From assembly GCA_016181965.1 (NCBI GenBank), contig JACOYH010000007.1, positions 7,110-71,109 on the forward strand: a DNA stretch of 64,000 bases, given 5' to 3'. The notes under the pieces were generated by a model. That model had not been told where the DNA came from and made no database searches. It saw only the letters and a program-made list of their open reading frames with translations. Origin of the DNA: Candidatus Nealsonbacteria bacterium (GTDB lineage Bacteria; Patescibacteriota; Minisyncoccia; Minisyncoccales; MHMH01). The position numbers were made by a program, and so were the translations under genes. The first letter of the stretch is position 1; each line of letters begins with the position of its first letter. Shown one piece after another: positions 1 through 64,000 of the stretch.

Positions 1-1513
1 GCAATAAATTTTCTTCTTTCCAAAAAAACACCAAGAAATACTGATAGTCATGAGGGATAACCCATTTTTCCTTGTCTATGTACGCCAGCTTCAGAAGATT
101 ATACGATGGTTGGGGATATTCACTGCTTTCTGTCTTCAGTAGGGCCTTATCGAGAGCCCTGACGGAGTCCTCATCAAGCTCTTCTTGCAGTAAAATCGAC
201 TCTTTGGTGGGGATGGGGTTGATATAATTCCAATTACTGACAATTCTGGAGCCCTGCGGAATGTTTTCTTCAACCCATTCTTTGGCCAAAATACGCGTGT
301 CTTTTTGGTTTAGCAAATTAACATATTGAAATGAGGCCGCGGCGGGATAAGCGAAAACCAAAATCAGTAAAATTATTCTTAAAACCGGGGGCAACTTGGC
401 CGCTAATTGATAAACAGCGTAACTAGCCGGAAGAATCAGCCAAGGAATAATAACCAAAATATAGTGCAGGTGAGGATTGCCGCCAATGTATCCTCCGTGC
501 AATATGAAATAAGTAATGAGCAACCAGAAAACAGGCCAAGTCAAGAAAACAAGAGCCAACCCCTTTGACTTAAAATAAAAAAACGCTGATCCAAATAAAG
601 AAAAAATAAGAACGAGCGGCTCATAGAATAATAAGGCCTTCATATAGGCGAAAGAAACGAACAAAAATTGCGAAAAGCTTCGATTAGCCGCTAACGCTCC
701 CTCTAACCGCCCAAGACCAGTCCAACCCACGAAAAGTTGGGGAAAAATCATAGTGAAAATACCGGCCAAAAGGACAAAAACGACAATTGTTAACCACAAT
801 TTCCTGTCTTTCAATTTATTCAAAATGGAATTTTTACCGGTTGCAAAATGGGCCATCAAAAAAATAAACAGAGTAACCGGCAAGATATAGTTGGTTCCAA
901 AACCCAAACCCCCAACTATCCCCATCCATAAATAGTATTTTATTTTGGGCGATTTCCAAATACATAAAGACAAGAACATCACCAATAAGACGATAAATAA
1001 GCTGGGACCCCATAAGCGGGTGAAATGAGAAAATTGAATATGCAGGAAACTAGTGGTTAAAAACGCAGCCGATATCAACCCTACCCAATTATTAAAGGCC
1101 TTTTTACCGATTAAAAAAAGCAGAAAAACGGAAGCCGCGCCAATCAAGGCATTAATAGCCCGAGCAATCAGCCAAATCGGGCCGGGGTCAATGACAAAAT
1201 AATTGGCGATTTCGGCAAGGTTGGCAAAATGCCCTGTAAAATATTGAATTAGAACAAAAGGAGTTATAAAAAAAAGGTAAATATATGACATCAGGGGAGC
1301 GTAATATAAAATCTTAAATTCCTCGGCATGAAGAGCTGGAATCAGGGTTTTCAGTTCACCCATCTTCAGGGCCCCGTATACTAAAGTCCGCTCATCGTCG
1401 ATTAAAAAATAGGGCAAGCCGTAGTTGAGTCCCCAAAATCTCAAAAATAATGCCAATCCAATAATGCAAATAAGCGGCCAGTTTTTCTTGATTAGCTTAA
1501 TTCGCGCCATCAT
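1..1513 (-). CDS. GT-C fold membrane glycosyltransferase (ArnT/PMT-like, GT39/GT83 type); 3' end lies beyond the window
   Basis: Absent from the ORF track because it runs off the left edge. Manual translation from the ATG at 1513 gives MMARIKLIKKNWPLICIIGLALFLRFWGLNYGLPYFLIDDERTLVYGALKMGELKTLIPALHAEEFKILYYAPLMSYIYLFFIT..., then continuous multi-TM sequence. The lack of any listed minus-strand ORF here fits an open frame reaching position 1. Confidence 0.6.
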   Translation of the reverse strand, partial: MMARIKLIKKNWPLICIIGLALFLRFWGLNYGLPYFLIDDERTLVYGALKMGELKTLIPALHAEEFKILYYAPLMSYIYLFFITPFVLIQYFTGHFANLAEIANYFVIDPGPIWLIARAINALIGAASVFLLFLIGKKAFNNWVGLISAAFLTTSFLHIQFSHFTRLWGPSLFIVLLVMFLSLCIWKSPKIKYYLWMGIVGGLGFGTNYILPVTLFIFLMAHFATGKNSILNKLKDRKLWLTIVVFVLLAGIFTMIFPQLFVGWTGLGRLEGALAANRSFSQFLFVSFAYMKALLFYEPLVLIFSLFGSAFFYFKSKGLALVFLTWPVFWLLITYFILHGGYIGGNPHLHYILVIIPWLILPASYAVYQLAAKLPPVLRIILLILVFAYPAAASFQYVNLLNQKDTRILAKEWVEENIPQGSRIVSNWNYINPIPTKESILLQEELDEDSVRALDKALLKTESSEYPQPSYNLLKLAYIDKEKWVIPHDYQYFLVFFWKEENLL

Positions 1514-1589
1514 AATATTGCAACATTATGTCACTTTTAAGTGGTTTTGTCTAATCAAAAGGCGACTTTATTGAGCCGCCTTTATTTTT

Positions 1590-1919
1590 CTAAAATCCTC
1601 TTAACCTGACCAATTTGGCCTTTAATTGTTCGTGAGCTTCGCTAGACACGGGGATGCCCTCCCCAAGCGCCTCGTCGAATTCTTTCAGCATGCCATGGGT
1701 AAGCTCTATTTCCCGCGCCGTTAGTTTCGCGAAGTCAGAGAAATTGCGCGGCTTTTGGAAGATATGTCTTTTGATATCCCAATCAGAAGCGATGCCGCCC
1801 GCGTCACTTCTTTGACTCGCTGTTCGGCAAAAGCCATCGCGCGCGACGGAAATCAGCCGTCCTTCTCTTGCCAGCGAGCCATGCGTAACAATATCGCGCA
1901 TCCCCTTAACGCGTCTCAT
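1590..1919 (-). CDS. hypothetical protein, no family recognised; visibly more G+C-rich than its neighbours
   Basis: The ORF-track entry 1590..1934 starts at TTG; the first ATG is at 1919 (MRRVKGMRDIVTHGS...). The overlapping + ORF 1755..1937 looks like frame noise. Confidence 0.35.
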   Translation of the reverse strand: MRRVKGMRDIVTHGSLAREGRLISVARDGFCRTASQRSDAGGIASDWDIKRHIFQKPRNFSDFAKLTAREIELTHGMLKEFDEALGEGIPVSSEAHEQLKAKLVRLRGF

Positions 1920-2005
1920 AATGTGCCCCCGCAATAGGAAGAATCTCTAATATTCCAATATCATAAACTACGCACATCAACAAATATCAATGCGCAAGAA
2001 GTAAA

Positions 2006-2842
2006 TTACCCCAACAGCATTTCTGCTTGATTTATTAAATGCTGGATATCGCTTACTGGCACTCTGTGCTTTTTGGCAAATTTTGCGGCGTTAATGCCCA
2101 GCAAGTCCCTAACGAGCATCGTCTTCTCTTTGGCAAAAATATCTTTTAGGTATGGTTTCAAGGATGGCAAAATTGTTATGGGATAAAGCTTTTCTTCGTC
2201 TATAATATGCTCCAAACCGTTGTTTTCCGGATAGTTCCAACCCAAAAGCTCAACTCCTGCGCAGCGGCAATAATCCAGAGCCCGGCCGCTGAATTTGGTG
2301 TTGGTTACCAGCATTGGCTTCAAAATGAAGCCCTTACCTCTGTCCGACTTAAAATAACTGCCGTTTGAAATATCTAAAAAACGGGCATAGTTGGCCAAAG
2401 CTTCTTGCGAATGGACCCTGTCGCCAAAATATCGCCTATATTTGCACTCCCCCACATAAATTTCTTTTTCTTTTTTGGCGACAAAGTCAATCTCGTAACT
2501 GCGCACGCAACGACCCGGCAAAAATTGGTTTATTTTTACTTCGTAGCCCAGATTGCTTAAAATTTCTCCGGTATATTTTTCAAAAGGAAAACCGGTGGGG
2601 CCGAGTTTCCTCATACCATCTTTAATATTGAATTTCAGAGCGATGACTGGCGCTTCTTTTCGGAGCAGGCCTTTTATTTTTCTGAAGATTTCAGCTGTTT
2701 TTATGCCGGGATAGATCTCTTTAGCGATAGTGCCGGCAATCGTTCGGGCGGCCGTGTCGGAAGCGCCGGCTCTTTTAGCCGAGCGATAGAGCTTTTTTTG
2801 GGAAAACGGCTCTTTCTCTCCCCTAGAATTGACAATATACAT
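2006..2842 (-). CDS. ATP-cone domain fused to a PD-(D/E)xK (Mrr-cat-like) restriction-endonuclease-fold domain
   Basis: The N-terminus MYIVNSRGEKEPFSQKKLYRSAKRAGAS..IAKEIYPGIKTAEIFRKI resembles an ATP-cone. The central YEIDFVAKKEKEIYVGECKY fits a D..(D/E)xK nuclease core. Confidence 0.6.
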   Translation of the reverse strand: MYIVNSRGEKEPFSQKKLYRSAKRAGASDTAARTIAGTIAKEIYPGIKTAEIFRKIKGLLRKEAPVIALKFNIKDGMRKLGPTGFPFEKYTGEILSNLGYEVKINQFLPGRCVRSYEIDFVAKKEKEIYVGECKYRRYFGDRVHSQEALANYARFLDISNGSYFKSDRGKGFILKPMLVTNTKFSGRALDYCRCAGVELLGWNYPENNGLEHIIDEEKLYPITILPSLKPYLKDIFAKEKTMLVRDLLGINAAKFAKKHRVPVSDIQHLINQAEMLLG

Positions 2843-2848
2843 TCGCCC

Positions 2849-3646
2849 CTAATTAATTTCGTAAGTAATGGTTACGGTAACTTCAATTTTATTCTCGCCG
2901 GTTTCTACTCGGGGAACATCTGGCATGCCGCTACCCATACTTATTTGCTCTAGCCCATACAAGAATACAGGGGCGGGAAATTCAGATTCTGAAAAGTTTA
3001 TGATCTTATTGAGATTGACTCCGAGCTGCGAAGACAACTCTTTTGCTTTATTTTTAGCCTCATCAATCGCCATTTTCCTTGCCTGATTTTTCAATTCATC
3101 TTCATTATCAACGCTGAACTGCAAACCAGAAACATCGGTTGCTCCCATATCAGTAGCAGATTGTATAATATTGCCGGTCTTTTCTAAATTTCTGATTTTT
3201 ACCCGTAGGGACTGATAGACCTCGTAGCCCACTAAAATCCTTTCGCCGGATGGACATGGATAATTAATGCATGTCTCTAAATCCAGCCACTCATAACGTG
3301 GAGAAATATTGAAGCTTGTTGTTTCTAAGTCCTTGCCATCAACGCCCAAATTCTTCGTGGCATCAATAATAGCGTTCATCTTTTTAGTATTTTCAGACAT
3401 GGCTTCCGCGACAGTTGTGGCCTCGTTTTGCACAGCAAAAGTTATCAACGCCAAATCGGGTTTGATAAAGACCTCTCCGGTTCCGGTAAACGATATGTTA
3501 TTTGACACTTCGGGCGCTTTACTCACAAAAATGTCTTTAGCAAATGAGATCGACATGATGAGCAGTAGCAAACTCGCCGATAGCAATAACGGAATAACAA
3601 AAAAGCATTTTTTTTCTGTAATATTCTCAAAAATTTTTAGACACAT
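2849..3646 (-). CDS. SIMPL-domain (DUF541) secreted protein
   Basis: N-terminal membrane anchor, then ISFTGTGEVFIKPDLALITFAVQNEATTVAEAMSENTKKMNAIIDATKNLGV and a C-terminal VETGENKIEVTVTITYEI, typical of the SIMPL family. Confidence 0.65.
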   Translation of the reverse strand: MCLKIFENITEKKCFFVIPLLLSASLLLLIMSISFAKDIFVSKAPEVSNNISFTGTGEVFIKPDLALITFAVQNEATTVAEAMSENTKKMNAIIDATKNLGVDGKDLETTSFNISPRYEWLDLETCINYPCPSGERILVGYEVYQSLRVKIRNLEKTGNIIQSATDMGATDVSGLQFSVDNEDELKNQARKMAIDEAKNKAKELSSQLGVNLNKIINFSESEFPAPVFLYGLEQISMGSGMPDVPRVETGENKIEVTVTITYEIN

Positions 3647-3647
3647 A

Positions 3648-3887
3648 TTATTTCTTGTTAATTGCTCTTCCGAGCCAGATGATCAAAAGCACTCCGACTA
3701 TGAGCCAAACGAGGCCGGTAAGCCCAGCTATGAAAAACCAAAACGATCCGCCGCCCATCATGCCGCCCCAGGACATCATATTTCCCCACGACATCATGCC
3801 GTAAGATTGTTCGCCGCCTGCCATATCGGCCAAAGCGGCCAAGGGGGACAAGAGCGCTAAAGATACTATGGCGATTATTTTTCTCAT
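3648..3887 (-). CDS. small secreted/membrane protein with a Met/Gly/Trp-rich segment
   Basis: 79 aa: signal peptide, YGMMSWGNMMSWGGMMGGGS, then one TM helix. Its stop lies 1 nt from the next gene's start. Confidence 0.5.
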   Translation of the reverse strand: MRKIIAIVSLALLSPLAALADMAGGEQSYGMMSWGNMMSWGGMMGGGSFWFFIAGLTGLVWLIVGVLLIIWLGRAINKK

Positions 3888-3956
3888 AAATTTATTTTAG
3901 AAAAATTATTAATAATTAACCTTTGATTAATCATACCACATTTTTTTCCCTTTTCT

Positions 3957-4037
3957 ATCCACCCCGCCTCCATCCACCCCGCCTCAAACAATACCCTTTC
4001 CTTGCCATGGCTTTTATATTGGTATGGTTTTAGGGTT
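3957..4037. repeat. Intergenic element, copy 1: 15-nt tandem duplication followed by a ~63-nt unit also present at 4577..4639
   Basis: atccaccccgcctcc/atccaccccgcctca at 3957-3986. The unit caccccgcctcaaacaataccctttccttgccatggcttttatattggtatggttttagggtt is ~85% identical to copy 2. Stem AAACAATACC (3986-3995) pairs with GGTATGGTTT (4021-4030). Confidence 0.7.
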
Positions 4038-4524
4038 GGAAAATATCTTCGGGCAGGAAACGAACCTCTACGACTTCCGGAAATTGTTTTGCGGTGGCCT
4101 CAATTTGAAACCAAAGAATGCCCACGCGGCACGATCCCCCGACGGTCTTATTGTTAGGGTCGTCAAATTCAAGCGTCAAAAGACCATTGTTCAGTGAAGC
4201 TCCTTTTAATGAAAACCCTTCCAGCGGATATTCTGTTGCAATGCCTTGACTGCGCTCGTCTTGGCTTATTTGGCCCGCAAGCAAAAGTTTGATGGCGTCT
4301 TGAATCGGTGTTTGGCTTACGGGAATCTGTCTGACAACTTGCGCCAACCCCTTTCTACTGCAGGCAATATTGCCCGACTCGTCTCTGTCCAATTCTTCGT
4401 TGTAATAATACAGCCTTACTGTTCTTTGAGAGATTTCTCGTTCCTCGGTTGGTATCATTGCTAATCCAAACCAAAGTCCAGCCAGGACTATCAATGCCAC
4501 AATAAGAATGAATATTTTTTTCAT
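4030..4524 (-). CDS. GerMN-domain lipoprotein-like/secreted protein
   Basis: N-terminal anchor, then VRLYYYN...IPVSQTPIQDAIKLLLAG...GLLTLEFDD...FQIEATAKQFPEV, which resembles GerMN. Confidence 0.6.
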   Translation of the reverse strand: MKKIFILIVALIVLAGLWFGLAMIPTEEREISQRTVRLYYYNEELDRDESGNIACSRKGLAQVVRQIPVSQTPIQDAIKLLLAGQISQDERSQGIATEYPLEGFSLKGASLNNGLLTLEFDDPNNKTVGGSCRVGILWFQIEATAKQFPEVVEVRFLPEDIFQP

Positions 4525-4536
4525 ATGTATTGAAGG

Positions 4537-4561
4537 GTGTTAGACATTGAATGTCTAACAC
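4537..4561. repeat. Palindrome family P3, copy 1 (GTGTTAGACAT tga ATGTCTAACAC)
   Basis: Perfect 11-bp arms with a 3-nt centre, 13 nt upstream of the GerMN ATG. The same arms recur at 58705..58729. Confidence 0.85.
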
Positions 4562-4576
4562 GCCGCTCTTTTCCCT

Positions 4577-4639
4577 TCACCCCATCTCAAACCATACCAT
4601 TCCTTGCTATGACCTTTATATTGGTATTGTTTTAAGGTT
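4577..4639. repeat. Intergenic element, copy 2 (see 3957..4037)
   Basis: tcaccccatctcaaaccataccattccttgctatgacctttatattggtattgttttaaggtt, collinear with copy 1. Confidence 0.7.
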
Positions 4640-4645
4640 TGTGGG

Positions 4646-4698
4646 CTTTACCGAGGACTGTCCTTGCCAGATTCTGGCAAGGACAGTCCTCGGTAAAG
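4646..4698. repeat. 53-nt perfect hairpin/palindrome (25-bp arms, 3-nt loop) just after the AlkD-like gene stop
   Basis: ctttaccgaggactgtccttgccag att ctggcaaggacagtcctcggtaaag. No U-tract follows on the minus strand. Confidence 0.85.
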
Positions 4699-4706
4699 TC
4701 GGATAG

Positions 4707-5420
4707 CTATTTCTTGCCTGTGAGGAGTTTCCTTCTTGTTTCCCGAACTGCTATTTTGGGCAAAAACTCTTTGTTTACATCTATATAAAATGCAACTCTT
4801 TGGCGATGATTTTGAATCAAAGCCCTGATTAACCAAGATACGGCCTTAGTAATTAAAATATCTTTTTCGCTCTTGAGCTTGTCTATATTTTCAAACGCCA
4901 TATCGGCCAATAAATGACTATTAGACTCTCTGACGGGCTTGGTGAGTAAAACTAAGGCAGCTCGTCTCTTGTGAACATCTTTATGTTTGACAAACATTTT
5001 GAGTAATTTTTTCCATGCATCCCATTTATTCAGCAATTCTTCGGCCGTAAATATGCTTTGACATAAGGAATCAACTTCTGACCAACCCTTGGCTCCGGTC
5101 AGCCATCTATCTAAATAGCGTGGCTCAATTTTCTTTCGTAATGTCGGTAAATATTCCAAAAGCTTTCCGCCGAAAGTTCTTTCAGTGTGCGATTTGCCTT
5201 CAAAAAATGAGTTTAACACCAAAAGAAGTTCTGCTAATGAAATATCTTTATGTTCCTTTACCCATTTTTTGGCAATCTGCCGCACTTGCGGATTGGTAAT
5301 GTTATATATAGGGCGAGGTGTACCCATGTATTTACCAGCATAATACCATCCCGTATTTTGAGGATTTGAATTTGCCACCCTTTTGATTTTCCTTAAAATT
5401 TCTTGATGAGATTGATCCAT
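4707..5420 (-). CDS. DNA alkylation repair protein (AlkD/AlkC-like HEAT-repeat family)
   Basis: 237 aa with ...IAKKWVKEHKDISL...GKSHTERTFGGKLL...WSEVDSLC...HKRRAALVLL...ILITKAVSWLIRAL, resembling the DNA_alkylation family. Confidence 0.65.
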   Translation of the reverse strand: MDQSHQEILRKIKRVANSNPQNTGWYYAGKYMGTPRPIYNITNPQVRQIAKKWVKEHKDISLAELLLVLNSFFEGKSHTERTFGGKLLEYLPTLRKKIEPRYLDRWLTGAKGWSEVDSLCQSIFTAEELLNKWDAWKKLLKMFVKHKDVHKRRAALVLLTKPVRESNSHLLADMAFENIDKLKSEKDILITKAVSWLIRALIQNHRQRVAFYIDVNKEFLPKIAVRETRRKLLTGKK

Positions 5421-5423
5421 AGA

Positions 5424-5534
5424 TTATTTAATAACAAGGATTTCCAATAAAATCATTAAACTACTGAAAAGAAGGAAAAGCATAAATGCCAGCCACCATT
5501 TTATTTTAACTGTAAGGATATTTTGGATTTTCAT
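5424..5534 (-). CDS. possible 36-aa hydrophobic micro-protein (below the ORF-track cut-off)
   Basis: Manual translation gives MKIQNILTVKIKWWLAFMLFLLFSSLMILLEILVIK*. The ATG lies 3 nt after the upstream GT4 stop, and the stop lies 3 nt before the AlkD-like start. Confidence 0.35.
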   Translation of the reverse strand: MKIQNILTVKIKWWLAFMLFLLFSSLMILLEILVIK

Positions 5535-5537
5535 ATT

Positions 5538-6584
5538 TTAACTGAATTGCCCGATGATTTTATCGATTAAATTATTTAAGTTATGGTGCTTAACTACGAT
5601 TTCTCTTCTTAATTGAGGATCTGCGGGGGCTGTCATTAGATTAGTAATTTTATCGGCTAAATCATTGGCATTGCCTTTTTCAAAAATGTATTTATCGGCC
5701 AGAATTTTTTTATAGGCCTCGTTGCAGGTTAAAACAAGACAGCCCGCAGCCATGGCTTCCAGCACTACTTTATCCAAACTGCCGGTTGAGCTGGGGTTAA
5801 CAAATAAATCGGCCTCTTGATAATATTCTGGCATTTTGGCGTGAGGCGCGCCGGCCAAAAACTCTATATGTTCGTTTAGTTTATAATTTTTAGCTTGCTC
5901 TTTCAGGTCAGCCAGATATTTTTTTTCTGACTCTACGAGAGGTGTGCCCATAATTTTTAAGTTGATGTTGCAGACCTTTCTTTGGTTAACTAAAATATTC
6001 ATTGCTTCAATAAGAGTGGCGTGGCCCTTAACTGGCACGAGACGCGCCGCATATAACAAGCGGAAGGATAGAAGCCCGGCTTCCCGCGGAAGCCGGGCCT
6101 CTTGAACCGGCCGGAAAAGTTCGGTGTCTATTCCCTGTCCCAGCGCTTCTATTTTTTTGCTCGAAAGCCGACAGCCATCGGGCGAGGAAGTTACAATGTT
6201 GTCCACCAGTTTTTCTGCTATTTTCAGCTTAAGAGGCGTGGCTCCGTGCGCATACCATAAAATCAATTTTTTCCCGAAAATCTTAGCCAAAGGAAAGCTG
6301 GCGATAGCGAAAACAGGCCCCATATGAACATAAACGCCTCTGGCTTCCGATAAATGCGCGAGCAAAAATTTCTGCAACCTCCAGAGCTGCCTTATTTTAG
6401 AATAGCCCCTTTCTTTTCCCAAAGATAAAACCTTAATATTTTTGGGCAAATGATGTTCGCCCTCCGAAAGACAAATAGCGTAAACCTCATCTAACCGTTC
6501 TGAAAACTTTTCCAGCGTGCGATAAAAAAAGCTAAGGTTGTCGTCGTTGATATCTATTTTCTGGACAATGATAATCAGCTTCAT
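5538..6584 (-). CDS. glycosyltransferase family 1 (GT4-type, GT-B fold)
   Basis: C-terminal VNPSSTGSLDKVVLEAMAAGCLVL (E-x7-E region). The stop overlaps the next gene's start. Carries palindrome P1 copy A. Confidence 0.8.
   Translation of the reverse strand: MKLIIIVQKIDINDDNLSFFYRTLEKFSERLDEVYAICLSEGEHHLPKNIKVLSLGKERGYSKIRQLWRLQKFLLAHLSEARGVYVHMGPVFAIASFPLAKIFGKKLILWYAHGATPLKLKIAEKLVDNIVTSSPDGCRLSSKKIEALGQGIDTELFRPVQEARLPREAGLLSFRLLYAARLVPVKGHATLIEAMNILVNQRKVCNINLKIMGTPLVESEKKYLADLKEQAKNYKLNEHIEFLAGAPHAKMPEYYQEADLFVNPSSTGSLDKVVLEAMAAGCLVLTCNEAYKKILADKYIFEKGNANDLADKITNLMTAPADPQLRREIVVKHHNLNNLIDKIIGQFS
6071..6101. repeat. Palindrome family P1, copy A, in-frame inside the GT4 gene
   Basis: gaaGCCCGGCTTCCcgcGGAAGCCGGGCctc, translated on the minus strand as EARLPREAGL. 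Confidence 0.85.
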
Positions 6585-7588
6585 TGATTGATCATTCTTA
6601 GATAATTATCTATATATTTCTCGTTAGAAAAATTTTCTTTGATAATTTCGCGCCCCTTCTGTCCCATTTCAATCGCCAGTTTTTCGTCGTTCAGCAGGAT
6701 TCGCAGCTTTTCAGCCAGCTCTTTTGAATTAGCAACTTCAAATAAAAAGCCGGTCTGCCCGTCTTTCACTAAGTCAGGAATGCCTCCAACATTGCTTGCC
6801 ACTACCGGCTTTCCAAGCGCCATCGCCTCCAGAATTACCCTCGGCAACCCCTCGGTTATGGAGGGCACAACCAAACAATAGCAGTCCTTCATTTTTTTCC
6901 TTGTTTCTTCTAACGGCAATTTCCCAGCAGGCAGCCCTTCGCCCACCATCACAAGCTCAAAGCCAGGGAAATCGGACCTGATAAGTTCATAGGCCTCCTC
7001 AAGATATTTTATACCCTTAACCACGTCTTTCCTGCCGACAAAAAGAATATATTTTTGAAAACTGGTGTTTTCTTCTTTTAAAAAATCATCTAAATCGGTA
7101 AAAGTTGGGAAAAGATAATATGCTTTATCCGGAGATATTTTTTTCGCTTTCGCTATAAGATAATTGGCCACTCCCCTAACCTTATCGGCGTTCTTTAAAG
7201 AAATTGGCGCTATTTTTGATAGATTCTTCTTAAAACCCCAGTCGCCGTGCAATTCGACGATTAATTCCTTGCCAAGTATCTTCTTTAAGATTGTCCCAAC
7301 TAAGCCCTCGACAAGCGGCCCTTGGCAAACGACCGTATCCATTTTTTTTGTCAGGCAAATCCAAAAAGCGGCAACAAAAGCCAATGGCCAGTAAAAAATT
7401 CCCGCTGGCAATAGCAAAAAATCCGCGCCCCATTTTCTCTGGCTGCAAAATCCTCCCTTGGCAAGCACGTAAGGCGCAATTCCCTTTGACAGGCCTGCCT
7501 GCGCAGACAGGCCTTCGAACTTTTTTTGCAAATGCAAATCGCTCGCCAAATTGTATTTAGTTACTCCAAGAAATAAAACTTTTTTCAT
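6581..7588 (-). CDS. glycosyltransferase family 1 (GT4-type)
   Basis: VVPSITEGLPRVILEAMALGKPVVASNVGGIPDLV. The ORF-track start at 7603 is TTG; the ATG at 7588 gives MKKVLFLGV. Confidence 0.8.
   Translation of the reverse strand: MKKVLFLGVTKYNLASDLHLQKKFEGLSAQAGLSKGIAPYVLAKGGFCSQRKWGADFLLLPAGIFYWPLAFVAAFWICLTKKMDTVVCQGPLVEGLVGTILKKILGKELIVELHGDWGFKKNLSKIAPISLKNADKVRGVANYLIAKAKKISPDKAYYLFPTFTDLDDFLKEENTSFQKYILFVGRKDVVKGIKYLEEAYELIRSDFPGFELVMVGEGLPAGKLPLEETRKKMKDCYCLVVPSITEGLPRVILEAMALGKPVVASNVGGIPDLVKDGQTGFLFEVANSKELAEKLRILLNDEKLAIEMGQKGREIIKENFSNEKYIDNYLRMINQ
7491..7514. repeat. 24-nt near-perfect palindrome inside a GT4 gene
   Basis: aggcctgcctgc gcagacaggcct with one mismatched pair, encoding GLSAQAGLS. 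Confidence 0.7.
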
Positions 7589-8627
7589 GTTCTTTAACAA
7601 CATCGTTCCAAGTATAATTCATGGGGATTTTCTTTATTTTCTCAACATAATCCGCGTAATTTTTCTCATCCAAAAGATATAAAATCTTTCTCTCTAAATC
7701 AGCCCCGTCTCTCGGATCTATTAAAATCAAACTATTTCCAACGGTATCCAGGCCGGTTTCTTTAGTCAGCAAAACTGGCTTTCCCATGGCCAGACATTCC
7801 AAAGCAAAATTGGGGGTAATTTCGGTGAGCGAGGGCAGTACGCAAATATAACTTCTGCCCATCTCTGCCATTAATTCTTGATGTGGCAGAGGAGACGCAA
7901 AAGTTACCTTGTCATATTTTATTAGATTTGTTTTTTCCGGCCCTTCGCCGATTATTTTGAGCGTTAACGGTTTGTCTGTTTTTGACAAGACATTATAGAA
8001 TACTTTGATTAAAAATTCCAGGTTCTTCAGTTTCAAAAGCCGCCCCGCGTATAGAATCTTGTAGTTTTCTGGCGTCGTTTGCAAAGGCGCTTCTTTGGCC
8101 TCGGGAAAGGGATTTTTTATGATGACTGTTTTCTCTGGCCTAAAGCCGTAATGTTTAAAATATATTTGCCGCTGAAAATCGCTTGTAAAAATTATTTTGT
8201 CGGTACTCTTGAGGATTTTTCCGATAATAAACATCGTTAACCTTTCTCGCAACGTTTTTACGGAACTCTCGTAGTATTCCCGTAAAGTTTGTTCGATTCT
8301 GCCTTGCTCCACCGCTCTTTCCCACAAAAAGTCGCCGCCGAGCCGTATGAAAAATCGTTTTCTCAAGATTTTACCGCAAAAGCAGGCGGGTATGCCGCAG
8401 CTTATGGCATTAAAAGCATAAATGGCATCCGCCCCCAAAGACGCTTTCAGGAGATTAGCGACATAGCAGGCAATTCTTAATGGCTGAGGAATTTTTCTAA
8501 GGTTGCCGTAAGAAACAACGGTTGTAGAAATTCCCCTGCCCTCAAATCCTTGCTTGAGTTTTTGGGCATATGTTGCCGGGCCCCCAATATCTGGCGGGTA
8601 AATTGGCGTGGCTAAAACAATTTTCAT
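7557..8627 (-). CDS. glycosyltransferase family 1 (GT4-type)
   Basis: MKIVLATPIYPPDIGGPATY... and VLPSLTEITPNFALECLAMGKPVLL. Confidence 0.8.
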   Translation of the reverse strand: MKIVLATPIYPPDIGGPATYAQKLKQGFEGRGISTTVVSYGNLRKIPQPLRIACYVANLLKASLGADAIYAFNAISCGIPACFCGKILRKRFFIRLGGDFLWERAVEQGRIEQTLREYYESSVKTLRERLTMFIIGKILKSTDKIIFTSDFQRQIYFKHYGFRPEKTVIIKNPFPEAKEAPLQTTPENYKILYAGRLLKLKNLEFLIKVFYNVLSKTDKPLTLKIIGEGPEKTNLIKYDKVTFASPLPHQELMAEMGRSYICVLPSLTEITPNFALECLAMGKPVLLTKETGLDTVGNSLILIDPRDGADLERKILYLLDEKNYADYVEKIKKIPMNYTWNDVVKEHEKSFISWSN

Positions 8628-9709
8628 CTTTTTACTTTTTGATAAATATCATATACCCTATTGGCGATATTTTGCCAGTTATATTTTGGCAAGACATTTT
8701 TTGCATTTTCAACCAGCATTTTGGCAAAATCAGGGTTGGATTGAATCTTGAATAAGGCCTCGCTAATTTGGCCAACATTGCCCGGCTCAACCAAAAGGCC
8801 GGTTTTCTGGTCTTCAATCAAGTCCAAAATACCTCCTACCCCGCTGGCAACAACCGGCAAGCCAGCGGCCTGCGCTTCCAAAACAACAATGCCAAAACCC
8901 TCTTGAATAGAGGGCAGAACAAAACAGTCGGCCATTGCCAAGTAAAAAGGAATTTTTTCATTGGGAATTTCTCCGAGAAATTCCACGCTATCTTCTGATT
9001 TTAATTGTTTAACTAAATTCTCAAGGTCCTTTCGCCTACTACCATCGCCGATAACCATTAACTCACTTGGTTGACACCTGGTGTCAACCAACGCTCTTAT
9101 TAAATATTCCACTCCCTTGACTTTTTCTAATCGGGCCACCGTAATGACAATAAACTTCTCGCGGGGCTGTCTCTTGATGTTTTCAAATCTCGATAGGTCC
9201 ACTCCGTTGGGAATAACTGCAACCTTTTTTACACCTATGTCTTCAAAATTTTTCTTGACGGCCGAAGAAGCGGCAATACAAAAAGCGGCTTTTCTGTAAA
9301 TAAAATTTTTCAAAGGATTTCTTTTCTTTTCGAGCCGTTGAACGGTAGTAATATAGGGAACTCTTGTTACGACAGAGAGGCAAAAACCCAGAAAGCTGCT
9401 TAGAAAACCTTGGCAGTGTAAAATATCAATTTTCTCTTGCCGCATTAAAATTAATGATTTCAGGAAAATACAGGGCAATAGGGAAACGGTATAGATTTTA
9501 GGGGAACGCGACAAATCAGATAAGGTAAAAAACGAAGTCCGGAAAATGCGCAATCCGCCTGCGGCCTCCTTGTTGGGCCGATTCTTTACCCTGCCTGTCA
9601 CCACGAAAACCTCGGCTTTTTTGGAAACATTCTCGGCAATATTGCGGGTCCATGTCTCAATGCCTCCAACAACCGGATAATAATGAAGCGCCGGCATCAA
9701 TATTTTCAT
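8624..9709 (-). CDS. glycosyltransferase family 1 (GT4-type)
   Basis: MKILMPALHYYPVVGGIETW... and VLPSIQEGFGIVVLEAQAAGLPVVASGVGG. Carries palindrome P2 copy 1. Confidence 0.85.
   Translation of the reverse strand: MKILMPALHYYPVVGGIETWTRNIAENVSKKAEVFVVTGRVKNRPNKEAAGGLRIFRTSFFTLSDLSRSPKIYTVSLLPCIFLKSLILMRQEKIDILHCQGFLSSFLGFCLSVVTRVPYITTVQRLEKKRNPLKNFIYRKAAFCIAASSAVKKNFEDIGVKKVAVIPNGVDLSRFENIKRQPREKFIVITVARLEKVKGVEYLIRALVDTRCQPSELMVIGDGSRRKDLENLVKQLKSEDSVEFLGEIPNEKIPFYLAMADCFVLPSIQEGFGIVVLEAQAAGLPVVASGVGGILDLIEDQKTGLLVEPGNVGQISEALFKIQSNPDFAKMLVENAKNVLPKYNWQNIANRVYDIYQKVKR
9067..9091. repeat. Palindrome family P2, copy 1, in-frame inside a GT4 gene
   Basis: TTGGTTGACACC t GGTGTCAACCAA, 12-bp perfect arms, encoding VDTRCQPS on the minus strand. 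Confidence 0.85.
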
Positions 9710-10824
9710 AAGATGGTTATTGCCTTTTTTACGGCATTGATAATTCTTTTGGCATCTTTTTCGGAATAATGGTTCTGCAAAGGAATATTAATTATCCTTT
9801 TTGCCGCCTCGAATGTGTTGGGTAAATCCTCTTGATTTAAGGCAATGGGCGTATGCCATATTCTGGTGCAGAAAACCCCGTATTTTCTTAACCGTTTAAC
9901 AATTTCATCGCGTTTTTGGGTCATTTCCTTGGGCGCCAAAACCGAGAGATAGCAAAAGACATTCCCCTCTCCCTCCTGCACGCCAAACCCCAGCGCCTTT
10001 AATTCGGCCTGTAAAATGAGAGCCAGCTTTCTCCTGTTTTCCAAAGATTTTTCGGCATCTTCAAAAAAATTGGCAAACAGATTAAGCGAGGCGTTGTTTA
10101 TGCCCCCGATTTCATCGAGCTTTTCTTTTCTTAGTATTTTGGGGGCAATATCAGAACCAAATTTTTTAAACAAAAAAGATAAAGGAGCAAAATAGTTTAA
10201 AAAAGAAATAAAATCGCGGAAATTAAATTTGGTGGCAGGCAAATTAACTTGCCAGTCGCTTGGGCAGACAGCCATGCCGCCCCGTAGGGCCGGAAACTGC
10301 TTATATAAACTAAAAAAGGAAACATCGCCCAAATTGCCGGCAAAGACCCCATTCTTTTTTGCAAAAAAGGCATGAGCGCAATCCTCGATGATTATAAGGC
10401 GATGGTTCAATCCCCGTAATTGTTTTCTCAATGCTTCAATATCAAAAAGCAAACCATAGGTGTGGCAAACTAAAATTGACTTCGTGTTGGGCGTAATCTT
10501 GTTTTGAATATCTTCTGTTTTGATGTGAAAGGTCTTTAGGTCAATATCTAAAAATATCGGCTTAATTTTGTAATGAGTTAAAATGGGCTGGAAAATATCG
10601 CAAATATAAGCGGGGATAAGCATTTCGGAATTCTGCAAGCCCTTCTTTTCGATGACCAACTTGAAAGCCGACCTCCCCATATCGGTAAAAACAAATTGCT
10701 TGTTCGGCATATAAACAGAAAGCTTCTCGGTGATTTTGGCTCGGTTGGGGCGGCCAAACAAAGACAGCTTTGCCTTAACAATGCTGGTTAACTTTATTTG
10801 CGGATGAACGAAATAAAAATGCAT
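9706..10824 (-). CDS. DegT/DnrJ/EryC1/StrS-family PLP sugar aminotransferase
   Basis: ...LIPAYICDIFQPI...ILVCHTYGL...IIEDCAHAFFAK...GDVSFFSLYKQFP (candidate PLP-lysine). Confidence 0.75.
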   Translation of the reverse strand: MHFYFVHPQIKLTSIVKAKLSLFGRPNRAKITEKLSVYMPNKQFVFTDMGRSAFKLVIEKKGLQNSEMLIPAYICDIFQPILTHYKIKPIFLDIDLKTFHIKTEDIQNKITPNTKSILVCHTYGLLFDIEALRKQLRGLNHRLIIIEDCAHAFFAKKNGVFAGNLGDVSFFSLYKQFPALRGGMAVCPSDWQVNLPATKFNFRDFISFLNYFAPLSFLFKKFGSDIAPKILRKEKLDEIGGINNASLNLFANFFEDAEKSLENRRKLALILQAELKALGFGVQEGEGNVFCYLSVLAPKEMTQKRDEIVKRLRKYGVFCTRIWHTPIALNQEDLPNTFEAAKRIINIPLQNHYSEKDAKRIINAVKKAITIL

Positions 10825-10942
10825 ATTTATAGCTTATATTTAAGCAAACGCGGCGACAAAATCTTTATCAGATCTATTGGCATAAAAACCCACAAATCCC
10901 TCAAAAAACTTTTTTTCAGCCGCGACTCGCTAGAATAGTTTC

Positions 10943-11752
10943 TCAATTCAAAAATAGGATATGTTTTTGCTCCCCAGCGTCTCTTGAAGTCGCCCAGAGT
11001 ACCAAGGAATGAGCGCCCTGTTTTTTATCTGATTTCTTAAAACCGCACAAAAAAGAATGCGCTATTTTATCGTAAAAAAGAAAGACATTACCCCCAATGA
11101 CGCCGCTTCTATTTTTTACCACCATGACCTCGGCTTGCTGATTTTGCAGAAAGAAACTGAAAAAAGAGAAAGGATAGGGCAGGGCCTTATGCTGTCTCAG
11201 GTTTTGAACATAGAGATCGTACAACGTCTTCAATTCGCTGATGCTTTGACACTTTGACACTGCAAAATCCTGTTCTTGAGCCGACTTTATTGAGCGATGG
11301 CGGTTCCTGTCTAATGTATCCCAAATTTCGGAGTCGGACAATGTATCTAAATTCTCAAAAAAGAAGGTCTCCCTTTCTGCTTCAGCCAGGGGCAGATTAT
11401 CAAAGTAATTAAAAATCATCGGATGAAAACTGATTTTAAAAGGCGTGTCTCTAAAATACTGCAGCACATCATCTGCAAACTTCTTGCCGTCGACCTTGTC
11501 TGCCAAAGGCAACGGCCCCCCATATTCGCAGAAGGGATGAGAAACGAGTTTTTCTCTCGCCCCTATTTTAACTCTCGCTAAGCTTAATAGGGCCTGATTA
11601 TTCCAAATGTAACGCTCGAATTTCAGCCATTTGAATTCTCGCTCTAAAAACTCCTCCCATTCCAATAAATGAAAAAAAGTCCTGAAAAAGACCTTATCTA
11701 ATAATTTTTGCCATTCTTCCCTATTTTTGATTTGCAAGAATTTGTTTTCCAT
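10943..11752 (-). CDS. FemAB/BioF2-like GNAT-fold transferase, apparently frameshifted; the C-terminus continues in another frame to 10827
   Basis: The ORF ends ...GAHSLVLWATSRDAGEQKHILFLN*. The -1 frame from ~10995 reads ...GDFKRRWGAKTYPIFELRNYSSESRLKKSFLRDLWVFMPIDLIKILSPRLLKYKL* and stops at 10827-10829, 2 nt before the DegT ATG. Confidence 0.6.
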   Translation of the reverse strand: MENKFLQIKNREEWQKLLDKVFFRTFFHLLEWEEFLEREFKWLKFERYIWNNQALLSLARVKIGAREKLVSHPFCEYGGPLPLADKVDGKKFADDVLQYFRDTPFKISFHPMIFNYFDNLPLAEAERETFFFENLDTLSDSEIWDTLDRNRHRSIKSAQEQDFAVSKCQSISELKTLYDLYVQNLRQHKALPYPFSFFSFFLQNQQAEVMVVKNRSGVIGGNVFLFYDKIAHSFLCGFKKSDKKQGAHSLVLWATSRDAGEQKHILFLN

Positions 11753-12455
11753 TTTGGAATTGATAGCCCGCCTTTTTTAATATCTTGAGAATCTCGTCCA
11801 GTTTTTTGAGATATCGTGGGCTTGAAGCGTCCCACGAATGCATACTCAAGGTTATAAACATGGGCTTATGGATAATGAACAGTGTTTTATAAACCAAAAT
11901 GGGTAATTTGGCAACCCACGCGGCGGCCAAGGGAATGCCTAAAATCTGCCCCGCATTTGGAATCTCCAAAATTTTTTTGCCTTTCGGATAATAAGGCAAG
12001 AGCGGCGCCTTTCCCCTGTATCCGCGATATTTTTTAAACGGCGGATAATGCGGCACGATGCTGGAGTCATATAAGAAGCCCTTTTCCTCCAGCAGTTTGA
12101 TGCCGTCGTCGTCAATCACGTGCGAAGGCGCGCGGAATCCGATCGGCTCTTTTTGAAAAACATCTTTATAGAGTGCAATGAAATCAGCCAGCTCTTTTGT
12201 TCTTTGTTCATGATTCAAAGTATTCCAGAAACGATGCGTGTAGCTGTGGCAGGCAATTTCGTGGTTCCTGCCCCAGCTGGCAACCTGCTCCCGATATTTT
12301 TCCAGCGCCTCGCCGGTAACAAAAAGCGTGGCCGGAGATTCGTATTTGTTAAAAATATCAAGGATTTTATTTGTCAGTCCGACCTCGCCGCGAATATCAT
12401 ATTCAACATCAATAGAAACAAAACATGCTTTATTTTTGAGCATGGATATCATCAA
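11721..12455 (-). CDS. polysaccharide deacetylase (CE4 family)
   Basis: CFVSIDVEYD...ATLFVTGEALEKY...HEIACHSYTHRFW...GFRAPSH. Confidence 0.8.
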   Translation of the reverse strand: MMISMLKNKACFVSIDVEYDIRGEVGLTNKILDIFNKYESPATLFVTGEALEKYREQVASWGRNHEIACHSYTHRFWNTLNHEQRTKELADFIALYKDVFQKEPIGFRAPSHVIDDDGIKLLEEKGFLYDSSIVPHYPPFKKYRGYRGKAPLLPYYPKGKKILEIPNAGQILGIPLAAAWVAKLPILVYKTLFIIHKPMFITLSMHSWDASSPRYLKKLDEILKILKKAGYQFQNGKQILANQK

Positions 12456-13404
12456 TGATTTCCCCCAAACTTTGTTCTAGGGTTTTCTTTGGCTTGTAGC
12501 CAATGGCTTTTTTAATTTTGGTGAGGTCGGGCTTTCTTTTCATCATGTCTTCGAAGCCCGGGCCATAGATCTTGTTATAAGAAGCGAACAAAATTTTTGA
12601 CTTGCTGTGGGTTAATGTTTTCACCTTATCCGCTAAATTTTTAATGCTTATTTCTTCATCCGAGCCCAAGTTAAAAATTTGGCCGTAGGTTTTCGGGGTA
12701 TCAATTAATTTAACCAGCGCTCCGACAACGTCCTCAATATTGCCAAAACATCTTGTTTGCGAACCATCGCCAAAAACCGTAATGGGCTGGCCGGAAATTG
12801 CTTGTTCGACAAATCTTGGGACTACCATGCCATATACGCCGGTCTGCCGGGGGCCTATGACATTAAAAAGACGAACGGTTACCACGGGCAGTTTTTTCTC
12901 GCGAAAATAAGCCAAAGCCAAAAATTCATCAACTCCCTTGGACATGCCATATCCCCAGCGGGCGTTGTAGGCAGAACCATAAATTCTGTCGGAATCCTCG
13001 CTAAAAGGAATGTTGGTATTTTTGCCGTACACCTCGGAAGTCGATGTAAATAAGACCGGAGTCCTGCGATTAGCCGCGGCCTCAAAAACCACTTCCGCCC
13101 CTAAGAGGTTATTTAAAAGCGACTCCAGCGGTTTTTCCATAATGTTTTTTACGCCAACGGCAGCAGCCAAATGGTAAACTCGGTCGGCTTTGGCAACCAA
13201 TTTCTCAAGTTTCTTTTTTTCGGTGACAGAGCCCTTGATAAAATGAAAATTACTGTTCTTCTTTAGATGACTGATGTTCTTGAGTGAACCGGTGGACAAA
13301 TCATCGAGCACAAAAACATCCTCCCCTAAAGAAAGAAGTTTTTCTGCCAGATGAGAACCGATAAATCCGGCGCCGCCGGTGATTAATATATTTTTTTTAG
13401 CCAT
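12430..13404 (-). CDS. NAD-dependent sugar epimerase/dehydratase (extended SDR; UDP-glucuronate decarboxylase-like)
   Basis: ILITGGAGFIGSHL; the YGMSKGVDE Y-x3-K motif. Confidence 0.8.
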   Translation of the reverse strand: MAKKNILITGGAGFIGSHLAEKLLSLGEDVFVLDDLSTGSLKNISHLKKNSNFHFIKGSVTEKKKLEKLVAKADRVYHLAAAVGVKNIMEKPLESLLNNLLGAEVVFEAAANRRTPVLFTSTSEVYGKNTNIPFSEDSDRIYGSAYNARWGYGMSKGVDEFLALAYFREKKLPVVTVRLFNVIGPRQTGVYGMVVPRFVEQAISGQPITVFGDGSQTRCFGNIEDVVGALVKLIDTPKTYGQIFNLGSDEEISIKNLADKVKTLTHSKSKILFASYNKIYGPGFEDMMKRKPDLTKIKKAIGYKPKKTLEQSLGEIIDDIHAQK

Positions 13405-14302
13405 TTTCTGCTTCTAAAAGCTGTTTTATACCGTCTTGCAGTTCGATTTGCGCCTGCCATCCTAGAAGCTCTCTCGCCTTAGTGGCATCGGCCAAAGTAT
13501 CTCGCATTTCGCCGGGCCTATCTGCAATATGAATCGACTCGCCGCCGATCATCTCGGCAATTTCATTAACACTGTGATTTTCGCCAGCTCCTATATTAAT
13601 AACATCTCCTTTGCCAACTTTATCTGATTCCATAGCTAAAACATTTGCGCGGGCCACATCGAAAACATGAGTAAAATCGCGCGTCTGTCCGCCGTCGCCG
13701 GTAATAGTCATTGGTTGGCCTGCTTTTTTCTGCGTTAGAAATACGCCGATGACCGGCGTGTAAGCGCCCTCTCTCGGCTGCCGAGGGCCATAAACATTAA
13801 AATATCTTAAAGAAACGGTGGGTACGCCGTAAATACTTGTGGCAATTTTGCAGTAAAGTTCGCCGACATATTTTTGCAAAGCGTACGGGTTTAACGGATT
13901 GCAAAGGCCGTCTTCTCGCATGGGCAAGGTCGCATTGCCCCCCAAAGCCGACGATGACGAGGCATAGATTACTTTCTTTACTTTGGCATCTCTGGCGGCC
14001 AGCAAAACATGCACCGTGGCTTTAATATTAATATCGTTGGTCTCGATCGGCTTTTCGATGGAAAGCGGAATTCTTGGCAAAGCCGCCTCATGGAAAACAA
14101 AGTCAACGCCCTCAAAAATCGGCTTTATTTTTTCGAAATTAAGCAAATCCTCCTCAAAGAAAATTGCTTTACTGTTGAGGTTTTCCCGCCTGCCCGTGCT
14201 CAAATTGTCAATCACGAGCACTTCGTGCCCTTTTGCAATCAGGGCGTCAACCAAATTTGAACCGATAAAACCGGCGCCGCCGGTTACTAGACATCTTGCC
14301 AT
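13397..14302 (-). CDS. NAD-dependent sugar epimerase (extended SDR; UDP-glucose 4-epimerase-like)
   Basis: CLVTGGAGFIGSNL; the YALQKYVGE Y-x3-K motif. Confidence 0.8.
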   Translation of the reverse strand: MARCLVTGGAGFIGSNLVDALIAKGHEVLVIDNLSTGRRENLNSKAIFFEEDLLNFEKIKPIFEGVDFVFHEAALPRIPLSIEKPIETNDINIKATVHVLLAARDAKVKKVIYASSSSALGGNATLPMREDGLCNPLNPYALQKYVGELYCKIATSIYGVPTVSLRYFNVYGPRQPREGAYTPVIGVFLTQKKAGQPMTITGDGGQTRDFTHVFDVARANVLAMESDKVGKGDVINIGAGENHSVNEIAEMIGGESIHIADRPGEMRDTLADATKARELLGWQAQIELQDGIKQLLEAENG

Positions 14303-14303
14303 A

Positions 14304-15140
14304 TTAAAATTGGCTCCGAATACCTTTCTTCTCGGGGTCTTCTATGCCTTGCTGTCTCATCAAATCTTCGTTGATGGCTTCAGCCATCTTGTGAAGCCGC
14401 AAATCAACTCCCCTTGAATCAGCCAACTGAATCAAGGCCCTAATGTCTTTTGGCAGACACTTGCCGCCATATCCTCTATAGCCCTTGTGGAAAATATTAA
14501 GGTGAGTCCGGCCAATTCTTTTATCGGCAGCCGCTCCCTCGACCATTCTGTCATAGTTCACGCCGAGCTTCTGGCACAAATCATACATTTGGTTGGCAAA
14601 ACTGACCTTAACGGCAAACCATGAATTGCCAAAATATTTTATCACTTCGGCTTCAGTAGCCGGCAGAGTCCTTTCGAAGGGAGCCAATGGTAAAAGTTGC
14701 ATGACATCCCCGGCGACCGTCTGGCTTTGCGCGGTATAGCCCACAATTTGCCTGTCGGGATAAAGCATATCCTGGTCGGCAGTTTCTTCCGTCAAAAACT
14801 CCGGATTCATCATAAGCTTGTGCTGGGGATATTTTTGCTGAATCATTTCGGTGGTGCCGGGCATGATAGTGGACTTGACAACCACCACCTTTTCTCCCTG
14901 CAGCATACCCATTGTTTCTTCCACATAGGATAAATCAAAACCCTTGCCATCCTTCAAATATGGAGTCGGCACGCAGACGAAAACAATCTCTGCCTTATTA
15001 ACCTCTTCGGGCGAGCCAAGGTTTTTGCCTTTATCGTATAAGAAAAGCTCAACACCTTCTTTTTTATCAAAATAGCGCTGGAGAGCACCTCCCACCATTC
15101 CAGTGCCAACGATGCCTATTTTAGTGAATCGTTTGAACAT
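14304..15140 (-). CDS. UDP-glucose/GDP-mannose dehydrogenase-family protein (short form)
   Basis: N-terminal KIGIVGTGMVGGA Rossmann motif; GGKCLPKD resembles the catalytic-Cys motif of UGDH. Confidence 0.65.
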   Translation of the reverse strand: MFKRFTKIGIVGTGMVGGALQRYFDKKEGVELFLYDKGKNLGSPEEVNKAEIVFVCVPTPYLKDGKGFDLSYVEETMGMLQGEKVVVVKSTIMPGTTEMIQQKYPQHKLMMNPEFLTEETADQDMLYPDRQIVGYTAQSQTVAGDVMQLLPLAPFERTLPATEAEVIKYFGNSWFAVKVSFANQMYDLCQKLGVNYDRMVEGAAADKRIGRTHLNIFHKGYRGYGGKCLPKDIRALIQLADSRGVDLRLHKMAEAINEDLMRQQGIEDPEKKGIRSQF

Positions 15141-15278
15141 AGAAGTGATTTATTAATAAATTATTAAGCTTGTTTAATTGAAACCTATAATCTATTATAT
15201 ACAGAAAGGAGAAAATCTGTCAATTTACCTGCCCCGTTAGAAATTACCAAATTAATGGGGCAATAAGCGGAAATTACT

Positions 15279-16439
15279 ATGAAGGAAAAAACAAACCAAA
15301 TTTCTAATGGGGTGAAAAGGGTCTTATTTTTGGTTACTCAATCGGAAATGGGGGGCGCCCAGAGGTATATTTTTGAGTTGGCGCGCGGTCTGGATAAGCA
15401 AAAATACGAAATTTCAGTTGCCGCCGGCGAAGGAGACGGAGAATTATTTGAAAGGATTGCGCCCCTGCAAGTCAAAACGCACCAACTAATAAATCTTAAA
15501 CGCGCGCCAAATCCCTATCTCCTTATTGCTGCGGTCGTGGAGATAAGGAGATTGCTTAAAAAAGAAAAGCCGGATGTCTTGTTTCTGTGCTCCACCACGG
15601 CCGGATTGCTCGGCTCTATCGCAGCTATTTTCTTGCCCGCAAAAGTAGTATACAGAATTGGCGGCTGGGCATTCAGGGATCCGCGGACTTTTTGGAAGAA
15701 TTGGCTGATTTTGCTCGCAGAGAAGATGACTGCTCCCCTTAAAGATAGAATCATTGTCAATTCGGAAATTGATCGTAATTTAGCTATAAAATACAAAATT
15801 GCTCCGCCGGGGAAAATAATCAAAATCTATAACGGCATTGACCCGGATTCTTTAAACTTTTTAAGCCAACAAGAAGCCCGGAACCGGTTGACACCAGGTG
15901 TCAACCAAGGTGTCAACCAAGTCGTGGTTGGAACGGTGGCAAATTTTTATAAAACCAAGGGATTAGAATATTTAATCGAGGGCTTCGCGAGGTCCGACCT
16001 CGCCAAAGGCGGGTCAAATCTCATTATCATCGGCGAGGGGCGAGAACGGCCGAAACTGGAAACCTTAATTAAAAAACATAAGATAGAGGATAAAGTCATT
16101 TTAGCTGGACGTCTGCCTGACGCTTACAAATACTTGAAGGCCTTTGATGTTTTCGCGCTTCCCTCCCTAAAAGAGGGCTTTCCTTGGATAATTCTAGAGG
16201 CAATGGCCGCTGAAGCGCCGATTGTCGCTACTAAAGTCGGCGCTCTGCCAGAGATCATTGATGACGCTAAAGAAGGATTTTTAGTAGAGCCGAAAAATAG
16301 CAAGGCCTTGGCTGAAAAAATAAAATGGGCGTTAGAACATCAGCAAGAAGCCAAAGAGATGACCGCTCGAGCCAAAATAAAAGTTCTCGCTCGATTTTCT
16401 CTCTCTAAAATGATTGAGGCCACTCAAAATGAACTCTAA
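15279..16439 (+). CDS. glycosyltransferase family 1 (GT4-type)
   Basis: ALPSLKEGFPWIILEAMAAEAPIVATKVGALPEI. Transcribed divergently from the 5538-15140 operon. Carries palindrome P2 copy 2. Confidence 0.85.
   Translation: MKEKTNQISNGVKRVLFLVTQSEMGGAQRYIFELARGLDKQKYEISVAAGEGDGELFERIAPLQVKTHQLINLKRAPNPYLLIAAVVEIRRLLKKEKPDVLFLCSTTAGLLGSIAAIFLPAKVVYRIGGWAFRDPRTFWKNWLILLAEKMTAPLKDRIIVNSEIDRNLAIKYKIAPPGKIIKIYNGIDPDSLNFLSQQEARNRLTPGVNQGVNQVVVGTVANFYKTKGLEYLIEGFARSDLAKGGSNLIIIGEGRERPKLETLIKKHKIEDKVILAGRLPDAYKYLKAFDVFALPSLKEGFPWIILEAMAAEAPIVATKVGALPEIIDDAKEGFLVEPKNSKALAEKIKWALEHQQEAKEMTARAKIKVLARFSLSKMIEATQNEL
15886..15920. repeat. Palindrome family P2, copy 2, with a tandem duplication of one arm, in-frame inside a GT4 gene
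   Basis: GGTTGACACC a GGTGTCAACC aa GGTGTCAACCAA, encoding PGVNQGVNQ. Confidence 0.85.
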
Positions 16440-18351
16440 ACTGCTCAAAACGATAATTTTTATATTGATTTTGGGCCTCTACGCCTCACTTCTTTTTTAT
16501 AAAATTGACTTCTTCTCGCTATCCATAAACGACTTGGGCCGGCATATTCAAAACGGCCGAACGCTTCTTGAAACAAGAGACATTCTCACAACCAACTTTT
16601 ATTCTTACACTAATCCTGATTTCTCTTTTATCAATCACCATTGGCTAAGCGGCGTTATTTTTAATTTTCTGCATTCATTCTTTGGATTCGGTGGTCTGGT
16701 CGTATTTAAGATAATTGTTTTAACGGCCGCTTTCGCGCTTGTTTTTCTTGCCGCAGTAAAGAAAGCCAATTTCTGGCTGGTGGCTCTTTTCTCTTTGCCA
16801 ACCATGCTCATCCTGAAAGAACGCGCCGAACTTCGGCCGGAAATTTTCAGCTATCTGTTCACGGCTATTTTTATTTATTTTTTGATTGGTTTTGAAAAAA
16901 ATCCTGCGGGCAAAAGAATTTTCTGGCTTATTCCCCTGCAAATTTTATGGGTAAATTTGCACAGCTTTTTCTTTGTTGGCATTCTGCTGACAGCCGGCTT
17001 TCTGCTGGAAAAAATTCTTCTCAACCTTAAAGATTTTAAAAAGCTGGCCCTGCTTTTAATAATGTTGATAGCGGCCTGTTTTATCAACCCCAACGGCATT
17101 AAAGGGGCTCTCTATTTTTTGGACATTTTTGGAAATTATGGTTTTAGAGTTGCCGAAAACCAATCGCTCTCTGCGGTTAAAGACATGTATTGGTGGGACA
17201 TATCAATTCAGATTTTTCTGCCATTGGCATATCTTTTGGCCTTCAGTTTTCTTTTGAATATCAAGCAAAGACCGATCTTTTATTTTGTCTCCGGGCTCGG
17301 CGCAGCCATCGCCTCTTTCTTGGTTATCAGGGGCTTGCCGCTTTTTGCTTTGATTTTCCTGCCGGCCATTGCATTTAATTTCAATAAAATTTTTCTTGGC
17401 ATTAAGAACCATTTCGGCAATTTTTTTGACAAAGCGATGGCCTTATTGCTGGCAATTATTTTAGTTTACGCTGGCTGGGCTTTACATAAAACAAGCGTCA
17501 TTTCAACCGCGGCTCCGCAAGAGCGGGGCGCGGGCTTGGTTGAACATACCAATGGCGCCATAACATTTTTTAAGGAAAATAATCTCAAGGGACCAATTTT
17601 TAATGACTATAACGTTGGCAGTTATCTTATTTACTATCTCTTCCCCGAGGAAAAGGTCTTTGTTGATAACCGGCCCGAGGCCTACCCCGCCGCTTTTTTC
17701 CAAAACATTTATTATCCCATACTGCAGCAAGAGGAAAAATGGCGCGAAGCAGAAGCAGAATATGATTTCAATGTCATATTTTTCAGTCCGCAAAATTTAG
17801 GCAATGAAGAAGGAATATTTTTAATAAACCGCTTGAGCGATCCCGCGTGGCCTTTAATTTATGCCGACGCTTATTCTGTTATTTTACTGAAAAATACTCC
17901 GGAAAATGAAGATATGATTAAAAAATTTCAAATTACCAGGGACAATATCAACGAAAAAATTAATCCTCTGCTGGCATCGGATAAAATAGCGGACAGGGTG
18001 GCGGCTATAAACTTGTTTCTCGCCATGGGCCGGGAGGATTTGCTGGTTCCGGCCCTGCAAAATATATTGGAAAAATGGCCTACATACAGCGGCGGCTGGC
18101 TGCTTCTGGGCCAATTGGCCAGCATGCAGGAAGACGAAGAAAGTTTGAAATCAGCCATTTCTTTTATGCAAAAAGCCATTGACTTAGGCGAAAAAACATC
18201 CGAGGCCTACACGTATTTGGGTCTGACATATTTTAGAACCGGCCAGTTTGAGAAATCCGAGCAAGCCCTTAAAACAGCTCTGCAAATCAACCCCAACCGC
18301 CAAGACGCCAAAAATTATCTATCGCAACTTCAGCAATACTTGAAAAAATAA
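16429..18351 (+). CDS. polytopic membrane protein with a C-terminal TPR domain (possible GT-C-like glycan polymerase/transferase)
   Basis: About 12 hydrophobic segments, then TPR-like repeats (...AYTYLGLTYFRTGQFEKSEQALKTALQINPNRQDAKNYL). The ORF-track start at 16414 is TTG; the ATG is at 16429. Confidence 0.55.
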   Translation: MNSKLLKTIIFILILGLYASLLFYKIDFFSLSINDLGRHIQNGRTLLETRDILTTNFYSYTNPDFSFINHHWLSGVIFNFLHSFFGFGGLVVFKIIVLTAAFALVFLAAVKKANFWLVALFSLPTMLILKERAELRPEIFSYLFTAIFIYFLIGFEKNPAGKRIFWLIPLQILWVNLHSFFFVGILLTAGFLLEKILLNLKDFKKLALLLIMLIAACFINPNGIKGALYFLDIFGNYGFRVAENQSLSAVKDMYWWDISIQIFLPLAYLLAFSFLLNIKQRPIFYFVSGLGAAIASFLVIRGLPLFALIFLPAIAFNFNKIFLGIKNHFGNFFDKAMALLLAIILVYAGWALHKTSVISTAAPQERGAGLVEHTNGAITFFKENNLKGPIFNDYNVGSYLIYYLFPEEKVFVDNRPEAYPAAFFQNIYYPILQQEEKWREAEAEYDFNVIFFSPQNLGNEEGIFLINRLSDPAWPLIYADAYSVILLKNTPENEDMIKKFQITRDNINEKINPLLASDKIADRVAAINLFLAMGREDLLVPALQNILEKWPTYSGGWLLLGQLASMQEDEESLKSAISFMQKAIDLGEKTSEAYTYLGLTYFRTGQFEKSEQALKTALQINPNRQDAKNYLSQLQQYLKK

Positions 18352-18364
18352 AATTACTTTTGAG

Positions 18365-19873
18365 CTATTTTCCTAAGAGCTCGTTTAGTTTATTTCTTGT
18401 AGTTTGAGCAACAACACCGGTCCCCTTGGTTATATCGTAAGGAACTAAGATATCTTGAGCGTATTTTTCTTGAAATTTAACGACGGCGGCCTTAGTTAAG
18501 TCGCCGAAATAAGCGGTTTCATTGCCCGAAGAACCAACACCAGAAACAGCAACTTGAGTGGCGGAGTCGGAATTCAGAATAATCTGCAGACATTTTACAT
18601 CTTCGCCGACATACCCCGCTCTAATATTTCTGTCAAAGCTACCGATATTACACCCCTCGATTTCCCCTTCCCCCACTTCTTTTAATTGAGCAAGCTGGCT
18701 CTGTAGATTTTGCGCTTGAATCAAAATCTCGGCAATCTTGGCTTTTAATTCTTCGGCTGTCATTTCGGAAATCGGCTTTTCTTCGGTTAGCTCCACTGGT
18801 GTCTCTGCTACAATTGGCTCCTCAACTGCCGGAGTCGGAGGAGTGGGGGTAATCGGAATTATTGGCGCTGTCGGAGTTGTTAAAGTAATGGTGGCAGAAA
18901 TAACCCCGGAATTTACTCCGTCAGAACTGACAAACTTAGCATAAATAGTTTTTTTGCCATCTCCTGCTGGCAGGGTCCAGGTTTTAGTTGTGGCATAAGT
19001 TTCCAGCGGGACAAGGAAAAGATTATCGTTAGAAATGCTCATTAGATTCGCATCGCCCGCCTTCAGCTTTAGAGTAACCTCACGGCTTTCGGTAATTGCC
19101 GCTCCTTCATTAATAATCAAAGAGTCAGTGTAGGTGGTGGGCACTGTATAACTTCTGCCACTGCGCGAGGCGGCTGTGGTTGCGGACATTACGCTACCGT
19201 AGCTGTCGCTCTGTTGGGTGAGTCCTCCATCAGACGTAGAAGACCAGGCCCTGAAGTAATAAGTATGATTTTGAGGTAAATTATAAAGGGTTACTTCCGT
19301 TCCGTTATCCCAATATGCCTGATTGCCGGCTGTAATTGAAGTGGGATATGTCGTGCCATCATTATATCTAATCATGGTCTTTTCGTTGCCGGTACCGGCA
19401 GTCCAGGTTATTTTTATTCTATCTGCAAAAGATGACACGCTAAAAGTTGAGGTAGCCGGCTCAACGGGTTTAGTTAAAAAAGTCAGCTCGTCGCCGTATT
19501 TGACGTAACCTCGAAAGTAATAAAGAGTTCCGGGAGCCAAAGGCGTAGTGCCGGAAAGCGTAGTAGTAGTATGCGAAAAAGCCGTACCTCCGGCAGAGAC
19601 GGGTCCGACGAAGGCCTGCGCATCTGTTGAAGAACCTAAATCATAATTTCCCCTAGTGGCGCTTGCGGTTCCCAAATTAAACCCTCTTCTGTCGTATGTC
19701 TCTGAATTTACCGTGGTGGTTAGTGTGCCATTTAGAACAGCTGTGGTCGTGGAAATTGCCGTGGCGGCATCGGTGGTAACAGAGATGGTGGCTGAAGAAA
19801 TTTTTGGATAGCCGAGAAAACCCAATAAAAATACTAAAAATAGCGCGGGGAATATAAAATTTTTGTTTCTCAT
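18365..19873 (-). CDS. secreted surface protein: FN3/Ig-like repeats, P/T linker, coiled coil, C-terminal peptidoglycan-binding (PG_binding_1-like) domain
   Basis: Signal peptide. The C-terminus YVGEDVKCLQIILNSDSATQVAVSGVGSSGNETAYFGDLTKAAVVKFQEKYAQDIL is ~65% identical to the N-terminal module of the 1395-aa protein. Confidence 0.75.
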   Translation of the reverse strand: MRNKNFIFPALFLVFLLGFLGYPKISSATISVTTDAATAISTTTAVLNGTLTTTVNSETYDRRGFNLGTASATRGNYDLGSSTDAQAFVGPVSAGGTAFSHTTTTLSGTTPLAPGTLYYFRGYVKYGDELTFLTKPVEPATSTFSVSSFADRIKITWTAGTGNEKTMIRYNDGTTYPTSITAGNQAYWDNGTEVTLYNLPQNHTYYFRAWSSTSDGGLTQQSDSYGSVMSATTAASRSGRSYTVPTTYTDSLIINEGAAITESREVTLKLKAGDANLMSISNDNLFLVPLETYATTKTWTLPAGDGKKTIYAKFVSSDGVNSGVISATITLTTPTAPIIPITPTPPTPAVEEPIVAETPVELTEEKPISEMTAEELKAKIAEILIQAQNLQSQLAQLKEVGEGEIEGCNIGSFDRNIRAGYVGEDVKCLQIILNSDSATQVAVSGVGSSGNETAYFGDLTKAAVVKFQEKYAQDILVPYDITKGTGVVAQTTRNKLNELLGK

Positions 19874-19926
19874 GTCCTAATTAACGACTATTAATATTAA
19901 TCATTCAGTTATTTTAACACACATAT

Positions 19927-19934
19927 GGGGGGGG
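19927..19934. repeat. G8 homopolymer in the upstream region of a surface-protein gene
   Basis: atatGGGGGGGGcaaaa, 54 nt upstream of the ATG at 19873. Confidence 0.9.
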
Positions 19935-20042
19935 CAAAAAGAAGTTATCCACAGAATTAGAAATCGGAGAAACTCAACTTGTGCGACACTCGGTGTTGCA
20001 CAAATGCCCGACATCGGGAATCGGTAACTTCAATGATATCAT

Positions 20043-20885
20043 TTAAAAGAATGATTCGAGCCAAAAAGTGAAGATTGAAAAAGCGCTAAAAATGCTGGCT
20101 TGGCTAGCGGCAATTTGCTCTTGCAAAACCTGAATTAATTGATTTAGAAGATCCAATAGCTGAAGTTGGAGGGTTTCTATTTTGTCCCGCAGATCAACGA
20201 CCTCTTCGCCCTCGCCCTCGACCTCCGCAGGAGGCTGAACCTCTTCGGGCGCCGCCAAAGTTCTCACTGCTTCAAAATTTGATAAAACAGTAGTCAAACT
20301 GGTGCCTCTATCGTTGAAAGCCACCGCCAGCCGGCCGGAGTATTCAGTATCTGGCTGGAGACCGGTTTCATCAATATAAGAAACATTTGCTTGTTCGGTT
20401 CGCGCCACTACCCTTAAGTTGCCGTCCAGAATCTTAAAACCGAATTCATTATTGGACTGGTCTTGAAAATGCCAACGAAGAGTTGTTGAGGAAATCGCCT
20501 CCGGAGTTCTGGCCTGCAAACTGGCGATATTTTTAATATCTGCGGTAACAAAAATTCTTCCGCTAAAATTTCCGGAAATCGCTGTATCAAAAAATGGCGG
20601 ACTCAAAACCCGGGCGACTTCGGTCTCATCGCCATTCCAATCTGCGGAAGAGCCATCTTGCCAAAATGTCAATTCTGAAATAACAGTGTGGTCGGCTGTA
20701 CCGGCATTACTCAAAATGATTGACTGTTTGGGCGCAGATAGAGTCAGGTCTAAGACCAAAACCCGTGAGGTATTATAGGGAATATCGTAAGTAGATTGAG
20801 GATTTACCTTAAAGTCCTCGGCCACAGAAGCCGTGGCTATGGTCGGCAGAAAGATAAAAAATAAAAGCAAAAAAATTCTTCTCAT
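20043..20885 (-). CDS. secreted protein with an FN3-like domain, acidic linker, C-terminal coiled coil and hydrophobic tail
   Basis: Signal peptide MRRIFLLLFFIFLPTIATA; ...LRWHFQDQSNNEFGFKI...LQPDTEYSGRLAVAF...; LRDKIETLQLQLLDLLNQLIQVLQEQIAASQ. Confidence 0.6.
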   Translation of the reverse strand: MRRIFLLLFFIFLPTIATASVAEDFKVNPQSTYDIPYNTSRVLVLDLTLSAPKQSIILSNAGTADHTVISELTFWQDGSSADWNGDETEVARVLSPPFFDTAISGNFSGRIFVTADIKNIASLQARTPEAISSTTLRWHFQDQSNNEFGFKILDGNLRVVARTEQANVSYIDETGLQPDTEYSGRLAVAFNDRGTSLTTVLSNFEAVRTLAAPEEVQPPAEVEGEGEEVVDLRDKIETLQLQLLDLLNQLIQVLQEQIAASQASIFSAFSIFTFWLESFF

Positions 20886-20953
20886 TATTTTATTATACCA
20901 TTATGTCAGCATGATGTCAGGATGTCCGGCACCCCTCAATTCTGTACTTGTTA

Positions 20954-21007
20954 GGTCTGTTAGAGCCAGGCTCTAACAAGCTTGTTAGAGCCTGGCTCTA
21001 ACAGACC
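20954..21007. repeat. 54-bp perfect palindrome centred on ACAAGCTTGT
   Basis: ggtctgttagagccaggctctaacaag|cttgttagagcctggctctaacagacc. An extra taacagacc copy follows at 21011-21023. Confidence 0.9.
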
Positions 21008-21026
21008 TGCTAACAGACCTAACAGA

Positions 21027-21057
21027 AAACAAAAGCCCCCGAGATAATCTCGAGGGC
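21027..21057 (-). terminator. Rho-independent terminator of the 1395-aa surface-protein gene
   Basis: Minus-strand RNA gcccucgag auuau cucgggggc (9-bp stem with one G-U pair) followed by UUUUGUUUU. Confidence 0.65.
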
Positions 21058-21116
21058 TCTTGCTTTTCTCCCGCACAATCTCTCACAAGGAAAAAGATGC
21101 GGAAATTCCTACAGCG

Positions 21117-24100
21117 TTACTTAGACAGAGTCAGAGTTTGCGTCGGCAAGCCGGAGACCTTGTAGTCCACGCTCCAGTCGCTGGTACCCATTGTGTGGGT
21201 TCCGCCAGCTCCGGATCTATCAGACCAAACGAAGGTCGCGGCAGTTGAAGTGACTGGCATCACGCTGTTTCCATGAGCCCATCCGCCGCCAACAGCCGTT
21301 TCAAAGGAACCGGTTGTGGTTGCAGTGGATCTCTTTTCAATCTTGAAAGACAGCGAGTCGCCGGCCGCACCGCCGTAAGCAATGTCTCCTCTCAACTCGT
21401 AGGTCTTGGTTGCGCCTGCGGAAATCGTCTGCTCGTTCTTAGCAACGAACCCGACTCTGGCGCCGCCACCTGTAAAGTTGTGGACATAGTAACCAGTGTC
21501 AGTCGTGGTAGGCAGAACTTCTTCGTTTGTCGCAACATCGTAGACCTTCATCGTGCTGGTGGCAACCAATGACTTGGCCACGTTAGCAACGTCAGTCGTT
21601 GAGGTACCAATAAAGATGGCAGCAGTGGTTGTTGAACCGCCGGCGCCAACCGTGTAGGCCTCGGAACTGACTGTAACGTTACCTGACACGTCAAAGATTA
21701 CTTTCTTCCAGCCAATGTCTCCGCCCGAATCAGCCGTAACAGTCCATCTGTAGAGCACCTTTGTGCCAGCGCCAAATGAAGTGCTGGGCAAAGAGGCGGC
21801 TGCCACAGTGGGCTTTGTCTTATGGAGAATCTGAACATTACCGCAAATCCTCGCTGTGTCAGCACTAATCGTAGAACCGGAACTTACTCCGATCGCGTCG
21901 GTGCTGCTAGCCAGACATAGCTGTGGAGCGTTACCGGTCGTGGCTCCAGCTTGATCAGCTGATTTCACGCCGTAAATGTCGGCTTTAACAAGCAAGGTTT
22001 TAGTGGTATCTCGCGGAATTCTCCAGTAAGAGCCAACCGGGAAGTTGAATGTGGTTGACGAGTCAGTCAATCCGGAGCTTACCAAAACTTGGTCCACTCC
22101 TAATTTAGTGCTGCCGTCCCACAAACTGACATTGGCGAAATCAGCGTCAACTGCCTGTGTCCTGTCAATACTGATCGCCTTGACATCAATATCTTCCCTG
22201 GCAGCAGTGAGAGTCACAGCCAAGAAGGTTACATCCTGCTTAACAGCGCCGGTGTTGCCAACCGCGACTATCCCTATCTCGGGATTGGTCGGAGAAGGCG
22301 CGGCCTGTACTGTCAGGGTTCCTCTGGCCTGAACGGTCACATAGTTGATAGCTGCCGGGCTTGAACTGGTACTGAAGTTCACGCCGCCAAGAGCCGAACT
22401 GTAGCTCAAGGTGGTAGTTGGCGTTGAGTTGGAACTCAAACCGGTAAAGACGATGTGCTTTGTCTGCTGTGAAGCATCAGAAGAACTGGAAATACCGAAA
22501 GCGATACGGCTGCCAGCTACTGCGGTTGAGGAAATGTCGGCCTTAACGGTAATCGTTTTTTGACTACCCTTAGTGACATCAAACCCTTGCGAGTTTAAGA
22601 AGTCAGAGGCCGAGAAGGTCACGGTTGTTGCCGTAGACGAGTCCCAGTCCCTAAATGTAGTCAATCTGGTAGTTCCTTCGTAAAGGGCGATGTTTTCCAA
22701 GTTGTCTTGGTCCGCGTCGGCAGGAGCGCCAGCGATATCACTGCTGGAGGCGCCCGAGGCGCTCAACTTGATGTAAGTCACCCTGACATCTTCAGATGAA
22801 CCGGCGGTAAACACCAATCCAACAATTGAAATTCCGGTCGCTCCGACAATCGCGTTCTGGTCGCCAGGAATAGCGGCTGCGGAAACGGTCAGAACTCCCT
22901 CGCCAATAGTCATTGTTTTACCAGTAACCGATGAAACGGTTTCGGTCAGCGTGGCCGAAGAAGCAACACCGGTGGTCACAATGTCAGCATTATTGGTAAG
23001 TTGCATATTACCGGTAGCCAAGGCGGTTGAAGTCGGAACATCTGCTAAAACCTTCAAAACCACGGTCCCTGAAGCTGGCACTGTCAGATTAATACTGAAA
23101 GCGGCTTCAGTTGTCGGCGCGGTAACGGTTGAGCCGAGCTGGGTTCCGTCAGAAACTTTCAACAGTTTGACATTGGTGTAATCGCCCGACGCCGCGTTTG
23201 ATCCCGCTGACTTCAGGTCAATAGTAACTGACGAGACGGTCAGGTCTTCTCCGGAATCAGCCGTCAGATTGAATCTTAAGAACTCCTGGTCGGTTGCGCC
23301 CTTAATAATGTTTTGCGCGGCAGGAGTGTTGGCATTCAAGGTAACGGTCAATGCGCCGCTGGCGCCAATGGTGTGAAGATTGGCATTGCCGCTGGTCAAG
23401 GTAGTGTCGCTCTGCGTAATGTCATACTTTGACTCTAATCCGTCAACCCAGACGTCGGTGTTAGCGGCGATATCCAAGTCAAGCGTTTTAGTAGCTGTGG
23501 CTCCGCTGGGAATATCGGCTTTAACCTGAATTGTTTTGTTGCCCGACTTTGGCACATCAAACAATCCGGGGCTGTCGTATCCCACAGAGTTTGAACCGAA
23601 TGTTGCGTAATTACCGATTAGAGATACGGCGCTGCCGATTTGCGTTGAGCCGTCCCAAAGAGTGACATTGGAAATATCAGTGGCCGCGCCATTGCCATTG
23701 TTAAGCTTTAGCCGCAACTTGACAATTCTTACGCCCTCCCGCGAACCCGCGGAGAACTTGAAAGCCGAGAATAATCGGCTGGTAGTTCCCTTGGTGTAGG
23801 TTTGAGCGGCCGGGTTGTAAGCCGAATCAATGTTAACGGTTAAAGTGCCTTGTCCAATGGTCATGGTTTGGCTGGTCTGCTTACTGAAAGCGGCTGTGTC
23901 TGATGCGGCTACTTCTATTGAGCCGCCGGAGTTAGCTCCGTAAGACGCAACATCGCTCACTTCGGTGATCTCAAAAAGCACAGTTCTGGCTGTGGAAATT
24001 CCCGAAGCAATGTCAGCGTAACCGTAAATGGTCTTTGTGGCGCTGGCCAAGATTTGGAAGGGATTGCCCGACAAATCAATAGTGGCCTTGCCCTGGGAAT

Positions 24101-25304
24101 TAAGCGCAGCAACAGTACTGCCGATCTGCTCGCCAGCGTATTTCAACTTGATATTGGAAATATCGTTGGTGGATGCAGAGCCGGTTTGAGTCACTACGAT
24201 TTTAGTCACATATACGGCCTCACTTGAACTGGCTGTAAAGTCCCAGGAAGCGATTTCCTGCTCGGTTGCTCCGGACAAAATAGTTGCGTTAGCTGGAGTC
24301 ACGTTAGCAGAAACGAATAATTCGCCGACTGAAATTCCAGCGATAGTCAAGGCCTTGCCGTATGCTGGGAATGTTCCGCTGACTGTGGCAGAAGTTGTGA
24401 CATCAGCGGCAGAATCAATACCCAACGTAATGCTGTCGCCGACAGTGGCAGTGCCCTTGGCGGCAACGCTAACTTTCACGGTTAGGTATTTGGTTGTGTT
24501 GGCAGGAATTTGCCAGGACAAGCCTGTAAATGTTGCCTTGTGCGTGTTGGTGTTTAAAGCCTGTGACGAGCCCAACTGGGTCGTGCCGTCATAGAGCTTA
24601 ACAGCAGAAACATCAGCGTCGGCTGACACGCTGTCTCGCTTTATTTTAATCTGGGTAACAGTATAGCCGGTAGTGCCGCCTTCGAATTTGAATTTAGCGG
24701 CGTCAGCATCAACTGCGGCCAAAGCTATTTGTCTTGCTGCCGGTGTGTCGGAAGCCAAACTTATAGCGGCTGTGCCTGATGGCGCTGGGGCAGGAGGCGG
24801 TGTCGATGGCACGCCAGATGACAACAATGCGTTCAGCTTAGCTCTGGTAGTTGAGCCAACGTAGCCGGTGCCTTTGGTCAATCCCCAAGAAGCCAAAATA
24901 TCGCTGGCGTATTTCTCTTGGAATTTGACAACCGCCGCTTTGGTCAAAGGACCAAAGTAGGTTGTTTCCATTCCCTTAGAACCAACGCCGGATGCGGCCA
25001 ATTGGGTGGCAGAATCGGAGTTTAAGACAATCTGAAGATATTTCACTTCATTACCAGAAGCGCCCAATTCAATGGCTGTCATAAAGGTGAAATCAGCCGG
25101 AACGCCTGTGATGGCGCCGCCGGTTGTTCCGCCCTCAACTGTGGACAGCTGCGATTGTAATGCGGCTATTTGAGCCAAAAGGGTGTCAATCTGGGCTTGA
25201 AGTTCGGCAGCTGTAATGGCTCCGGCAACTCCGGGGCCCATCAGCCATACAGCGGTGGTAATGGTCGTAACGGTCGCTACAATCTTTTTAGTTAATTTAT
25301 TCAT
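21117..25304 (-). CDS. giant (1395 aa) T/S/A/G-rich cell-surface protein: signal/anchor, coiled coil, PG-binding domain, Pro linker, six or more ~130-aa Ig-like repeats (S-layer or fibril candidate)
   Basis: [97 protein letters not shown]. Recurrent ...DIS.V.L.DG.TQ.GS... modules. Visibly higher G+C than the flanks. Confidence 0.8.
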   Translation of the reverse strand: [1395 protein letters not shown]

Positions 25305-25454
25305 TTTTTGTTTGTTTTTTGCGTTAAATTATTATTTCTTCAGAGTCATTATCGACCTTCCCACTGCCTTTTGGATATGAAGAATTCTTCTTTTAACTAA
25401 TGTGCCATTAGGCGACATTCAAAAAGAGATGGGATATGACCTCCAAATTCAAAA

Positions 25455-26204
25455 TTATTGGTTATTATGCGCCTGCCAAAGCTTGTATAGGGCTTCTTGG
25501 TAGAGCCCTGCGTCGTAATCCTGCATGGCCTGCTTTAGCAGTTCTTGTTTTTCTTCAGTTAATGTTCTGCTTGATAAATCCTCTATCAAATATCCGGCTG
25601 TCTGTTTCTCTAAAACGCTCAAAGCATTTTTCAAATCCTGCGTATCGCCAACCTCGGCGCCCAAGACCCTTTCTACTCTTTCTTTGTTTTCTGCTAATTT
25701 CAGGGTTTCTTCAACTAATTCTCGCAGCACAATAGCGTCCGAGCTGGTTACGTTGGCATCCATATCATTGAGATTCTGGGTGGCCTGCACCAAACTTGCC
25801 TGAAATTCTTTGATGGCCGGCTCTAATTTTCCAACCTGATTGCTTTCGGCTATTTGGCTTAATTCTGCCAGGCGCTTATTGGCTAATTGTAGCTGGACTT
25901 TTGGCTTTTCCATTTCCGAAGAAAATCCCACCTGCACGGTTTCAGTCGCTTTCTTGATTGAAAAGAAAAAGTCGCCGGGCATGGTGCCTTGCGCAAAGCC
26001 GAAAAGCCCGATAACAAGCACGACGCTCAAAATCGGAGCAAAGGCCAGCTTGTATCTGAAAACAGAAAATACCGAGGCCATTTCTTCCGCTTCCCTTGTC
26101 TGCTCTTGGGCCAGAATTCTGCTCTTAGTCAAAACAACCCAGTCCTTTCTGGGTTTGATTTCCTTGAGACATTTTAGATTGTGGATAAGTTCATTATCGG
26201 TCAT
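25455..26204 (-). CDS. membrane-anchored anti-sigma-like protein with a DUF5667-type helical domain
   Basis: ATG at 26204 (MTDNELIHNLKCLKEIKP...), one TM (LAFAPILSVVLVIGLFGF), then PGDFFFSIKKATETVQVGFS..KVQLQLANKRLAEL. The ORF-track start at 26333 is TTG and reads through a palindrome. Confidence 0.65.
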   Translation of the reverse strand: MTDNELIHNLKCLKEIKPRKDWVVLTKSRILAQEQTREAEEMASVFSVFRYKLAFAPILSVVLVIGLFGFAQGTMPGDFFFSIKKATETVQVGFSSEMEKPKVQLQLANKRLAELSQIAESNQVGKLEPAIKEFQASLVQATQNLNDMDANVTSSDAIVLRELVEETLKLAENKERVERVLGAEVGDTQDLKNALSVLEKQTAGYLIEDLSSRTLTEEKQELLKQAMQDYDAGLYQEALYKLWQAHNNQ

Positions 26205-26276
26205 ATCGGATATCGATTGTCTATTATAGTTATGACGGAAAAGAAGATATTTTGTTACACCAATATCCAGCCATCG

Positions 26277-26330
26277 TTTGTGATAGGCCGGGCTTATCAC
26301 AAGCTTGTGATAAGCCCGGCCTATCACAAA
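26277..26330. repeat. 54-bp perfect palindrome centred on ACAAGCTTGT, between the sigma and anti-sigma genes
   Basis: tttgtgataggccgggcttatcacaag|cttgtgataagcccggcctatcacaaa. Confidence 0.9.
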
Positions 26331-26349
26331 CAAACCGCTTATTACAAAC

Positions 26350-26850
26350 TTACTGTAATTCCGCTCTTAAGGCCTTCAGAGCTCTGTGGATAACCACCCT
26401 AACCGCCTCTTCCGACTTATTCAAAATCTTGGCAATTTCGGGAACCGTAAACTCATCCAAATAATACCAAACAATGATCTCCCGATAGTTGTCATTAACC
26501 TTAGCCAAAGCCGCCTTAATCCTCCCCACGTCAGAGGTCAGCATGGCTATTTCCTCCAAACTTTTTTCCCTGCTCTGCGCCTGCGGCACACTCTCCATTG
26601 AGACAAATTGGGCCTGCGCCTTTTGGCGGTATTGGTCGGTGACCAGATTACGGGCTATTTGATATAAAAATGCCTGTGGATTATCTATCTTGGACGCTTG
26701 TTTTTGGAAGGCCTCCCAACCCCTCGTAAATGTCTCGGAAGTAAGGTCTTCGGCGATTTCTTGAGAGTTCACCTTAAGGTAAATAAAGCGATAGATTTTA
26801 TCTACGCTTTTGTCGTATATTTTACCAAATTCTTTTTCTAATTGTGACAT
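26350..26850 (-). CDS. RNA polymerase sigma-70 family factor, ECF subfamily
   Basis: 166 aa with region 2 (IYRFIYLKV.SQEIAEDLTSETFTRGWEAF) and region 4 HTH (EFTVPEIAKILNKSEEAVRVVIHRALKALR). Confidence 0.85.
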   Translation of the reverse strand: MSQLEKEFGKIYDKSVDKIYRFIYLKVNSQEIAEDLTSETFTRGWEAFQKQASKIDNPQAFLYQIARNLVTDQYRQKAQAQFVSMESVPQAQSREKSLEEIAMLTSDVGRIKAALAKVNDNYREIIVWYYLDEFTVPEIAKILNKSEEAVRVVIHRALKALRAELQ

Positions 26851-26936
26851 TGACTGATTTATTGACTAAAAAATGTGACATTATGCTTAACAATTGTGCC
26901 ATTTTACATGCTTATGGCACAATTAATGTCACAATT
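26840..26936. promoter_or_regulatory. Cluster of five AAT(T)GTG(A/C)CAT(T) motifs arranged as nested inverted repeats
   Basis: 26840 aattgtgacatt (overlaps the sigma ATG), 26872 aatgtgacatt, 26892 aattgtgccatt, 26914 atggcacaatt (rc), 26925 aatgtcacaatt (rc). Further copies at 25399 and 27437. Confidence 0.6.
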
Positions 26937-27423
26937 TAATGCTGTAGTTGGCGCCCCGGCCGTTCCCTGTCCTGACAATACTACCACCCTTATACAGATC
27001 TTCCAAGTCCCTAATAAGGGTTCTTCGGCTCAACTGCGGGAAAATCTGTATAAGTTCGCCCACCCTGACTTTGTCTTTATTCTTAATAATTTCTACTATC
27101 TGTTCTTTACGAGTTCCGTTGCCCTTCTCTGCGTCTACGGAATCCGTAATCCGATCGTATTCTCTGCGTAAAACGATGAAATTGCGGCTATCGGCCAAGT
27201 TCTTTTTCTGCGCTCGGCCCAAAAAACTGTCCAGTTCTTTAATGCTTTCGCCCAAGGCCTCGGCAGTGAGGTATGGATTGGGCCAAATTAAATCAGCTAA
27301 TACCTTATTAGCTGATGTCCTAATTTGCTGTCGCAATAATTCATCTTCGGGCAATAATTCAGTGACCTTGTAGACAGCAAGAGTCAATTTAAGATAATGT
27401 TCTTTGCTATCATTTGACCACAT
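26929..27423 (-). CDS. putative transcriptional regulator: N-terminal four-helix-bundle (IVS-protein-like) domain plus C-terminal DeoR-type winged HTH
   Basis: HYLKLTLAVYKVTELLPEDELLRQQIRTSANKVLADLI; RKEQIVEIIKNKDKVRVGELIQIFPQLSRRTLIRDLEDLYKGGSIVRTGNGRGANY. Confidence 0.55.
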   Translation of the reverse strand: MWSNDSKEHYLKLTLAVYKVTELLPEDELLRQQIRTSANKVLADLIWPNPYLTAEALGESIKELDSFLGRAQKKNLADSRNFIVLRREYDRITDSVDAEKGNGTRKEQIVEIIKNKDKVRVGELIQIFPQLSRRTLIRDLEDLYKGGSIVRTGNGRGANYSIKL

Positions 27424-27429
27424 TTCCCT

Positions 27430-27458
27430 ATTTTATAATTGTGACATTGGAAAGTCAA
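27430..27458 (-). promoter_or_regulatory. sigma-70-type promoter of the wHTH gene (TTGACT-N17-TAAAAT), 6 nt from the ATG
   Basis: Minus strand: ttgact (27458-27453), 17-nt spacer containing aatgtcacaatt, taaaat (27435-27430), agggaa, ATG (27423). Confidence 0.6.
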
Positions 27459-27478
27459 CCTTATTGCTCGTTGAATTC

Positions 27479-27508
27479 TTGACACAGCATCTTGAAGATA
27501 GGTATAAT
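27479..27508 (+). promoter_or_regulatory. consensus sigma-70 promoter (TTGACA-N18-TATAAT), 6 nt from the ATG at 27515
   Basis: ttgaca 27479-27484, tataat 27503-27508, aaaact, ATG. Confidence 0.65.
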
Positions 27509-27514
27509 AAAACT

Positions 27515-27796
27515 ATGCAGGGTGACTTTTCTGAACTATCGCGGCATTTTGACGACAAATTTGAAGAACTCAAGCGGCGTCTTTTTGATTTAGAAAACAA
27601 GTTTTTGGAGATGAGCCGGAAAATAGACGATTTGCAAAGAAATAAAACAGATAAAACAGATCTCAATAATATTACAAACACTCTTAATGACCACGTCAGA
27701 AAGGCGGAAGTTGCATTCCAGCAAATAAATGAAATGACCCGCAAGGTAGATAATTGCGAAAGGCAGTTGAATGAACTCTCCGGCAGAATTAAATAA
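27515..27796 (+). CDS. small coiled-coil protein
   Basis: 93 aa from the ATG at 27515 (MQGDFSELSRHFDDKFEELKRRLFDLENKFLEMSRKIDDLQ...). The ORF-track start at 27404 is TTG and overlaps the divergent gene. Confidence 0.55.
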   Translation: MQGDFSELSRHFDDKFEELKRRLFDLENKFLEMSRKIDDLQRNKTDKTDLNNITNTLNDHVRKAEVAFQQINEMTRKVDNCERQLNELSGRIK

Positions 27797-27810
27797 TATT
27801 AAGTGTTATA

Positions 27811-27863
27811 TTGAGGGGTTTACGACATCCCTCATTAAGTGAGTGATGTCGTAAACCCCTCAA
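27811..27863. repeat. 53-nt hairpin (19-bp perfect outer arms plus inner stem) after the coiled-coil gene
   Basis: ttgaggggtttacgacatc c ctcat taa gtgag t gatgtcgtaaacccctcaa. No U-tract follows. Confidence 0.8.
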
Positions 27864-27884
27864 CCTGCGAAATAAAAATAAAAT

Positions 27885-28445
27885 ATGAGAAAAATAATTA
27901 TTCTCTTGGTTGTTTTAGGCCTCGCCGGCGCGGGCTTTTTTTATTGGTGGAACAATCAAGCAGATGTCAGGGAACTGAATAAAACCCTGCCCACAGGCGT
28001 AAGAATAGAAAAAAGCTTATTCGGCAATGAATATAAAGTAGTGAATAAGATTGATGGCTACTCGTTTAAAGTACCGCCAGAGTGGGAGGGGTTGGAGGAA
28101 GTTGAGTATATACCGGAAAGAGAAGAGTTAGGGTATGTAGGAAGTAGTCTGAATTTTAATGGCAAGGAGAAAGGCATCATAGGCGTTGCTATCGATCGCT
28201 TCACTGCCGGCGGGGATATGAGTATGGATTTAGAATCTTGGACGAAATTAGAGTTTGATGCCTTTGAATTAGTAGGAGATTTTAGTAAAGATAAGATTGG
28301 GACATTAGATATAGTAAAGACACAAGAGAACGTCCACTTCGCGGGTGAATATATATATTATCTAAAAAAAGACCAAATTATATACTCTCTCACGAGTCCT
28401 GCAAAAGGGTATATTGAATACATTATCACTAATGGACAATGGTAA
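27885..28445 (+). CDS. membrane-anchored hypothetical protein
   Basis: MRKIIILLVVLGLAGAGFFYWW anchor. 7-nt overlap with the downstream giant gene. Confidence 0.55.
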   Translation: MRKIIILLVVLGLAGAGFFYWWNNQADVRELNKTLPTGVRIEKSLFGNEYKVVNKIDGYSFKVPPEWEGLEEVEYIPEREELGYVGSSLNFNGKEKGIIGVAIDRFTAGGDMSMDLESWTKLEFDAFELVGDFSKDKIGTLDIVKTQENVHFAGEYIYYLKKDQIIYSLTSPAKGYIEYIITNGQW

Positions 28446-31400
28446 AAGCCATAAAATCTATAGGGGGTAAACTATCTTTGCAAAAGACGATTTTAACGAT
28501 TGCCATAGCCGCAATCGTTTTTTCTTTCTTGTCCAATTATTCTTTGGCCGGCCAAACAAAAGTCAACCAGCAAGAAATGCAAAGAATCAAACAGGGCTTG
28601 GATATTGTTAAAACAGCTTCAAGTTTCGGAAGCGTTCTTCTTGACGATGGCGGCTTAATGAAAGCGCTCAACACGGTTATCAAGGGCGGCAGCGCGGCCA
28701 CGGATGTCACCTACGGCCTGCTTGTCTTGAGCGCCGTCAACGAAATGGAACTAATGGATTTGGTGCTTTCGCAGGAGTATAAAACAATAGAAAGAGAATA
28801 TTTTGAACAAATTTTAGACGAGAGGACCAATTTAATATCTTATTGGAGAGGAGTTGGTTTTGACTTGCCCAAAGTGCTCTCTGGACAGATTACCGGCCCC
28901 ATGGCTGGCTTAACTTTAAACAGCTTTGCTATGACCAACAAAATTATCCATATTGCCACCGCGTTTGAAGTGTTAAAAAAAGGCCAACTGTATGATGGCC
29001 TATGGTATTACTTTGATTTAAGAAAAAATAGCAATGAGCCGCATGAAATAGCTTGGCGCGAAGCAAAAATGATACTTGGTTTTGCGACTAATTCAGTGGG
29101 ATTTCACGGACCAACACAAAGACAGAATAAAAGAATCGAGCTCGAAGCTCAATTCACATCCCTTTGGGATAAATGGGGGCTATACGCCACGCCAGGAGGC
29201 ATCAGTAATCAGTATCAAGAACAAGCAAAAGAGGAAATGAGAAGCATGCTGGCCGTGGCAGCTGAAACGCAAAGGTTAGCTGAAATAGAAAAACAAAAAG
29301 AACCATCTTGGCTATCAAAACAAATAGATGAACTCAAAACACTCGCGTCAGGCCTTGGAGAAAAAATTCACACTATGGTCTCCAAGATCGCCGACGCCAA
29401 TCCCTTTAGCGCCGGCCCAATTGTCCAATCGCCAAAAGATACACCGGTGGCACCGGTGCGAAATTCGGCCGGGCTTCAGAGCCCCAAAAACCGAGAATCA
29501 GAAGACCAAACCCCGACAGAAAGAGGCGAAGAAGCCCGGCTTCCTCGGGAAGCCGGGCTTCAGGTTCCACGAGAGGTCCCACGAGAGGTCAAACCTCAAG
29601 CGCCTCAAGAGATTGAAAGTGAAAAGACAACAGAGGAGAAAGTGAAAGATAAAGAGGTCCGAGAAGAGGAAAAAATTAAAATAGTCGAGATCAAACCCAC
29701 GCCAGATGAGCCGGGACTTTGCGAGAAAATTGCCGGGGACTTGCCTAAAAGATATAGGGCTTTCATTAACGAGGTGGCCTGGATGGGCAGTCAAAATTCG
29801 CCAAATGACGAATGGATTGAGCTGAAAAATATTTGGGGCTTACCCGTCAATCTTAACGGCTGGCAATTACAAGACAAAGACCAGCAAATAAAAATAATTT
29901 TTGAAGAAAATGATACTATTCCGGCCAGCGGATATTATCTTTTAGAAAGGACAAATGATGACTCAACGCCCAAAGCCAAGGCCGACAAAATATACACGGG
30001 CGCTTTAGGCAATAACAATGAGGCCTTATATTTATTTGATAATGACTGCCGATTGGAAGACGAAGTTATAGCCGATCCCAGTTGGCCAGGCGGCGACAAT
30101 ACCGCTAAAAAAACAATAGAACGGCTGGATCCCTTATACTGGTACACAAGCGCTTCTATAGGGGGCAGCGCCGGAAAAAACAACGGCACGCCTCCGGCAA
30201 TTTTAAAGCACCCCAGCGCGCCAACTCCCCCTTTGCCTGCTTCAGCGCCGACTTATCTTACAATTTTGATTGACGAAGTCAGAATTGATGGCGATGGAAA
30301 TATCAAAAACGATTCCGTTAAACTCTACAATCCCAACGATACGGCGGTTGATTTAACAAATTGGTATTTGCAAAGGAAAACAGCGAACTCTTCCGTATTC
30401 TCAACTTACGCGCCAAAATCGCTTTTTGCCGGAAAATCCATTGAGGCAAACGGATACTTTTTAATTGCTCACGCTTCTTCAACGTTCGCTACTTCCGCAG
30501 ACGCCATCACAACTTACTCTCTGACTCGAAATAATACCCTCGTCTTAAAAAATCCAAATGGTGAAATAGCGGACACGGCGGAGCCAGCAGAAAATAACGA
30601 AGAAACGGCGTCGTTATCGGTTGTTATCAACGAAATCGCTTGGGCAGGCGCTAAGGCCAATTCTGCCGATGAGTGGATTGAACTTTACAACAACACTACT
30701 TCAGGTATTGATTTGACTAATTGGTCAATTTTGAAAGATGACGAGGAATGGATTATCTTTTCCACCTCAAGCATCGTCTCGCAGGGATATTATTTATTGG
30801 AAAGAAGCGACGATCAGACAATCAGCGATATTACGGCCGACCAATTTTTTACCGGCGCTCTAAGCAACAGCGGCCAAAAATTAGAATTAAAAAATGCAGC
30901 CGGTGACTTAATGGACTTAATTGATTTTTCTTCTAATTGGCCAGCCGGCGAAGCCGCCCCAAACTATCTTTCAATGGAAAGGATATCTTCTACTTTCAGC
31001 GATTGGGCTAGCAATAATCGAATCTCAACAAACGGCTTGGGTAGCGGCAATAATGCCATCAACGGCACGCCGAAAGAAAAAAATAGCGTTTCGAAGTCCT
31101 TCACAGAAGTTGTCGGCGATCGCGTATTTTCAGACGACTTTACGCTTACAAAACTTGGCAGTCCTTATATTTGGGAGGGCTCCCTTATCATGGAGCAGGG
31201 GACTAAATTAACCGTCGAACCCGGCGTTACCGTAAAATTCAAGCACACTGCCCCTAACCAGCCCCACGCTCAAGTAAAAATAAAAGGCGAGATGGAGGCC
31301 ATTGGAACAAACGAGCAAGAAATAACTTTTACGTCTTTTCAGGAAAATAATTATTGGGACGGGCTTTATTTTGAGAATTCAAATTCTACTCTTGAAAATG

Positions 31401-32446
31401 TCATCATCGATTATGCCGGCAAATGGCACCATAGCGGCGCAAACGAGTTTCCCCCCTATACTTACGGGGCGATATACATAGATGGCGGAACGGTCAGCAT
31501 AAAAAACTCTCTAATTCAAAACAGCGAAACCTTCGGGGTATGGCTGAAAAATTCTCCCTTAAGCTTGATAGACGGGACGACCTTTAAGGCAAATCCTGGC
31601 ACCGTAGAAAAGCCGGCGGCGATTTATGTTGAACAGGGCAATCCGACCATTCAAAATTCTAATTTTGAAGATAATAACATTGGGATTTTCGCTGCGAATT
31701 ACTCAACGCCCGCAATCACCGACAACAGTTTTAACGGCAACCAAGCGCCCGTGAAAATAAGCTCGCTTTTTACAGACATTTCCGACAACATCGCGCAGAA
31801 CAATGATATCAACGGAATTTTACTTGAAGCTTTTGGTTTTAATGGAGAAACCAGCGAAGTCGCGTGGCAAAAAAACGATTTGCCCTATGTTGTTGAGAGC
31901 GCCCTTGATGTTGCCGCTGGAAAAATACTAGAAATAGAATCGGGCGTCGTCGTGAAGTTCAAGGGAGAAGGGGCAATAAATATAGGCGGTACGCTAAATG
32001 CGAAAGGTAAAAATAATGATAAAATAATTTTTACTTCTATCAGCGATGACGAATACGGGGGCGACACAAATAACGACGGCAATGCGTTTCCGCCCGCAGC
32101 CGGGCAATGGAAATTTCTTAAGTTCTTGAACTCCAGCGCGGAGGCATCTTTAGACAATGTTCTCGTGAGATACGGAGGATTTCTCGGAATAAGAGGCGGC
32201 GTTAGTGCGCGCGATGGGGCAATTAAGATTGAGAACAATACGCTCACCATCAAGGATTCTATTATTGAAAACAATCGGGTGGGGATTGAAATGATTAATT
32301 CTGATTTTGACGGGAAAAGCAAAAATATTTCCGTTAGGAATAATGCCATAGGAGTATACGTTGAGGGCGCCTGCCCAAATCTAAACGATATTATTTTCGA
32401 ACAGAATACGGAATACGATATTTTTCCAATTGACTGCCAAAACTAA
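28439..32446 (+). CDS. 1335-aa secreted protein: N-terminal helical region, P/E-rich linker, three lamin-tail (LTD) domains, C-terminal right-handed beta-helix repeats
   Basis: LTD signatures INEVAWMGSQNSPNDEWIELKN, LIDEVRIDG...VKLYNPN and INEIAWAGAKANSADEWIELYNN. The C-terminus has repeated ..I.NS.I.NN..GI.. units. Confidence 0.75.
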   Translation: MVKAIKSIGGKLSLQKTILTIAIAAIVFSFLSNYSLAGQTKVNQQEMQRIKQGLDIVKTASSFGSVLLDDGGLMKALNTVIKGGSAATDVTYGLLVLSAVNEMELMDLVLSQEYKTIEREYFEQILDERTNLISYWRGVGFDLPKVLSGQITGPMAGLTLNSFAMTNKIIHIATAFEVLKKGQLYDGLWYYFDLRKNSNEPHEIAWREAKMILGFATNSVGFHGPTQRQNKRIELEAQFTSLWDKWGLYATPGGISNQYQEQAKEEMRSMLAVAAETQRLAEIEKQKEPSWLSKQIDELKTLASGLGEKIHTMVSKIADANPFSAGPIVQSPKDTPVAPVRNSAGLQSPKNRESEDQTPTERGEEARLPREAGLQVPREVPREVKPQAPQEIESEKTTEEKVKDKEVREEEKIKIVEIKPTPDEPGLCEKIAGDLPKRYRAFINEVAWMGSQNSPNDEWIELKNIWGLPVNLNGWQLQDKDQQIKIIFEENDTIPASGYYLLERTNDDSTPKAKADKIYTGALGNNNEALYLFDNDCRLEDEVIADPSWPGGDNTAKKTIERLDPLYWYTSASIGGSAGKNNGTPPAILKHPSAPTPPLPASAPTYLTILIDEVRIDGDGNIKNDSVKLYNPNDTAVDLTNWYLQRKTANSSVFSTYAPKSLFAGKSIEANGYFLIAHASSTFATSADAITTYSLTRNNTLVLKNPNGEIADTAEPAENNEETASLSVVINEIAWAGAKANSADEWIELYNNTTSGIDLTNWSILKDDEEWIIFSTSSIVSQGYYLLERSDDQTISDITADQFFTGALSNSGQKLELKNAAGDLMDLIDFSSNWPAGEAAPNYLSMERISSTFSDWASNNRISTNGLGSGNNAINGTPKEKNSVSKSFTEVVGDRVFSDDFTLTKLGSPYIWEGSLIMEQGTKLTVEPGVTVKFKHTAPNQPHAQVKIKGEMEAIGTNEQEITFTSFQENNYWDGLYFENSNSTLENVIIDYAGKWHHSGANEFPPYTYGAIYIDGGTVSIKNSLIQNSETFGVWLKNSPLSLIDGTTFKANPGTVEKPAAIYVEQGNPTIQNSNFEDNNIGIFAANYSTPAITDNSFNGNQAPVKISSLFTDISDNIAQNNDINGILLEAFGFNGETSEVAWQKNDLPYVVESALDVAAGKILEIESGVVVKFKGEGAINIGGTLNAKGKNNDKIIFTSISDDEYGGDTNNDGNAFPPAAGQWKFLKFLNSSAEASLDNVLVRYGGFLGIRGGVSARDGAIKIENNTLTIKDSIIENNRVGIEMINSDFDGKSKNISVRNNAIGVYVEGACPNLNDIIFEQNTEYDIFPIDCQN
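29531..29561. repeat. Palindrome family P1, copy B, in-frame in the linker of the LTD protein
   Basis: GAAGCCCGGCTTCC tcg GGAAGCCGGGCTTC, 14-bp perfect arms, encoding EARLPREAGL. Confidence 0.9.
29565..29588 (+). repeat. 12-nt tandem duplication (VPRE VPRE) immediately 3' of P1 copy B
   Basis: ttccacgagagg tcccacgagagg. Confidence 0.85.
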
Positions 32447-33138
32447 AATCCGATAAAATCGCGAATAACCGGAGCAGGAATAGCCGAAACTCTACCCTGC
32501 GCGCCAACCATGCTTATGCCAACAACTTCGCCGGAGATGTTAAACAAGGGGCTGCCAGCCGCCTTGGATTCACGAATGTTTGTCACCACTGCGTCTTGGC
32601 TGAAATAAGAAACAATGCCCTCGTCTGTAAACATCTTAGTGGTTGTGGCCAATCTCATCGTGCCAAGTAAAAAAACTCTTTCTCCAAGGTCTGTTTTTTC
32701 CAAATTCGCGAAGCCGGCAGTGCGCAAACCGCTCTGGTCCACTTTCAACAGCGCCAAGTTGCTTTTTGTATCTCTTTTAAGTATCTGCCAAGCAGGCAAC
32801 TGGCCATCAACGTAAAAATAAAAATCTGCTCCCTGCGGCACGAGCTCGGCCAATGTAACAATCAACCCATCAGAAGTTACCGCCAAGCCAGTCCCCTCTA
32901 ACGTTTCTCCGCTGGCTGTTTTTGTCCTGACGCCCACAATAGTTTTTTCCACCCTTTCAATGGCTTGAGTAAGGGCAACGTTTTCCTGAACGGTTATTGT
33001 TTGAGTCTGATTGATAACAATTTCGCCGTCAAAAAAAGAAGACCCCATCAAATACGGCAAAAGGTAGGCCTGCGCCCAAACGCCCCCCAACGCCCCAAAA
33101 AGAAAAATCAAGAGAATTTTTAGAATTTTTTTAGACAT
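32443..33138 (-). CDS. HtrA/trypsin-fold protein with all three catalytic-triad positions substituted (predicted pseudo-protease)
   Basis: Compared with the active HtrA at 37149-38387: TNKHVV becomes TLAELV, DLAILKI becomes NLALLKV, and GNSGGPLL becomes KAAGSPLF. Its start overlaps the clpB stop by 8 nt. Confidence 0.7.
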   Translation of the reverse strand: MSKKILKILLIFLFGALGGVWAQAYLLPYLMGSSFFDGEIVINQTQTITVQENVALTQAIERVEKTIVGVRTKTASGETLEGTGLAVTSDGLIVTLAELVPQGADFYFYVDGQLPAWQILKRDTKSNLALLKVDQSGLRTAGFANLEKTDLGERVFLLGTMRLATTTKMFTDEGIVSYFSQDAVVTNIRESKAAGSPLFNISGEVVGISMVGAQGRVSAIPAPVIRDFIGF

Positions 33139-35830
33139 AAACGCTCTCTGATTTTTTTTCTCTCTTGATTAAGTCCTGCGGCGTTCTAAAAACAACGCCG
33201 CCGTTTTCCGCATCAATGACAATTTTATCGTTGGCTCCAATTTCTCCAGAAACAATCTTTAAAGCCAATGGATCGAGCACCAATTTTTGGATAACCCTCT
33301 TGAGAGGCCGCGCTCCCAAGTTGGGGTCAAATCCCCGCTCGGCCAGCAAGTCCTTGGCCATCTGGCTGACCTTAATGCCGATATCTTTCTGCTCCAGCCG
33401 CTGGGTCACTTTTTCCATTTCAAGGTCAACAATTTGCTTGATTTCCGGTTTTCCCAAATAGTCAAAAATAACTATTTCGTCTATTCTGTTTAAAAATTCC
33501 GGCCGGAAACTTTCGCGCAAAGCGTCCATAACTTTGCTTTTCAAATCCTTTTTGGCGCCGCTGTCTCCCTCTCCGGAAAATCCCAGAGCGCTCATTTTGG
33601 CAATATGTTCGGAGCCGATATTGGAAGTCATAATCAAGATAGCATTTTTGAAAGAAGCGGTCCGTCCTTTGGCGTCGGTCAGCCGGCCGTCTTCGAGAAT
33701 TTGCAACAAAATATTGAAAACATCGGGATTGGCCTTTTCTATTTCGTCCAACAAAATTACCGCATACGGCCTTCGCCTAATTTTTTCAGTCAGTTGACCG
33801 CCTTCGTCATAGCCCACATATCCCGGGGGCGAGCCAAGAATTTTAGAAACGGTGTGTTTTTCCATGTATTCGGACATATCCAAGCGCACCAAAGCCGCCT
33901 CGTCGTTGAACAAGAATTCGGCTAAGGCCCTGGCGGTTTCGGTTTTACCAACGCCCGTGGGCCCCAAGAATAAGAAAGACCCCAGCGGCCGATTCTGCTC
34001 TGAAATACCGGCTCTCGAGCGGCGAATGGCGCTGGAGACGGCCACAATGGCCTCTTTCTGGCCGATAACTCTTTTTGCCAAAATGTCTTCCATTTTTTCA
34101 AGTTTCCTGGCCTCTTCTTCAATCAGCCGTGTTACAGGAATGCCAGTCCATCGCGAAACAACCCTAGCCACGTCTTCTTCGGATACATCCTCTTTCAAAA
34201 GGCGGTGCTTCTTTTGAAAGCGAAGCAGTTCTTTTTCTTTTTTTTGAATTTCTTTTAAATGCGCCGGTATTTCTCCGTATTTAATTTCGGCCACCTTTTG
34301 GAGATTGCCCTCTCTTTGGGCAACTTCAGTTTGAAAAGATAATTGATCAACCTCCTTTCGCAGCCCTCGAATGCTTTGAATAAAGTCCCTTTCTGTTCTC
34401 CACTGCAATTCCAACTGCTTAACTTTTTCCTGAAGATCGGCCAACTGGCGATTGATAACGCTAATTTTCTTTTTGCCGATAGCGGCCTTTTCCGCTTTCA
34501 TGGCGGCTTTTTCAATTTCCAATTTTTGGACTTCCTGCTTGAGACGTTCAAGTTCAACCGGCTCTGACTCTATTTCCAATCGCAAAGCAGAAGTTGCCTC
34601 GTCCATTAAATCAACCGCCTTGTCTGGCAAAAATCTGTCGGTAATATACCGAGCGGCCAATTCGGCTGCGGCCACGAGAGCCGCGTCTTTAATTTTTACG
34701 CCGTGATGAACTTCGTATTTTTCTTTTATTCCTCTTAAAATGGCAATAGTATCTTCCACAGACGGCTCGGCCACAAAAATGGGCTGAAATCTTCTTTCCA
34801 AAGCCGGGTCCTTTTCTATGTATTTTTGATATTCCTTAAGGGTAGTGGCGCCGATGGCCCGCAGTTCGCCGCGGGCTAAAGCCGGCTTTAAGAGATTGGA
34901 GGCGTCAATTGCGCCTTCAGCAGCACCCGCTCCCACCAAAGTATGGAGTTCGTCAATAAAAAGAATATATCTGCCGCCGGCCCTATTAACTTCTCGCAAC
35001 AGGGCCTTTACCCTGTCTTCAAATTCTCCCCGGTATCTGGTGCCGGCGACTAAAGCGCCCAAGTCCAGGGCAATAATATCTTTGTCTTTAAGCGATTCGG
35101 GAACATCCCCTCTTACTATTTTCTGCGCCAAACCCTCAATGATGGCTGTTTTGCCGACGCCCGCTTCGCCAATCAGCACAGGATTGTTTTTTGTTCGTCT
35201 GGACAAAACCTGCATGAGCCGCCGGATTTCGTTATCCCGGCCTATCACCGGATCCAACTTGCCGGTTCTGGCAAGGACATTAAGATTTCTCGAGTATTTT
35301 TCTAAAACCTGATATTTGGATTCGGGCTCGGGGTCGGTGATTCTTGCGCCGCCGCGAATTTGCGATAAAATTTTAAGGGCCTCTTCATAGTTCAATTTTC
35401 CAAAGCCCAGCGCCTCTCCGCTTGATTGCAAAAAGCTGGCTTTTTCCAAAACCTCCCGCGCTTTCACATCGGAATCCAGCAGAGCCAAAAACAAATGTTC
35501 GACCGAAATAAAATCGTCGCCCATTTTCATTGCTTCCTGTCTTGCCCGCTCAAGGGCCTTAGCCATATCTTGCGTCAGATAAAACTGGCCCATCATTTGA
35601 GGCGTGGTAACGGTAGGGATTTTATCTAAAGCCGCCTTGGCTTTTTTCTTCAGACCCTCAAGATCAACTCCCATTTTTTGGAGCAGAGTCAAAACCACGC
35701 TTCCTTCTTGGGAAACGAGAGACAACAGCAAATGAAGGGCGTCCACCTGCTGTTGACCATGCTGGCGGGCCTCGTCTTGAGCCGCCAAAATTGCCTCTTG
35801 CGCTTTATGGGTAAAATTATTTCCTATCAT
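33131..35830 (-). CDS. clpB: ClpB protein disaggregase (AAA+ chaperone)
   Basis: 899 aa with a Clp_N repeat, two Walker A motifs ([19 protein letters not shown]) and a long coiled-coil M-domain between the NBD1 subdomains. Confidence 0.95.
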
Positions 35831-35836
35831 ATAACT

Positions 35837-35845
35837 ATTATATCA
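35837..35845 (-). promoter_or_regulatory. extended -10 promoter element (TGaTATAAT), 6 nt upstream of the clpB ATG
   Basis: Minus strand: ggtgTGaTATAATagttatATG. Confidence 0.55.
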
Positions 35846-35932
35846 CACCGTAATTTAACAAAAAAACTTCAAAAAATCAACCCCGCATTATGCCCCTTAT
35901 CTTACATAGTCTTACAGAAGCCGCCACTCAAT

Positions 35933-35958
35933 ACTACTATACTACATAGTATAGTAGT
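35933..35958. promoter_or_regulatory. 26-bp AT-rich palindrome, site 1 of 3 (candidate operator)
   Basis: ACTACTATACTA ca TAGTATAGTAGT, 103 nt upstream of the clpB ATG and 60 nt after the NDT-like gene stop. Confidence 0.6.
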
Positions 35959-36017
35959 GTTTAGTGCCGCCCTTGGCGACTATTTCTACGTTTTATAGAA
36001 AGCATCGTGGGGATTTT

Positions 36018-36431
36018 TCATGCAATTTGCGATAAGTCGCCATAAATTATCGTCGGCTTCACTGCCTCAATTTCTGATTTGTAATACGATATGTCAGGAA
36101 TCGGATTGTATAGGAATATCTTTTGATTCAGAACATGCGCGAAACCGATTTCCATCAATGTATTTCCGCCAATGTAATTCTTAATTCCATGCTTATCGAG
36201 ATTAAGAACTAAGACGGCATCCGCTCCTTGCATCTCGTTCCAGAATACTCTAATCGCATCCATATTACTTTTCTGATGAATTTTGATTCTTTCTTTTTCT
36301 TCGTCACTTTTTCCAATAAATGACCCATGTAGTTCTGTGACGAACGCATCGTGCCCCAACTTAATCAGATTATCTCTGACCTCAAGCATTTTCTCTGTAT
36401 ATTGCATACTACCAATGATTCCTATTTTCAT
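36018..36431 (-). CDS. nucleoside 2-deoxyribosyltransferase-like (NDT/YtoQ-type Rossmann-like) protein
   Basis: MKIGIIGSMQY...ADAVLVLNLDKHGIKNYIGGNTLMEIGFAHVLNQKIFLYNPIP resembles the Nuc_deoxyri_tr2-like family. Confidence 0.45.
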   Translation of the reverse strand: MKIGIIGSMQYTEKMLEVRDNLIKLGHDAFVTELHGSFIGKSDEEKERIKIHQKSNMDAIRVFWNEMQGADAVLVLNLDKHGIKNYIGGNTLMEIGFAHVLNQKIFLYNPIPDISYYKSEIEAVKPTIIYGDLSQIA

Positions 36432-36504
36432 ATTCTTATGACCCGAGAGCCTTTATATTTTTCACCGATCCCGTAGGAATAATGTTATCCCGATTAATTA
36501 CAAT

Positions 36505-36530
36505 ACTACTATACTACATAGTATAGTAGC
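36505..36530. promoter_or_regulatory. 26-bp palindrome, site 2 of 3
   Basis: ACTACTATACTA ca TAGTATAGTAGc, 1 nt after the regulator's stop codon and 74 nt upstream of the NDT-like ATG. Confidence 0.6.
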
Positions 36531-36531
36531 A

Positions 36532-37002
36532 TTACTGTATTTGTTTTTTGCGTTTTGTGGTCGGTTTTTCTGAAGAATCTAAAAGATTAAAAAGCAGAAA
36601 ATGAAGCGGGTATCGCTTTTTAAGCCATCCAAAAGTCAGCGGCTGACTTTGTTGGAGCTCACGCTCGCCTGCTTTCCACTGCAACTCTAATTCTTTTTCT
36701 AAACGCGGAAGTATTTGAGCATATCCTCCATCTCTGCCTTGCAACCACTTATGCACCCCTGCGATGGTAATGTGGCTCGTATGCATAGCATTGCGAATAT
36801 CATCGTAGCTTTTGCCCTCAAGCAGAAAGCGAGCAATGCGAATTCTTCGCGCCAACATAATAGCTTCTGTTTCGCTCAAAAGATCGCGGAAAAAATTCTC
36901 TATCTGCTCTCTTGTTTCCAATAAAATCACTAAACTCCATAATTCATTCAGAAGATTGTGTTTTTCGTCTTTGGAGATTGTTTTTGGCTGAACCCTCGGC
37001 AT
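36532..37002 (-). CDS. TrpR-like/YerC-YecD-family helix-turn-helix protein
   Basis: ...REQIENFFRDLLSETEAIMLARRIRIARFLLEGKSYDDIRNAMHTSHITIAGVHKWL... Confidence 0.65.
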   Translation of the reverse strand: MPRVQPKTISKDEKHNLLNELWSLVILLETREQIENFFRDLLSETEAIMLARRIRIARFLLEGKSYDDIRNAMHTSHITIAGVHKWLQGRDGGYAQILPRLEKELELQWKAGERELQQSQPLTFGWLKKRYPLHFLLFNLLDSSEKPTTKRKKQIQ

Positions 37003-37022
37003 AGATTTATATTCTATATTAT

Positions 37023-37054
37023 AACACTACTATACTATATAGTATAGTAGTGTT
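37023..37054. promoter_or_regulatory. palindrome site 3 of 3, here a perfect 32-bp palindrome abutting the regulator's -10 box
   Basis: aacACTACTATACTA ta TAGTATAGTAGTgtt. On the minus strand a TATAAT (37023-37018) follows directly, 15 nt before the ATG at 37002. Confidence 0.65.
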
Positions 37055-37087
37055 TCGATAGTGCTTCCGGGTAGCGCTTACAAACAC

Positions 37088-37142
37088 TTACAGACTTACA
37101 GACGCCCGACGTCTGTAAATCTTACAGACGTCGGACGTCGGG
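37088..37142. repeat. cluster of TTACAGACG repeats (three direct, one inverted) giving mutually exclusive hairpins
   Basis: ttacagac ttacagacg cccga cgtctgtaa atc ttacagacg tcgg acgtcggg. The best hairpin is 37106-37118/37122-37134 (13-bp arms, 3-nt loop). Confidence 0.8.
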
Positions 37143-37148
37143 AAATTC

Positions 37149-38387
37149 TTATTCGCGTTTGCCGAGGGTGACTTGAAGAGAGATCTTTTCTTCGCCGCGT
37201 AAAATTATCATTACGACTTCGTCGTTGGGACCGTATTCCTGAAGAACCGAGGCAAGGGTCTTTTCTAATGTCAATTTTTGGTCTTGCAACTCTATAATAA
37301 TGTCCCCGTCTTTAAGCCCGGCTTTTTCGGCGGCAGAATTGGCAACAATAGCTGATTCTTCGTTATCGCTATTAATCCAAGCACCTTCGCTGACGAAAAG
37401 ATTGTTTTCCTCCTGAAGTTCAGGGGTAAGCATAATATAATGAACACCTAAAAAGGGGTAAATTATTTCGCCGATTTCCTGAATTTGCCTAATATCTCTC
37501 TTGGCTTTACTTACGGGGATCGCGAAGCCAATGCTTTGGGCATCCAAGACAGTGGCCGTATTTATCCCCACCACCTTGCCGTTCAAATCCAGAAGAGGCC
37601 CCCCGGAATTTCCCTTGTTAATAGCCGCGTCTGTCTGGATAACATCTTCAATCGTTTCAACGAAACTGCCGCCTGATGCCGTAATGGTTCTGCCTAATCC
37701 GGAAACCACTCCCACTGAAACCGTATTTTTAAACTCTCCAAGGGCATTGCCAATCGCCACAACGGTTTGCCCCATTTGAAGGCCATCGGAGTCGCCAAGT
37801 TCCATAACCGGAAAAAAGCTTTCTGTCATCTCGCCCCGATCGTTTACTTCTTTTACTGTTTCTATTTTTAGGATAGCTAAGTCCTGCACCGGATCGCGCG
37901 CCAAAACCTTGGCTTCGAATTTCTTGCCGTCATTAGTAAAAACCGTGTACTCGGCTTCCTCGTCCAAAACCACATGTTTGTTTGTTAAAACCATGCCGTC
38001 CGCTGAAACAATAAAGCCGGTGCCGCCGCCAATTTCCTGTTTTTTTGTGCCGATTTGCCTCTGCTGTGGAATTCTAAATTGAAAAAACGGATCTCCTCCA
38101 AAAGGGCTAATGTAATACTCTTCAAAAATAGGCAAGTCCTTGGAAACAATGATGCTGACCACAGACGGCGAGGCCTTTTCAACTGCCTCAATTATTTTCT
38201 GCTCGTGGGAAACGGGTGGCGGCACCGGCTTCAAATCCGGCAAGAATAGGCCGGTTGCTAAGCCGCCCGCCAGAAAACCGAAAACAGAAGAAAAAATTAC
38301 GGACAGGGCAATAGTCCCAAAACCCTTGTGAAGACGGAATTTGGGTATGTTAATTTTAGGCAGATTCCTTTGCTGGTAAAATGACAC
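37149..38387 (-). CDS. htrA: HtrA/DegP-family serine protease with a C-terminal PDZ domain
   Basis: Intact triad motifs VLTNKHVV, DLAILKI and GNSGGPLL. PDZ-like C-terminus (AEKAGLKDGDIIIEL). GTG start. Confidence 0.9.
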   Translation of the reverse strand: MSFYQQRNLPKINIPKFRLHKGFGTIALSVIFSSVFGFLAGGLATGLFLPDLKPVPPPVSHEQKIIEAVEKASPSVVSIIVSKDLPIFEEYYISPFGGDPFFQFRIPQQRQIGTKKQEIGGGTGFIVSADGMVLTNKHVVLDEEAEYTVFTNDGKKFEAKVLARDPVQDLAILKIETVKEVNDRGEMTESFFPVMELGDSDGLQMGQTVVAIGNALGEFKNTVSVGVVSGLGRTITASGGSFVETIEDVIQTDAAINKGNSGGPLLDLNGKVVGINTATVLDAQSIGFAIPVSKAKRDIRQIQEIGEIIYPFLGVHYIMLTPELQEENNLFVSEGAWINSDNEESAIVANSAAEKAGLKDGDIIIELQDQKLTLEKTLASVLQEYGPNDEVVMIILRGEEKISLQVTLGKRE

Positions 38388-38390
38388 GGC

Positions 38391-38786
38391 TTATTTTTGC
38401 TTTTTTTGATAATCCTCTATGGCGGCCCTTACTCCTGCCTGCGCCAAAGTCGCGCAATGAATCTTCACCGGAGGCACGGGGCCGATTGCTTTTTTGATAT
38501 CCTCAAAGCCAACCCTCAGGGCCTGCTCGAAGGTCTTGCCCTTAATCAGCTCGCAAATCATGTCGGAAATGGCCACGGCGTGACCACACCCAAAGGTCTC
38601 AAATTTGGCATCTTTAATTATTGTCTTGCCCTTTTTATCTTCCACGGTAATATACACTTTCATTATATCGCCGCATCGCATATTCTGCGTGTCGCCGATT
38701 CCGTCGGCATTCTTAATAGCGCCCAAGTTCTTGGGATGCATAAAATGTTCTAATATTTCTTTTGAGTAGTAAGGATTATTTGCCAT
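38391..38786 (-). CDS. iscU: Fe-S cluster assembly scaffold (IscU/NifU N-terminal type)
   Basis: HPKNLGAI...RCGDIMKVYI...FETFGCGHAVAISDM...KIHCATLA (three conserved Cys). Confidence 0.85.
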   Translation of the reverse strand: MANNPYYSKEILEHFMHPKNLGAIKNADGIGDTQNMRCGDIMKVYITVEDKKGKTIIKDAKFETFGCGHAVAISDMICELIKGKTFEQALRVGFEDIKKAIGPVPPVKIHCATLAQAGVRAAIEDYQKKQK

Positions 38787-39963
38787 TTGTTTTTGTTTTA
38801 TAGCCGGATATTTCTCTTAACCGTTCCACTACTTTGGCTAAAGCCAATACAAAAATATCTATTTCTTTTTCGTTCGTGTATTTTCCCAGAGTAATCCTTA
38901 GAGAGCTATGGGCTGTCTCTTCGGGCAGGCCCAGGGCAGTCAATACATGCGAGGCCTCCAAGCTATGCGAAGAACAAGCCGAACCCGTTGAAACAGCAAA
39001 ACCCTTTTGGTCTAAGGCCACCAACAGGGCCTCGCCCTCAGCTCCGGGAAAAGTAAAGTTTATATTGTTGGGTAAACGTTTTTCCAGCGAGCCGTTAATC
39101 GCAATATCGGAAATAATCTTTGGAATTTTTTTTATAAGTTTGTCGCGCAGCTGCCTGATTCTTATATTATGAATCTTGTTTTTGGGGCTGGCAACTTCTT
39201 TAATAGCGGCTCCCAAACCGACAATTCCAGCTACATTTTCGGTGCCCGGCCTCAGCCCCCGCTCATGCCCGCCGCCATAGACCATCGGCTCGATAGCCGT
39301 TCCCTTTCGGACATAAAGCGCGCCGACGCCTTTGGGGCCGTAAATTTTGTGCGCGCTGATTGTAAGCAAATCAACCCCCAAACTATCGACATTGCAGTCC
39401 AAATAATTTACCGCCTGCACCGCGTCGGTATGAAAATATATTTTTGTTTTGCTTTGCTTTAAAAATTTTCCGATTTCAGCGAGCGGCTGGATAGCGCCGA
39501 TTTCATTATTGGCGTAAATAACGGAAACCAAAACCGTATTCTCCTGCACTGCTTTTTTCAAATCGGCAAGCGAAACCAGCCCATCTTTACTGACGGGCAA
39601 AACGGTGACTTCGCACCCTTGTTTCTTTAAATATTGGCATGGCTCCAAAACAGCGTGATGCTCAATTGCGGAAGTTATAATGTGAGGCTTGGCAATCCTG
39701 CTTTTGGCTGCTTTCACGATTCCTTGAATTGCCAAATTATCGGCTTCGGTAGCAGAACCGGTGAAATAAACTTCTTCTGGCTGACAACGCAAAAAATTGG
39801 CAACAATATTGCGCGCATCTTCAATGGCCGATAGGGCCCTTTGTCCAAAAGCATGTATAGAGGAAGCGTTGCCGAATTCCTTTTTCAAATAAGGCATCAT
39901 TGTCTTGAGAACTTTTGGATCAATGGGCGTAGCGGCCGCGTAATCTAAATAGATTTTGGGCAT
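38776..39963 (-). CDS. iscS: cysteine desulfurase (NifS/IscS class)
   Basis: ATG at 39963 (MPKIYLDYAAATP...). SAHKIYGPKG (PLP Lys) and STGSACSS (catalytic Cys). The ORF-track TTG start at 40059 would overlap the PHP gene. Confidence 0.9.
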   Translation of the reverse strand: MPKIYLDYAAATPIDPKVLKTMMPYLKKEFGNASSIHAFGQRALSAIEDARNIVANFLRCQPEEVYFTGSATEADNLAIQGIVKAAKSRIAKPHIITSAIEHHAVLEPCQYLKKQGCEVTVLPVSKDGLVSLADLKKAVQENTVLVSVIYANNEIGAIQPLAEIGKFLKQSKTKIYFHTDAVQAVNYLDCNVDSLGVDLLTISAHKIYGPKGVGALYVRKGTAIEPMVYGGGHERGLRPGTENVAGIVGLGAAIKEVASPKNKIHNIRIRQLRDKLIKKIPKIISDIAINGSLEKRLPNNINFTFPGAEGEALLVALDQKGFAVSTGSACSSHSLEASHVLTALGLPEETAHSSLRITLGKYTNEKEIDIFVLALAKVVERLREISGYKTKTNGK

Positions 39964-39988
39964 AATGCAATAATTTTTTAAAATTGTA

Positions 39989-40744
39989 TCATATTTTCGT
40001 CTGATCGGAAAATCTCCGAAAGGCCTTTTTTGCTTTTCTGACTGTCCATAAAATATCAAAAATAATTAAAGGACCTCCTTTGCGAAAATTATTTTTGAGC
40101 CAATGCGCGCCATAGGAAAAAAAATCCCTTTTCGACCAAAAATTTCCTTCAACGGCGGTCGTTTTATTTTGAATTGACGAATATAATTCCGAGGCCGTCT
40201 TCCCCTTAAAAAGAGTATAGGCCTTGCCAACCAAATCGGCAAAATGCGCGTCGCTGCCGCCTATTGCCGCCAGCTTAAAAATTTCCTCGTTAAGACGCTG
40301 CATTTTAGCAAAGTTTTTCCTGCCTGTCCAGCCAGCGCTTAAAACCTCTGCGCCGTCAATTTGCTGCGCCAATTGGCCCAAAAGCTTCTCTCCCACCCCG
40401 TCCTGCCAAAAACTCAAGGGATGGGGAGCAAAGACCAGCCCGCCCTGCCGCTTAATCCTCTGAATTGCCTCTAAAATTGGAAGATCGGGGGGGATTGTTT
40501 CTTTAAGAAAAAGGCCGATGACCTCTCCTTCTTGGGTTAAAATTTCTTCACCGACAACAACTTCCAAGCCAAAATCAGCGGCCAATTTTTCAGCTTCTTT
40601 GGCCCCCTCAATGGTGTGATGGTCGGTGATAGCCACAACGTCAAGCTGCGCGTTCTTGGCCTTCTCTAAAACATCCCTGACGGAACTGAAGGCATCCGGG
40701 CTGTAATTTGAGTGGACATGTAAGTCGGCCTTGCCTAATTTCAT
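39989..40744 (-). CDS. PHP-domain metal-dependent phosphoesterase
   Basis: ADLHVHSNYSPDAFSS...VVAITDHHTIEGA...GGSDAHF. Confidence 0.8.
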   Translation of the reverse strand: MKLGKADLHVHSNYSPDAFSSVRDVLEKAKNAQLDVVAITDHHTIEGAKEAEKLAADFGLEVVVGEEILTQEGEVIGLFLKETIPPDLPILEAIQRIKRQGGLVFAPHPLSFWQDGVGEKLLGQLAQQIDGAEVLSAGWTGRKNFAKMQRLNEEIFKLAAIGGSDAHFADLVGKAYTLFKGKTASELYSSIQNKTTAVEGNFWSKRDFFSYGAHWLKNNFRKGGPLIIFDILWTVRKAKKAFRRFSDQTKI

Positions 40745-42294
40745 AATTTTTTTCTAAATTTTTCTGTTGGGAAAAAGCCCATGTATTTTCCAAGCATCAG
40801 CCGGGTCTGCGCATCAATAGCCGGCACCGAGCCGAAAATAATAAGTGAAAAGGGAAGGAAAATCCATTGCATCACCATAAATAGCTTTTTTTTGTTGGAA
40901 AGATTAATGGACGCCAAACGGAATAAGATAGTATTGACAACAATGCAAACTATCACGCCGGCTGAAGCGATCGTCATTAGAATTTGCGTGGTTTTGGGAA
41001 GATTATACGATAAAACGGTGCTATTGAATTGGTTTCCCCCCAGCAGCAGCGGCAGCCATCCCAAGAAAAGCAACAGCAGAGCATTGGTGCCCCAGGCCCA
41101 AAATGACTCTAAAAGCAAAAGCGTATAGCGAAACTTCTTATGAAAAGCTATTTTTTTATTTTTAAAAAATCCAAAAAGCAGATATGGAATACCCTCCGAA
41201 CCCCATGCCCACCTTCTTTGCTGTTTGTACTGGTTTAGAATAGATTGCCAGCAACTTTTGGCAGCGCAGGAATCCATTGATAAAGGATAGTGAAAGGGGA
41301 CAATCCGATAATTGCCGTCGTAAAAAAGAAAAGTCCTCCAGAATATACCGGCGTCTTCTGAAACAATGTTTGTCTGCCAAAAATCCGCCTCGACCAAGGC
41401 CTTAAAACTCATTGAATGTGACGAATAGGTGGTGAGTTTTTCCGGCCGCTGCTGCTGCATCATCTGCCAAAAAACATTGGAAGAACTGACCACGCGAGAA
41501 AAAAATGGCGCGTCTAAAACATTATTAAAGTAAAAGGGAATTGGCTGAAAGCTGACTCTGGATGACGCGGGCTCGGTGAAATAATGATAAGCCAGGCAGC
41601 TAAAATACTGGGGGTAAACCTGGGTATCGGAATCAAAACACGAAACAATAATATCTTCGTATGGAATCCCGAGCTGGTCAATGACTTGCTTTTTAACTTC
41701 TCTTCCGGCCCAGCTTTCGTTGGAACCCTTGCCGGCAATTTCACCTTCAATGCCGGCCGGATGACAAGTGACCAAAAACTTGAAAAATTTATCGCCAAAC
41801 TCTTCATTCATAATGCGAGCGGTTTCTTGCGCCTCGCTTCCCGCCCTCTCTTCGATTGCTAAAACAACAATCATTCTGCTTTTGTCGTATTGGGCCCGAA
41901 CCAATGATTGTATCGACCCCCGCAGCACCCTGATTTCTTCTTTATAAGTCGGCAGAATAACCAAATGATAAATTTCCCGGTTAGCCGCAACTGGCAGCTG
42001 CTCAAGCTTTTCCGGCCAGTTGATATTCATATTAATTTTCGTTTGTTTGTAAGCGGCAACCAAATGCAGGGCAAAGTGGCCGACTCTGACGAGCCAATAA
42101 ACGCAAAAAATAATAATAAATATGGCGGTAAAGGCCGGGAAGAGCCAGGAGAAAATAACCATGCCGATGAGAGTAATCCAAATTAAAGCGCCGGGTATTA
42201 TTTCAAATACCCGGTAAATAAGGCGTTCTTTGGCATCCTTTAAATCGCTCGCCTTGCCGACATTCAAATAATATTTTTCTGTTTTTCCGTGCAT
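40741..42294 (-). CDS. membrane-embedded processive family-2 glycosyltransferase (cellulose/chitin/PNAG-synthase-like)
   Basis: N- and C-terminal TM bundles; DxD-like FDSDTQ; QQRRWAWG (QxxRW). The ATG at 42294 overlaps the upstream stop (TAATG). The ORF-track start at 42321 is TTG. Confidence 0.75.
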   Translation of the reverse strand: MHGKTEKYYLNVGKASDLKDAKERLIYRVFEIIPGALIWITLIGMVIFSWLFPAFTAIFIIIFCVYWLVRVGHFALHLVAAYKQTKINMNINWPEKLEQLPVAANREIYHLVILPTYKEEIRVLRGSIQSLVRAQYDKSRMIVVLAIEERAGSEAQETARIMNEEFGDKFFKFLVTCHPAGIEGEIAGKGSNESWAGREVKKQVIDQLGIPYEDIIVSCFDSDTQVYPQYFSCLAYHYFTEPASSRVSFQPIPFYFNNVLDAPFFSRVVSSSNVFWQMMQQQRPEKLTTYSSHSMSFKALVEADFWQTNIVSEDAGIFWRTFLFYDGNYRIVPFHYPLSMDSCAAKSCWQSILNQYKQQRRWAWGSEGIPYLLFGFFKNKKIAFHKKFRYTLLLLESFWAWGTNALLLLFLGWLPLLLGGNQFNSTVLSYNLPKTTQILMTIASAGVIVCIVVNTILFRLASINLSNKKKLFMVMQWIFLPFSLIIFGSVPAIDAQTRLMLGKYMGFFPTEKFRKKL

Positions 42295-43283
42295 TAGAAT
42301 AATTTTTTTGCCTCGTTCCAAATTTGCGGCTCATTTTGCTTTTCTTTCATCCAGTACCACCATTCTGCGCCCCATAGGTAAAACTCTCTCAAGCCGGAAT
42401 TTCTGGCAAAATTGATGTTGGCCATAAACTGCTCCAAATCCATTGTTTTCTTCTGCTCTTCCGGCGAAACGTCATACAGGAGCTTGGGGCCCCAGGGTTC
42501 CGCCTGTAATTCTACAACAATCACCTCTTTACCAAACAATTTCTGAACGATAAGCGCCTTGCGTTGATAAAAAACCGGAGGAAAGGGGTAGGTTAGATAT
42601 TGAGCTAATTGATGGAACCAAACCTTCCTGTACATAGTCACCCCGACTACATCTCCATAATTAGCTGCTGTTGTCCACAAAGAAAATTCCCCGCTGTCTG
42701 AAATAATTACCGGCCGCTGGGCATCTAATGACTTTACCAGATTTATTTCTTTTTTCAAGAACTCCTCGTCTGTCCAAGGACAAATGCCGAAAGGGAAAGC
42801 CGGCTCGTTTTCCACCTGCCAAGCCCAAATAACCGGGGATTCTTTATACCGCAGGATTATTTCTTCAAGAAGGTTCAAAATATGTCCCTGTTGCGTTTCC
42901 ATATTGGAATTCTTGTCCCAATCTGGAACATGACATTCCGGCCAGCGCGGCGTCTTTAGGCCGATAACCAAAAGAATCTTTGCGTTTCTCTTTGCCGCCT
43001 CATGAATCTGCCAGTCCAAATCATTAAAATCGTATTCCCCCCCCTCTTTCTCTATTAAATCCCAATAACTTGCCACCTTTATTTTTTTAACGCCAAGTTC
43101 ATCCAATAAGGCCAGATAGGTTTCTTGCCAGTCCAGTCCAAGAAGCTGGGCGTGCTTTTGCGAAAAGACGATTCCCCAGCTGATATTTTCGGCCGGTTTC
43201 GCGCTACCCCAAAAAAAATATCCGGCGGCGCCAAGAATTAGTAGAATTATGGCTAATAAAATTATACCTAAGATCCTCCTCAT
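42294..43283 (-). CDS. membrane-anchored clan GH-A (TIM-barrel) glycoside hydrolase, GH42/GH5-like
   Basis: YWDLIEKEGGEYDFNDLDWQIHEAAKRNAKILLVIG...WQVENEP (NEP acid/base motif). Confidence 0.55.
   Translation of the reverse strand: MRRILGIILLAIILLILGAAGYFFWGSAKPAENISWGIVFSQKHAQLLGLDWQETYLALLDELGVKKIKVASYWDLIEKEGGEYDFNDLDWQIHEAAKRNAKILLVIGLKTPRWPECHVPDWDKNSNMETQQGHILNLLEEIILRYKESPVIWAWQVENEPAFPFGICPWTDEEFLKKEINLVKSLDAQRPVIISDSGEFSLWTTAANYGDVVGVTMYRKVWFHQLAQYLTYPFPPVFYQRKALIVQKLFGKEVIVVELQAEPWGPKLLYDVSPEEQKKTMDLEQFMANINFARNSGLREFYLWGAEWWYWMKEKQNEPQIWNEAKKLF
43037..43044. repeat. G8/C8 homopolymer inside the glycoside-hydrolase coding sequence
   Basis: cgtattCCCCCCCCtctttc, which is gag ggg ggg gaa (EGGE) on the coding strand. 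Confidence 0.9.
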
Positions 43284-44188
43284 ATTAGTGCCAGCATGGC
43301 CAGTCCTGCTCCCAAGAGCAATAGAGCCATACTTTTTTGAATTACAGCTTGCCTGTTTAATTCTTCTTTTAAAATTCGCGGAAACTTTAGAGAAAACAAA
43401 ATGGTCAAAAGAAATAAAAATCCGTACTGCGCTCCCTGCAAGGCGTTAATAAAAGCGACATAAATAAGCGGCGCTAAAGCTATGGACCAATTTTGCAGCA
43501 TATTGGCGGCGGCCCCGGCTGCCTGACCGGCAAAAAAAATAACTGCCGTTTTTCTCTTTACCGCCATTCTTTTTTGAAACAATGAACTCCTTAAATCGGC
43601 ATCAAAAAGAAAAATCAGTGAAAAAAGAGCTCCTCCCAATTTGATCCAGATCAAGCTTAATAAGAAGGGGTAGTTTAGATAAACAAATTTAGCCGAGACG
43701 AAGGAAACTGAAAGAAAAAAAGCGGCCACAATTGCGAACTTCATGCTTTTCCAAGAAAAAATCGAGGCCTTTTCCATGGTTATTAAAACACTGCCGCCTA
43801 TCAGCAGAAAGAATGCTAAAATTTGTTGCGGGGCTAATGTTTCGCGTCCCCATGAAATAAGATAAATGAGCAAAATAGTAAAAATCGGCAAGAGTCCCCC
43901 TACAGCTGGAATCATTCTTGAGGTCTCAAATTTTTTAAGGCCTTTAAAAAACCAAAAGATACCGAAGAGAAAAGTAGCGCCGGAAACAAAAGCTAAAAAC
44001 ATATCCGAAGGATTTAAAAAGTAAAGGTCAACAAAAGGCGCGAAAACCAAAACACCTATTCCTAATATACCGATATAAAAGGCATAGGCCCGGGCATTGG
44101 GAATGGAACTGGTTAAAAGATACTTATCAACCAAAAAAACGGCAGCCAATATAAAATAAGCAACAATAGTAACGATTAGCCAAAGCAT
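43280..44188 (-). CDS. 10-TM membrane protein (DMT/EamA-like transporter)
   Basis: 302 aa, almost entirely hydrophobic helices with two similar halves. Start and stop overlap both neighbours. Confidence 0.4.
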   Translation of the reverse strand: MLWLIVTIVAYFILAAVFLVDKYLLTSSIPNARAYAFYIGILGIGVLVFAPFVDLYFLNPSDMFLAFVSGATFLFGIFWFFKGLKKFETSRMIPAVGGLLPIFTILLIYLISWGRETLAPQQILAFFLLIGGSVLITMEKASIFSWKSMKFAIVAAFFLSVSFVSAKFVYLNYPFLLSLIWIKLGGALFSLIFLFDADLRSSLFQKRMAVKRKTAVIFFAGQAAGAAANMLQNWSIALAPLIYVAFINALQGAQYGFLFLLTILFSLKFPRILKEELNRQAVIQKSMALLLLGAGLAMLALI

Positions 44189-45372
44189 ATCTTAGTAATA
44201 TTTGATATTCCCGACTTTTCTCCCTTAGCAAACCCTTTTTCGGCGCAGTCGGCAAAATACCCCTTCGCCAGCCAGTCAAAAAGCCACTGGTCGGTCTTGG
44301 CGGGGTCTCCTTGCTCAATGCCAAAGCCGTTTTTTAACAGCCATGATTTGTTAAATTCCTCTTGCGAGCCGATGGGAGGCGCAATCAAAATGGGCAGGCC
44401 TAATGCCGAGTAAAAAGAAAGCTCCGATGGCTTGGTCCAAAGAATGTCGGTTGTTTTCAGCGCCTCATTAAATTTTTGGAAATAAGGGCTGATTTCTTTT
44501 TCAAAAAGAACTTTGACTTGTTTTTCCAAACCCAGTTGTTTGAGCTCTTTTACGAAATAATCTTTTACTCCCTGCCGAATACCGGCCGACAAAATAAGGC
44601 CAACCTTGCCGGCTTTAATTTTTTCTGACAAGGATTCGGCAATCTGAATAGCAATCTCTTTTTGAGCTCCGGCTCCCCCAACGGCAAACATTAAAGTTAG
44701 AAACCGTGGTTTTTTGCTTGCCGGGCCAAGATTGCGCATTCTTGCCCGAAAGGCATTTTTGGAGGCCCGCGGAAGAGGAAAGCCGGTATAAAAAATATTG
44801 CCCGGCCTTACGCCGTAGAGCTTGAGCCGTTCTGCGACTCTTTGGGTTGGCGCAAAATACTTAATTCTGCTGTTTCGCGGCTTGAGAGCAGCCCAAGCCC
44901 GAGAAACATCGGCGTCGGCAACAAGGCAATAAATATCGCCTTTATAGCCGTGAAATTCAGCCATAAAAGCCGGGATAAAAAAAGTCGCAATCAAAGGCAG
45001 CTGTCTTTTATTTAATCTTTCAACTTGGTCCCTGCCCCAGCCCTTTTGTATTAAAGAATATGTCTGTTTTAACTGAAAAGTCGGTTTGGATAGGTCTCTT
45101 TTGGGATAAAAACTTTGAATTGCCTGAAATCGGTCAAAAATACCGAAGACAATTTTGCCGATTATCGGCACGCGGTAAAATCTTGAGATAAGCTCATAAA
45201 AACTTCTGGCCCTCTCCCAGATTTTTCTGTCGTTTTCGGGAATACCCGGATAATCATTGGCATTTATAACCTGATTATTTGGAGCAAGACCAGCCAAGGG
45301 ATAGGCCGCCCTTTGATGCCCGTAGCCCATGCTCACTGCCACAATCCATGCTTTTTTATTTGAAATCGCCAT
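44176..45372 (-). CDS. GT-B-like glycosyltransferase (MurG/MGDG-synthase superfamily), uncertain
   Basis: N-terminal WIVAVSMGYGHQRAA resembles the G-rich loop of GT28/MGDG synthases. 398 aa. Confidence 0.35.
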   Translation of the reverse strand: MAISNKKAWIVAVSMGYGHQRAAYPLAGLAPNNQVINANDYPGIPENDRKIWERARSFYELISRFYRVPIIGKIVFGIFDRFQAIQSFYPKRDLSKPTFQLKQTYSLIQKGWGRDQVERLNKRQLPLIATFFIPAFMAEFHGYKGDIYCLVADADVSRAWAALKPRNSRIKYFAPTQRVAERLKLYGVRPGNIFYTGFPLPRASKNAFRARMRNLGPASKKPRFLTLMFAVGGAGAQKEIAIQIAESLSEKIKAGKVGLILSAGIRQGVKDYFVKELKQLGLEKQVKVLFEKEISPYFQKFNEALKTTDILWTKPSELSFYSALGLPILIAPPIGSQEEFNKSWLLKNGFGIEQGDPAKTDQWLFDWLAKGYFADCAEKGFAKGEKSGISNITKICFG

Positions 45373-45376
45373 ATTG

Positions 45377-46816
45377 CTAATGATATTTTAACATATTTTC
45401 CCTATTTAACCGCCAGGTAAGACAGCCCAATGCAAAGTAAGCCGCTACCAGCCAAACCCAATGAATCTTTTCTAATACTAAAAGGGCCATGGGCACGCCA
45501 GAAAACCAATGAATCAGTGTCGCAATATAAGTTAAAAAGAGCCAAGTCGGCCAAGAAAGCAAAATCCCGAGCGGGGCAATGATCATTCCGGATATTCCAA
45601 AGATAAAAATCAAAATAGTAATTGGCGCTAAAAAGGGAACAATCAAGAGGTTGGTAATCGGAGACAGCAAGGGAATGGAGCCAAAATTATACACTAAAAT
45701 TGGCAAGGCAAAAAACTGTGCTGATAAAGTAGCAGAAATAGTGGTTCTTGCGGGAAATATCTTGGGATCGGGAATTTTCCTGAACCAATAGAAAAAAATT
45801 GGCTGAAGGTAGATTAGTCCCAAAATGGCCAGAAAAGAAAGCTGAAAGCCGACGTCTATGGTTAAAAGCAGGGGGTTTTCAAGTAGCATAAGAGTTGCTG
45901 CAAATAGCACCCCCCTCGAGGCCGCTGATAAGCGACCGAGACACTGGGCCGCCATTAAAAAGAAAGCCATAAGACCGGCCCTAACCGCCGATGCAGGAGC
46001 CCCGATCATTAGAATGTAAAGAGCGAGCAGAATGATTGATAGATAAAATGCCTGTTTTCTTCGAAAGCCAACTAAAATAGCAAGAGACATTATCAAAAAA
46101 GCGATAATGGTGATATTCATCCCGGAAACAGCGGCAATGTGCCTAGTGCCCGTGATATTTAATTTATTTTTCCACTCTTTAGAAAAGCCCCTCTCGTCTC
46201 CCGAGAACAGGGCCTCTAAAAAACCTATCTGCGGCGGGGCGATAAATTTTTCGGCAGTTTCCTGAAATTTATTTTTAAAAGAAATTGTTGCGGCTATTAT
46301 CGGATTCCCCCGATCTTTTGCGATGAGCTCAATTTTCGGTAAATAAATCACCGAATAAATTCCGTCTTTGGCTAAATAATCTTTATAATTAAAATCCTCA
46401 AATGCTTGAGGAACTTGCAGCTTGCCCATAATTTTTATTTCATCGCCGTATTGATACTCCGGATATCTGCTCGCCGTCACCAAAATCTTTTCGCCTTGTT
46501 GAAGCACGGTTAGTTGAGTGCTATTTTCTCTTATATCTGATTCGCTTACTATTATTCCGGTGAAAGTAATTTGCCGCTCCGCGGGATAAACAATTTTCGA
46601 CAAAGCCGCCTGATGCCTCCATATGCCAGCCGTCAAAAACAACAGGCAAAATCCAACAACAATGCACTTCTTATGGCGCCAAAAAACGCTGATTAAAAAC
46701 ACTCCCAAAACTAAAACTCCCAGCATAATCGGCTGGAAGATAGAACTTACCGAGCTCAAAAAAATACCTCCAACAAAAGATAAGCAGAAATATAGAAAAA
46801 CTCTGGACTTTGTCAT
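45377..46816 (-). CDS. comEC: ComEC/Rec2-family DNA-uptake channel protein (no beta-lactamase domain)
   Basis: DUF4131-like N-terminus plus a competence domain (TGTRHIAAVSGMNITIIAFLI). The ATG at 46816 shares a base with the upstream TGA. Confidence 0.75.
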   Translation of the reverse strand: MTKSRVFLYFCLSFVGGIFLSSVSSIFQPIMLGVLVLGVFLISVFWRHKKCIVVGFCLLFLTAGIWRHQAALSKIVYPAERQITFTGIIVSESDIRENSTQLTVLQQGEKILVTASRYPEYQYGDEIKIMGKLQVPQAFEDFNYKDYLAKDGIYSVIYLPKIELIAKDRGNPIIAATISFKNKFQETAEKFIAPPQIGFLEALFSGDERGFSKEWKNKLNITGTRHIAAVSGMNITIIAFLIMSLAILVGFRRKQAFYLSIILLALYILMIGAPASAVRAGLMAFFLMAAQCLGRLSAASRGVLFAATLMLLENPLLLTIDVGFQLSFLAILGLIYLQPIFFYWFRKIPDPKIFPARTTISATLSAQFFALPILVYNFGSIPLLSPITNLLIVPFLAPITILIFIFGISGMIIAPLGILLSWPTWLFLTYIATLIHWFSGVPMALLVLEKIHWVWLVAAYFALGCLTWRLNRENMLKYH

Positions 46817-47094
46817 CAAGAAAAAGTCAATAAACTGGCGAGGCCTTTGATGCCCACAAAAGCAGCCAAGCCGAGCAGCAAAAAGTGCGGCAAAGAAGCA
46901 GCCAATCCAAAAACTAAAATAACGCCAACCGCTATATCAATCCAACTAAAAAAATTCGTAATAAAAAGCACGCCTTTCAAAATCATAACGGCGCCAATCG
47001 CCAAGGCCATGCCTCCGGGGGCGGCCATGCCGTAGGCGCCTGACACAAAAAGAAGCCCTGCCAATATGTCTATAAAACCAAGTATTTTTGTCAT
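46816..47094 (-). CDS. small (92 aa) three-TM membrane protein
   Basis: MTKILGFIDILAGLLFVSGAYGMAAPGGMALAIGAVMILKGVLF... Confidence 0.45.
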   Translation of the reverse strand: MTKILGFIDILAGLLFVSGAYGMAAPGGMALAIGAVMILKGVLFITNFFSWIDIAVGVILVFGLAASLPHFLLLGLAAFVGIKGLASLLTFS

Positions 47095-47105
47095 TTTCTC
47101 GTATA

Positions 47106-47597
47106 TTAATATTCTATGCCTTTAACGGCTTTAACGCCCCGCCTAAAATAATGCTTAACTTCTTTGAATTCAGTAATCAGATCGGCTTTGTCGCAAATAT
47201 CTTTACTGGCGCTTCTGCCTGTCAGAATAATATGCTTATTGTTGTCCTGCGCGTCTAAAAAAGATAAGACCTCTTTGCCGCTTATCAAATTAAATTTCAA
47301 GGCCACATTGATTTCGTCCATAATAATCATCTTGTATTTCTCGGCTTCTTTTTCAAGGAACCGCAGGCCTTTCCTTGCCAAAAGAGCGTCTTTCGCGCCA
47401 AAGGGAGCGAATCCTCTTCTGCCAAATGTCTTGATATCAAAATTTTCAATCCGTTTAATTATTTTATTTTCTGAAGAAGCGCTTGTTTTGAGAAACTGAA
47501 CCATTAAGACCTTTTGCCCCGCTCCCGCGGCTCTAATTCCCATGCCCAGAGCAGAGGTTGTTTTACCCTTGCCATTGCCCGTTAAAACAAAAATCAT
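47106..47597 (-). CDS. ATP:cob(I)alamin adenosyltransferase (CobA/CobO/BtuR family)
   Basis: P-loop LTGNGKGKTTSALG...VQFLK...DEINVALKF...ILTGR....L...ADLITE...KH. Confidence 0.75.
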   Translation of the reverse strand: MIFVLTGNGKGKTTSALGMGIRAAGAGQKVLMVQFLKTSASSENKIIKRIENFDIKTFGRRGFAPFGAKDALLARKGLRFLEKEAEKYKMIIMDEINVALKFNLISGKEVLSFLDAQDNNKHIILTGRSASKDICDKADLITEFKEVKHYFRRGVKAVKGIEY

Positions 47598-47600
47598 ATT

Positions 47601-49781
47601 TTAAATATTACAAGTGGGGCAGCTGCCGGGAGGCAGGTCGGGCAGTTCGGGAGAAGGGTCTCTCAACTCCGGCGGCACTTCTGTCTCGGGCACTTTTTTC
47701 TCAACGGGCAATTCTTTCTGCCCTTTCGTCTTGATGTTCAATACCTGCTGCTGTCGGCTGCCTGTTCTGAAAACAGTAATCCCCTTGCATCGCAGATCGA
47801 AAGCCAAAAAATAGGCCCCTCTAATGTCATCCTCCGAGGCCTCATAAGGAAAATTAATGGTTTTAGAAACAGCATTGTCGCTGTATTTTTGGAAAGCTGC
47901 TTGCGCTCTGACATGATCTTCCGGAGTTATGTCAAAAGCAGTTACAAAAATCTTCCGCACTTCTTTTGGAATTTCTTCTATTTCCTGAATACTCGCCTCG
48001 CCCGCCGCTTTTTCCAAAACACTGCTGCCGTCTAATTTTTTATTTTCGAGCATTTCTTCAAATAAAGGATTTGTCTCGGTCATTTCTTCGCCTCCCAGCA
48101 CGTGTTTTCTGGTGAAAGAAACCGCGAAAAGCGGTTCAATGCCCGAAGAACAACCGGCGATTATGCCAATTGTTCCCGTCGGAGCAATCGTTGTGGTAGT
48201 GGAATTTCTCAATGGCTCAGCCCCATCGGTGTCATAAATACTGCCCCGGAAATTTGGAAAAGGCCCTCTCTCTTTGGCCATTTCGCGGGAAGCCGCCTTG
48301 GATTCGTCTTGTATAAATTGCATTATTTTTTCGGCCGTTTGCAGCGCTTCTTTTGAATTGTAGGGTGTTTCCAGTCGAATCAGCATATCGGCAAAACCCA
48401 TCACCCCTAAGCCAATTTTGCGGTTGCCCTTAGTCATCTCTTCGATTTCTTTTAAGGGATAACGGTTGACTTCAATGACGTTGTCCAAAAATCTGGTAGC
48501 TGTGCGGATGGTGTGTTTCAATTTTTGCCAATCAATTTCCCACTTGTCTTCTCCTTTCTTTTTCAGCATCTTTTGCAAATTGATACTGCCAAGGTTGCAC
48601 GATTCGTATGGCAATAACGGTTGTTCGCCGCATGGATTTGTGCTTTCAATTTCGCCGAGCTTGGGAGTAGGATTTTGTTCGTTTATCCTATCAATAAAGA
48701 TAACGCCCGGATCTCCGGTTTCCCAAGCATAACGAGTAATCAGTTCAAAGACCGTTTTTGCGTTTAGAGCCCCCCAAACCTGGCTTGTTCTGGGATTTAT
48801 TAAATCATAATCCTGGTCTTTTCTTGCTTTCTCCATGAACTCATCGGTAACGGCAACCGAGATGTTGAAATTAGAGAGAATTCCCTCCTCGTGCTTAGCG
48901 GTAATAAACTCCATAATATCGGGGTGGTCTACTCGCAGTATGCCCATGTTGGCTCCTCTTCTTTTGCCGCCCTGCTTGATGGTGTTAGTGGCTGCGTCGA
49001 AAACAGTCATAAAACTAATGGGACCCGAAGCCACGCCTTTGGTGCTTTTCACTACGTCGCCTCGGGGACGCAAACGAGTAAAACTAAAACCGGTCCCTCC
49101 CCCCGACTGATGAATAAGGGCTGAATTTTTTACTGCATCAAAAATGCTGTCCAAAGAATCCTTGACCGGCAAAACAAAACAGGCCGAAAGCTGCTGCAAA
49201 ACGTTCCCGGCGTTCATTAATGTGGGAGAATTAGGCAAAAAGTCCAAAGAGGCCATCATGCGATAAAATTTTTCTTCAACTCTAAACAAATCGTCTTCGC
49301 TTAGTTCGGGATTGTATATTTTTTCTGCCGAGGCGATATTTTGAGCCACCCTTCTAAAAAGCTGCTGGGGTGTTTCAACGATCTTACCCAATTCATTTTT
49401 TTTCAAATATCTGGACTCCAGCACTCGCAAAGCGTTAGCCGATAATCTGGTTCTTACTTGGTGGTTTAAGAGCCACCATTTGGCCTCTCGAATTTCAGTT
49501 CTTTTCTGCCGATAATTGTGGTAGGCGAGGGCGACTTCCCCGAGGTTTTCCTTTTTAAAAACCTCTTCTACGGTGTCTTGGATTTGTTCGACTTCGGGAA
49601 TTTGGCCGGCGAATCTTTCGTTTAAAGCCAAAACGACCTTGTCGGAAAGACCTTCGGCCAGCTCTTCTTTCTGGCCGTTCACAATCAATGCTCTCACAAT
49701 GGCGGTAGTAATTTTTTCTTGGTTCCAGTCCACTACCCGGCCATCTCTTTTTTTGATTTTAGCAAACTTGCTCTCTATCAT
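47601..49781 (-). CDS. nrdJ: adenosylcobalamin-dependent (class II) ribonucleotide reductase with an N-terminal ATP-cone
   Basis: KIKKRDGRVVDWNQEKITTAIVRAL (ATP-cone); TNPCGEQPLLPYESCNLGSINL. No NrdB- or NrdD-type partner in the window. Confidence 0.85.
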   Translation of the reverse strand: MIESKFAKIKKRDGRVVDWNQEKITTAIVRALIVNGQKEELAEGLSDKVVLALNERFAGQIPEVEQIQDTVEEVFKKENLGEVALAYHNYRQKRTEIREAKWWLLNHQVRTRLSANALRVLESRYLKKNELGKIVETPQQLFRRVAQNIASAEKIYNPELSEDDLFRVEEKFYRMMASLDFLPNSPTLMNAGNVLQQLSACFVLPVKDSLDSIFDAVKNSALIHQSGGGTGFSFTRLRPRGDVVKSTKGVASGPISFMTVFDAATNTIKQGGKRRGANMGILRVDHPDIMEFITAKHEEGILSNFNISVAVTDEFMEKARKDQDYDLINPRTSQVWGALNAKTVFELITRYAWETGDPGVIFIDRINEQNPTPKLGEIESTNPCGEQPLLPYESCNLGSINLQKMLKKKGEDKWEIDWQKLKHTIRTATRFLDNVIEVNRYPLKEIEEMTKGNRKIGLGVMGFADMLIRLETPYNSKEALQTAEKIMQFIQDESKAASREMAKERGPFPNFRGSIYDTDGAEPLRNSTTTTIAPTGTIGIIAGCSSGIEPLFAVSFTRKHVLGGEEMTETNPLFEEMLENKKLDGSSVLEKAAGEASIQEIEEIPKEVRKIFVTAFDITPEDHVRAQAAFQKYSDNAVSKTINFPYEASEDDIRGAYFLAFDLRCKGITVFRTGSRQQQVLNIKTKGQKELPVEKKVPETEVPPELRDPSPELPDLPPGSCPTCNI

Positions 49782-49856
49782 ATTTTTGATAAAAAAATCC
49801 TTTCAAATGCAAAAGGAAGAATAAATATAAAAGAATATTATTGTATTCTACCTCAA

Positions 49857-49880
49857 CAAAAAAACAGGGTCAAACCCTGT
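49857..49880 (-). terminator. Rho-independent terminator downstream of ftsZ
   Basis: Minus-strand acagggu uug acccugu followed by U7. Confidence 0.75.
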
Positions 49881-49932
49881 CGGTTGCTCGGCCTTTCATA
49901 ACTTATCCACAGACCGCCACGACAATGCAAAT

Positions 49933-49953
49933 GAGGGATGTTCAACATCCCTC
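49933..49953. repeat. 21-nt perfect palindrome just after the ftsZ stop
   Basis: GAGGGATGTT c AACATCCCTC, flanked by the imperfect outer pair accgccacg/cgtgcggcggt. Confidence 0.8.
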
Positions 49954-49977
49954 GCCGTGCGGCGGTTGAAGATTATT

Positions 49978-50913
49978 TTATTTTTCGAAGCCGGTGGCGA
50001 TGACGGTGATTTTTAGTTCGCCTTTTGGCATTTTTTTGTCATTGACCGCGCCGAAAATGATTTTTGCCCGGGGGTCGGCTTGCTCGGTTATAATTTGGGC
50101 CGCTTCATTAATTTCATTCAAACTCAAATCGTCGCCGCCGCTAATATTAAACAAAACACCCTTGGCTCCTTTAATTGAAAAATTAAGCAGGGAAGAATTT
50201 ATGGCCAAGCTGACGGCTGTCTCCACCCGGCGTTCCCCCCGGGCTTTTCCCATGCCAAATAAGGCGGAACCGGAGTCCTTCATAATTGTTTTGACGCCGG
50301 CAAAATCCACATTAATAATGCCGGGCAGCAAAATTAAATCGGTAATGCCCTGCACGGCCTGCCGCAAAACCTCATCGCAGGCCCAAAAGGCCTCGACCAA
50401 GCTCTTGCCCTTACTGCCTTGAGACAAAACCTTGTCGTTGGGAATAGTCAGCAAAGTGTCAACCTTTGTTTTCAAAATCTCCAGGCCTTTTTTGGCAACC
50501 TGCGCCCGATAACTGCCTTCAAACGAAAAAGGCGTAGTCGCTACGCCTACAACTAAGGCCCCGAGGCCTTTGGCAACTTCCGCCACAATCGGAGCCGCTC
50601 CCGTGCCCGTGCCGCCGCCCAGTCCGCAGGTTACAAAAACCATATCGGTACCGCTTAAAAGTTGAGCAATTTCTTCTTTATTTTCCTCGGCGGCCATTCT
50701 GCCGACTTCCGGGTTCATGCCAGCGCCCAGACCCTTGGTCAGCTCTCTGCCGATTCTTAATTTCTGCGTGGCCTTGGCCTTTTGCAGATCCTGCGCGTCG
50801 CAATTGATAATCGCCAAGTCAACACCCTGAATCTTAGCTGCCACCATGCGGGAAACGGCGTTTGCTCCGGCTCCACCCACTCCAACGACTTTTATTTTTG
50901 CGGCATAACTCAT
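49978..50913 (-). CDS. ftsZ: cell-division GTPase FtsZ
   Basis: ATG at 50913 overlaps the ftsA stop (ATGA). [10 protein letters not shown] and [13 protein letters not shown] tubulin signature. The ORF-track GTG start at 51039 lies inside ftsA. Confidence 0.95.
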
Positions 50914-52136
50914 GGTATGAAATTTTGCAAAATTCCCTTCATCTTCCTGACAAAGCCCTGCGGCAACTGCGGCATACTGCGCGACCTCCCCTCGTCTAAA
51001 TCGAAAGCCGCCAACGCCAGTCCTGCGGCCGTGCTCCACAAATTATCATCATCTATGCCCAACATGCCATGCACCTTGCCGAGCCGCACGGGCAATTTTA
51101 GTTCTCTTTTAACTAGTTCTACCATTTTGGGGAGCTTCGTTCCCCCGCCAGTCAAGACAATTCCGGCAGGCAAAGAACCCTTGAGCGGGGCCTTTTTCAG
51201 TTCTTTTTGGACCTGGTCAAATATTTCGCAAACGCGCGCTTCAATAATTTTCACCAACATTTTATGGGAAAAGGAAAGCTGTTCGCCGTTGCCCTCATCT
51301 TTCGACAGCTCTATTTTCTCTTTTCTTCTGCCGCCTGAAAAAATACAGCTGCCAAACTCTTTTTTTATCTGCTCGGCCAGTTCAACGTCGGTTTTCAAGC
51401 AGATGGCAAGGTCATTGGTGATTCTTTCGGAACCCACAGGGAAAACGGCCGCATGAATCAAGTCGCCTTCTTCGTAAACCGCTACATCGGTTGTGCCCGA
51501 GCCAATGTCAACCAAGCACACGCCCAGCTCTTTTTGCTGAGGGGTTAAGACCGCTCGTGAACTGGCCAAAGCCGAGGGAGTAATATCTGCAACATGGGGC
51601 CAAGCGCTATAAATAGCGTTGCTAAGATTTTTCATAAAGGGAGAAAAAGCGCACAAGGCCAAGACGCTGACTTCCAGCCGCTGTCCCTGCATGTTTTGCG
51701 GCTCTTTGATGTGGCCCTGTCCGTCAACAATGAACTCGAGAGGAAATGTCTCTAATATCTCCCGATTAGAAGGAAGCGGAAAAACCTTAGCCGCCTCAAT
51801 AACTCTGTTCACATCCTCCTCGGAAATCTTTTGATCGGCTCGGGAAACAATAACTGTTCCGTGAGACGAGACGGAGAATATATGGCTGCCCCCGGCGCTG
51901 GCGTAAACATCGTCAATTTTACAATTGGCTTCGGAGCTAAGGCGCTCCAAGGCCTGAGTTATGCTTTTTGAAACATCTTCGGTCCTAAAAACCACTCCGC
52001 GCCTGATGCCAAAAACCGGCAAAGAAACTTTCCCAATCACTTCAAGGACCTGATTCTCCTGGTCTCGGGAGGCAATTATTGCCTTAATCGAACTTGTCCC
52101 AATGTCCAAGCCGCAAATTGTATGATTCTTGGCCAT
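50910..52136 (-). CDS. ftsA: cell-division protein FtsA
   Basis: Actin-fold motifs GLDIGTSSIKAII and VDIGSGTTDVAVY; lies upstream of ftsZ. Confidence 0.9.
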   Translation of the reverse strand: MAKNHTICGLDIGTSSIKAIIASRDQENQVLEVIGKVSLPVFGIRRGVVFRTEDVSKSITQALERLSSEANCKIDDVYASAGGSHIFSVSSHGTVIVSRADQKISEEDVNRVIEAAKVFPLPSNREILETFPLEFIVDGQGHIKEPQNMQGQRLEVSVLALCAFSPFMKNLSNAIYSAWPHVADITPSALASSRAVLTPQQKELGVCLVDIGSGTTDVAVYEEGDLIHAAVFPVGSERITNDLAICLKTDVELAEQIKKEFGSCIFSGGRRKEKIELSKDEGNGEQLSFSHKMLVKIIEARVCEIFDQVQKELKKAPLKGSLPAGIVLTGGGTKLPKMVELVKRELKLPVRLGKVHGMLGIDDDNLWSTAAGLALAAFDLDEGRSRSMPQLPQGFVRKMKGILQNFIP

Positions 52137-52147
52137 TAAATAACTTT

Positions 52148-52618
52148 TTAAGAAGTTAATAAATCCTTAACGAGCTGCGAAACCAAAGCGCCGTCAGCCC
52201 TGCCCTTAACCTTGGGCATAAGCGCGGCCATGACTTTTCCCATGTCTTTTTGCCCGGCCGCTCCGGTTTTTTCGATTGCTTCTTTGACCAGTCCTCGAAC
52301 TTCTTCTTCGGAAAGCTGTTCGGGCAAATATTTTTTTAAGATTTCCGTTTCTTGTTTCTCTTTCTCTGCCATTTCAGAGCGCCCGGCCTTCTCGTATTCT
52401 ATCGCCGCCTCTCTTCTTTTTTTGGCCTCAGAGGAAATGACATCCGCAATCTCCTCGTCGGCGAGTCGAACATCCTTTTCTTCGCCCAATTTATATCTTT
52501 TTTCTTTTTCTTTATTTAAAATCGCGGCCGAAAGCATTCTTAAAACAGAGGATTTTAATTCTTCTTTGCTTTTAACGGCTTCCGTTAAATCCTTTAAGAT
52601 TTCTTCTTTTAAAGCCAT
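52148..52618 (-). CDS. yqeY: GatB/YqeY-domain protein
   Basis: ALKEEILKDLTEAVKSK...VLRMLSAAILNKEKE...MGKVMAALMPKVKGRADG. Confidence 0.8.
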   Translation of the reverse strand: MALKEEILKDLTEAVKSKEELKSSVLRMLSAAILNKEKEKRYKLGEEKDVRLADEEIADVISSEAKKRREAAIEYEKAGRSEMAEKEKQETEILKKYLPEQLSEEEVRGLVKEAIEKTGAAGQKDMGKVMAALMPKVKGRADGALVSQLVKDLLTS

Positions 52619-52834
52619 TTACGCCTTGCCCATTTTTTTTAATTCGGCGTACTCCTGTCTCAATTCTTCCCTCCTCATAGCAGCTTTCTTCTTTGCGGCT
52701 TCGCTTTTCTTTCTGGCATGAAAACGCCCCTTTCTCGCCCTAACCAAAATACCGCTTTGCTGCATGCTCTTTTGAAAGCGGCGAATTAAGACCTGCGTTG
52801 GTTCTCTTTCTTGTTTTTTTACTTGCAATACCAT
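52619..52834 (-). CDS. rpsU: 30S ribosomal protein bS21
   Basis: 71 aa basic protein: ...LIRRFQKSMQQSGILVRARKGRFHARKKSE... Confidence 0.85.
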   Translation of the reverse strand: MVLQVKKQEREPTQVLIRRFQKSMQQSGILVRARKGRFHARKKSEAAKKKAAMRREELRQEYAELKKMGKA

Positions 52835-52872
52835 GTTTAATTAATTTAAAATTTAAGGTGATTGTGCTTATG

Positions 52873-52901
52873 ATTCTATCTCCTTTCTGGCAATTTTACA
52901 A
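52873..52901 (-). promoter_or_regulatory. sigma-70-type promoter upstream of rpsU (TTGTAA-N17-TAGAAT)
   Basis: Minus strand: ttgtaa (52901-52896), 17 nt, tagaat (52878-52873), about 38 nt before the ATG. Confidence 0.5.
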
Positions 52902-52926
52902 AAAATGCATTCATCCACAGTGTTTG

Positions 52927-54216
52927 TTACTTCTTGAGCTGTTTTTTTAATTCGTCAACCGCTTTGTCTAACTTCACAACATCTTGCTTGCCCGTCTTCA
53001 TGTCTCGGATAATTACCGTATTCTCAAGGGCTTCCTTTTGGCCGATAATCAACGCGTAGGGAACCTGAAATCTGTCGGCCGAACGCAATTGCGCTTTCAA
53101 CGAATCACGGCCGAATGATTCAGCGACGGGAATTTTTGCCTTGCGCAATTCCTCAAACAATTTCAAACTTTTCCTTTTGGCCAGGCCGCCGAGTTGGGCC
53201 AAAAATATGCCCTTGCTCTGCAATTGCGGCCCGGGTTCGATCTTCATTGCTCCTCGCAAATGTTCGACTATTCTCTCCACTCCGGCCGCGCCCCCGCAAG
53301 CTGGCGTATCCCTTCCGCCGAGCAGTTTAACTAAGGCGTCATACCTGCCGCCTCCCACCAAAGCCGCTGATTTTTCTCCGCTCTCGGATTCCTGAAAAAT
53401 CTCAAATACGGTTTTTGTATAGTAATCCAGCCCTCTTACCAAGTATGGATTCAAACGATACGGTAAGTCAAGCTCGTCTAAAAATTCCAGCACTTCCTTA
53501 AAATGCGCCTTGCACGCCTCGCAAAGATGGTCGACTATTTGAGGCGCCTGCGCCTTAACCGGCTGGCACTTCTCTTCTTTGCAGTCAAGCACTCGCAAAG
53601 GATTTTGCTTGGCCCGGCGGCGGCAATCGGCGCAAAGCGAACTTTCGCGCGCCTTTAGGTAATTAGCCAGCAGTTTTTTGTAGTAAGGCCGGCACTGGCT
53701 GTCGCCGATGCTGTTAACTTCCACGACTAAATTTTTAAACTTCAGTTCTTTTAGGATATTATAAAAAATCTGTATCAGCTGGGCGTCGGCAACCGGAGTT
53801 TGCTCTCCAAACATCTCAAGATTGAACTGGTGAAATTGCCGGTACCTGCCCGCCTGCGGCTTTTCCGACCTGAATAAGGGGCCGATAGAATAAAATTTCA
53901 ATGGCTGGGGCAAATTAAACATGCCGTGTTCAATATAGGCCCGGGCAATGCCTGCGGTAAATTCGGGGCGCAGGGCCAAAAAATCACCGCCCCTTGTCCG
54001 CAGGGCGTACATTTGTTTTTCAACTACATCGGTTGACAAACCGATGCCTTTCGAAAAAAGCTCGGCGTCTTCCAGTATGGGAGTGTCTATTTTTTTGAAA
54101 CCGTAAAAATCAACAATGCCTTCGGCAGCGCTGTAAAGCTTCTGATAGTACGGCTGATCTGGCGGCAGGATATCATGCATGCCAGTTGGCGCCTGAAATT
54201 TGTTTTTTGGTATCAT
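52927..54216 (-). CDS. hisS: histidine--tRNA ligase
   Basis: GMHDILP...RPEFTAGIARAY...FRSEKPQAGRYRQFHQ...GGGRYD. Confidence 0.95.
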   Translation of the reverse strand: MIPKNKFQAPTGMHDILPPDQPYYQKLYSAAEGIVDFYGFKKIDTPILEDAELFSKGIGLSTDVVEKQMYALRTRGGDFLALRPEFTAGIARAYIEHGMFNLPQPLKFYSIGPLFRSEKPQAGRYRQFHQFNLEMFGEQTPVADAQLIQIFYNILKELKFKNLVVEVNSIGDSQCRPYYKKLLANYLKARESSLCADCRRRAKQNPLRVLDCKEEKCQPVKAQAPQIVDHLCEACKAHFKEVLEFLDELDLPYRLNPYLVRGLDYYTKTVFEIFQESESGEKSAALVGGGRYDALVKLLGGRDTPACGGAAGVERIVEHLRGAMKIEPGPQLQSKGIFLAQLGGLAKRKSLKLFEELRKAKIPVAESFGRDSLKAQLRSADRFQVPYALIIGQKEALENTVIIRDMKTGKQDVVKLDKAVDELKKQLKK

Positions 54217-54743
54217 ATCTTAGCTAAAGCCGTGAAGGGCCATGCCCTCAAAAAAACCCGGCCTATAATATTATCCTCCGGAACCGCTCCCCATCTTCGC
54301 GAATCAGACGAAACGGCGCGGTTGTCGCCCAGCACGAAATACTCGTCTTGGCTCAAAGAGACCCTTACCGCTCCGGCCGTCTCTATAAAATCAGCAAGGT
54401 AAGACGACTCATTCAGCGTTTCGGCAATGCCGTCCTTGTAAATAATTATCTGCCCGCCCTCTATCTGGATTGTCTCTCCGGGCAAGCCGATAATTCTTTT
54501 GATATATTTTTGCGAAGGATTATTGGGATATTTGAAGACAATGGTTTCCCCTCTTTCCGGACTGCGTAAATGATATGAAAGCTCGTCAATAATCAAATAA
54601 TCCCCTGTGAAAAAAGAGGGCTCCATGCTTTGTCCCCTGACGAAAAACGGCTGAAAGATAAAATAGCGGATAGGCACCACTATCAGCAGGGCAACGACAA
54701 CTATTTTAGAAACTTCCCAAATAAAAATAAGAAAGTTTTTCAT
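54213..54743 (-). CDS. lepB: signal peptidase I
   Basis: GQSMEPSF (Ser), IKRIIGLPGE (Lys), VLGDNRAVSSDSRRWG. ATG at 54743; the ORF-track start at 54782 is TTG. Confidence 0.85.
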   Translation of the reverse strand: MKNFLIFIWEVSKIVVVALLIVVPIRYFIFQPFFVRGQSMEPSFFTGDYLIIDELSYHLRSPERGETIVFKYPNNPSQKYIKRIIGLPGETIQIEGGQIIIYKDGIAETLNESSYLADFIETAGAVRVSLSQDEYFVLGDNRAVSSDSRRWGAVPEDNIIGRVFLRAWPFTALAKI

Positions 54744-54769
54744 ATCTTTAGTTATTATATATAAACTTT

Positions 54770-54798
54770 TTATCAAAAGCAAGAGGGCGTGGTATAAT
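54770..54798 (+). promoter_or_regulatory. promoter of pth (TTATCA-N17-TGgTATAAT), 7 nt from the ATG
   Basis: ttatca 54770-54775; tg at 54790-54791; tataat 54793-54798; aaaaaat; ATG at 54806. Confidence 0.55.
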
Positions 54799-54805
54799 AA
54801 AAAAT

Positions 54806-55273
54806 ATGAAACTAATCATCGGCTTGGGCAATCCCGGCAAAAAATACGAAAAAACGCGGCACAACTTCGGCTTTTTGGCTATAGACGAACTGCAAAAGCA
54901 AACGCCGAAAGACGCTATTTTACTGAAGCCCGACACTTTTATGAACAAATCGGGCAAAGCCGTTAAAGAAAAAGCGGCCTACTATAAAATAAAGCCGCAA
55001 GATATTTGGGTTATTCACGACGATATTGATTTGCCGTTAGGAGAGTATAAAATTTCCCGCGGACAGGGCTCGGCCGGGCACAAGGGCGTCCAATCAATTA
55101 TAGACGAACTCGGCACTAAGGATTTCAATAGAATTCGTCTTGGCATTTGCCCGGCCTCGGGCAAGCCCTCCAATGTAGAGGACTTTGTTTTGCAAAAGTT
55201 CACCGCCGAAGAAGAAAAAATCATTACTGGGGCTCTTGACTTATTAAGGTCTGACTTCAACAAACTAAACTAA
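54806..55273 (+). CDS. pth: peptidyl-tRNA hydrolase (short, 155 aa)
   Basis: MKLIIGLGNPGKKYEKTRHNFGF...KPDTFMNKSG...HDDIDLPLG...GHKG. Confidence 0.9.
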   Translation: MKLIIGLGNPGKKYEKTRHNFGFLAIDELQKQTPKDAILLKPDTFMNKSGKAVKEKAAYYKIKPQDIWVIHDDIDLPLGEYKISRGQGSAGHKGVQSIIDELGTKDFNRIRLGICPASGKPSNVEDFVLQKFTAEEEKIITGALDLLRSDFNKLN

Positions 55274-55275
55274 AA

Positions 55276-55309
55276 AAGGTTGGGGATAATCTCCCCAACC
55301 TTGGTTTTT
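55276..55309. terminator. bidirectional Rho-independent terminator (pth on +, paralogue 1 on -)
   Basis: aaggttgggga taatc tccccaacctt with GGTTTTT downstream on + and A6 (U6 on -) upstream. Confidence 0.75.
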
Positions 55310-55320
55310 CGACGAGCCCC

Positions 55321-55920
55321 TTAAAGGAAAAATAGCGCGGACCAGAATAAGAGGGCGAGGATAAATGACATGATAACAGGAGCTGCATAGCTCTGAAATT
55401 GCCTCGTGGCTAGCCTTGTAAAGGAAAAAAGCGTCGCCACTATGGCCATAACGAACAGGAAAATCTGCAACACGCCATTTACTGGGCCATAATCCCGCAC
55501 GGTCACATCGCGACCGGTCAGCCGGACGAGATAGGTCCTGACCTTTGCTTTTCGGTCGCGAGCGAACCAGCCGGTGGCGTCCCAGTACCCGTTCACTGCC
55601 AGCACAAGTTCATCGGGCAGAACGACCGTGGTCGCCAGCTCATAGAACTTGAGGTAGTCGTCGGCATTTGACTTGGCTTGGCCAAAATCCTCAATGCCCT
55701 TCTGCAGTTCGCGCATTTCTTTGCCGTCGACAATTTGGTCAGCGGCTACTTGCCCTGCCGTTGCCAAAACCGCGTCTCTCTTTTCGGCCAACAGCCGTTC
55801 TTTTTCGGCCAAAACCTGCTGACCAGCTTTTTTGAAGTTGGCCTCCTCGTCGGCTATGGCCGAACCCGCTGCTCCCAACAGCAACAACCCCGCGACAACC
55901 GCCACCAGTGCCTTTTTCAT
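55321..55920 (-). CDS. secreted/membrane protein of unknown family, paralogue 1 (G+C-rich)
   Basis: Signal peptide, soluble domain (EKRDAVLATAGQVAADQIV..KEMREL...FARDRKAKVRTYLV) and two C-terminal TM helices ending LFFL. GGGAGG SD. About 45-50% identical to 58050-58646. Confidence 0.7.
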   Translation of the reverse strand: MKKALVAVVAGLLLLGAAGSAIADEEANFKKAGQQVLAEKERLLAEKRDAVLATAGQVAADQIVDGKEMRELQKGIEDFGQAKSNADDYLKFYELATTVVLPDELVLAVNGYWDATGWFARDRKAKVRTYLVRLTGRDVTVRDYGPVNGVLQIFLFVMAIVATLFSFTRLATRQFQSYAAPVIMSFILALLFWSALFFL

Positions 55921-55986
55921 GTCTTCCTCCCTTTCTTATTTGGCTTCTTTTGACAAAGAGCCGATTTTCTTATATAGCATAAACGA

Positions 55987-57987
55987 ATGGAAAAGTCAAC
56001 CCTAGACCGGGTTTTAATCGTTGGCATCACCCCCTACTTCTTGGAAAGGGAGAATTTTTGGTTTGAAGAAAACCTGCAAAAGATATTAACGGCGAGAAAA
56101 ACCCAGTCGTTCTTTGAAGATAATATTGTTTTTTTAGAAAAGGGCAGTGATTTCAATTTTTCGCGGCTGCTCCGGCAACTTGACGAAATGGGCTATGAAA
56201 TAGTGCAAGAAGTCGCGGAACCCGGCGAAATAGCAAGGCATGGCGGCACGATTGACATTTTTCCGGTCAACTTAAATCGGGCCGTTAGAATTAATTACTT
56301 CGGCAACAAGATTGAAGAAATAGAACAATCAAATACTTGTGTTAGCGATGAAAAAAAAGACAAAGAACGGCTGAAGAAAAAACTAAAGAATCAAAAAATA
56401 TATTCCCAATTGCAAGGCCTAAAGCCGGGCGATTTTTTGGTGCACCTAGACCACGGCATCGGGCTCTTGACGGGGATAACTGGAAGTCCGGCTTCCGCGG
56501 GAAGCCGGACTTCCTCGTTTCCGTTTCCGCAGAAATATTACGTTTTAGAATATGCCTCGGGCGATAAATTATATGTGCCGCTGGGCCTTGAGAGAAAACT
56601 TTCGCGCTATGTCGGCTTTATTAATCCTAAAATTTCCCGGTTGAGCGCGCCGACTTGGTTGAATACGAAAAGGAAAGTCAAAGAGGAAACCGAAAAGTTA
56701 GCCGCAGAGCTTCTGGAAATATACGCTCAACGAGAAGTGGCTCGGCGCCAGCCCTACAGCCGCGATTTTGAAATGGAAGCGAAAATTCAAGAGACGTTTG
56801 CCTATCTTGAAACACCCGATCAGGCGCAGGCAACAAATGACATTGCCAAGGACCTTGAAGAGTCGGAAATGCCTATGGACAGGATTGTCTGCGGGGACGT
56901 TGGTTTTGGCAAAACAGAAATCGCCCTAAGGGCTGTCATTAAGGCGGTAAGCAACGGCAAGCAGGCGGCCATGATTTGCCCCACCACTATTTTGGCTTCA
57001 CAGCACTATCAAAACTTCACCCACCGGCTGAACAATCTGCCAGTCAAAATCGCGCTGATAAGCCGCCTGCAATCTAAAAGCGAACAAAAAACAATTGCCG
57101 GACAATTAAAGGCGGGGGAAATAGACATTGCCATTGGCACTCACCGGCTGCTTTCTGCCGATATTGCATTTAAGAATTTGGGCATGCTCGTTATCGACGA
57201 CGAGCAGAAATTCGGCGTGGAGCAAAAAGAGCGTCTCAAAAGAATCCGGCCGCAGTTAGATATTCTCTCGCTGTCGGCTACGCCCATTCCCCGCACTCTT
57301 TATTTTGCTCTCTCATCGCTAAAGAATATCAGTATTGTTAAAACGCCTCCGCCGGAACGGTTGCCTGTTGAGACCTTTATCAAACCACGCTCGGAAAAAA
57401 TTATCCGGCGGGCAATTGAGGCGGAAATCACCAGAGGAGGCCAGGTTTATTATTTGCACAACCGAGTTGCCACCATTGAAATGGTTAAAAAATCTTTGGC
57501 GGAAAAATTCCCCCATCTGAATGTTGGCGTTGTTCACGGCAGAATGAATGAACCGGAAATGGTGTCGGTCATGCGCGATTTCAAAGAAAAAAATATTGAT
57601 GTGCTCGTAGCCACCACTATTATTGAAAACGGCATAGACCTCTCCAACGCCAATACTTTGGTTGTGGCCGATGCCGCCAAACTCGGCTTGGCGCAGGCGC
57701 ACCAAATCAGGGGCAGAGTGGGTCGCTCAAATGTTCGGGCCTTTGCCTATTTTCTGCATTCGGGCAAATTAAACGATTTAGCAAAAAGGCGCCTGCAAGC
57801 GCTCAAAGAGGCGCAAAATCTTGGGTCGGGCTATAAAGTCGCCCTGCAAGATATGGAAATACGAGGGGCAGGCAATATTCTCGGCAAAGAACAATCGGGC
57901 AGTGTCAATCAAGTGGGTCTGAATTTGTACTGTCAGATGTTAAGCGAAGTGATTGAAAAACTGAAAACTGCCAAACCTGCCCCGTAA
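55987..57987 (+). CDS. mfd: transcription-repair coupling factor Mfd, shortened (666 aa)
   Basis: UvrB_inter-like N-terminus (GEIARHGGTIDIFP), CarD_TRCF/RID (LKPGDFLVHLDHGIG...YVLEYASGDKLYVPL), and SF2 motifs GDVGFGKTE, DDEQKFG, SATPIPRTL. No visible D2 or D7 regions. Confidence 0.85.
   Translation: MEKSTLDRVLIVGITPYFLERENFWFEENLQKILTARKTQSFFEDNIVFLEKGSDFNFSRLLRQLDEMGYEIVQEVAEPGEIARHGGTIDIFPVNLNRAVRINYFGNKIEEIEQSNTCVSDEKKDKERLKKKLKNQKIYSQLQGLKPGDFLVHLDHGIGLLTGITGSPASAGSRTSSFPFPQKYYVLEYASGDKLYVPLGLERKLSRYVGFINPKISRLSAPTWLNTKRKVKEETEKLAAELLEIYAQREVARRQPYSRDFEMEAKIQETFAYLETPDQAQATNDIAKDLEESEMPMDRIVCGDVGFGKTEIALRAVIKAVSNGKQAAMICPTTILASQHYQNFTHRLNNLPVKIALISRLQSKSEQKTIAGQLKAGEIDIAIGTHRLLSADIAFKNLGMLVIDDEQKFGVEQKERLKRIRPQLDILSLSATPIPRTLYFALSSLKNISIVKTPPPERLPVETFIKPRSEKIIRRAIEAEITRGGQVYYLHNRVATIEMVKKSLAEKFPHLNVGVVHGRMNEPEMVSVMRDFKEKNIDVLVATTIIENGIDLSNANTLVVADAAKLGLAQAHQIRGRVGRSNVRAFAYFLHSGKLNDLAKRRLQALKEAQNLGSGYKVALQDMEIRGAGNILGKEQSGSVNQVGLNLYCQMLSEVIEKLKTAKPAP
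56482..56514. repeat. Palindrome family P1, copy C, exactly 11 codons inside the Mfd RID domain
   Basis: GGAAGTCCGGCTTCC gcg GGAAGCCGGACTTCC, 15-bp perfect arms. Starts at a codon boundary and encodes GSPASAGSRTS. Confidence 0.9.
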
Positions 57988-58019
57988 AAAACCGAAGGTT
58001 TTTGTACGGGGTGCTCTAG

Positions 58020-58045
58020 AAAAAGTTGAGGACAATGTCCTCAAC
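58020..58045 (-). terminator. Rho-independent terminator of paralogue 2
   Basis: Minus-strand guugaggac auu guccucaac followed by U5. Confidence 0.65.
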
Positions 58046-58049
58046 TATA

Positions 58050-58646
58050 TTAAAGGAAAAATAGCCAGCGCCAAAGAAAGACAGCGGATAAACCAGACGC
58101 AATGAAAGACGCAAACACCGCTATATTTCTCTTGCCCATAAGGAAGAGAGCGTCAAAGAACGCAACGAAACAGGAACTAGCGAGTAGAGCCATAAGCGCG
58201 GCAAGGAATTGCCACAGGCCCAATATAATAGAATCCTGCACAATGATGTCATGTCCTGCGAGTCCGACGAGATAAGTCCTGACTTTTGCGCTTCTGTCGC
58301 GGGCAAAAAAACTATTAGAAACCCAGTACTCATCTACCGCTTGCGTAAGCTCTGCCGGCAAAACAACTGTGGTCGTTAGGCCGTAGGATGTTAAATAGTA
58401 ATCGGCCTCGGACTTGGCCCGGCTAAAACTTTCAATGCCCCTTATAAGTTCCCGCATTTCCTTGCTGGTGACAATCTGGTCGGCGGCAACTTGCCCCGTG
58501 GTTGCCAAGACCGCATCTCTCTTTTCGATCAGTATGCGCTCTTCTTCAATTAGCTTCTTCTGGCCTGCTTTATCATCAGCCGTGGCCATATCAGTTGTGC
58601 CCAGCAGCAATAGTGCCGCGAAAATCGCCAATATCGCTCTTTTCAT
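58050..58646 (-). CDS. secreted/membrane protein of unknown family, paralogue 2
   Basis: ATG at 58646 (MKRAILAIFAALLLLG...) preceded by GGGAGG. EKRDAVLATTGQVAADQIV..KEMREL...FARDRSAKVRTYLV; ends LFFL. The longer ORF-track start at 58793 reads through repeats. Confidence 0.7.
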   Translation of the reverse strand: MKRAILAIFAALLLLGTTDMATADDKAGQKKLIEEERILIEKRDAVLATTGQVAADQIVTSKEMRELIRGIESFSRAKSEADYYLTSYGLTTTVVLPAELTQAVDEYWVSNSFFARDRSAKVRTYLVGLAGHDIIVQDSIILGLWQFLAALMALLASSCFVAFFDALFLMGKRNIAVFASFIASGLSAVFLWRWLFFL

Positions 58647-58704
58647 TTCTGCCTCCCTCGCTGTTTTGCTTATAGCACAAAACACGAAACAATAAAAAAG
58701 CCAT

Positions 58705-58729
58705 GTGTTAGACATCGGATGTCTAACAC
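58705..58729. repeat. Palindrome family P3, copy 2
   Basis: GTGTTAGACAT cgg ATGTCTAACAC, 59 nt upstream of the paralogue-2 ATG. Confidence 0.85.
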
Positions 58730-58752
58730 CTTGACCGATGAACGGCGATATG

Positions 58753-58792
58753 TTGTCTGTGCAGGTTTGTCTGTGCAGGTTTAACCTGCACA
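58753..58792. repeat. 14-nt tandem duplication whose second copy forms a 21-nt palindrome
   Basis: ttgtctgtgcaggt ttgtctgtgcaggt tta acctgcaca. The palindrome TGTGCAGGT tta ACCTGCACA lies at 58772-58792. Confidence 0.85.
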
Positions 58793-58826
58793 AGCCGAAA
58801 ACGGAGTAGAATGCATCATCCCTGCG

Positions 58827-58855
58827 TTGACTGCTGGGATTTTCTTTTGTAATAT
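58827..58855 (+). promoter_or_regulatory. sigma-70-type promoter upstream of topA (TTGACT-N17-TAATAT)
   Basis: ttgact 58827-58832; taatat 58850-58855; about 29 nt to the ATG. Confidence 0.5.
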
Positions 58856-58884
58856 TACCGCCGTCGTGTTAAATTAAAAAAATA

Positions 58885-60903
58885 ATGAAACTCATTATCG
58901 TTGAGTCGCCGACAAAAAGCAAAACCCTGCAATCGTTTTTGGGAAAAGACTACAAAGTGCTTTCTTCTTTTGGCCACGTAAGAGACCTTCCCAAGGGCTC
59001 TCTTGGCGTTGATTTGGAAAATAATTTTAAGCCAAAATACGTCATTCCCACAAAATCAAGAAAAACTGTGACCGCCCTGAAGAAAGAACTGCCAAAAAGC
59101 GATTCGGTTGTTTTAGCGACTGATGAGGACAGAGAGGGCGAGGCCATTGCTTGGCATTTGGCGCAGGCGCTTGATTTAAGCGGGCAAAAAAAATACGAGA
59201 GAATCGCTTTTCATGAAATTACAAAGCCGGCGATATTGGAAGCGCTGAAAAACCCCCGCGAAATAGACATGAATTTAGTCAACGCCCAGCAGGCGAGACG
59301 GGTGCTCGACAGAATTGTCGGCTATAAACTTTCGCCTTTTTTATGGAAAAAAATCGCCCGCGGCCTGTCGGCCGGCAGAGTTCAGTCGATAGCCGTTCGG
59401 CTGGTGGTAGAGAGAGAAAGGGAAATCAAAAAGTTTCAATCTCAAGAATATTGGAGCATTATTGCCCTTCTTATTGCCGAGGACAGTCCTCGGCAATTTG
59501 AAACAATATTATACAAAAAAAATGGCGAGGCCATAGATAAGCTGGCGATAAAAAATACCGAAGAAGCAGAAGCAATAATCAGCGAGTTAAGGGGGGCGGA
59601 ATACAAAGTCGAAAATATTGAAAAAAAGGAAAGTCGCAGAAATCCCCTGCCCCCTTTCACTACCTCAACTCTCCAGCAAGATGCTTGGCGCAAATTTAAA
59701 TTTCCGGCCAAGTTCACTATGCGCATCGCTCAAAATCTTTACGAAAGAGGATTTATCACTTACCACCGCACCGACTCTTTGAATCTTTCCGGTTTAGCCC
59801 TGGGAGCGGCGAAGGAATTGATTACTGAAAGATATGGCCAAAATTACCATCAGTTCAGAAAATACAAAAGCAAAGGCAGGGCGCAAGAAGCGCATGAAGC
59901 CATCAGGCCGACCAACGCCGACAGACCTCCCAAAAACCTTGACGAAAACCAACGCCGCCTTTATGAGCTAATCTGGCAAAGATTTATCGCCTGCCAAATG
60001 GCCCCGGCTGTTTTTGACGCTGTGGCCATTGATATCGCGGCTCAAAATTATACCTTCAGGGCCAACGGCCAAACATTAAAATTCGACGGCTTCTTAAAAG
60101 CATACCCCATTAAATACGAAGAAACAGATTTGCCTCTTTTAGAAAAAGAAGAGATTTTGGAATTAAAAAAACTCGTAACCTCTCAGCACTTTACCCAGCC
60201 GCCTGCCCGATACACCGAAGCCACGCTGATCAAGGCCCTGGAAGCAGAGGGCATTGGCAGGCCCTCAACTTACGCCCCAACGCTCTCTACTATTCAAGAC
60301 AGGAATTATATTGAAAAAAATGAAAAACGCTATTTCCAGCCGACCGAAATCGGCACGGTGGTCAACGACCTTTTGGTTGAACATTTCCCTCAAATTGTCG
60401 ACATAAAATTTACGGCCAATATGGAGGATGCCTTGGACAAAATTGCCGAAGGCGAAGCCGAGTGGACGAAAATCATCGGAGAATTTTACGGGCCCTTCGC
60501 GGAAAATCTTGAAAAAAAATACGAGGAGGTTTCCAAAAAGGACTTCACCGAAAAACCCACCGGCAAAACGTGCCCCAAGTGCGGCTCTCCCCTAATAATG
60601 CGGCTGGGAAAATTCGGCCAATTCTATGCCTGCTCTAAATTCCCCGACTGCAAATACACCGAGTCACTGCCGCAAAAAAATCTGAATGTTAAATGTCCGA
60701 AATGCCTTGAGGGCGATTTGGTGGAAAAAAGAACCAAGCGCAAAAAAATATTTTACGGCTGTAATCGCTTCCCCAAGTGCGATTTTGCTTTGTGGGACAA
60801 ACCAACTGGCGAAAAATGCCAAAAGTGCGGCTCTCTATTGGTAGAGAAACAAAAAAAGATAAAATGCTCAAATAAGGAGTGCGACTACCAGAAAGACAAA
60901 TAA
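58885..60903 (+). CDS. topA: DNA topoisomerase I (type IA) with C-terminal zinc ribbons
   Basis: Toprim MKLIIVESPTKSKTL..ATDEDREGEAIAWH; active-site region ITYHRTDS; three C4 ribbons (CPKCGSPL...CSKFPDC and others). Confidence 0.95.
   Translation: MKLIIVESPTKSKTLQSFLGKDYKVLSSFGHVRDLPKGSLGVDLENNFKPKYVIPTKSRKTVTALKKELPKSDSVVLATDEDREGEAIAWHLAQALDLSGQKKYERIAFHEITKPAILEALKNPREIDMNLVNAQQARRVLDRIVGYKLSPFLWKKIARGLSAGRVQSIAVRLVVEREREIKKFQSQEYWSIIALLIAEDSPRQFETILYKKNGEAIDKLAIKNTEEAEAIISELRGAEYKVENIEKKESRRNPLPPFTTSTLQQDAWRKFKFPAKFTMRIAQNLYERGFITYHRTDSLNLSGLALGAAKELITERYGQNYHQFRKYKSKGRAQEAHEAIRPTNADRPPKNLDENQRRLYELIWQRFIACQMAPAVFDAVAIDIAAQNYTFRANGQTLKFDGFLKAYPIKYEETDLPLLEKEEILELKKLVTSQHFTQPPARYTEATLIKALEAEGIGRPSTYAPTLSTIQDRNYIEKNEKRYFQPTEIGTVVNDLLVEHFPQIVDIKFTANMEDALDKIAEGEAEWTKIIGEFYGPFAENLEKKYEEVSKKDFTEKPTGKTCPKCGSPLIMRLGKFGQFYACSKFPDCKYTESLPQKNLNVKCPKCLEGDLVEKRTKRKKIFYGCNRFPKCDFALWDKPTGEKCQKCGSLLVEKQKKIKCSNKECDYQKDK
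59473..59497. repeat. 25-nt perfect palindrome in-frame inside topA
   Basis: ATTGCCGAGGAC a GTCCTCGGCAAT, encoding IAEDSPRQ. Shares aggacagtcctcgg with the 53-nt hairpin at 4646-4698. Confidence 0.85.
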
Positions 60904-60904
60904 A

Positions 60905-60928
60905 AAAGTGCCGCTTCTACGGCACTTT
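60905..60928. terminator. bidirectional terminator hairpin between topA and the Qng1-like gene
   Basis: aaagtgccg cttcta cggcacttt. A6 lies upstream, giving U-rich sequence after the stem on the minus strand. Confidence 0.6.
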
Positions 60929-60939
60929 CGTGTTGATTG

Positions 60940-61956
60940 TCAATAGTCCGTTGTCGGAACAAGGATGTGCGGCTCCTGTGACTGCCTGCCCAAGTTCCAA
61001 ATATGGAAATCGGCTTGCGCCATATTAATGCCGGCCCCTTCGCAAAGTTTTACCATCGCATAGCTCATAGCCAAACGATTCTCCACCTCACAGGTGTGTC
61101 CGGGCATAAAAACATAATGCTGTCGTATCATTTCTTCCAATAACGGCGAGTATTCTAATACCCCCAAAAATTTGAGGGTTTTAGGCACTTCGTAGTCGGC
61201 AATCGGGCCGATCTCGTCAGCATCTTTAAGTAGGGGAAATTTGCCTCCGGAATTCATTGCCCGTCCTTGATACATCATGACCAAAAGCTGGGCGCGTTTC
61301 TGAAACAGCAGGTTGCGCCTTCTGTAGCTTCTGAAGTCCCGAAATGAGAAGAAAGCGTTGGTTAGTTGATCGACAATACCCAAGCCGCCAAAGGCCCGCC
61401 AACCGGCGAAGTGAAACAAATTAAGCCAACTCCCATCGTACCTTCGGAGAAGGATTTCGGCCACTTGCTGAAGAATCATCTGCCTTTCTGCAAGCATGGG
61501 AATTTGGTGATCGTCGTCAGCGGCTCGAAAAATATGCGCGGCATCCGTTAAGGAAATGTTGCGCATATAATCGGGGTCAAAAACCGGCGTCCCTTCTTTC
61601 AGAGCTCTCATAAAGCAGGCCTGCATGGCGAAAGCGCCGCGCCAGTGCATTCCCAAAGGATATTCAACGGTAAACTTGGTGGAAGGCGGTTCGAAGTTGG
61701 TGAAAGCGAAGTTAATCGTATTTATCCAGCAAACAAAATTTATCCATTCCTCCAAGCCGCAATTTAACTTTGGCTGGGCCGGATAGGTGTCCCAGGCAGG
61801 TGTTGACAAATCCTTGCCTTTCATTTCTTCAATAAGCTGCTGGAGCTTATCCTCATTCACCCAAACATGCTTGGTGTTGCGCCAAACGCGCGCCAAGGTC
61901 TTAGTATAACTGTTCACCCTGACCACTCCTTCTTGCTTTGTAATGATCTCTGGCAT
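60940..61956 (-). CDS. queuosine-salvage protein family (DUF2419/Qng1-like)
   Basis: ...INFAFTNF...HWRGAFAMQACFMRALKEGTPV...IPMLAERQMILQQVAEIL...FQKRAQLLVMM...IADYEVPKTLKFLGVLEYS...EVENRLAMSYA.. resembles DUF2419. ATG at 61956; the ORF-track start at 61965 is TTG. Confidence 0.6.
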   Translation of the reverse strand: MPEIITKQEGVVRVNSYTKTLARVWRNTKHVWVNEDKLQQLIEEMKGKDLSTPAWDTYPAQPKLNCGLEEWINFVCWINTINFAFTNFEPPSTKFTVEYPLGMHWRGAFAMQACFMRALKEGTPVFDPDYMRNISLTDAAHIFRAADDDHQIPMLAERQMILQQVAEILLRRYDGSWLNLFHFAGWRAFGGLGIVDQLTNAFFSFRDFRSYRRRNLLFQKRAQLLVMMYQGRAMNSGGKFPLLKDADEIGPIADYEVPKTLKFLGVLEYSPLLEEMIRQHYVFMPGHTCEVENRLAMSYAMVKLCEGAGINMAQADFHIWNLGRQSQEPHILVPTTDY

Positions 61957-61965
61957 ACAATACAA

Positions 61966-61971
61966 TATAAT
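61966..61971 (+). promoter_or_regulatory. -10 box (TATAAT), 8 nt upstream of the relA/spoT ATG
   Basis: acaaTATAATctaacacaATG. No good -35 recognised. Confidence 0.4.
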
Positions 61972-61979
61972 CTAACACA

Positions 61980-63704
61980 ATGTCAACCCCCAATATAATT
62001 CAAAAAATTCTTAGAGCCGCGCCCGAACAAAAGCTCGCCCAGAAGGCGTTAGAGTTTGCCAGGGCCGCTCATCTGGGCCAAAAAAGACGCTCGGGCGAGG
62101 ATTATATCAATCACCCCATTAAAGTGGCTGAAACATTGCGGCAAATGGGCTTGGATCAGCAGACAATTGCTGCCGGTTTTTTGCATGATGTGGTGGATGA
62201 CACGAATAAAACCCCGGACGATATTGAAAATGAATTTGGCAAAGAAGTTGCTTTTTTAGTAGCTGGCGTGAGTAAACTGGGTAAATTGAGATATCCCAAG
62301 ACGGGCTTGGAAATAAAAACCATGGAGGAAAGAGTCGAAGAGCCGATTGACCCGCGGGCAGAAAATTTGAGAAAAATGTTTTTTGCTATGGGCGAGGACT
62401 TAAGAGTTGTTTTAATTAAGCTGGCCGACCGGCTTCACAACATGGAAACGCTGGAGTCGCTGCCTCCTGAAAAACAAAAAAGAATTTCTCTGGAAACGCT
62501 CGAGGTCTTCGTGCCATTGGCCGACCGACTGGGAATCGGTGAGATGAGAGGCAAACTGCAAGACCTGGCTTTTCCCTATCTCTATCCCAAAGAATACGAC
62601 TGGCTGACAATTAATGTTCGGGAAAGGTATGAAAAAAGAAAAAGTTATTCGCAAGCCGTTCAGCCGGTTTTAAAGCATCTGCTGGCCCAAGAGGGAATAA
62701 AAATACTCGATATGCATTCCCGGGCAAAGTCCTACTGGAGCTTGTATCAAAAACTGCTGAAAAACGAAATGAATATTGATAAAATTTACGACCTGGTGGC
62801 CCTGCGAATCATCGTTAAAGATGTGGCTTCCTGTTACAAGGCCTTGGGTATTATTCATAAACACTGGCGGCCTCTGCCTCAAAAAATTCAGGATTTTATC
62901 GCCTTGCCCAGACCCAACGGCTATCAGGGCCTTCACACAACCGTGTTCTGTCTTGAAGGAAAACTGACCGAATTTCAAATTAAAACAAAAGAAATGCACG
63001 ATGAAGCGGAAAACGGCATTTGCGCCCATTGGGCTTACAAACAGGGCATTGACTTGGCAAGCCAGAAAGATAAATTCGCTTGGGTTGCGCAATTGAGGGA
63101 CTGGCCCGAGGTTGTGGAAACGCTCAAAATTGATTTTTTCAAAAACAGGATTTTTGTCTTTACTCCAAAGGGCGATGTGATTGACCTGCCCGAAGGAGCC
63201 ACGCCCGTTGATTTTGCTTATTCCGTGCATACCGACATTGGCAACAAATGCGCCGGGGCCAAAGTGAACGGCAAAATGCTCGCCCTGTCGCAAGCCCTCA
63301 AAAATGGCGACGTGGTTGAGATTGTTGTAGATAAAAATAAAAAACCGTCTCGCGATTGGCTGGAATTTGCCAAAACCAGCATGGCGCGCTCGCGCATTAA
63401 GACCTTCTTGAAACTGAAATTTGAAAAGCAAGCGCCGGATAAAGAAGTTGCCCCCCTGCCGCCAAAAACACGCCCCGAGCTTTCCATCAAACCGTCAGTT
63501 AAGGGAACGCGCATCGCCTTAGCGGGGCAAAAAGGCATGCAGGTATTTTTGGCTAAATGCTGTTTGCCCGAGGCGGGCCGGCCAATCAAGGCCTACATCA
63601 CCCGCAGCCGCGGCGCCTCGGTGCACCAAGAAAGCTGCGTTAACCTTGTCAGGGCAAAACAAAAATGGCCCTATAAAGTTATAGAGGCCACTTGGGATGA
63701 ATAA
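61980..63704 (+). CDS. relA: bifunctional (p)ppGpp synthetase/hydrolase (RelA/SpoT homologue) with HD, synthetase and TGS domains; short C-terminus
   Basis: HLGQKRRSGEDYINHP..LHDVVDDT (HD); RAKSYWSLYQKL..DLVALRIIV..YQGLHTTV (synthetase); VFTPKGDVIDLPEGATPVDFAYSVHTDIG (TGS). Confidence 0.9.
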   Translation: MSTPNIIQKILRAAPEQKLAQKALEFARAAHLGQKRRSGEDYINHPIKVAETLRQMGLDQQTIAAGFLHDVVDDTNKTPDDIENEFGKEVAFLVAGVSKLGKLRYPKTGLEIKTMEERVEEPIDPRAENLRKMFFAMGEDLRVVLIKLADRLHNMETLESLPPEKQKRISLETLEVFVPLADRLGIGEMRGKLQDLAFPYLYPKEYDWLTINVRERYEKRKSYSQAVQPVLKHLLAQEGIKILDMHSRAKSYWSLYQKLLKNEMNIDKIYDLVALRIIVKDVASCYKALGIIHKHWRPLPQKIQDFIALPRPNGYQGLHTTVFCLEGKLTEFQIKTKEMHDEAENGICAHWAYKQGIDLASQKDKFAWVAQLRDWPEVVETLKIDFFKNRIFVFTPKGDVIDLPEGATPVDFAYSVHTDIGNKCAGAKVNGKMLALSQALKNGDVVEIVVDKNKKPSRDWLEFAKTSMARSRIKTFLKLKFEKQAPDKEVAPLPPKTRPELSIKPSVKGTRIALAGQKGMQVFLAKCCLPEAGRPIKAYITRSRGASVHQESCVNLVRAKQKWPYKVIEATWDE

Positions 63705-63758
63705 TTGGGATGAATAAAAAAAGTTGGGCGGAGCAATGTGACTTGCCCCGCCCTTGGA

Positions 63759-63998
63759 CTACTCCGTCTTCGCCCCGGGCCAGATGGCCCGGATTTGCAA
63801 GACCTCTTTCCGCGCGAGAAGCTCGAGACGCTCCGCGCAGAGCTGGTCCTGTTCCTTACACATCTCCGAGAACACCTCGTCAAGTGCCACACGTCCGGCC
63901 TCAGTGCGCGGCTTCAGGTCACGCAATACTAGACCCTGCTTTTCCATCTCCCGAAACCGCTCTTGGATCTCATCGAGCCTTTCCAGAATAGCATCCAT
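63759..63998 (-). CDS. hypothetical helical protein in a G+C-rich segment; the N-terminus may lie beyond the window
   Basis: MDAILERLDEIQERFREMEKQGLVLRDLKP... has sensible composition. The competing + ORF 63710..63991 is Pro/Arg-rich frame noise. Confidence 0.35.
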   Translation of the reverse strand: MDAILERLDEIQERFREMEKQGLVLRDLKPRTEAGRVALDEVFSEMCKEQDQLCAERLELLARKEVLQIRAIWPGAKTE

Positions 63999-64000
63999 TT

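Follow-up and report, generated by a model that had tools for sequence, protein, structure and literature searches.

The window, meaning the whole 64,000-nt stretch of DNA analysed here, carries three copies of a short GC-rich palindrome, termed P1, each lying within a long open reading frame (ORF) of an unrelated gene, together with smaller units of the same type. The host genes, the P1 copies and the related units are as follows.

5538..6584, minus strand: host gene of copy A, a GT4-type glycosyltransferase of 348 aa (MBI2042627.1; Pfam Glycos_transf_1)
6071..6101, minus strand: P1 copy A, coding strand GAGGCCCGGCTTCC-GCG-GGAAGCCGGGCTTC; read as EARLPREAGL (residues 162-171) in the GT4 interdomain linker
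15989..16001, plus strand: solo unit GAGGTC-C-GACCTC inside a palindrome at 15984-16006, in-frame (ARSDLAK) in a loop of the paralogous GT4 gene 15279-16439
28439..32446, plus strand: host gene of copy B, a 1335-aa protein with three LTD domains and a beta-helix/NosD region (Pfam LTD, Beta_helix)
29531..29561, plus strand: P1 copy B, GAAGCCCGGCTTCC-TCG-GGAAGCCGGGCTTC; read as EARLPREAGL in a P/E/K-rich linker of the LTD/beta-helix protein
29585..29597, plus strand: degenerate unit GAGGTCAAACCTC with 1 mismatch, in the LTD linker that holds copy B and 24 nt downstream of it
55246..55258, plus strand: decayed unit AAGGTC-T-GACTTC at the 3′ end of pth; peptide LLRSDFNKLN
55987..57987, plus strand: host gene of copy C, a short Mfd-like helicase of 666 aa (MBI2042672.1; Pfam UvrB_inter, CarD_TRCF_RID, DEAD, Helicase_C)
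56482..56514, plus strand: P1 copy C, GGAAGTCCGGCTTCC-GCG-GGAAGCCGGACTTCC; read as GSPASAGSRTS in the RID loop of the Mfd-like helicase

P1 is a family of 31-33 bp palindromes with arms of 14-15 nt around a 3-nt centre and a GC content of ~70%, against 44% for the genome. A repeat search recovers copy A at 6070-6102 (arms of 15 nt, 93% match), copy B at 29531-29561 (14 nt, 100%) and copy C at 56482-56514 (15 nt, 100%), each with 3 nt between the arms. An earlier note, made from the sequence, had given these palindromes with the coordinates listed above and the same 3-nt centre, and its reading of their coding context is also correct: all three copies keep the frame of their host, and A and B, which lie on opposite coding strands and are read in one register, yield the same decapeptide. 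One compensated pair (C-G to T-A) distinguishes copy C, which uses another frame, from A and B. Since the same 31 nt are used in two frames and on both coding strands, the identity of P1 resides at the DNA level. If translated, the element would amount to 10-11 residues rich in Pro, Gly, Ser, Arg and Glu. It has no stop codon in any of the six frames, a property in which intergenic palindromes differ.

The copies had been placed in loops or linkers, and structural and alignment data agree for each host. In the AlphaFold model of the GT4 protein, residues 161-170 form the sole block of low pLDDT (55 versus a mean of 93.9), in coil between strands 145-147 and 174-179, so that a lack of structure is predicted for the P1 peptide there. 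Aligned with solved Mfd structures, the RID shows a gap at the Mfd peptide, which places it in a loop, while copy B occupies a P/E/K-rich stretch of the LTD protein that is unalignable among homologues of 44-53% identity. Several hairpin sites fall at linkers between domains. The hosts of the P1 copies have no pathway in common. With a coding density of ~93% in this genome, the location of all three copies inside genes is roughly what is predicted and is thus no evidence of a preference for genes.

The occurrence of three copies is far beyond chance. The full P1 pattern, with up to 3 mismatches allowed, is found at exactly 3 sites in the window and at 0.00 in 100 dinucleotide-preserving shuffles; the earlier note had proposed shuffled controls for a genome-wide count. 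The 13-nt unit described below occurs 7 times versus 0.05 expected, and the 64-kb window as a whole holds three doublets, one solo unit and two degenerate units where ~0 are expected. Outside the window, the core pattern GYCCGGCTTCC-N3-GGAAGCCGGRC was sought in reference genomes of 185,579 species (596 Gb) and in metagenomes. It was retrieved at 27 loci of the genome collection and 61 metagenome loci, with one copy each; no relative carrying several copies was present among these matches, nearly all of which come from GC-rich genomes or from one recurrent locus of a gut bacterium. One in-frame copy, in Nomurabacteria, was met in the core-pattern scan, the rest being single and mostly terminator-like. 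A generalised doublet pattern gave no match in viral contigs.

P1, first described from its three copies, is not an isolated family: it is one branch of a lineage-wide Nealsonbacteria superfamily, GARGYC-N-GRCYTC, which consists of inverted doublets of a 13-nt unit. The P1 doublet itself comprises two 13-nt palindromic units, GAAGYC-N-GRCTTC, inverted around a C-NNN-G spacer. In copies A and B each arm is in turn palindromic over 13 nt (GAAGCC-N-GGCTTC). The bases at the centres of the two arms complement each other (C/G), a sign of an inverted and not a tandem duplication. Copy C pairs fully only in its long hairpin between the arms, and not in the two sub-hairpins. Both imperfect units of the window have counterparts in relatives: the degenerate unit downstream of copy B has exactly the sequence of the 3′ arm in the palindrome that genome JACPGX carries in GT4, and the unit at the 3′ end of pth is orthologous to palindromes that flank a RAYT-like Y1 gene in relative L091. 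Superfamily hairpins are found in the Mfd loop of relatives L089, L090 and L096 and in the GT4 linker of L092, L093 and L095. JACPGX carries near-identical 42-nt elements in DegT and TsaD, as well as a P1-like copy in TopA encoding EARLRRNEAGLL. In all, 11 units were counted in ~85 kb of related loci, and the elements of relatives use all frames (KTSGFPRKPDV, RGRTSQGGPTS, EVRPPEEVKPR).

The stems form strong hairpins, with predicted energies of about -31 to -35 kcal/mol as RNA and -17 to -21 kcal/mol as DNA (z-scores of -4 to -7). In the stem alignment 92.9% of cells are paired and 6/14 pairs are compensated, a level reached by 0/500 shuffles; the comparison shows a hairpin that has been kept through compensated changes. 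Assignment of P1 to known functional hairpins fails in several ways. It is rejected as an intrinsic terminator, as it has no T run and all copies lie mid-ORF; the full hairpins are not called by a terminator scan, in which only sub-stems of B and C are weakly called, at about the shuffle rate. It is likewise rejected as a known structured RNA, as no Rfam covariance model run across the window reaches its gathering score, and as a tRNA-linked element.

The reading that we consider probable, with real room for doubt, is that P1 is a miniature DNA repeat, akin to REP/REPIN and Rickettsia palindromic elements (RPEs), that is copied between loci and tolerated in protein loops. The single-stranded DNA or RNA of P1 would fold into a GC-rich hairpin of 14-15 bp, and copies would be made from one locus to another, a step suggested by the sequence identity of the copies. 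Most insertions would hit genes because ~93% of the genome is coding, and the survivors would be only those that are in-frame in permissive surface loops, where P1 would simply be translated as a loop of 10-11 residues. Copies would later decay or be lost. Neither a transposition event nor an excision footprint nor a target-site duplication is seen at P1, and a search by eye for target-site duplications or a common flanking motif gave only loose TTCC-containing right flanks, judged unreliable.

The alignment of orthologues, which the earlier note had suggested as a check, reveals presence and absence at the same sites, so that occupied and empty sites both exist. The Mfd site is empty in the closest orthologue, that of L091 (75% identity), and DegT is filled in JACPGX and empty in the window and in L093. 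At the GT4 site, orthologues ranging from 66% to 97% identity have the palindrome at the same codons; L093 has a decayed copy and L094 has none. The three copies had been described as inserted in-frame, a statement that is correct for the frame. Insertion itself, as far as orthologues tell, holds only for the Mfd copy, because the site of its closest orthologue is empty; the GT4 copy is old or repeatedly renewed, since even orthologues of only 66% identity have a palindrome at its site. For such same-codon occupancy at 66% identity, vertical inheritance with structure-preserving evolution, or a selected function, fits as well as repeated insertion.

The GT4 site also speaks for a different view, in which the hairpins are selected cis-acting DNA or RNA elements at fixed positions that co-evolve genome-wide with a partner, and are not selfish repeats. 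Possible roles would include the binding site of a genome-specific protein, a signal for mRNA processing or stability, or a translational pause at domain boundaries. Besides the conserved codon positions, five compensated pair changes separate the GT4 palindromes of the window and JACPGX, covariation is strong overall, several sites lie at interdomain linkers, and loci within one genome are more alike than orthologous loci of different genomes (GAAGCCCGGCTTCC in the window versus GAGGTCCGACCTCC in JACPGX). We nevertheless consider this view unlikely. Close relatives have these sites empty, decayed or filled in another way, and nothing there points to compensation; the element in the Mfd loop shifts by 2-3 codons between genomes, and the host genes share no pathway, while a terminator-like T run and an Rfam match are both lacking. 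Moreover, hairpin-templated repair can preserve the symmetry of a palindrome without selection.

A markedly less probable proposal is that the palindromes arose in place, through template switching or through an inverted duplication of nearby sequence (quasi-palindrome perfection), with likeness across loci due to convergence under mutational bias. It would account for the GT4 linkers of orthologues without a palindrome, which are only 4-7 residues shorter, or about one arm plus the centre, and for the GT4 paralogue, in which a tandem copy follows one arm of GGTTGACACC-N-GGTGTCAACC, as in local duplication. It also agrees with the TopA palindromes of two genomes, which have the same outer arms (AATTGCC/GGCAATT) and different cores. 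However, 28-31 identical nt in three unrelated genes and two frames, for a chance expectation of 0, cannot be explained in this way; the near-identical DegT and TsaD elements of JACPGX are left unexplained, and the flanks of A, B and C have neither a source sequence in common nor a direct repeat. As for sequencing or assembly artefacts such as chimeric fold-back reads, the source is a Candidatus Nealsonbacteria metagenome-assembled genome (MAG) and amplification chimeras can yield perfect palindromes, but P1 is no such artefact: copy C is unchanged in an independent Logan assembly of SRR12113430 (L097; 99.8% identity over 8.5 kb), copy A is a perfect 15-3-15 palindrome in the 97%-identical strain L095 (GCA_964650555.1) from another project, like elements occur in MAGs from many studies, and every copy keeps the reading frame, which leaves this idea with next to no probability. 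Equally implausible is selection of the unit as a peptide motif with an incidental DNA palindrome: although A and B encode the same decapeptide, C gives an unrelated peptide from the same DNA, compensation operates at the nucleotide level, the GT4 peptide is predicted to be unstructured, and the use of different frames, extended to all frames in relatives, rules out a protein-level motif.

The proposal for the copying enzyme is weaker: a HUH Y1 transposase of the RAYT/TnpA-REP type, specific for hairpins and acting in trans from a gene outside the window, could be responsible. Within the 64 kb, Pfam detects no transposase among 30 ORFs screened, as the earlier note had stated, and tblastn with two Y1 transposases of relatives as queries finds no Y1 gene. 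In relatives, Y1_Tnp proteins of 234-237 aa are encoded beside mfd. Their sole NCBIfam match is the REP-associated tyrosine transposase, with 35.8 and 17.4 bits, below the cut-off of 80; the proteins, at ~235 aa, are compared there with a model of 146 positions. Each of these Y1 genes is flanked by, and contains, its own double-hairpin palindromes. In L091 the core of the flanking family, GAAGTC-N-GACTTC, fits the unit consensus, and a decayed member of that family lies at the same 3′ end of pth in the window. In JACPGX the palindromes flanking the Y1 gene (AATCTTACGAGGC...) differ from the abundant GAGGTCCGACCTCC family. P1 may be mobilised by a RAYT-like Y1 transposase.

Among known systems, RPEs are said, after Ogata et al. 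in 2000, to be selfish elements inserted in-frame in genes for functional proteins and tolerated at surface-exposed segments. RPE-1 is about 100-150 bp long and encodes 30-50 residues. P1 shares with RPEs its in-frame position in ORFs of otherwise conserved proteins, its permissive surface segments and a host with a reduced genome. It is set apart by its length of 31-33 bp and its Nealsonbacteria host; in addition, different genomes have P1-type sites in the same loops, with sequence variants particular to each genome. REPINs measure roughly 70-110 nt, compared with a 13-nt unit and a 31-33 nt doublet for P1. The likeness of P1 to REPs and REPINs lies in a short GC-rich stem-loop (known REPs have 20-40 bp) and in two inverted units that form one long hairpin; REPs occur in many dispersed copies per genome, P1 in three doublets within the 64-kb window. 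REPIN doublets are mobilised by RAYT/TnpA-REP (PMC5581495, PMC6006769, PMC8266576), and relatives have Y1 transposase-like genes, single-copy and each bordered by palindromes of its own; in contrast, the window has no RAYT and the Y1 proteins of relatives score under the RAYT cut-off.

The comparison with in-frame REP and RPE elements, drawn for RPEs in the earlier note, is apt. Translated REPs inside genes are on record, and DNA repair genes host many of them (PMC3733652). They include GTAG- and CGTC-tagged elements, some within ORFs, read through as 20-30 residues, notably in genes of DNA repair and replication (Di Nocera et al. 2013, PMC3733652), and the hosts of the P1 superfamily include Mfd and TopA. 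Most REPs are marked by a GTAG/CGTC tetranucleotide (PMC3733652, PMC6006769), and the short RPE-4 and RPE-6 are classed as CGTC-tagged REPs (PMC3733652), whereas neither GTAG nor CGTC flanks copies A, B or C on either strand. The Nomurabacteria copy is the only one to contain CGTC, placed within the stem. REPs differ further in that their arms are bulged, those of P1 being perfect, and in that they are predominantly extragenic, the known P1 copies (n=3) all being intragenic and in-frame. The host of P1 is, moreover, a bacterium of the Candidate Phyla Radiation (CPR), and a literature search for palindromic in-frame elements or RAYT/REP in CPR/Patescibacteria returned nothing relevant.

More distant parallels are of limited extent. 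Intrinsic terminators resemble P1 in their GC-rich stem, and GCCCGGCTTCC-N3-GGAAGCCGGGC is present at a single place in each of many unrelated genomes, sometimes A/T-flanked and terminator-like, whereas P1 copies lie inside ORFs with no T run. MITEs are 70-300 bp long with terminal inverted repeats and target-site duplications, whereas P1 is a 31-33 bp palindrome throughout, with no flanking direct repeat. Unlike IS200/IS605 elements, P1 has no ORF in or beside any copy and no Y1 gene in the window. In fungal mitochondrial genes, GC-rich double-hairpin elements are found. These and the coding palindromes of Nematomorpha mitochondria share with P1 perfect inverted repeats in translated sequence, some of them double-hairpin. 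The Nematomorpha palindromes reach 284 bp and have conserved protein regions encoded in both arms (PMC6649704), whereas P1 is dispersed as a repeat and specifies a loop that is not conserved; the two also belong to unrelated genetic systems.

The significance of P1 lies partly in its comparative record, which offers rare evidence of orthologous sites that are empty, filled, decayed and re-filled, of compensated stems and of RAYT-like neighbours in relatives. Translated selfish palindromes have been a textbook curiosity, described chiefly in Rickettsia and a small number of REP-rich bacteria; this lifestyle would now extend to the CPR, with a much smaller element that is open in six frames. More tentatively, and with more doubt than confidence, Nealsonbacteria, perhaps the wider Parcubacteria, may host 'coding REPINs', namely hairpins adapted to ultra-compact genomes through the lack of a stop in any frame and through residence in protein loops, found repeatedly in the same loops of core proteins (Mfd, TopA, GT4, TsaD, DegT) and evolving in concert so that each genome has its own variant. 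Either a domesticated Y1 enzyme would keep renewing such elements or their hairpins would serve a function across the genome; they would also provide a steady source of loop-length variation in otherwise conserved CPR proteins. Should the phenomenon be genome-wide, it would explain part of this variation and odd low-complexity peptides (GRTS, EVRPP, KSDF and similar), would matter for annotation and alignment-based phylogeny of CPR lineages, and would constitute a natural system for the persistence of hairpin repeats where non-coding DNA is almost absent. A superfamily hairpin is carried by TatD of a Nomurabacteria MAG too.

The three GC-rich palindromes of the P1 family were recovered by a repeat search where the earlier note had placed them.

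Copies of the P1 palindrome
6070-6102, in a minus-strand gene: copy A, arms of 15 nt matching at 93%, 3-nt centre
29531-29561: copy B, arms of 14 nt matching at 100%, 3-nt centre
56482-56514: copy C, arms of 15 nt matching at 100%, 3-nt centre

Each copy lies within a long ORF and, as translation of the host ORFs confirmed, keeps the reading frame. Copies A and B both encode EARLPREAGL, the former in a 348-aa GT4-type glycosyltransferase (MBI2042627.1) and the latter in a 1335-aa LTD/beta-helix protein; copy C encodes GSPASAGSRTS in a 666-aa Mfd-like helicase (NCBI MBI2042672.1). These host identities are confirmed by Pfam, and the source is a Candidatus Nealsonbacteria MAG contig of 80,359 bp. 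An assembly artefact is ruled out because copy C is unchanged in an independent Logan assembly (L097, run SRR12113430; 99.8% match to the window across 8.5 kb) and copy A occurs as a perfect 15-3-15 palindrome in the separately assembled, 97%-identical strain L095; the sole arm mismatch in the window is a synonymous change, GAA to GAG.

The proposal that P1 occupies loops or linkers is borne out in all three proteins. An AlphaFold2 prediction for the GT4 protein, based on 78 aligned sequences, reaches a mean pLDDT of 93.9; its sole low-confidence block (residues 161-170, pLDDT 55) is a coil between strands 145-147 and 174-179 that matches the peptide encoded by the palindrome, in the linker between the two domains. 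When the Mfd protein is aligned with solved structures (6ac6, 2eyq), the copy C peptide falls in a gap of the RNAP-interacting domain (RID), and copy B lies in a P/E/K-rich stretch of the LTD protein where homologues do not align. Right after copy B (29562-29600), the linker has a 12-nt repeat in tandem (GTTCCACGAGAG/GTCCCACGAGAG), encoding VPREVPRE, together with a degenerate GAGGTCAAACCTC unit, and seems to be a place where such repeats accumulate.

The arms of copies A and B are 13-nt palindromes in their own right, each around a 1-nt centre (GAAGCC-C-GGCTTC, GAAGCC-G-GGCTTC), and since these centre bases are complementary the doublet is an inverted rather than a tandem pair of units. The arms of copy C are only near-palindromes: relative to A and B, one compensated pair (C-G to T-A) leaves the long hairpin perfect and breaks both small sub-hairpins, which identifies the long hairpin as the structure that is kept. 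Folding energies are predicted at -17 to -21 kcal/mol for DNA and at -31 to -35 kcal/mol for RNA (z-scores, -4 to -7). The stems lack a downstream T run, the full hairpins were not called by a terminator scan, and the window contains neither an Rfam match nor a tRNA. All six frames of P1 are free of stop codons, whereas the window's longer intergenic palindromes mostly contain stops.

P1 is far above chance. With up to three mismatches, the full pattern finds only copies A, B and C in the window and nothing in 100 dinucleotide-preserving shuffles; the elements have a GC content of about 70%, against 40-51% for the window. The core pattern occurs at 27 loci among 185,579 reference genomes and at 61 loci in a metagenome collection, always as one copy. 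These outside matches are almost all in GC-rich organisms or at a single recurrent gut-bacterium locus, and some (e.g. L014, L042) are A/T-flanked and terminator-like in setting. The stem is thus an 'easy' hairpin with independent origins elsewhere, but its three copies in 64 kb make up a genuine family. The underlying superfamily unit, GARGYC-N-GRCYTC, is found seven times in the window against 0.05 expected (10 against 1.27 at one mismatch) and 11 times in ~85 kb of other Nealsonbacteria loci; its doublet is absent among 2.9 million viral contigs. Across eight aligned 31-nt doublets, 92.9% of cells are paired and 6 of 14 pairs show changes on both sides, values that none of 500 shuffles reached and that collapse in slid registers. 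Such compensated changes can reflect selection on the hairpin, hairpin-templated repair or replacement by a family member, which the data do not separate.

Orthologous sites may be empty, filled, decayed or re-filled. The RID loop of Mfd, aligned in the 60 closest orthologues and, for 116 of the top 120, also retrieved through a pattern match, is highly variable in length among those 60. The closest orthologue (P0002, 75% identity) reads GLENKYY and has no palindrome, an empty site. The L089 gene (66% identity) has a hairpin with 23-nt arms and GGAAGTC-C-GACTTCC units, and the Mfd loop of L090 (999-3026) carries GGTTCGACCTCCC...GGGAGGTCGAACC with a second palindrome, GAAGAGGGT-AA-ACCCTCTTC, nested in its centre, which suggests that hairpin centres are themselves points of insertion or growth. 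In the relative JACPGX (GCA_016188865.1), the Mfd locus L096 has GAGGTCGGACCTCC-CAA-GGAGGTCCGACCTC, with the 14-3-14 architecture of P1, in copy C's frame and starting 2-3 codons earlier. A diagnostic peptide pair (e.g. GRTS...GGPTS) is present in at least 8 of the 116 orthologues. For GT4, linker length and element codon positions are identical in the window, L095 (97%), L093 (79%) and the JACPGX locus L092 (66%). The element is perfect in L095, decayed in L093 (GAGGCCAGACCTCC-GAG-AGTGACCGGTCTTC) and, in L092 (GAGGTTCGACCCCC-CGA-GGAGGTCAAACCTC), differs from the window by five compensated pair changes; in L094 (77%) the linker is shorter and AT-rich, and the palindrome is absent.

Other genes of JACPGX are similarly occupied. 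DegT and TsaD carry near-identical 42-nt hairpins (GAGGTCCGACCTCCCGTMA-tatt-...), the DegT site being empty in the window and L093, and TopA has a P1-like copy (GAAGCCCGGCTCC-N8-GAAGCCGGGCTTC, peptide EARLRRNEAGLL) in a loop occupied by another palindrome both in the window (59473-59497) and in L089, these two sharing outer arms AATTGCC/GGCAATT. A Nomurabacteria MAG has GACGTCCGGCTTCC-TTG-GGAAGCCGGACGTC in frame in TatD. Orthologous loops are filled in many genomes, and the hairpins are closer to their own genome's other copies than to each other, which suggests that copies are still being renewed or evolve in concert. A selected cis-element (a protein site, an RNA signal or a translational pause) is favoured by the fixed GT4 position and by this resemblance within genomes; it is unlikely, given that close relatives have empty and decayed sites, that Mfd positions shift and that the host genes are unrelated. 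A purely local origin through template switching, which may explain the growth of some palindromes in this genome, is very improbable for P1, as it does not account for identical 31-mers in three genes. Selection on the peptide is refuted by copy C, which reads another peptide in a different frame.

The preferred reading is a mobile hairpin tolerated in coding loops. Nucleotide identity across unrelated genes, frames and both coding strands indicates that the inherited unit is the DNA hairpin and not the peptide. At a coding density of ~93%, most new copies would land in genes, so that three out of three is unremarkable. In the surviving copies the doublet and its flanks add whole codons; for this reason, and because P1 is stop-free in all frames, its entry into a permissive loop would yield a short flexible insert, insertions elsewhere presumably being lost. 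The same logic is established for RPEs and intragenic REPs, many of the latter lying in DNA repair genes (PMC3733652). P1 resembles both in behaviour and REPIN in its doublet architecture; it differs from REP in two respects, lacking the tetranucleotide tag (GTAG/CGTC is absent from P1) and an extragenic location. Membership tests clearly reject an RPE family member, MITE, IS or terminator, and the literature searched gave no description of comparable elements from CPR bacteria.

The leading candidate for the enzyme that makes the copies would be a RAYT/TnpA-REP-like HUH Y1 protein acting on single-stranded DNA hairpins. As previously noted, no transposase is encoded in the 64-kb window, and a Y1 gene is likewise missing there. 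Two related loci have a Y1 gene.

Y1_Tnp genes beside mfd, both passing the Pfam threshold (products of 234-237 aa)
L091 (locus of the 75% Mfd orthologue), 1065-1769
L096 (JACPGX), 12074-12787

The sole NCBIfam match of both proteins, below cut-off, is the REP-associated tyrosine transposase. Both genes, in the regions L091 1065-1850 and L096 12074-12817, have their own double-hairpin palindromes at their flanks and in frame inside, encoding QSYEASPRKI in one and VFKSDFNN in the other. The L091 flanking family, TTGTTGAAGTC-A-GACTTAAACAA (992-1038, 1780-1850), contains the superfamily core; a decayed unit of it encodes the Pth C-terminus LLRSDFNKLN at the 3' end of the window's pth (55237-55266), and at the orthologous place in L091 the Pth C-terminus is likewise encoded, there by an intact doublet. 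The Y1 gene of JACPGX is flanked by palindromes that do not belong to that genome's abundant family.

P1 is the GC-rich, fully coding-compatible member of a wider palindrome repertoire. When perfect palindromes with arms of 10 nt or longer are counted, the window has about 21 distinct ones; the raw tally, in which one hairpin counts again for every loop setting, was 59, and 30 dinucleotide shuffles averaged 0.9. Thirteen are intergenic, even though non-coding DNA is below 10%; several group in families, and some are double hairpins of 53-56 nt.

Two loop-free 56-nt perfect palindromes (20953-21008, 26276-26331; centre CAAGCTTG) lie between co-directional minus-strand genes, and their arms are again palindromic with a 1-nt centre (TGTTAGAGCC-a/t-GGCTCTAACA, TTGTGATAGGCC-g/c-GGCTTATCACAA), as in REPIN-like double hairpins. 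The core CCGAGGAC-N-GTCCTCGG (4646-4698, 58024-58046, 59473-59497; second copy TTGAGGAC-A-TGTCCTCAA) occurs between genes as a double hairpin of 53 nt, 3' of mfd as a single terminator-like copy, and in frame in TopA (IAEDSPRQF), where its loop holds other palindromes in L089 (4456-4506) and L096 (13438-13471). GGTTGACACC-N-GGTGTCAACC lies in frame in two GT4 paralogues (9067-9091, 15886-15929, 15984-16006), and in the second it is followed by two tandem copies of GGTGTCAACCAA; in each paralogue a different palindrome fills the loop that separates 'G.EYLI' from 'L.IIG.G'. The AT-rich AATACTACTATACTA-ca-TAGTATAGTAGTGTT occurs three times at ~550-nt spacing (35930-35961, 36502-36533, 37023-37054), each between small minus-strand genes, one for a Trp-repressor-like protein, and resembles an operator or promoter element more than it does the GC-rich families.

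mfd is flanked by two paralogous minus-strand ORFs (55321-55920, 58050-58793) that have no Pfam match and whose hydrophobic N- and C-terminal stretches suggest secreted or membrane proteins; relatives have NUDIX or Y1_Tnp genes there. Since two palindromes fall within the 5' region annotated for the second, its true start is probably further downstream. Two copies of GTGTTAGACAT-N-ATGTCTAACAC (4537-4561, 58705-58729) each lie either shortly before a minus-strand ORF or at its 5' end. The neighbouring GT gene (6581-7603) has a GC-rich palindrome at 7491-7514 (AGGCCTGCCTGC/GCAGACAGGCCT) that is read in frame as EGLSAQAGL and that strain L095 (97% identity) shares.

Follow-up and report, generated by a model that had tools for sequence, protein, structure and literature searches.

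The very small dispersed repeats of cyanobacteria are hairpin-forming sequences only tens of nucleotides long; they proliferate in their host genome and are in part coding. In REPIN/RAYT systems, REPs are frequently arranged as doublets, and the REP-associated tyrosine transposase (RAYT) is encoded by a gene that is flanked by its cognate REPs. REPs are extragenic by definition and consist of GC-rich, imperfect palindromes of 20–40 nt (PMC3733652, PMC3184786), one end of which carries a conserved GTAG or CGTC tetranucleotide (PMC3733652). Mobile GC-rich hairpin clusters are also found in organelle genomes (PMC4524435), and SPRITE of S. pneumoniae is a terminator-like mobile repeat of ~105 bp (PMC3049150, PMC3184786). 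According to two summaries (PMC10969869, PMC3184786), the Rickettsia palindromic elements (RPEs; Ogata et al. 2000, 2002) measure ~105–150 bp and lie in frame in unrelated coding genes as well as in intergenic DNA; their families encode conserved peptides, which are tolerated at fold-compatible positions.

The locus described here is a window of 64 kb—the whole stretch of DNA analysed—from Candidatus Nealsonbacteria. It holds 38 palindromes compared with 7.6 ± 2.9 in dinucleotide shuffles, and 19 of them have at least 12 pairs, where 0.7 are expected from shuffles of the same type. The repeat units are dyads of 13–25 nt that are often paired into a longer palindrome, usually with a centre of 1–3 nt. 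Most are intergenic and sit just downstream of genes, the intergenic density being roughly 15–50 times the genic density. Examples include a double palindrome of two CCGAGGACWGTCCTYGG-type dyads at 4644–4700 (7 nt past the stop of gene 4707–5420), the palindrome GTGTTAGACAT..ATGTCTAACAC at 4535–4563 with a second copy at 58703–58731, a perfect 56-nt double palindrome with two copies of TGTTAGAGCCWGGCTCTAACA at 20953–21008 downstream of gene 21117–25304, and a 60-nt double palindrome at 26274–26333, 17 nt past the stop of a sigma-factor gene. A minority is coding; these copies lie in frame in variable loops, to which they add ~4–17 residues. Since a T-tract is present in 1 of 12 intergenic palindromes (21034–21058), they are not mostly canonical terminators. 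Intragenic terminators were dropped as well: terminator-like sites are not enriched in the cluster of glycosyltransferase (GT4) genes by a combined terminator and promoter scan, and no intragenic palindrome has a T-tract. The window has no match to Rfam families or tRNAs, which means that the palindromes do not represent any described family of RNA. Two independent assemblies (SRR12113383 and SRR12113384, 99.93% identity) show the same palindromes, which hence are not assembly artefacts; together with analogous inserts in many MAGs, this also rules out an amplification artefact.

The five genes of the cluster all encode GT4/GT-B enzymes (Pfam Glycos_transf_1, 68–151 bits at a cutoff of 26.4) and contain six palindromes, compared with 0.5 ± 0.7 in codon shuffles. 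The first-pass annotation had counted palindromes in four of the five genes by eye, and a uniform scan (at least 10 pairs, at most one mismatch, loop of at most 10) returns the same count: gene 7557–8627 has no palindrome of even 9 or more pairs. Gene 5538–6584 carries a copy of the repeat P1 at 6070–6102 (minus strand), which encodes EARLPREAGLL and is built from two 13-nt dyads GAAGCCSGGCTTC with a short spacer in between; its RNA folds at −33.4 kcal/mol, and the contig of the related locus L002 terminates exactly at the corresponding site. Gene 8624–9709 contains a copy of the repeat P2, TTGGTTGACACCAGGTGTCAACCAA, at 9067–9091 (minus strand), encoding LVDTRCQP in the loop that follows the helix YLIRAL; in the orthologues of L011 and L008 this loop holds other palindromes. 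The same gene has a weak 10-pair palindrome at 8964–8984 (minus strand, z = −2.0), which is probably a chance occurrence because the segment (FLGEIPNEK) is conserved and free of indels. The second P2 copy, LTPGVNQ, lies at 15886–15906 (plus strand) in gene 15279–16439 and extends to 15920 if one counts the tandemly duplicated 12 nt of the right arm (GGTGTCAACCAA twice, 15897–15920). The P2 copies at 15886 and 9067 agree over 23 nt, but the loops that carry them in the two genes are not homologous. A further palindrome of gene 15279–16439, with a GAGGTCCGACCTC dyad and the peptide ARSDLAK, is found at 15984–16006 (plus strand); it corresponds to a 5-aa insertion relative to L001, and its 13-mer recurs in L001, L008, L084, and L085. 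Orthologues differ in length at every GT4 palindrome site with the exception of 8964.

The remaining palindrome, AGGCCTGCCTGC|GCAGACAGGCCT at 7491–7514 (minus strand), lies within GT4 gene 6581–7588 and reads exactly as first annotated, with one mismatched pair and the coding product GLSAQAGLS. It consists of two 12-nt arms with 11 of 12 pairs and zero spacer, located on the antisense strand of the open reading frame 6581–7588/7603(−); the sense strand is GGC CTG TCT GCG CAG GCA GGC CTG TCA. Together with positions 7488–7490, it forms a 9-nt direct repeat (GACAGGCCT on the plus strand, 7488–7496 and 7506–7514) around a 9-nt spacer (7497–7505), giving a net insertion of 18 nt. The window DNA is GAAGGCCTGTC[TGCGCAGGCAGGCCTGTC]AAAGG, and the 18 nt are missing in the orthologous DNA of L001, L002, and L003. 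At the protein level, this means six extra amino acids, which all 59 of the 59 other aligned homologues lack (KKFE------GLSx). In the AlphaFold model (pLDDT 92), residues 25–32, which hold the insert, form a coil in the block of lowest confidence, and the six residues lengthen a predicted surface loop of the glycosyltransferase. This coil and the length-variable sites of the other genes back the proposal, made with the first description, that GT-B enzymes tolerate loop insertions. The palindrome is among the weakest (RNA fold −18.1 kcal/mol, z = −2.5), and chance alone would give ~2.5 equally strong ones per window. It is accepted as real because of the insertion evidence and not because of its pairing score: it is a true insertion of 18 nt in a coil. 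Within the window, no further copy exists at up to three mismatches. Across all sequence examined, its half-sites recur in L005 only, where the insert CCTGCCTGCCGGTAGGCAGG has the 12-mer AGGCCTGCCTGC in common with it and is identical at ~19 of 22 nt. This second insert is offset by 4 codons in a homologue of 65% identity, and AAGG precedes the insert in both cases.

The same repeats occur outside the GT4 genes. P1 is found at 29531–29561 (plus strand, EARLPREAGLQ, −30.9 kcal/mol) in the gene of a 1335-aa lamin-tail/β-helix protein, and at 56482–56514 (plus strand) within an RID-domain loop of an Mfd/TRCF-like helicase. In the latter it is read in a different frame, giving GSPASAGSRTS as opposed to EARLPREAGL elsewhere. 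The flanks of the three P1 copies show no similarity to each other, and the closest Mfd homologue (P0122/L086) is without the P1-bearing loop. The intragenic hairpins are very stable: those of P1 range from −31 to −35 kcal/mol, and z-scores lie between −3.6 and −6.5. The topoisomerase I gene carries ATTGCCGAGGACAGTCCTCGGCAAT (IAEDSPRQF) at 59473–59497 (plus strand; −21 kcal/mol, z = −6.6), which has its dyad (CCGAGGACWGTCCTCGG; CCGAGGAC) in common with the intergenic palindrome 4644–4700. Copy numbers in the 64 kb are 3 for P1, 2 for P2, 2 for GTGTTAGACAT, and 2–3 for CCGAGGAC, and all P1 and P2 copies are coding. A scan of JGI metagenomes with the P1 pattern gave a single match, a canonical T-tract terminator on an unrelated contig, and the pattern had no match in viral contigs.

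At orthologous loops, those of the GT4 genes included, other Nealsonbacteria have palindromes of another sequence, and in some cases the two arms have changed in a complementary manner. In four genomes, the RID loop of Mfd contains palindromes that fold at −26 to −51 kcal/mol. The dominant dyads differ from genome to genome; L011 is one example, and another is L008, with two 42-nt copies in two unrelated genes. Filled and empty polymorphic sites between near-identical strains were not seen. A candidate for the mobilizing enzyme comes from L086, whose Mfd is 75% identical to that of the window. Its gene 451–1155 encodes a 234-aa protein that matches Pfam Y1_Tnp with 31 bits (cutoff 23), and on either side of the gene lies TTGTTGAAGTCAGACTTAAACAA.C.TTGTTTAAGTCTGACTTCAACAA, a palindrome with 23-nt arms at 378–424 and 1167–1249. 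A single arm of this palindrome (20 of 23 nt) is present at the syntenic spot of the window, 55241–55263 (plus strand), where it codes for the C terminus of peptidyl-tRNA hydrolase (LLRSDFNK). The Y1 protein has 481 homologues, many of them in Patescibacteria and many on contigs of ~1 kb; it has no sequence match in the PDB and scores 17.4 bits against NCBIfam REP_Tyr_transpos, below the cutoff of 80. Pfam scans and tblastn detect no Y1 or other transposase gene within the 64-kb window.

With a probability of about 55%, the palindrome at 7491–7514 and those of the other GT4 genes belong to a genome-wide population of REP/REPIN-like miniature hairpin repeats that spread and survive in frame in permissive loops. 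Such a population would consist of very short (18–60 nt), relatively GC-rich, hairpin-forming units. Copies would spread to new genomic sites, most plausibly as single-stranded hairpins, and the candidate mobilizer is a RAYT-type, IS200-like Y1/HUH transposase, represented by the L086 gene with its cognate palindrome. Selection would then purge coding insertions while sparing those that are in frame in permissive loops. In GT4 enzymes such loops would include the linker between the domains, the loop that follows helix 1 of the C-terminal domain, and an N-terminal coil. The symmetry of the repeats might persist because other family members take the place of a copy, because one arm is corrected against the other (quasipalindrome correction), or because of selection. 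Mobility, and any role at the RNA level, are inferences. Against this reading speak the lack of a transposase gene in the 64-kb window, the low RAYT score of the L086 protein and its missing PDB match, the lack of a GTAG or CGTC tag and of target-site duplications at P1 and P2, the copy number of only 2–3 per family in 64 kb, the single-copy state of 7491–7514 apart from the related L005 insert, the near-absence of the exact P1 pattern from JGI metagenomes, and the lack of filled and empty sites between near-identical strains. Transposon-excision footprints and P-nucleotide-type palindromes are ruled out, as the inserts are common to distant sites and not derived from their flanks; the many unrelated palindrome sequences rule out a single uptake signal or restriction site. 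The idea that GT4 genes are special hosts fares only partly well. Their palindromes are above chance, and the excess within the window is 4.8-fold (p = 0.005) for a gene class picked post hoc. A set of 23 independent CPR loci related to the window gives an enrichment of only about 1.5-fold (p = 0.027); the best locus from the GTDB representatives is 64–67% identical to the window. A GT4-specific reading thus holds weakly, and the copies in the Mfd, lamin-tail, and topoisomerase I genes and in intergenic DNA show that the repeats are specific neither to GT4 genes nor to the glycan cluster. Several permissive loops and many GT4 genes would make GT4 genes somewhat more frequent hosts. They are merely tolerant hosts, and the narrower claim of a GT4 peculiarity is of little importance.

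Another explanation, close to a suggestion of the first-pass annotation, takes the intragenic palindromes as selected RNA (or DNA) hairpins of the glycan operon mRNA, with the peptides as a tolerated by-product; they could act in translational pausing at domain boundaries, in RNase protection, or as processing sites. The very stable folds of P1 fit this, as do the overlapping genes of cluster 15140–5538, which follow one perfect sigma-70 promoter. Furthermore, the loops of GT4 gene 5538 and of Mfd keep their pairing while the peptide changes, and in the orthologous GT4 loop of four species, 4 of 10 pairs are changed on both sides with 90% of cells paired, a level of covariation reached by only 6 of 500 shuffles. 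These complementary changes might just as well reflect selection on hairpin function. However, the covariation comprises only four sequences, and replacement by family members or quasipalindrome correction gives the same pattern. The same sequences are also found between genes and in unrelated genes that are not operonic, the mid-operon gene 7557–8627 has no palindrome, and the close relatives L001, L002, L003, and P0122 do well with empty sites. A hairpin function as the cause is rather unlikely. A local origin concerns the palindrome at 7491–7514 in particular and would involve no mobile element: replication slippage or template switching would have duplicated AGGCCTGTC (GLS), and a short spacer would have been filled in. 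The 9-nt direct repeat around the 9-nt spacer makes a purely local duplication conceivable, and as AGGCCT is self-complementary, the duplication would yield much of the palindrome automatically, namely 6 of its 12 pairs. Its single-copy status in the window and the clear slippage product adjoining P2 at 15897–15920 point in the same direction. Yet, the spacer TGCGCAGGC is missing from the ancestral local sequence, the homologous insert of L005 belongs to another lineage and occupies another codon position, and the window-wide excess with its common families shows a general process. We regard a purely local event as unlikely.

It is very unlikely that the palindromes serve as hot spots of recombination by which glycosyltransferase genes, as had also been proposed, or their domains are reshuffled. 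The P2 identity between two GT4 genes and the location of insertions near the boundary of the two Rossmann domains would suit such exchange, but 23 nt is a borderline length for homologous recombination, housekeeping genes present in single copy also carry these repeats, and chimeric GT4 enzymes were not encountered. Synteny to L001 and L002 is unbroken, and these two loci have kept the gene order and domain architecture of the window, as have L008 and others. These limited comparisons already suggest that rearrangement breakpoints do not coincide with palindromes. Chance or codon-driven palindromes that are biologically meaningless are scarcely credible as the overall explanation. The expected number of palindromes as strong as that at 7491–7514 speaks for them, and 8964–8984 is probably such a case; the shuffle controls for the GT4 genes and for strong palindromes of the window, together with the exact coincidence of 7491–7514 with a lineage-specific indel, have already largely refuted this reading.

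If spreading hairpin repeats are indeed the cause, CPR bacteria with streamlined genomes of ~1 Mb would still carry active miniature repeats that shape both 3′ untranslated regions and protein loops. Short odd inserts in family alignments of CPR enzymes (GSPTS..GSRTS, RPGL..RPGL, GLSAQAGLS) would then be palindromes at the DNA level rather than functional motifs, and assembly and annotation would be affected, since contigs break at the repeats (L002 at its P1 site, and the ~1-kb contigs of the transposase homologues). Next to Rickettsia, CPR bacteria would offer a second, independent example of a reduced genome with selfish palindromes inside its genes, and the Y1 protein with its flanking palindrome would provide a testable candidate enzyme–substrate pair. 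More tentatively, Nealsonbacteria and probably other Patescibacteria might possess an undescribed class of ~18–60-nt hairpins, possibly mobilized by a distinct and widespread Y1/HUH transposase family, that routinely enters coding sequence in frame, repeatedly rewrites the same surface loops of housekeeping and cell-envelope enzymes, and whose pairing is actively maintained by self-correction or by selection for mRNA or DNA hairpins.

Compared with described systems, the window elements resemble Rho-independent terminators and SPRITE in being GC-rich stem-loops concentrated past stop codons, whereas the scarcity of T-tracts (1 of 12 intergenic copies, none intragenic) sets them apart from the former. 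In contrast to a MITE, the whole element is palindrome, with no core between terminal inverted repeats. No target-site duplication was seen at P1 and P2, and the 9-nt direct repeat at 7488–7514 is ambiguous in this respect. With the mini-repeats of cyanobacteria and organelles, they have in common the length of tens of nucleotides, the hairpin, presumed multiplication within the genome, and a possible coding location, albeit in other lineages and with other sequences. The likeness to REPs and REPINs is closer: short, GC-rich, imperfect palindromes in multiple copies and genome-specific families, frequent doublets that form one longer hairpin, and a location mostly at the 3′ ends of genes, P1 and P2 excepted, whose copies in the window are all coding. 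A Y1/HUH gene with a palindrome on both sides, as in RAYT systems, is found in the relative L086 only, and its product is far under the NCBIfam RAYT cutoff; the window has no such gene. Unlike REPs, the window elements include a sizeable in-frame coding minority, and P1, P2, the palindrome at 7491–7514, and the other families lack a GTAG or CGTC tag. RPEs are 5–10 times longer than the 18–60 nt of the window elements, belong to another phylum than Patescibacteria/CPR, have no sequence relationship to them, and encode family-specific conserved peptides, whereas P1 DNA is read in different frames. Nonetheless, both are palindromic repeats that lie in frame within unrelated genes of a small-genome bacterium and also between genes, and in both, the inserted peptides are tolerated where the protein fold permits.

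The palindrome at 7491-7514 (aggcctgcctgcgcagacaggcct) lies antisense within the GT4 ORF 6581-7588/7603(-). The window sequence agrees with the first-pass annotation, which had described 24 nt with one mismatched pair coding for GLSAQAGLS; there is no spacer, and the sense strand (GGC CTG TCT GCG CAG GCA GGC CTG TCA) encodes residues 25-33. The source organism is a CPR bacterium; homologues bear the name Candidatus Nealsonbacteria, and an Mfd of 100% identity belongs to an NCBI Nealsonbacteria MAG. In an alignment with 60 homologues, six extra residues set the query and a database copy of 100% identity apart from all others (KKFE[GLSAQA]GLSK versus KKFE------GLSx). At the DNA level, 18 nt are missing at this site in the syntenic orthologues of loci L001 (78% aa identity), L002, and L003. 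The edges of the insertion are marked by a 9-nt direct repeat (+ strand, copies at 7488-7496 and 7506-7514), the window reading TTCGA AGGCCTGTC TGCGCAGGC AGGCCTGTC AAAGG. In the AlphaFold2 model (mean pLDDT 92), residues 25-32 form a coil between helix 18-24 and strand 37-44, which is the lowest-confidence 10-residue block. A separate 7-aa insertion, four codons farther downstream and encoded by CCTGCCTGCCGGTAGGCAGG, is present in P0018, a 65%-identical homologue from locus L005; both inserts are preceded by AAGG and share the 12-mer AGGCCTGCCTGC. The RNA of the target folds with -18.1 kcal/mol (z = -2.5). On its own, the target is a weak palindrome; about 2.5 of its strength are expected by chance per window.

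All five GT4 genes match Pfam Glycos_transf_1 well above threshold. Besides the target, a uniform scan (at least 10 pairs, at most one mismatch, loop of up to 10) yields a P1 family member at 6070-6102 in gene 5538-6584, a palindrome at 8964-8984 and P2 at 9067-9091 in gene 8624-9709, and P2 at 15886-15906 with a further palindrome at 15984-16006 in gene 15279-16439. In gene 7557-8627, no palindrome of at least 9 pairs was found by the scan; the earlier count of four out of five genes is thus correct. Every palindrome is present in L081 and L082, two independent read-set assemblies 99.93% identical to the window. At ~10993 (gene 10943-11752), the window, otherwise 99.93% identical to them, is without 74 nt found in both, including the palindrome GCGCCGCGGCGC; the loss, due to polymorphism between strains or to misassembly, cuts an Acetyltransf_6-like gene down to 269 aa from 328 aa.

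The palindrome at 8964-8984 is probably a chance one and lies within the conserved, indel-free segment FLGEIPNEK. The other GT4 palindromes are, as judged from orthologues, lineage-specific loop insertions like the target. Compared with L001, the gene at 15279 carries insertions of 4 aa (P2) and 5 aa (15984); the L001 copy has its own 16-aa insertion elsewhere, consisting of two GGAGGTCWGACCTCC dyads, and the L008 orthologue contains four palindromes. Among orthologues of gene 8624, the palindrome in the loop after helix YLIRAL differs by locus, being P2 in the window, GAGACCCGGTCTCC-TTG-GGAGACCGGGTCTC in L011 (encoding ARPGLLGRPGL), and a GATC/GGTC-type pair (TRSDLALAGSDL) in L008. The exact 12-nt tandem duplication of the P2 right arm at 15897-15920 (GGTGTCAACCAA twice, encoding GVNQGVNQ) is a slippage product adjoining the hairpin. 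The contig end of L002 (L002:7640-7653) falls exactly at the P1 site of gene 5538-6584, which suggests that short-read assemblies are broken by these repeats. Upstream of gene 14304-15140, a perfect TTGACA-18-TATAAT promoter (15194-15223, - strand) likely marks the start of a ~9.6-kb glycan operon running down to 5538; GT4 gene 15279-16439 is divergent from it.

The palindromes are not specific to GT4 genes; the same families occur in Mfd, lamin-tail/beta-helix, and topoisomerase I genes and in intergenic DNA. Further P1 copies lie in the gene for a 1335-aa lamin-tail/beta-helix protein (29531-29561), read in the frame of the GT4 copy (EARLPREAGL), and in that for an Mfd-like helicase (56482-56514), read in a different one (GSPASAGSRTS); the flanks of the P1 copies have no similarity. 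In Mfd, P1 occupies a loop of the RID domain that exceeds its E. coli Mfd counterpart by 8 residues. The closest homologue (P0122, locus L086) is without this loop, and in the Mfd orthologues from three other CPR genomes it is occupied by double-dyad palindromes of other sequence (folds of -26 to -51 kcal/mol). In topoisomerase I, ATTGCCGAGGACAGTCCTCGGCAAT (59473) and the intergenic double palindrome 4644-4700 have a dyad in common. The majority of palindromes are intergenic, typically directly past stop codons, and only one of 12 intergenic ones has a T-tract. In JGI metagenomes, the P1 pattern was matched once only, by a canonical intrinsic terminator (L080:1874-1902, AAAGCCCGGCTTCC-TTT-GGAAGCCGGGCTTT followed by GTTTT) located 22 nt past the stop of an unrelated 562-aa ORF.

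Across the whole window, 38 palindromes of at least 10 pairs and 19 of at least 12 pairs were observed, against 7.6±2.9 and 0.7 expected from dinucleotide shuffles. With codon shuffles and at least 10 pairs, the five GT4 genes hold 6 (0.5±0.7 expected) and the other 51 ORFs 13 (5.7 expected), a rate ratio of 4.8 (p 0.005) for a gene class picked after the palindromes had already been seen. In 23 related CPR loci (315 kb; 92 GT4 and 234 other ORFs), observed and codon-shuffle expected counts are 43 and 17.9 for GT4 and 56 and 32.1 for other ORFs at 10 or more pairs (ratio 1.5, p 0.027), and 13 and 1.6 versus 14 and 3.0 at 12 or more (ratio 1.8, p 0.08). Of the proposed GT4 enrichment, a modest excess therefore stands; GT4 genes are modestly preferred hosts and not a special case, and GT4 specificity is weak, because the ratio is 1.5 in these loci and the class was chosen post hoc in the window.

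The repeat units are dyads of 13-25 nt (e.g., GAAGCCSGGCTTC, GAGGTCNGACCTC, GAGACCSGGTCTC, and GGTTGACACCWGGTGTCAACC), often in two copies forming one long palindrome, many long intergenic ones included. A single central unpaired base occurs in 17 of the 38 window palindromes, whereas about 3.5 would be expected under equal frequencies of loop sizes 0-10; together with the doubled dyads, this hints at symmetry at the level of DNA, not at typical RNA tetraloop hairpins. Dominant dyads are specific to each genome, as with two 42-nt copies in two unrelated genes of L008. In the orthologous loop of gene 15279, pairing is kept in four species with both-side changes at 4 of 10 pairs, matched by 6 of 500 shuffles, and a comparison of the window with L008 reveals the same pattern for the gene 5538 loop. 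With n=4 sequences, such paired changes are compatible alike with hairpin selection, quasipalindrome self-correction, or family-member replacement. A 32-nt AT-rich palindrome (AAYACTACTATACTA..TAGTATAGTAGYRTT) is of another kind than the GC-rich repeats; its three copies (35930-35961, 36502-36533, and 37023-37054) lie upstream of clpB (33131-35830), ORF 36018-36431, and a TrpR-family regulator gene (36532-37002), and it looks like a putative operator common to a small stress regulon.

Between pth and mfd of L086, a locus of a close relative, a 234-aa ORF (L086:451-1155) encodes a protein that matches Pfam Y1_Tnp (IS200-like; 31.3 bits, cutoff 23), falls below the NCBIfam REP_Tyr_transpos cutoff (17 bits versus 80), and has no sequence match in the PDB. 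On either side of the gene (378-424 and 1167-1249) lies one and the same perfect 47-nt palindrome, TTGTTGAAGTCAGACTTAAACAA.C.TTGTTTAAGTCTGACTTCAACAA, with one further arm inside the gene. REP/RAYT systems typically have their transposase gene placed between palindromes in this way. Homologues of the L086 protein number 481, a good many of them from Patescibacteria and many on ~1-kb contigs, the named ones belonging to Nealsonbacteria, Kuenenbacteria, Pacebacteria, and other Patescibacteria; none is encoded in the 64-kb window. At the syntenic position, 55241-55263, the window holds one arm of the palindrome (20/23 nt), coding for the C terminus of peptidyl-tRNA hydrolase (LLRSDFNK), and the L086 counterpart has both arms in frame (LLKSDLNNLFKSDFNK). 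Loop palindromes of gene 15279 in L022 and L008 (TTGTTGA...TCAACAA) and P2 of the window (GGTTGA...TCAACC) resemble the arms of the L086 element. The Y1 protein is a candidate mobilising enzyme.

The best reading is that of REP/REPIN-like mini hairpin repeats that would multiply within each genome, possibly by means of a Y1 transposase; copies in coding DNA would persist only if in frame in permissive loops. The single-copy target would also belong to this repeat population. With a ComEC-type competence channel gene at 45377-46819, short foreign DNA might enter by uptake. A full-text search of a limited literature set gave no relevant work on palindromes in CPR, Patescibacteria, or Nealsonbacteria, and within this set the phenomenon appears to be undescribed so far. 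As in the Rickettsia palindromic elements (PMC10969869, PMC3184786), palindromic repeats are found in frame in coding DNA; however, the present elements are far shorter and occur in a different phylum.

Follow-up and report, generated by a model that had tools for sequence, protein, structure and literature searches.

How did one palindrome come to lie inside two different GT4 glycosyltransferase genes, on opposite strands of a Nealsonbacteria genome? Both genes are contained in the 64-kb stretch of DNA analysed here (the window), and the palindrome, hereafter P2, was recovered by coordinates and by a search of the window at 9067-9091 and 15886-15906, in accordance with the original prediction. 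The features needed for the argument are as follows.

8624-9709, minus strand: host gene 1, GT4 glycosyltransferase of 361 aa (Pfam, 120 orthologues, AF2 mean pLDDT 89.6)
9067-9091, minus strand: P2 copy 1, TTGGTTGACACCtGGTGTCAACCAA = TTGGTTGACACC-T-GGTGTCAACCAA, with 12-nt arms and a 1-nt centre
15279-16439, plus strand: host gene 2, GT4 glycosyltransferase of 386 aa (Pfam, 120 orthologues, AF2 mean pLDDT 90.7)
15886-15906, plus strand: P2 copy 2, GGTTGACACCaGGTGTCAACC = GGTTGACACC-A-GGTGTCAACC, with 10-nt arms
15897-15908 and 15909-15920, plus strand: right arm with AA in tandem, GGTGTCAACCAA twice, encoding GVNQ GVNQ
15987-16003, plus strand: palindrome of another family, GCGAGGTC-C-GACCTCGC, encoding ARSDLA, in gene 2 at the position homologous to the gene-1 P2 site
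20958-21003, no strand assigned: two intergenic units TGTTAGAGCC-W-GGCTCTAACA, which together form a 56-nt nested palindrome at 20953-21008

The two copies and their host genes

The P2 core, GGTTGACACC-W-GGTGTCAACC, had exactly two matches in the window (9069-9089 and 15886-15906), where none was expected, and there were still two when the centre of the 21-mer was left free and up to three mismatches were allowed. No match was obtained in 100 dinucleotide-preserving shuffles. Copy 1, read on the minus (coding) strand, is GCG TTG GTT GAC ACC AGG TGT CAA CCA AGT and encodes ALVDTRCQPS; copy 2 reads CGG TTG ACA CCA GGT GTC AAC C (R-L-T-P-G-V-N) and, with the repeated arm at 15909-15920, is translated as LTPGVNQGVNQ, so that the predicted duplicated arm and the predicted peptides VDTRCQPS and PGVNQGVNQ were all recovered. 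On their coding strands, the two copies match over 24-25 nt, a stretch that takes in the asymmetric A at the centre and, on the 3' side, the flank AAG(T). P2 is stop-free in two of its three reading frames, and both of these are in use. The RNA hairpin of P2 has a predicted energy of -16.8 kcal/mol (z = -4.2); at copy 2, the tandem right arm creates a left-right-right layout in which two alternative hairpins are possible, and in the predicted fold the left arm pairs with the second copy of the right arm (-27.6 kcal/mol, z = -4.1). Copy 1 was unchanged in three independent Logan assemblies (L007-L009).

Both host genes are intact, with Glyco_transf_4 and Glycos_transf_1 domains (Pfam, E-values of 1e-17 to 1e-44), and their products share 29% identity (BLASTP), which agrees with their description as diverged paralogues on opposite strands. 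The copies had also been claimed to sit at non-homologous positions, and the pairwise BLASTP alignment does put them at different columns: PGVNQGVNQ lies opposite a 12-residue gap of gene 1, and VDTRCQPS of gene 1 pairs with RSDLAKGGS of gene 2. In the AF2 models, residues L207-S215 of gene 1 comprise the end of helix 200-209 and the loop 210-214, and residues T205-Q214 of gene 2 belong to a coil (205-215) that follows helix 197-204 and precedes strand 216-220, i.e., to the interdomain linker in which copy 2 had been placed. Both P2 sites are loops in these models, and loop length at both was hypervariable among the orthologues. Neither P2 peptide was found among the other 238 orthologues retrieved, and the alignment and the orthologues revealed no shared GT4 column conserved across the family.

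An old linker copy and a probable secondary copy

The original prediction of a shared palindrome stands, but it has to be refined, as the two copies are not equivalent: the gene-2 copy is an old resident, and the gene-1 copy looks secondary. Palindromes occupy the same linker codons in five related Parcubacteria orthologues of gene 2 (L025, L030, L032, L033, and L029), a conservation that is inflated in appearance because four of the eight orthologue DNAs had been picked for their palindromic-looking peptides; among blind picks, two of three carried a palindrome. Where the window reads CGG TTG ACA CCA GGT GTC AAC CAA, L025 and L030 read TCG TTG AAA CT(T/A) AGT TTC AAC AAA, a colinearity that was read from the codons, since MAFFT itself sets a 4-codon gap after TTG. 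When the 12-nt tandem arm was taken as an insertion, inspection of the codons showed that the window and L025 are gap-free across the palindrome. Along the 9-bp stem, the window differs from L025/L030 by two compensatory double changes and by no one-sided change, and the encoded linker peptides are different (LTPGVNQ vs. LKLSFNK). Further variants of the linker core were found on the same codons in L032, L033, and L029.

Covariation was evident in both sets of copies. Across nine linker units, 98% of cells pair and four of six pairs have changed on both sides; in the wider family (21 copies), 92% of cells pair and both sides have changed in 6 of 13 pairs; the score was reached by none of 500 shuffles in either set. 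Because paired substitutions are found in the relatives while the peptide is not conserved, these comparisons indicate that the gene-2 linker copy is old and constrained as a hairpin. The arms change in pairs and the peptide varies freely, and therefore the conserved object is the symmetry of the DNA or RNA, not the protein. When palindrome-compatible peptides were scanned at the protein level in 240 orthologues, shuffled proteins scored as often (184 vs. 199; 247 vs. 189). One of the relatives, L025, carries its own variant twice, in the gene-2 orthologue (3273-3291) and in an intergenic region (16972-17000), the latter copy ending 5 nt short of the start codon of a PMT_2 glycosyltransferase gene; we read these paired variants as probable concerted evolution. 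The loops at the P2 sites of orthologues elsewhere hold unrelated palindromes or none.

The gene-1 site gave a different picture. In three gene-1 orthologues (L024, L025, and L023; 65-76% protein identity), it is occupied by an unrelated, non-palindromic sequence, and because the palindrome is absent from this site in the three orthologues read, the gene-1 copy is considered lineage-specific. Its peptide is unique among 120 orthologues, and, from the sequence comparison, the copy looks like a recent secondary one. The homologous position in gene 2 carries the palindrome of another family, GCGAGGTCcGACCTCGC, at 15987-16003, which is left over from a double unit; the orthologue L031 still has this unit intact, as GAGGTCCGACCTCC-gcg-GGAGGTCGGACCTC. 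The loops of gene 1 and gene 2 are general hot spots for palindromes.

Palindrome families within and beyond the window

P2 is not alone in the window, where perfect palindromes with arms of 9 nt or more number about 25, compared with 0-1 in shuffles. They form several multi-copy families, at least eight different ones in 64 kb, and some lie in variable loops of TopA, Mfd, and other genes, including that of an LTD surface protein; those of TopA and Mfd are placed where solved homologues show gaps. With 10-nt arms and a 1-nt loop, 12 perfect palindromes were found where 0 were expected, and the class with two mismatches was at background (30 vs. 30), an all-or-nothing distribution. Eight of the window palindromes have common GTTRR...YYAAC tips and variable interiors. 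The intergenic units at 20958-21003 and P2 are alike in their length, their CCWGG centre, and their GTT...AAC tips, which suggests that these units may be superfamily relatives of P2. Perfect outer palindromes composed of imperfect inner units were seen at 26276-26331 and 4646-4698 and in the linker of L029, and tandem arm duplications occur at P2 and at 58756-58792. The centre, always A or T, flips between copies that are allelic or orthologous (L030 vs. L025; L015 vs. L006:3103). A Pfam scan of 62 large ORFs of the window detected no transposase, RAYT, or recombinase domain; as the analysis covered 64 kb of the genome, a third, master copy or a mobilising gene may lie elsewhere in it.

Exact P2 was searched for in the GTDB representative genomes and the JGI metagenomes, and it was found only in one Saccharibacteria population and in one Oscillospiraceae singleton, the latter being at chance level (596 Gb / 4^20, ~0.5). 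In the Saccharibacteria population, the P2 21-mer is multi-copy, with at least 15 sites when variants are included; the copies checked against ORF lists are intergenic, and several of those read lie 50-75 nt past stop codons. Hybrid copies, in which a GATACC arm is paired to a GGTGTC arm, are also present. Because one arm fixes the other, the Saccharibacteria match amounts to only ~20 bits, and it could be coincidental, given the many palindrome families of CPR bacteria in 596 Gb.

Several candidate identities were rejected. A phage origin was discarded since only two viral contigs contained the 21-mer, at 65% GC and inside an unrelated palindrome with 22-nt arms. The TTGACA of P2 has no -10 partner at 16-18 nt on either strand and does not lie in a promoter region, which speaks against an internal promoter. 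The parS site TGTTNCACGTGAAACA had no match in the window at up to three mismatches, and the window contains no ParB gene. A known structured RNA was likewise dismissed, as Rfam gave no match above the gathering threshold over the whole window.

Origin, upkeep and significance of P2

By analogy, P2 seems most similar to REPs, to Rickettsia palindromic elements (RPEs), and to the coding palindromes of nematomorph mitochondria. REP and REPIN elements, which are mobilised by RAYT transposases, resemble it as 20-40-nt hairpin repeats with many copies per genome and compensatory variation, and P2, a perfect palindrome of 21-25 nt, has the stem-loop of a 20-40-nt palindromic unit that characterises REPs. 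However, REPs are extragenic, whereas both window copies lie inside intact GT4 coding sequences (the Saccharibacteria copies are intergenic), and P2 also departs from them in its perfect symmetry around a 1-nt centre. No RAYT turned up among the 62 large ORFs scanned in the window. The two REP superfamilies are defined by a GTAG or CGTC tag (PMC3733652), and neither tag was found in or beside either P2 copy, the ends being TTGG/CCAA and CCGG/CCAA. MITEs possess terminal inverted repeats, an internal segment, and a target-site duplication, whereas the arms of P2 are only 1 nt apart and its flanks, TT/AA and CC/AA, contain no direct target-site repeat.

RPEs share with P2 an in-frame position in unrelated coding genes and at the protein surface, and it is this surface placement of the added peptide that makes them tolerable. 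They are nevertheless insertions of ~100-150 bp confined to Rickettsia, whereas P2 spans 21-36 nt in a Nealsonbacteria MAG and, at one site, has long been resident and evolves through paired substitutions. The nematomorph mitochondrial palindromes are, like P2, perfect inverted repeats in functional genes that keep both symmetry and coding; however, they reach 284 bp, with both arms encoding conserved segments, in contrast to the short P2 in its variable loops, and the abstract of that study mentions no dispersal of one sequence between genes (PMC6649704). Hairpin elements of sponge mitochondria also form short repeat families that have repeatedly invaded genomes, but they are organellar and intergenic, and the abstract does not mention covariation at orthologous coding sites (PMC2800124). 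Quasipalindrome correction by template switching predicts the marks seen at P2, namely arm homogenisation, inversion of an A/T spacer, extension, and perfect repeats across species, but it is a mutational mechanism that, as described, acts at a single locus and leaves identical distant copies unexplained (PMC5941160, PMC8604942, PMC7202029).

Our best reading is that P2 is a self-maintaining coding hairpin repeat, apparently new for CPR bacteria, with a mechanism that we infer. We give a probability of about one half to the explanation that P2, a short and perfect coding palindrome able to form a hairpin, represents one of several families in this Nealsonbacteria genome and its relatives, is kept up by template switching, and was copied as a patch into gene 1. 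The symmetry of the arms would be kept and rebuilt by DNA polymerase switching templates between them, a process that would homogenise the arms, invert the centre, and duplicate arms either inverted or in tandem. In gene 1, a short templated patch would have been written into a hypervariable loop, with the resident copy or an unseen third one as its source, and such copying would not need a dedicated transposase. The persistence of the copies may be due to the two stop-free frames, to the solvent-exposed loops of variable length, and possibly to weak hairpin-destroying functions in reduced genomes. The enzymes themselves are probably unaffected, and any function would be found at the nucleic-acid level.

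Nesting of palindromes, duplicated arms, flips of the A/T centre, and the all-or-nothing distribution are the kind of marks that replication template switching leaves. The changes in both arms and the spacer inversion expected of an inverted repeat maintained in this way were observed, as was an inverted duplication that copies the imperfections of one arm into the other (26276-26331, 4646-4698, and the L029 linker). Template switching is usually confined to a hairpin or a replication fork. It is not documented to carry a 24-nt patch over 6.8 kb to a site on the opposite strand, and this step we purely infer. Spacer inversion itself is predicted by template switching (PMC8604942, PMC5941160). 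The covariation of P2 would be equally expected under selection for a hairpin function, and the homogenisation of arms is not always fast, since the GATACC/GGTGTC hybrid copies exist in Saccharibacteria.

P2 could instead be a minimal REP- or MITE-like selfish element, moved in trans by an enzyme encoded elsewhere (RAYT or IS200-type HUH), landing at random and surviving only in-frame in permissive loops. Identical family copies at unrelated genic and intergenic sites, the multi-copy intergenic 21-mer of Saccharibacteria, which follows several stop codons as REPs do, the GTTRR...YYAAC tips of eight palindromes, which fit ends recognised by an enzyme, and the use of both stop-free frames would all suit such an element. 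We nonetheless consider it unlikely: the 62 large ORFs contain no matching enzyme domain, P2 has neither REP tag nor target-site duplication, the linker copy is conserved in position with covariation and so is no recent insertion, and the ~20 bits of the Saccharibacteria match could be coincidence. Quite unlikely, too, is a selected cis-acting element of envelope-glycosylation genes, either an mRNA hairpin (ribosome pausing at a domain boundary, RNase processing, or pairing between the two self-complementary mRNAs) or the operator of a dimeric protein that co-evolves in specificity with its sites. Covariation without peptide conservation agrees with this explanation, as do the stable RNA hairpins (z about -4), copies that are identical within a genome and differ symmetrically in both half-sites between genomes, the location of both copies in one glycan gene cluster in the window and in L025, and the second L025 copy just ahead of the PMT_2 gene. 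The window sites, however, lie 607 to ~620 nt inside coding sequences, the gene-1 site is not a domain boundary, promoter partner and Rfam match are lacking, the same loops in other orthologues differ in their palindromes, and at least eight families in 64 kb would mean too many regulons for a genome with few regulators. A broader version, in which CPR (Patescibacteria) genomes carry a hairpin layer inside protein loops that is kept by selection rather than by mutational bias alone, copied between genes, and endowed with a shared function, is similarly doubtful; candidate functions are ribosome pausing at domain boundaries, a common mark for an RNase or binding protein, and pairing of self-complementary surface-glycan mRNAs.

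A surface-polysaccharide cluster with the same site in two inverted genes also evokes the crossover sites of a 6.8-kb inversion switch for phase variation of surface glycans. This is highly improbable and largely refuted: the copies are in different frames, so that recombinant genes would end within 3-21 codons (manual translation), none of the 62 large ORFs of the window encodes a recombinase, three independent assemblies are colinear through copy 1, and gene order is the same as in relatives without the P2 pair. Finally, a match that is mere chance or a leftover of GT4 paralogue ancestry might be suspected from a single gene family in a window rich in palindromes, but its probability is close to nil. 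The shuffles refute chance, and the probability that any pair among the ~25 palindromes shares a 10-nt arm is ~3e-4 by our own calculation; ancestry, already discounted in the original prediction, is refuted by the non-homologous positions and by the absence of the peptides from all other orthologues.

According to a 2026 survey, perfect inverted repeats are denser in CPR phyla than in all other phyla; the survey did not describe their anatomy (PMC13155455). The P2 locus provides a dissected case, in which a long-held hairpin in a coding linker shows covariation and has an identical copy in a paralogue, and the palindromes of the housekeeping genes TopA and Mfd behave in the same way. If this is general, a large share of the loop insertions and hypervariable segments of CPR proteins would stem from a process at the nucleic-acid level, for which alignments and structure-based annotation of CPR proteomes should allow, and these bacteria would offer a natural system for the spread of palindromes by template switching or by an unknown mobilising activity. 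If the hairpins are selected, the loop sequences of CPR proteins would be dictated in part by RNA or DNA structure.

The P2 palindrome in two glycosyltransferase genes

Both copies of the P2 palindrome were found where the original prediction had placed them, each within an intact GT4 glycosyltransferase gene:

8624-9709, minus strand: gene 1, GT4 glycosyltransferase
9067-9091: P2 copy 1 in gene 1, TTGGTTGACACCtGGTGTCAACCAA
15279-16439, plus strand: gene 2, GT4 glycosyltransferase
15886-15906: P2 copy 2 in gene 2, GGTTGACACCaGGTGTCAACC, followed by its right arm repeated in tandem
15897-15908 and 15909-15920: tandem right-arm repeat at copy 2, GGTGTCAACCAA each

With its centre left free, the P2 21-mer matched exactly two sites in the window, still two when three mismatches were allowed, and none in 100 shuffles of the window. 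The match is real and non-homologous. As had been claimed, the host genes are diverged (proteins 29% identical) and the two sites are not equivalent, since pairwise alignment of the proteins separates their columns, where gene 1 shows a gap of 12 residues opposite PGVNQGVNQ of gene 2, while its VDTRCQPS is aligned to RSDLAKGGS of gene 2. AlphaFold models (mean pLDDT of 89.6 for gene 1 and 90.7 for gene 2) agree with the proposed positions, a loop after a helix in gene 1 and the interdomain linker in gene 2: the gene-1 peptide spans loop 210-214 and the last part of helix 200-209, and the gene-2 peptide lies within coil 205-215, which links two Rossmann-like domains. As modelled, both copies sit in loops.

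Ancestry of the host genes does not explain the match, in line with the original prediction, given the non-homologous sites. On the coding strands, the copies have GGTTGACACCAGGTGTCAACCAAG in common, or 25 nt when the tandem copy is skipped, and this stretch covers the sole asymmetric positions, the central A and the 3' flank, a pattern that favours direct copying over convergence.

The source MAG belongs to Candidatus Nealsonbacteria, within the CPR/Parcubacteria, and the window falls within a surface-polysaccharide cluster, in which several GT4 genes are accompanied by a DegT aminotransferase, epimerases, a UDP-sugar dehydrogenase, and a deacetylase. Elsewhere in gene 1, the palindrome GGAATTTCTCcGAGAAATTCC (8964-8984) covers the codons of the conserved EFLGEIP motif; in orthologues, other codons are used for an identical or similar peptide and there is no palindrome, and this site may be a quasi-palindrome perfected at synonymous sites.

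Age and covariation of the two copies

The gene-1 copy is recent. In the orthologues from L024, L025, and L023 (65-76% protein identity), the sequence at the site is unrelated, non-palindromic, and of different length; the loop is hypervariable among 26 orthologues, and no other orthologue among 120 has the peptide.

Comparison of orthologous sequences indicates that the linker palindrome of gene 2 is old and that the constraint on it acts on its nucleic-acid symmetry. The window codons CGG TTG ACA CCA GGT GTC AAC CAA correspond in L025 and L030 to TCG TTG AAA CT(T/A) AGT TTC AAC AAA, also a perfect palindrome, GTTGAAACT-W-AGTTTCAAC (W, A or T). In this codon-for-codon alignment, read from the printed codons, the 12-nt tandem copy was taken as an insertion; MAFFT itself placed a 4-codon gap directly after TTG. 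Two compensatory double substitutions separate these forms, every change in the 9-bp stem being matched on the other side, and the encoded peptide is LTPGVNQ in the window and LKLSFNK in L025/L030. By our own estimate, the chance of four changes forming two complementary pairs is about 1e-3. The same codons carry variants of this core in other relatives: GAAACC-W-GGTTTC, twice, in L032, AACGCC-C-GGCGTT and AACACC-G-GGTGTT in L033, and, in L029, a degenerate core re-duplicated in inverted form to give 13-nt arms. The L031 linker holds a different palindrome with 23-nt arms. Across nine linker-type units, 98% of cells were paired and both-side changes occurred in 4 of 6 pairs, a covariation score reached by none of 500 shuffles and collapsing in slid controls. 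Four of the eight orthologue DNAs had been picked for palindrome-like peptides; among those picked blind (L023, L025, L030), two of three had a palindrome and L023 had none.

P2-type copies are alike within a genome (two each in L025 and in the window) and differ symmetrically between genomes; L025 carries its own variant both in the gene-2 orthologue and in an intergenic copy that stops 5 nt short of a PMT_2 gene. Gene-2 orthologues also contain further palindromes at two other loops, both without a palindrome in the window (L025 3533-3578; L030 residues about 117-130; L031 5166-5190 and 5610-5656), including a doubled GGAGGTCnGACCTCC unit, and up to five palindromes are possible in one GT4 gene.

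Palindromes in the window and in other lineages

With loops limited to 6 nt and a minimum arm length of 9 nt, about 25 distinct perfect palindromes were counted in the window (0-1 in shuffles); a minimum arm length of 8 nt gave 41 (2-11 in shuffles). For 10-nt arms with a 1-nt loop, 12 were perfect versus 0 expected, and the 2-mismatch class was at background (30 versus 30); the distribution is all-or-nothing. A 2026 survey reported the highest perfect inverted-repeat density among all phyla in CPR phyla (PMC13155455); our literature search found no paper on palindromic elements of this kind within coding genes of CPR bacteria. Several families are present in two or three copies:

4537 and 58705: GTGTTAGACAT..
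20958 and 20983: TGTTAGAGCCwGGCTCTAACA (w, A or T)
6074-6098, 29531-29561, and 56482-56514: GAAGCCCGGCTTCC-N3-GGAAGCCGGGCTTC, inside three unrelated genes (GT, LTD-domain surface protein, and Mfd)
35933-35958, 36506-36529, and 37023-37054: ACTACTATACTA..TAGTATAGTAGT

Further palindromes are:

59473-59497: ATTGCCGAGGACaGTCCTCGGCAAT in TopA, encoding IAEDSPRQ
4537-4561, 20958-21003, 55276-55302, 58024-58046, 58705-58729, and P2: palindromes with GTTRR...YYAAC tips
20953-21008, 26276-26331, and 4646-4698: perfect 53-56-nt intergenic palindromes, each of two smaller palindromic units

Two copies of the GAAGCCCGGCTTCC-N3-GGAAGCCGGGCTTC family encode the same peptide, EARLPREAGL, and the third, in Mfd, includes a compensatory C>T/G>A pair; compared with E. 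coli Mfd, this third copy occupies an insertion of 2+6 residues, where solved homologues are gapped. The TopA palindrome falls in a hairpin loop at which solved structures of TopA have a gap, being 2-4 residues shorter. The GTTRR...YYAAC tips are common to eight window palindromes including P2, with interiors of 9 or 11 nt that are variable yet symmetric, and P2 and the 20958 units have a CCWGG centre in common; these palindromes may, judging from their sequences, form a superfamily or carry a common recognition feature.

In the L025 orthologue of the GT gene, the corresponding position is taken by another, degenerate palindrome, and an arm related to the TopA palindrome recurs at 4646-4698. 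Two palindromes (58705-58792) occupy the divergent promoter region between topA and a gene of unknown function (58050-58646, minus strand). The ACTACTATACTA..TAGTATAGTAGT copies surround a Trp_repressor-family gene (36532-37002, minus strand) and are probably its operator sites.

The exact P2 21-mer was found in only one further lineage, a Saccharibacteria population (one GTDB MAG and JGI metagenome contigs), where it makes up an intergenic family with 15 or more sites, several of them 50-75 nt past stop codons. Its subfamilies GACACC/GGTGTC and GATACC/GGTATC are one compensatory change apart, hybrids exist, and the outer flanks are variable but palindromic (tc/ga, gc/gc, tt/aa, gtgc/gcac). 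When Saccharibacteria and Nealsonbacteria copies were pooled, 92% of cells were paired, with both-side changes in 6 of 13 pairs. The identity of the 21-mer between the two lineages may be a coincidence, because the information in a perfect P2 palindrome is that of one arm, about 20 bits, and CPR genomes hold very many palindrome families. One Oscillospiraceae match and two high-GC viral matches were dismissed as being at chance level or part of a larger, unrelated palindrome. In Saccharibacteria (L006, the MAG, at 1-85 and 1828-1880; also L003, L004, and L005), P2 copies have tandem arrays as neighbours at a distance of 10-20 nt; the repeated unit of 27-28 nt, aatctatgcagggtcaaaccctgattt, has its own palindrome, CAGGGTcaaACCCTG, inside.

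Origin and persistence of P2

P2 most resembles REPs, Rickettsia palindromic elements, and nematomorph mitochondrial coding palindromes, but differs from them in the defining features of each; the REP tag, GTAG or CGTC (PMC3733652), is missing from it. It may be a REP-like element mobilised by an enzyme; however, no transposase, RAYT, or recombinase domain, nor any ParB domain, was detected in the 62 large window ORFs scanned, and no target-site duplication was seen at P2. Alternatively, P2 may be a selected hairpin or an operator common to glycan genes, and the covariation fits such selection and biased arm-to-arm correction alike. Rfam gave no matches in the window. An internal promoter was rejected, the TTGACA of P2 having no -10 partner, as was a parS site, none being found in the window. 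An inversion switch was also discarded: such a flip would leave both genes truncated, since the two P2 copies lie in different frames, and three assemblies, as well as the gene order of relatives, are colinear.

Sequence comparisons show both flipped palindrome centres and inverted duplications in these genomes. All 21 aligned copies of the P2 family have A or T at the centre, which flips between allelic or orthologous copies (L030 versus L025; L015 versus L006:3103); polymerase template switching between the arms predicts just such an inversion of the spacer (PMC8604942, PMC5941160). Imperfect inner units lie within a perfect outer palindrome in the L029 linker and at window positions 26276-26331 and 4646-4698, an arrangement that can only have arisen by inverted duplication copying one arm with its errors. 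Tandem arm duplication is seen as left-right-right in P2 copy 2 and left-left-right at 58756-58792, where the duplicated left arm, TGTCTGTGCAGGTT, mirrors the doubled right arm of P2.

Template switching would keep and enlarge the palindromes, and the gene-1 copy may be a templated patch. The copies would persist because two of the three P2 frames are stop-free, both being used, and because the sites tolerate insertions. The window also carries a ComEC-type competence gene (45377-46819; Competence and DUF4131 domains), and uptake of DNA would be one conceivable source of short hairpin fragments. The feature is real and more than a simple repeat: P2 is a hairpin repeat within the coding sequence of a CPR bacterium.
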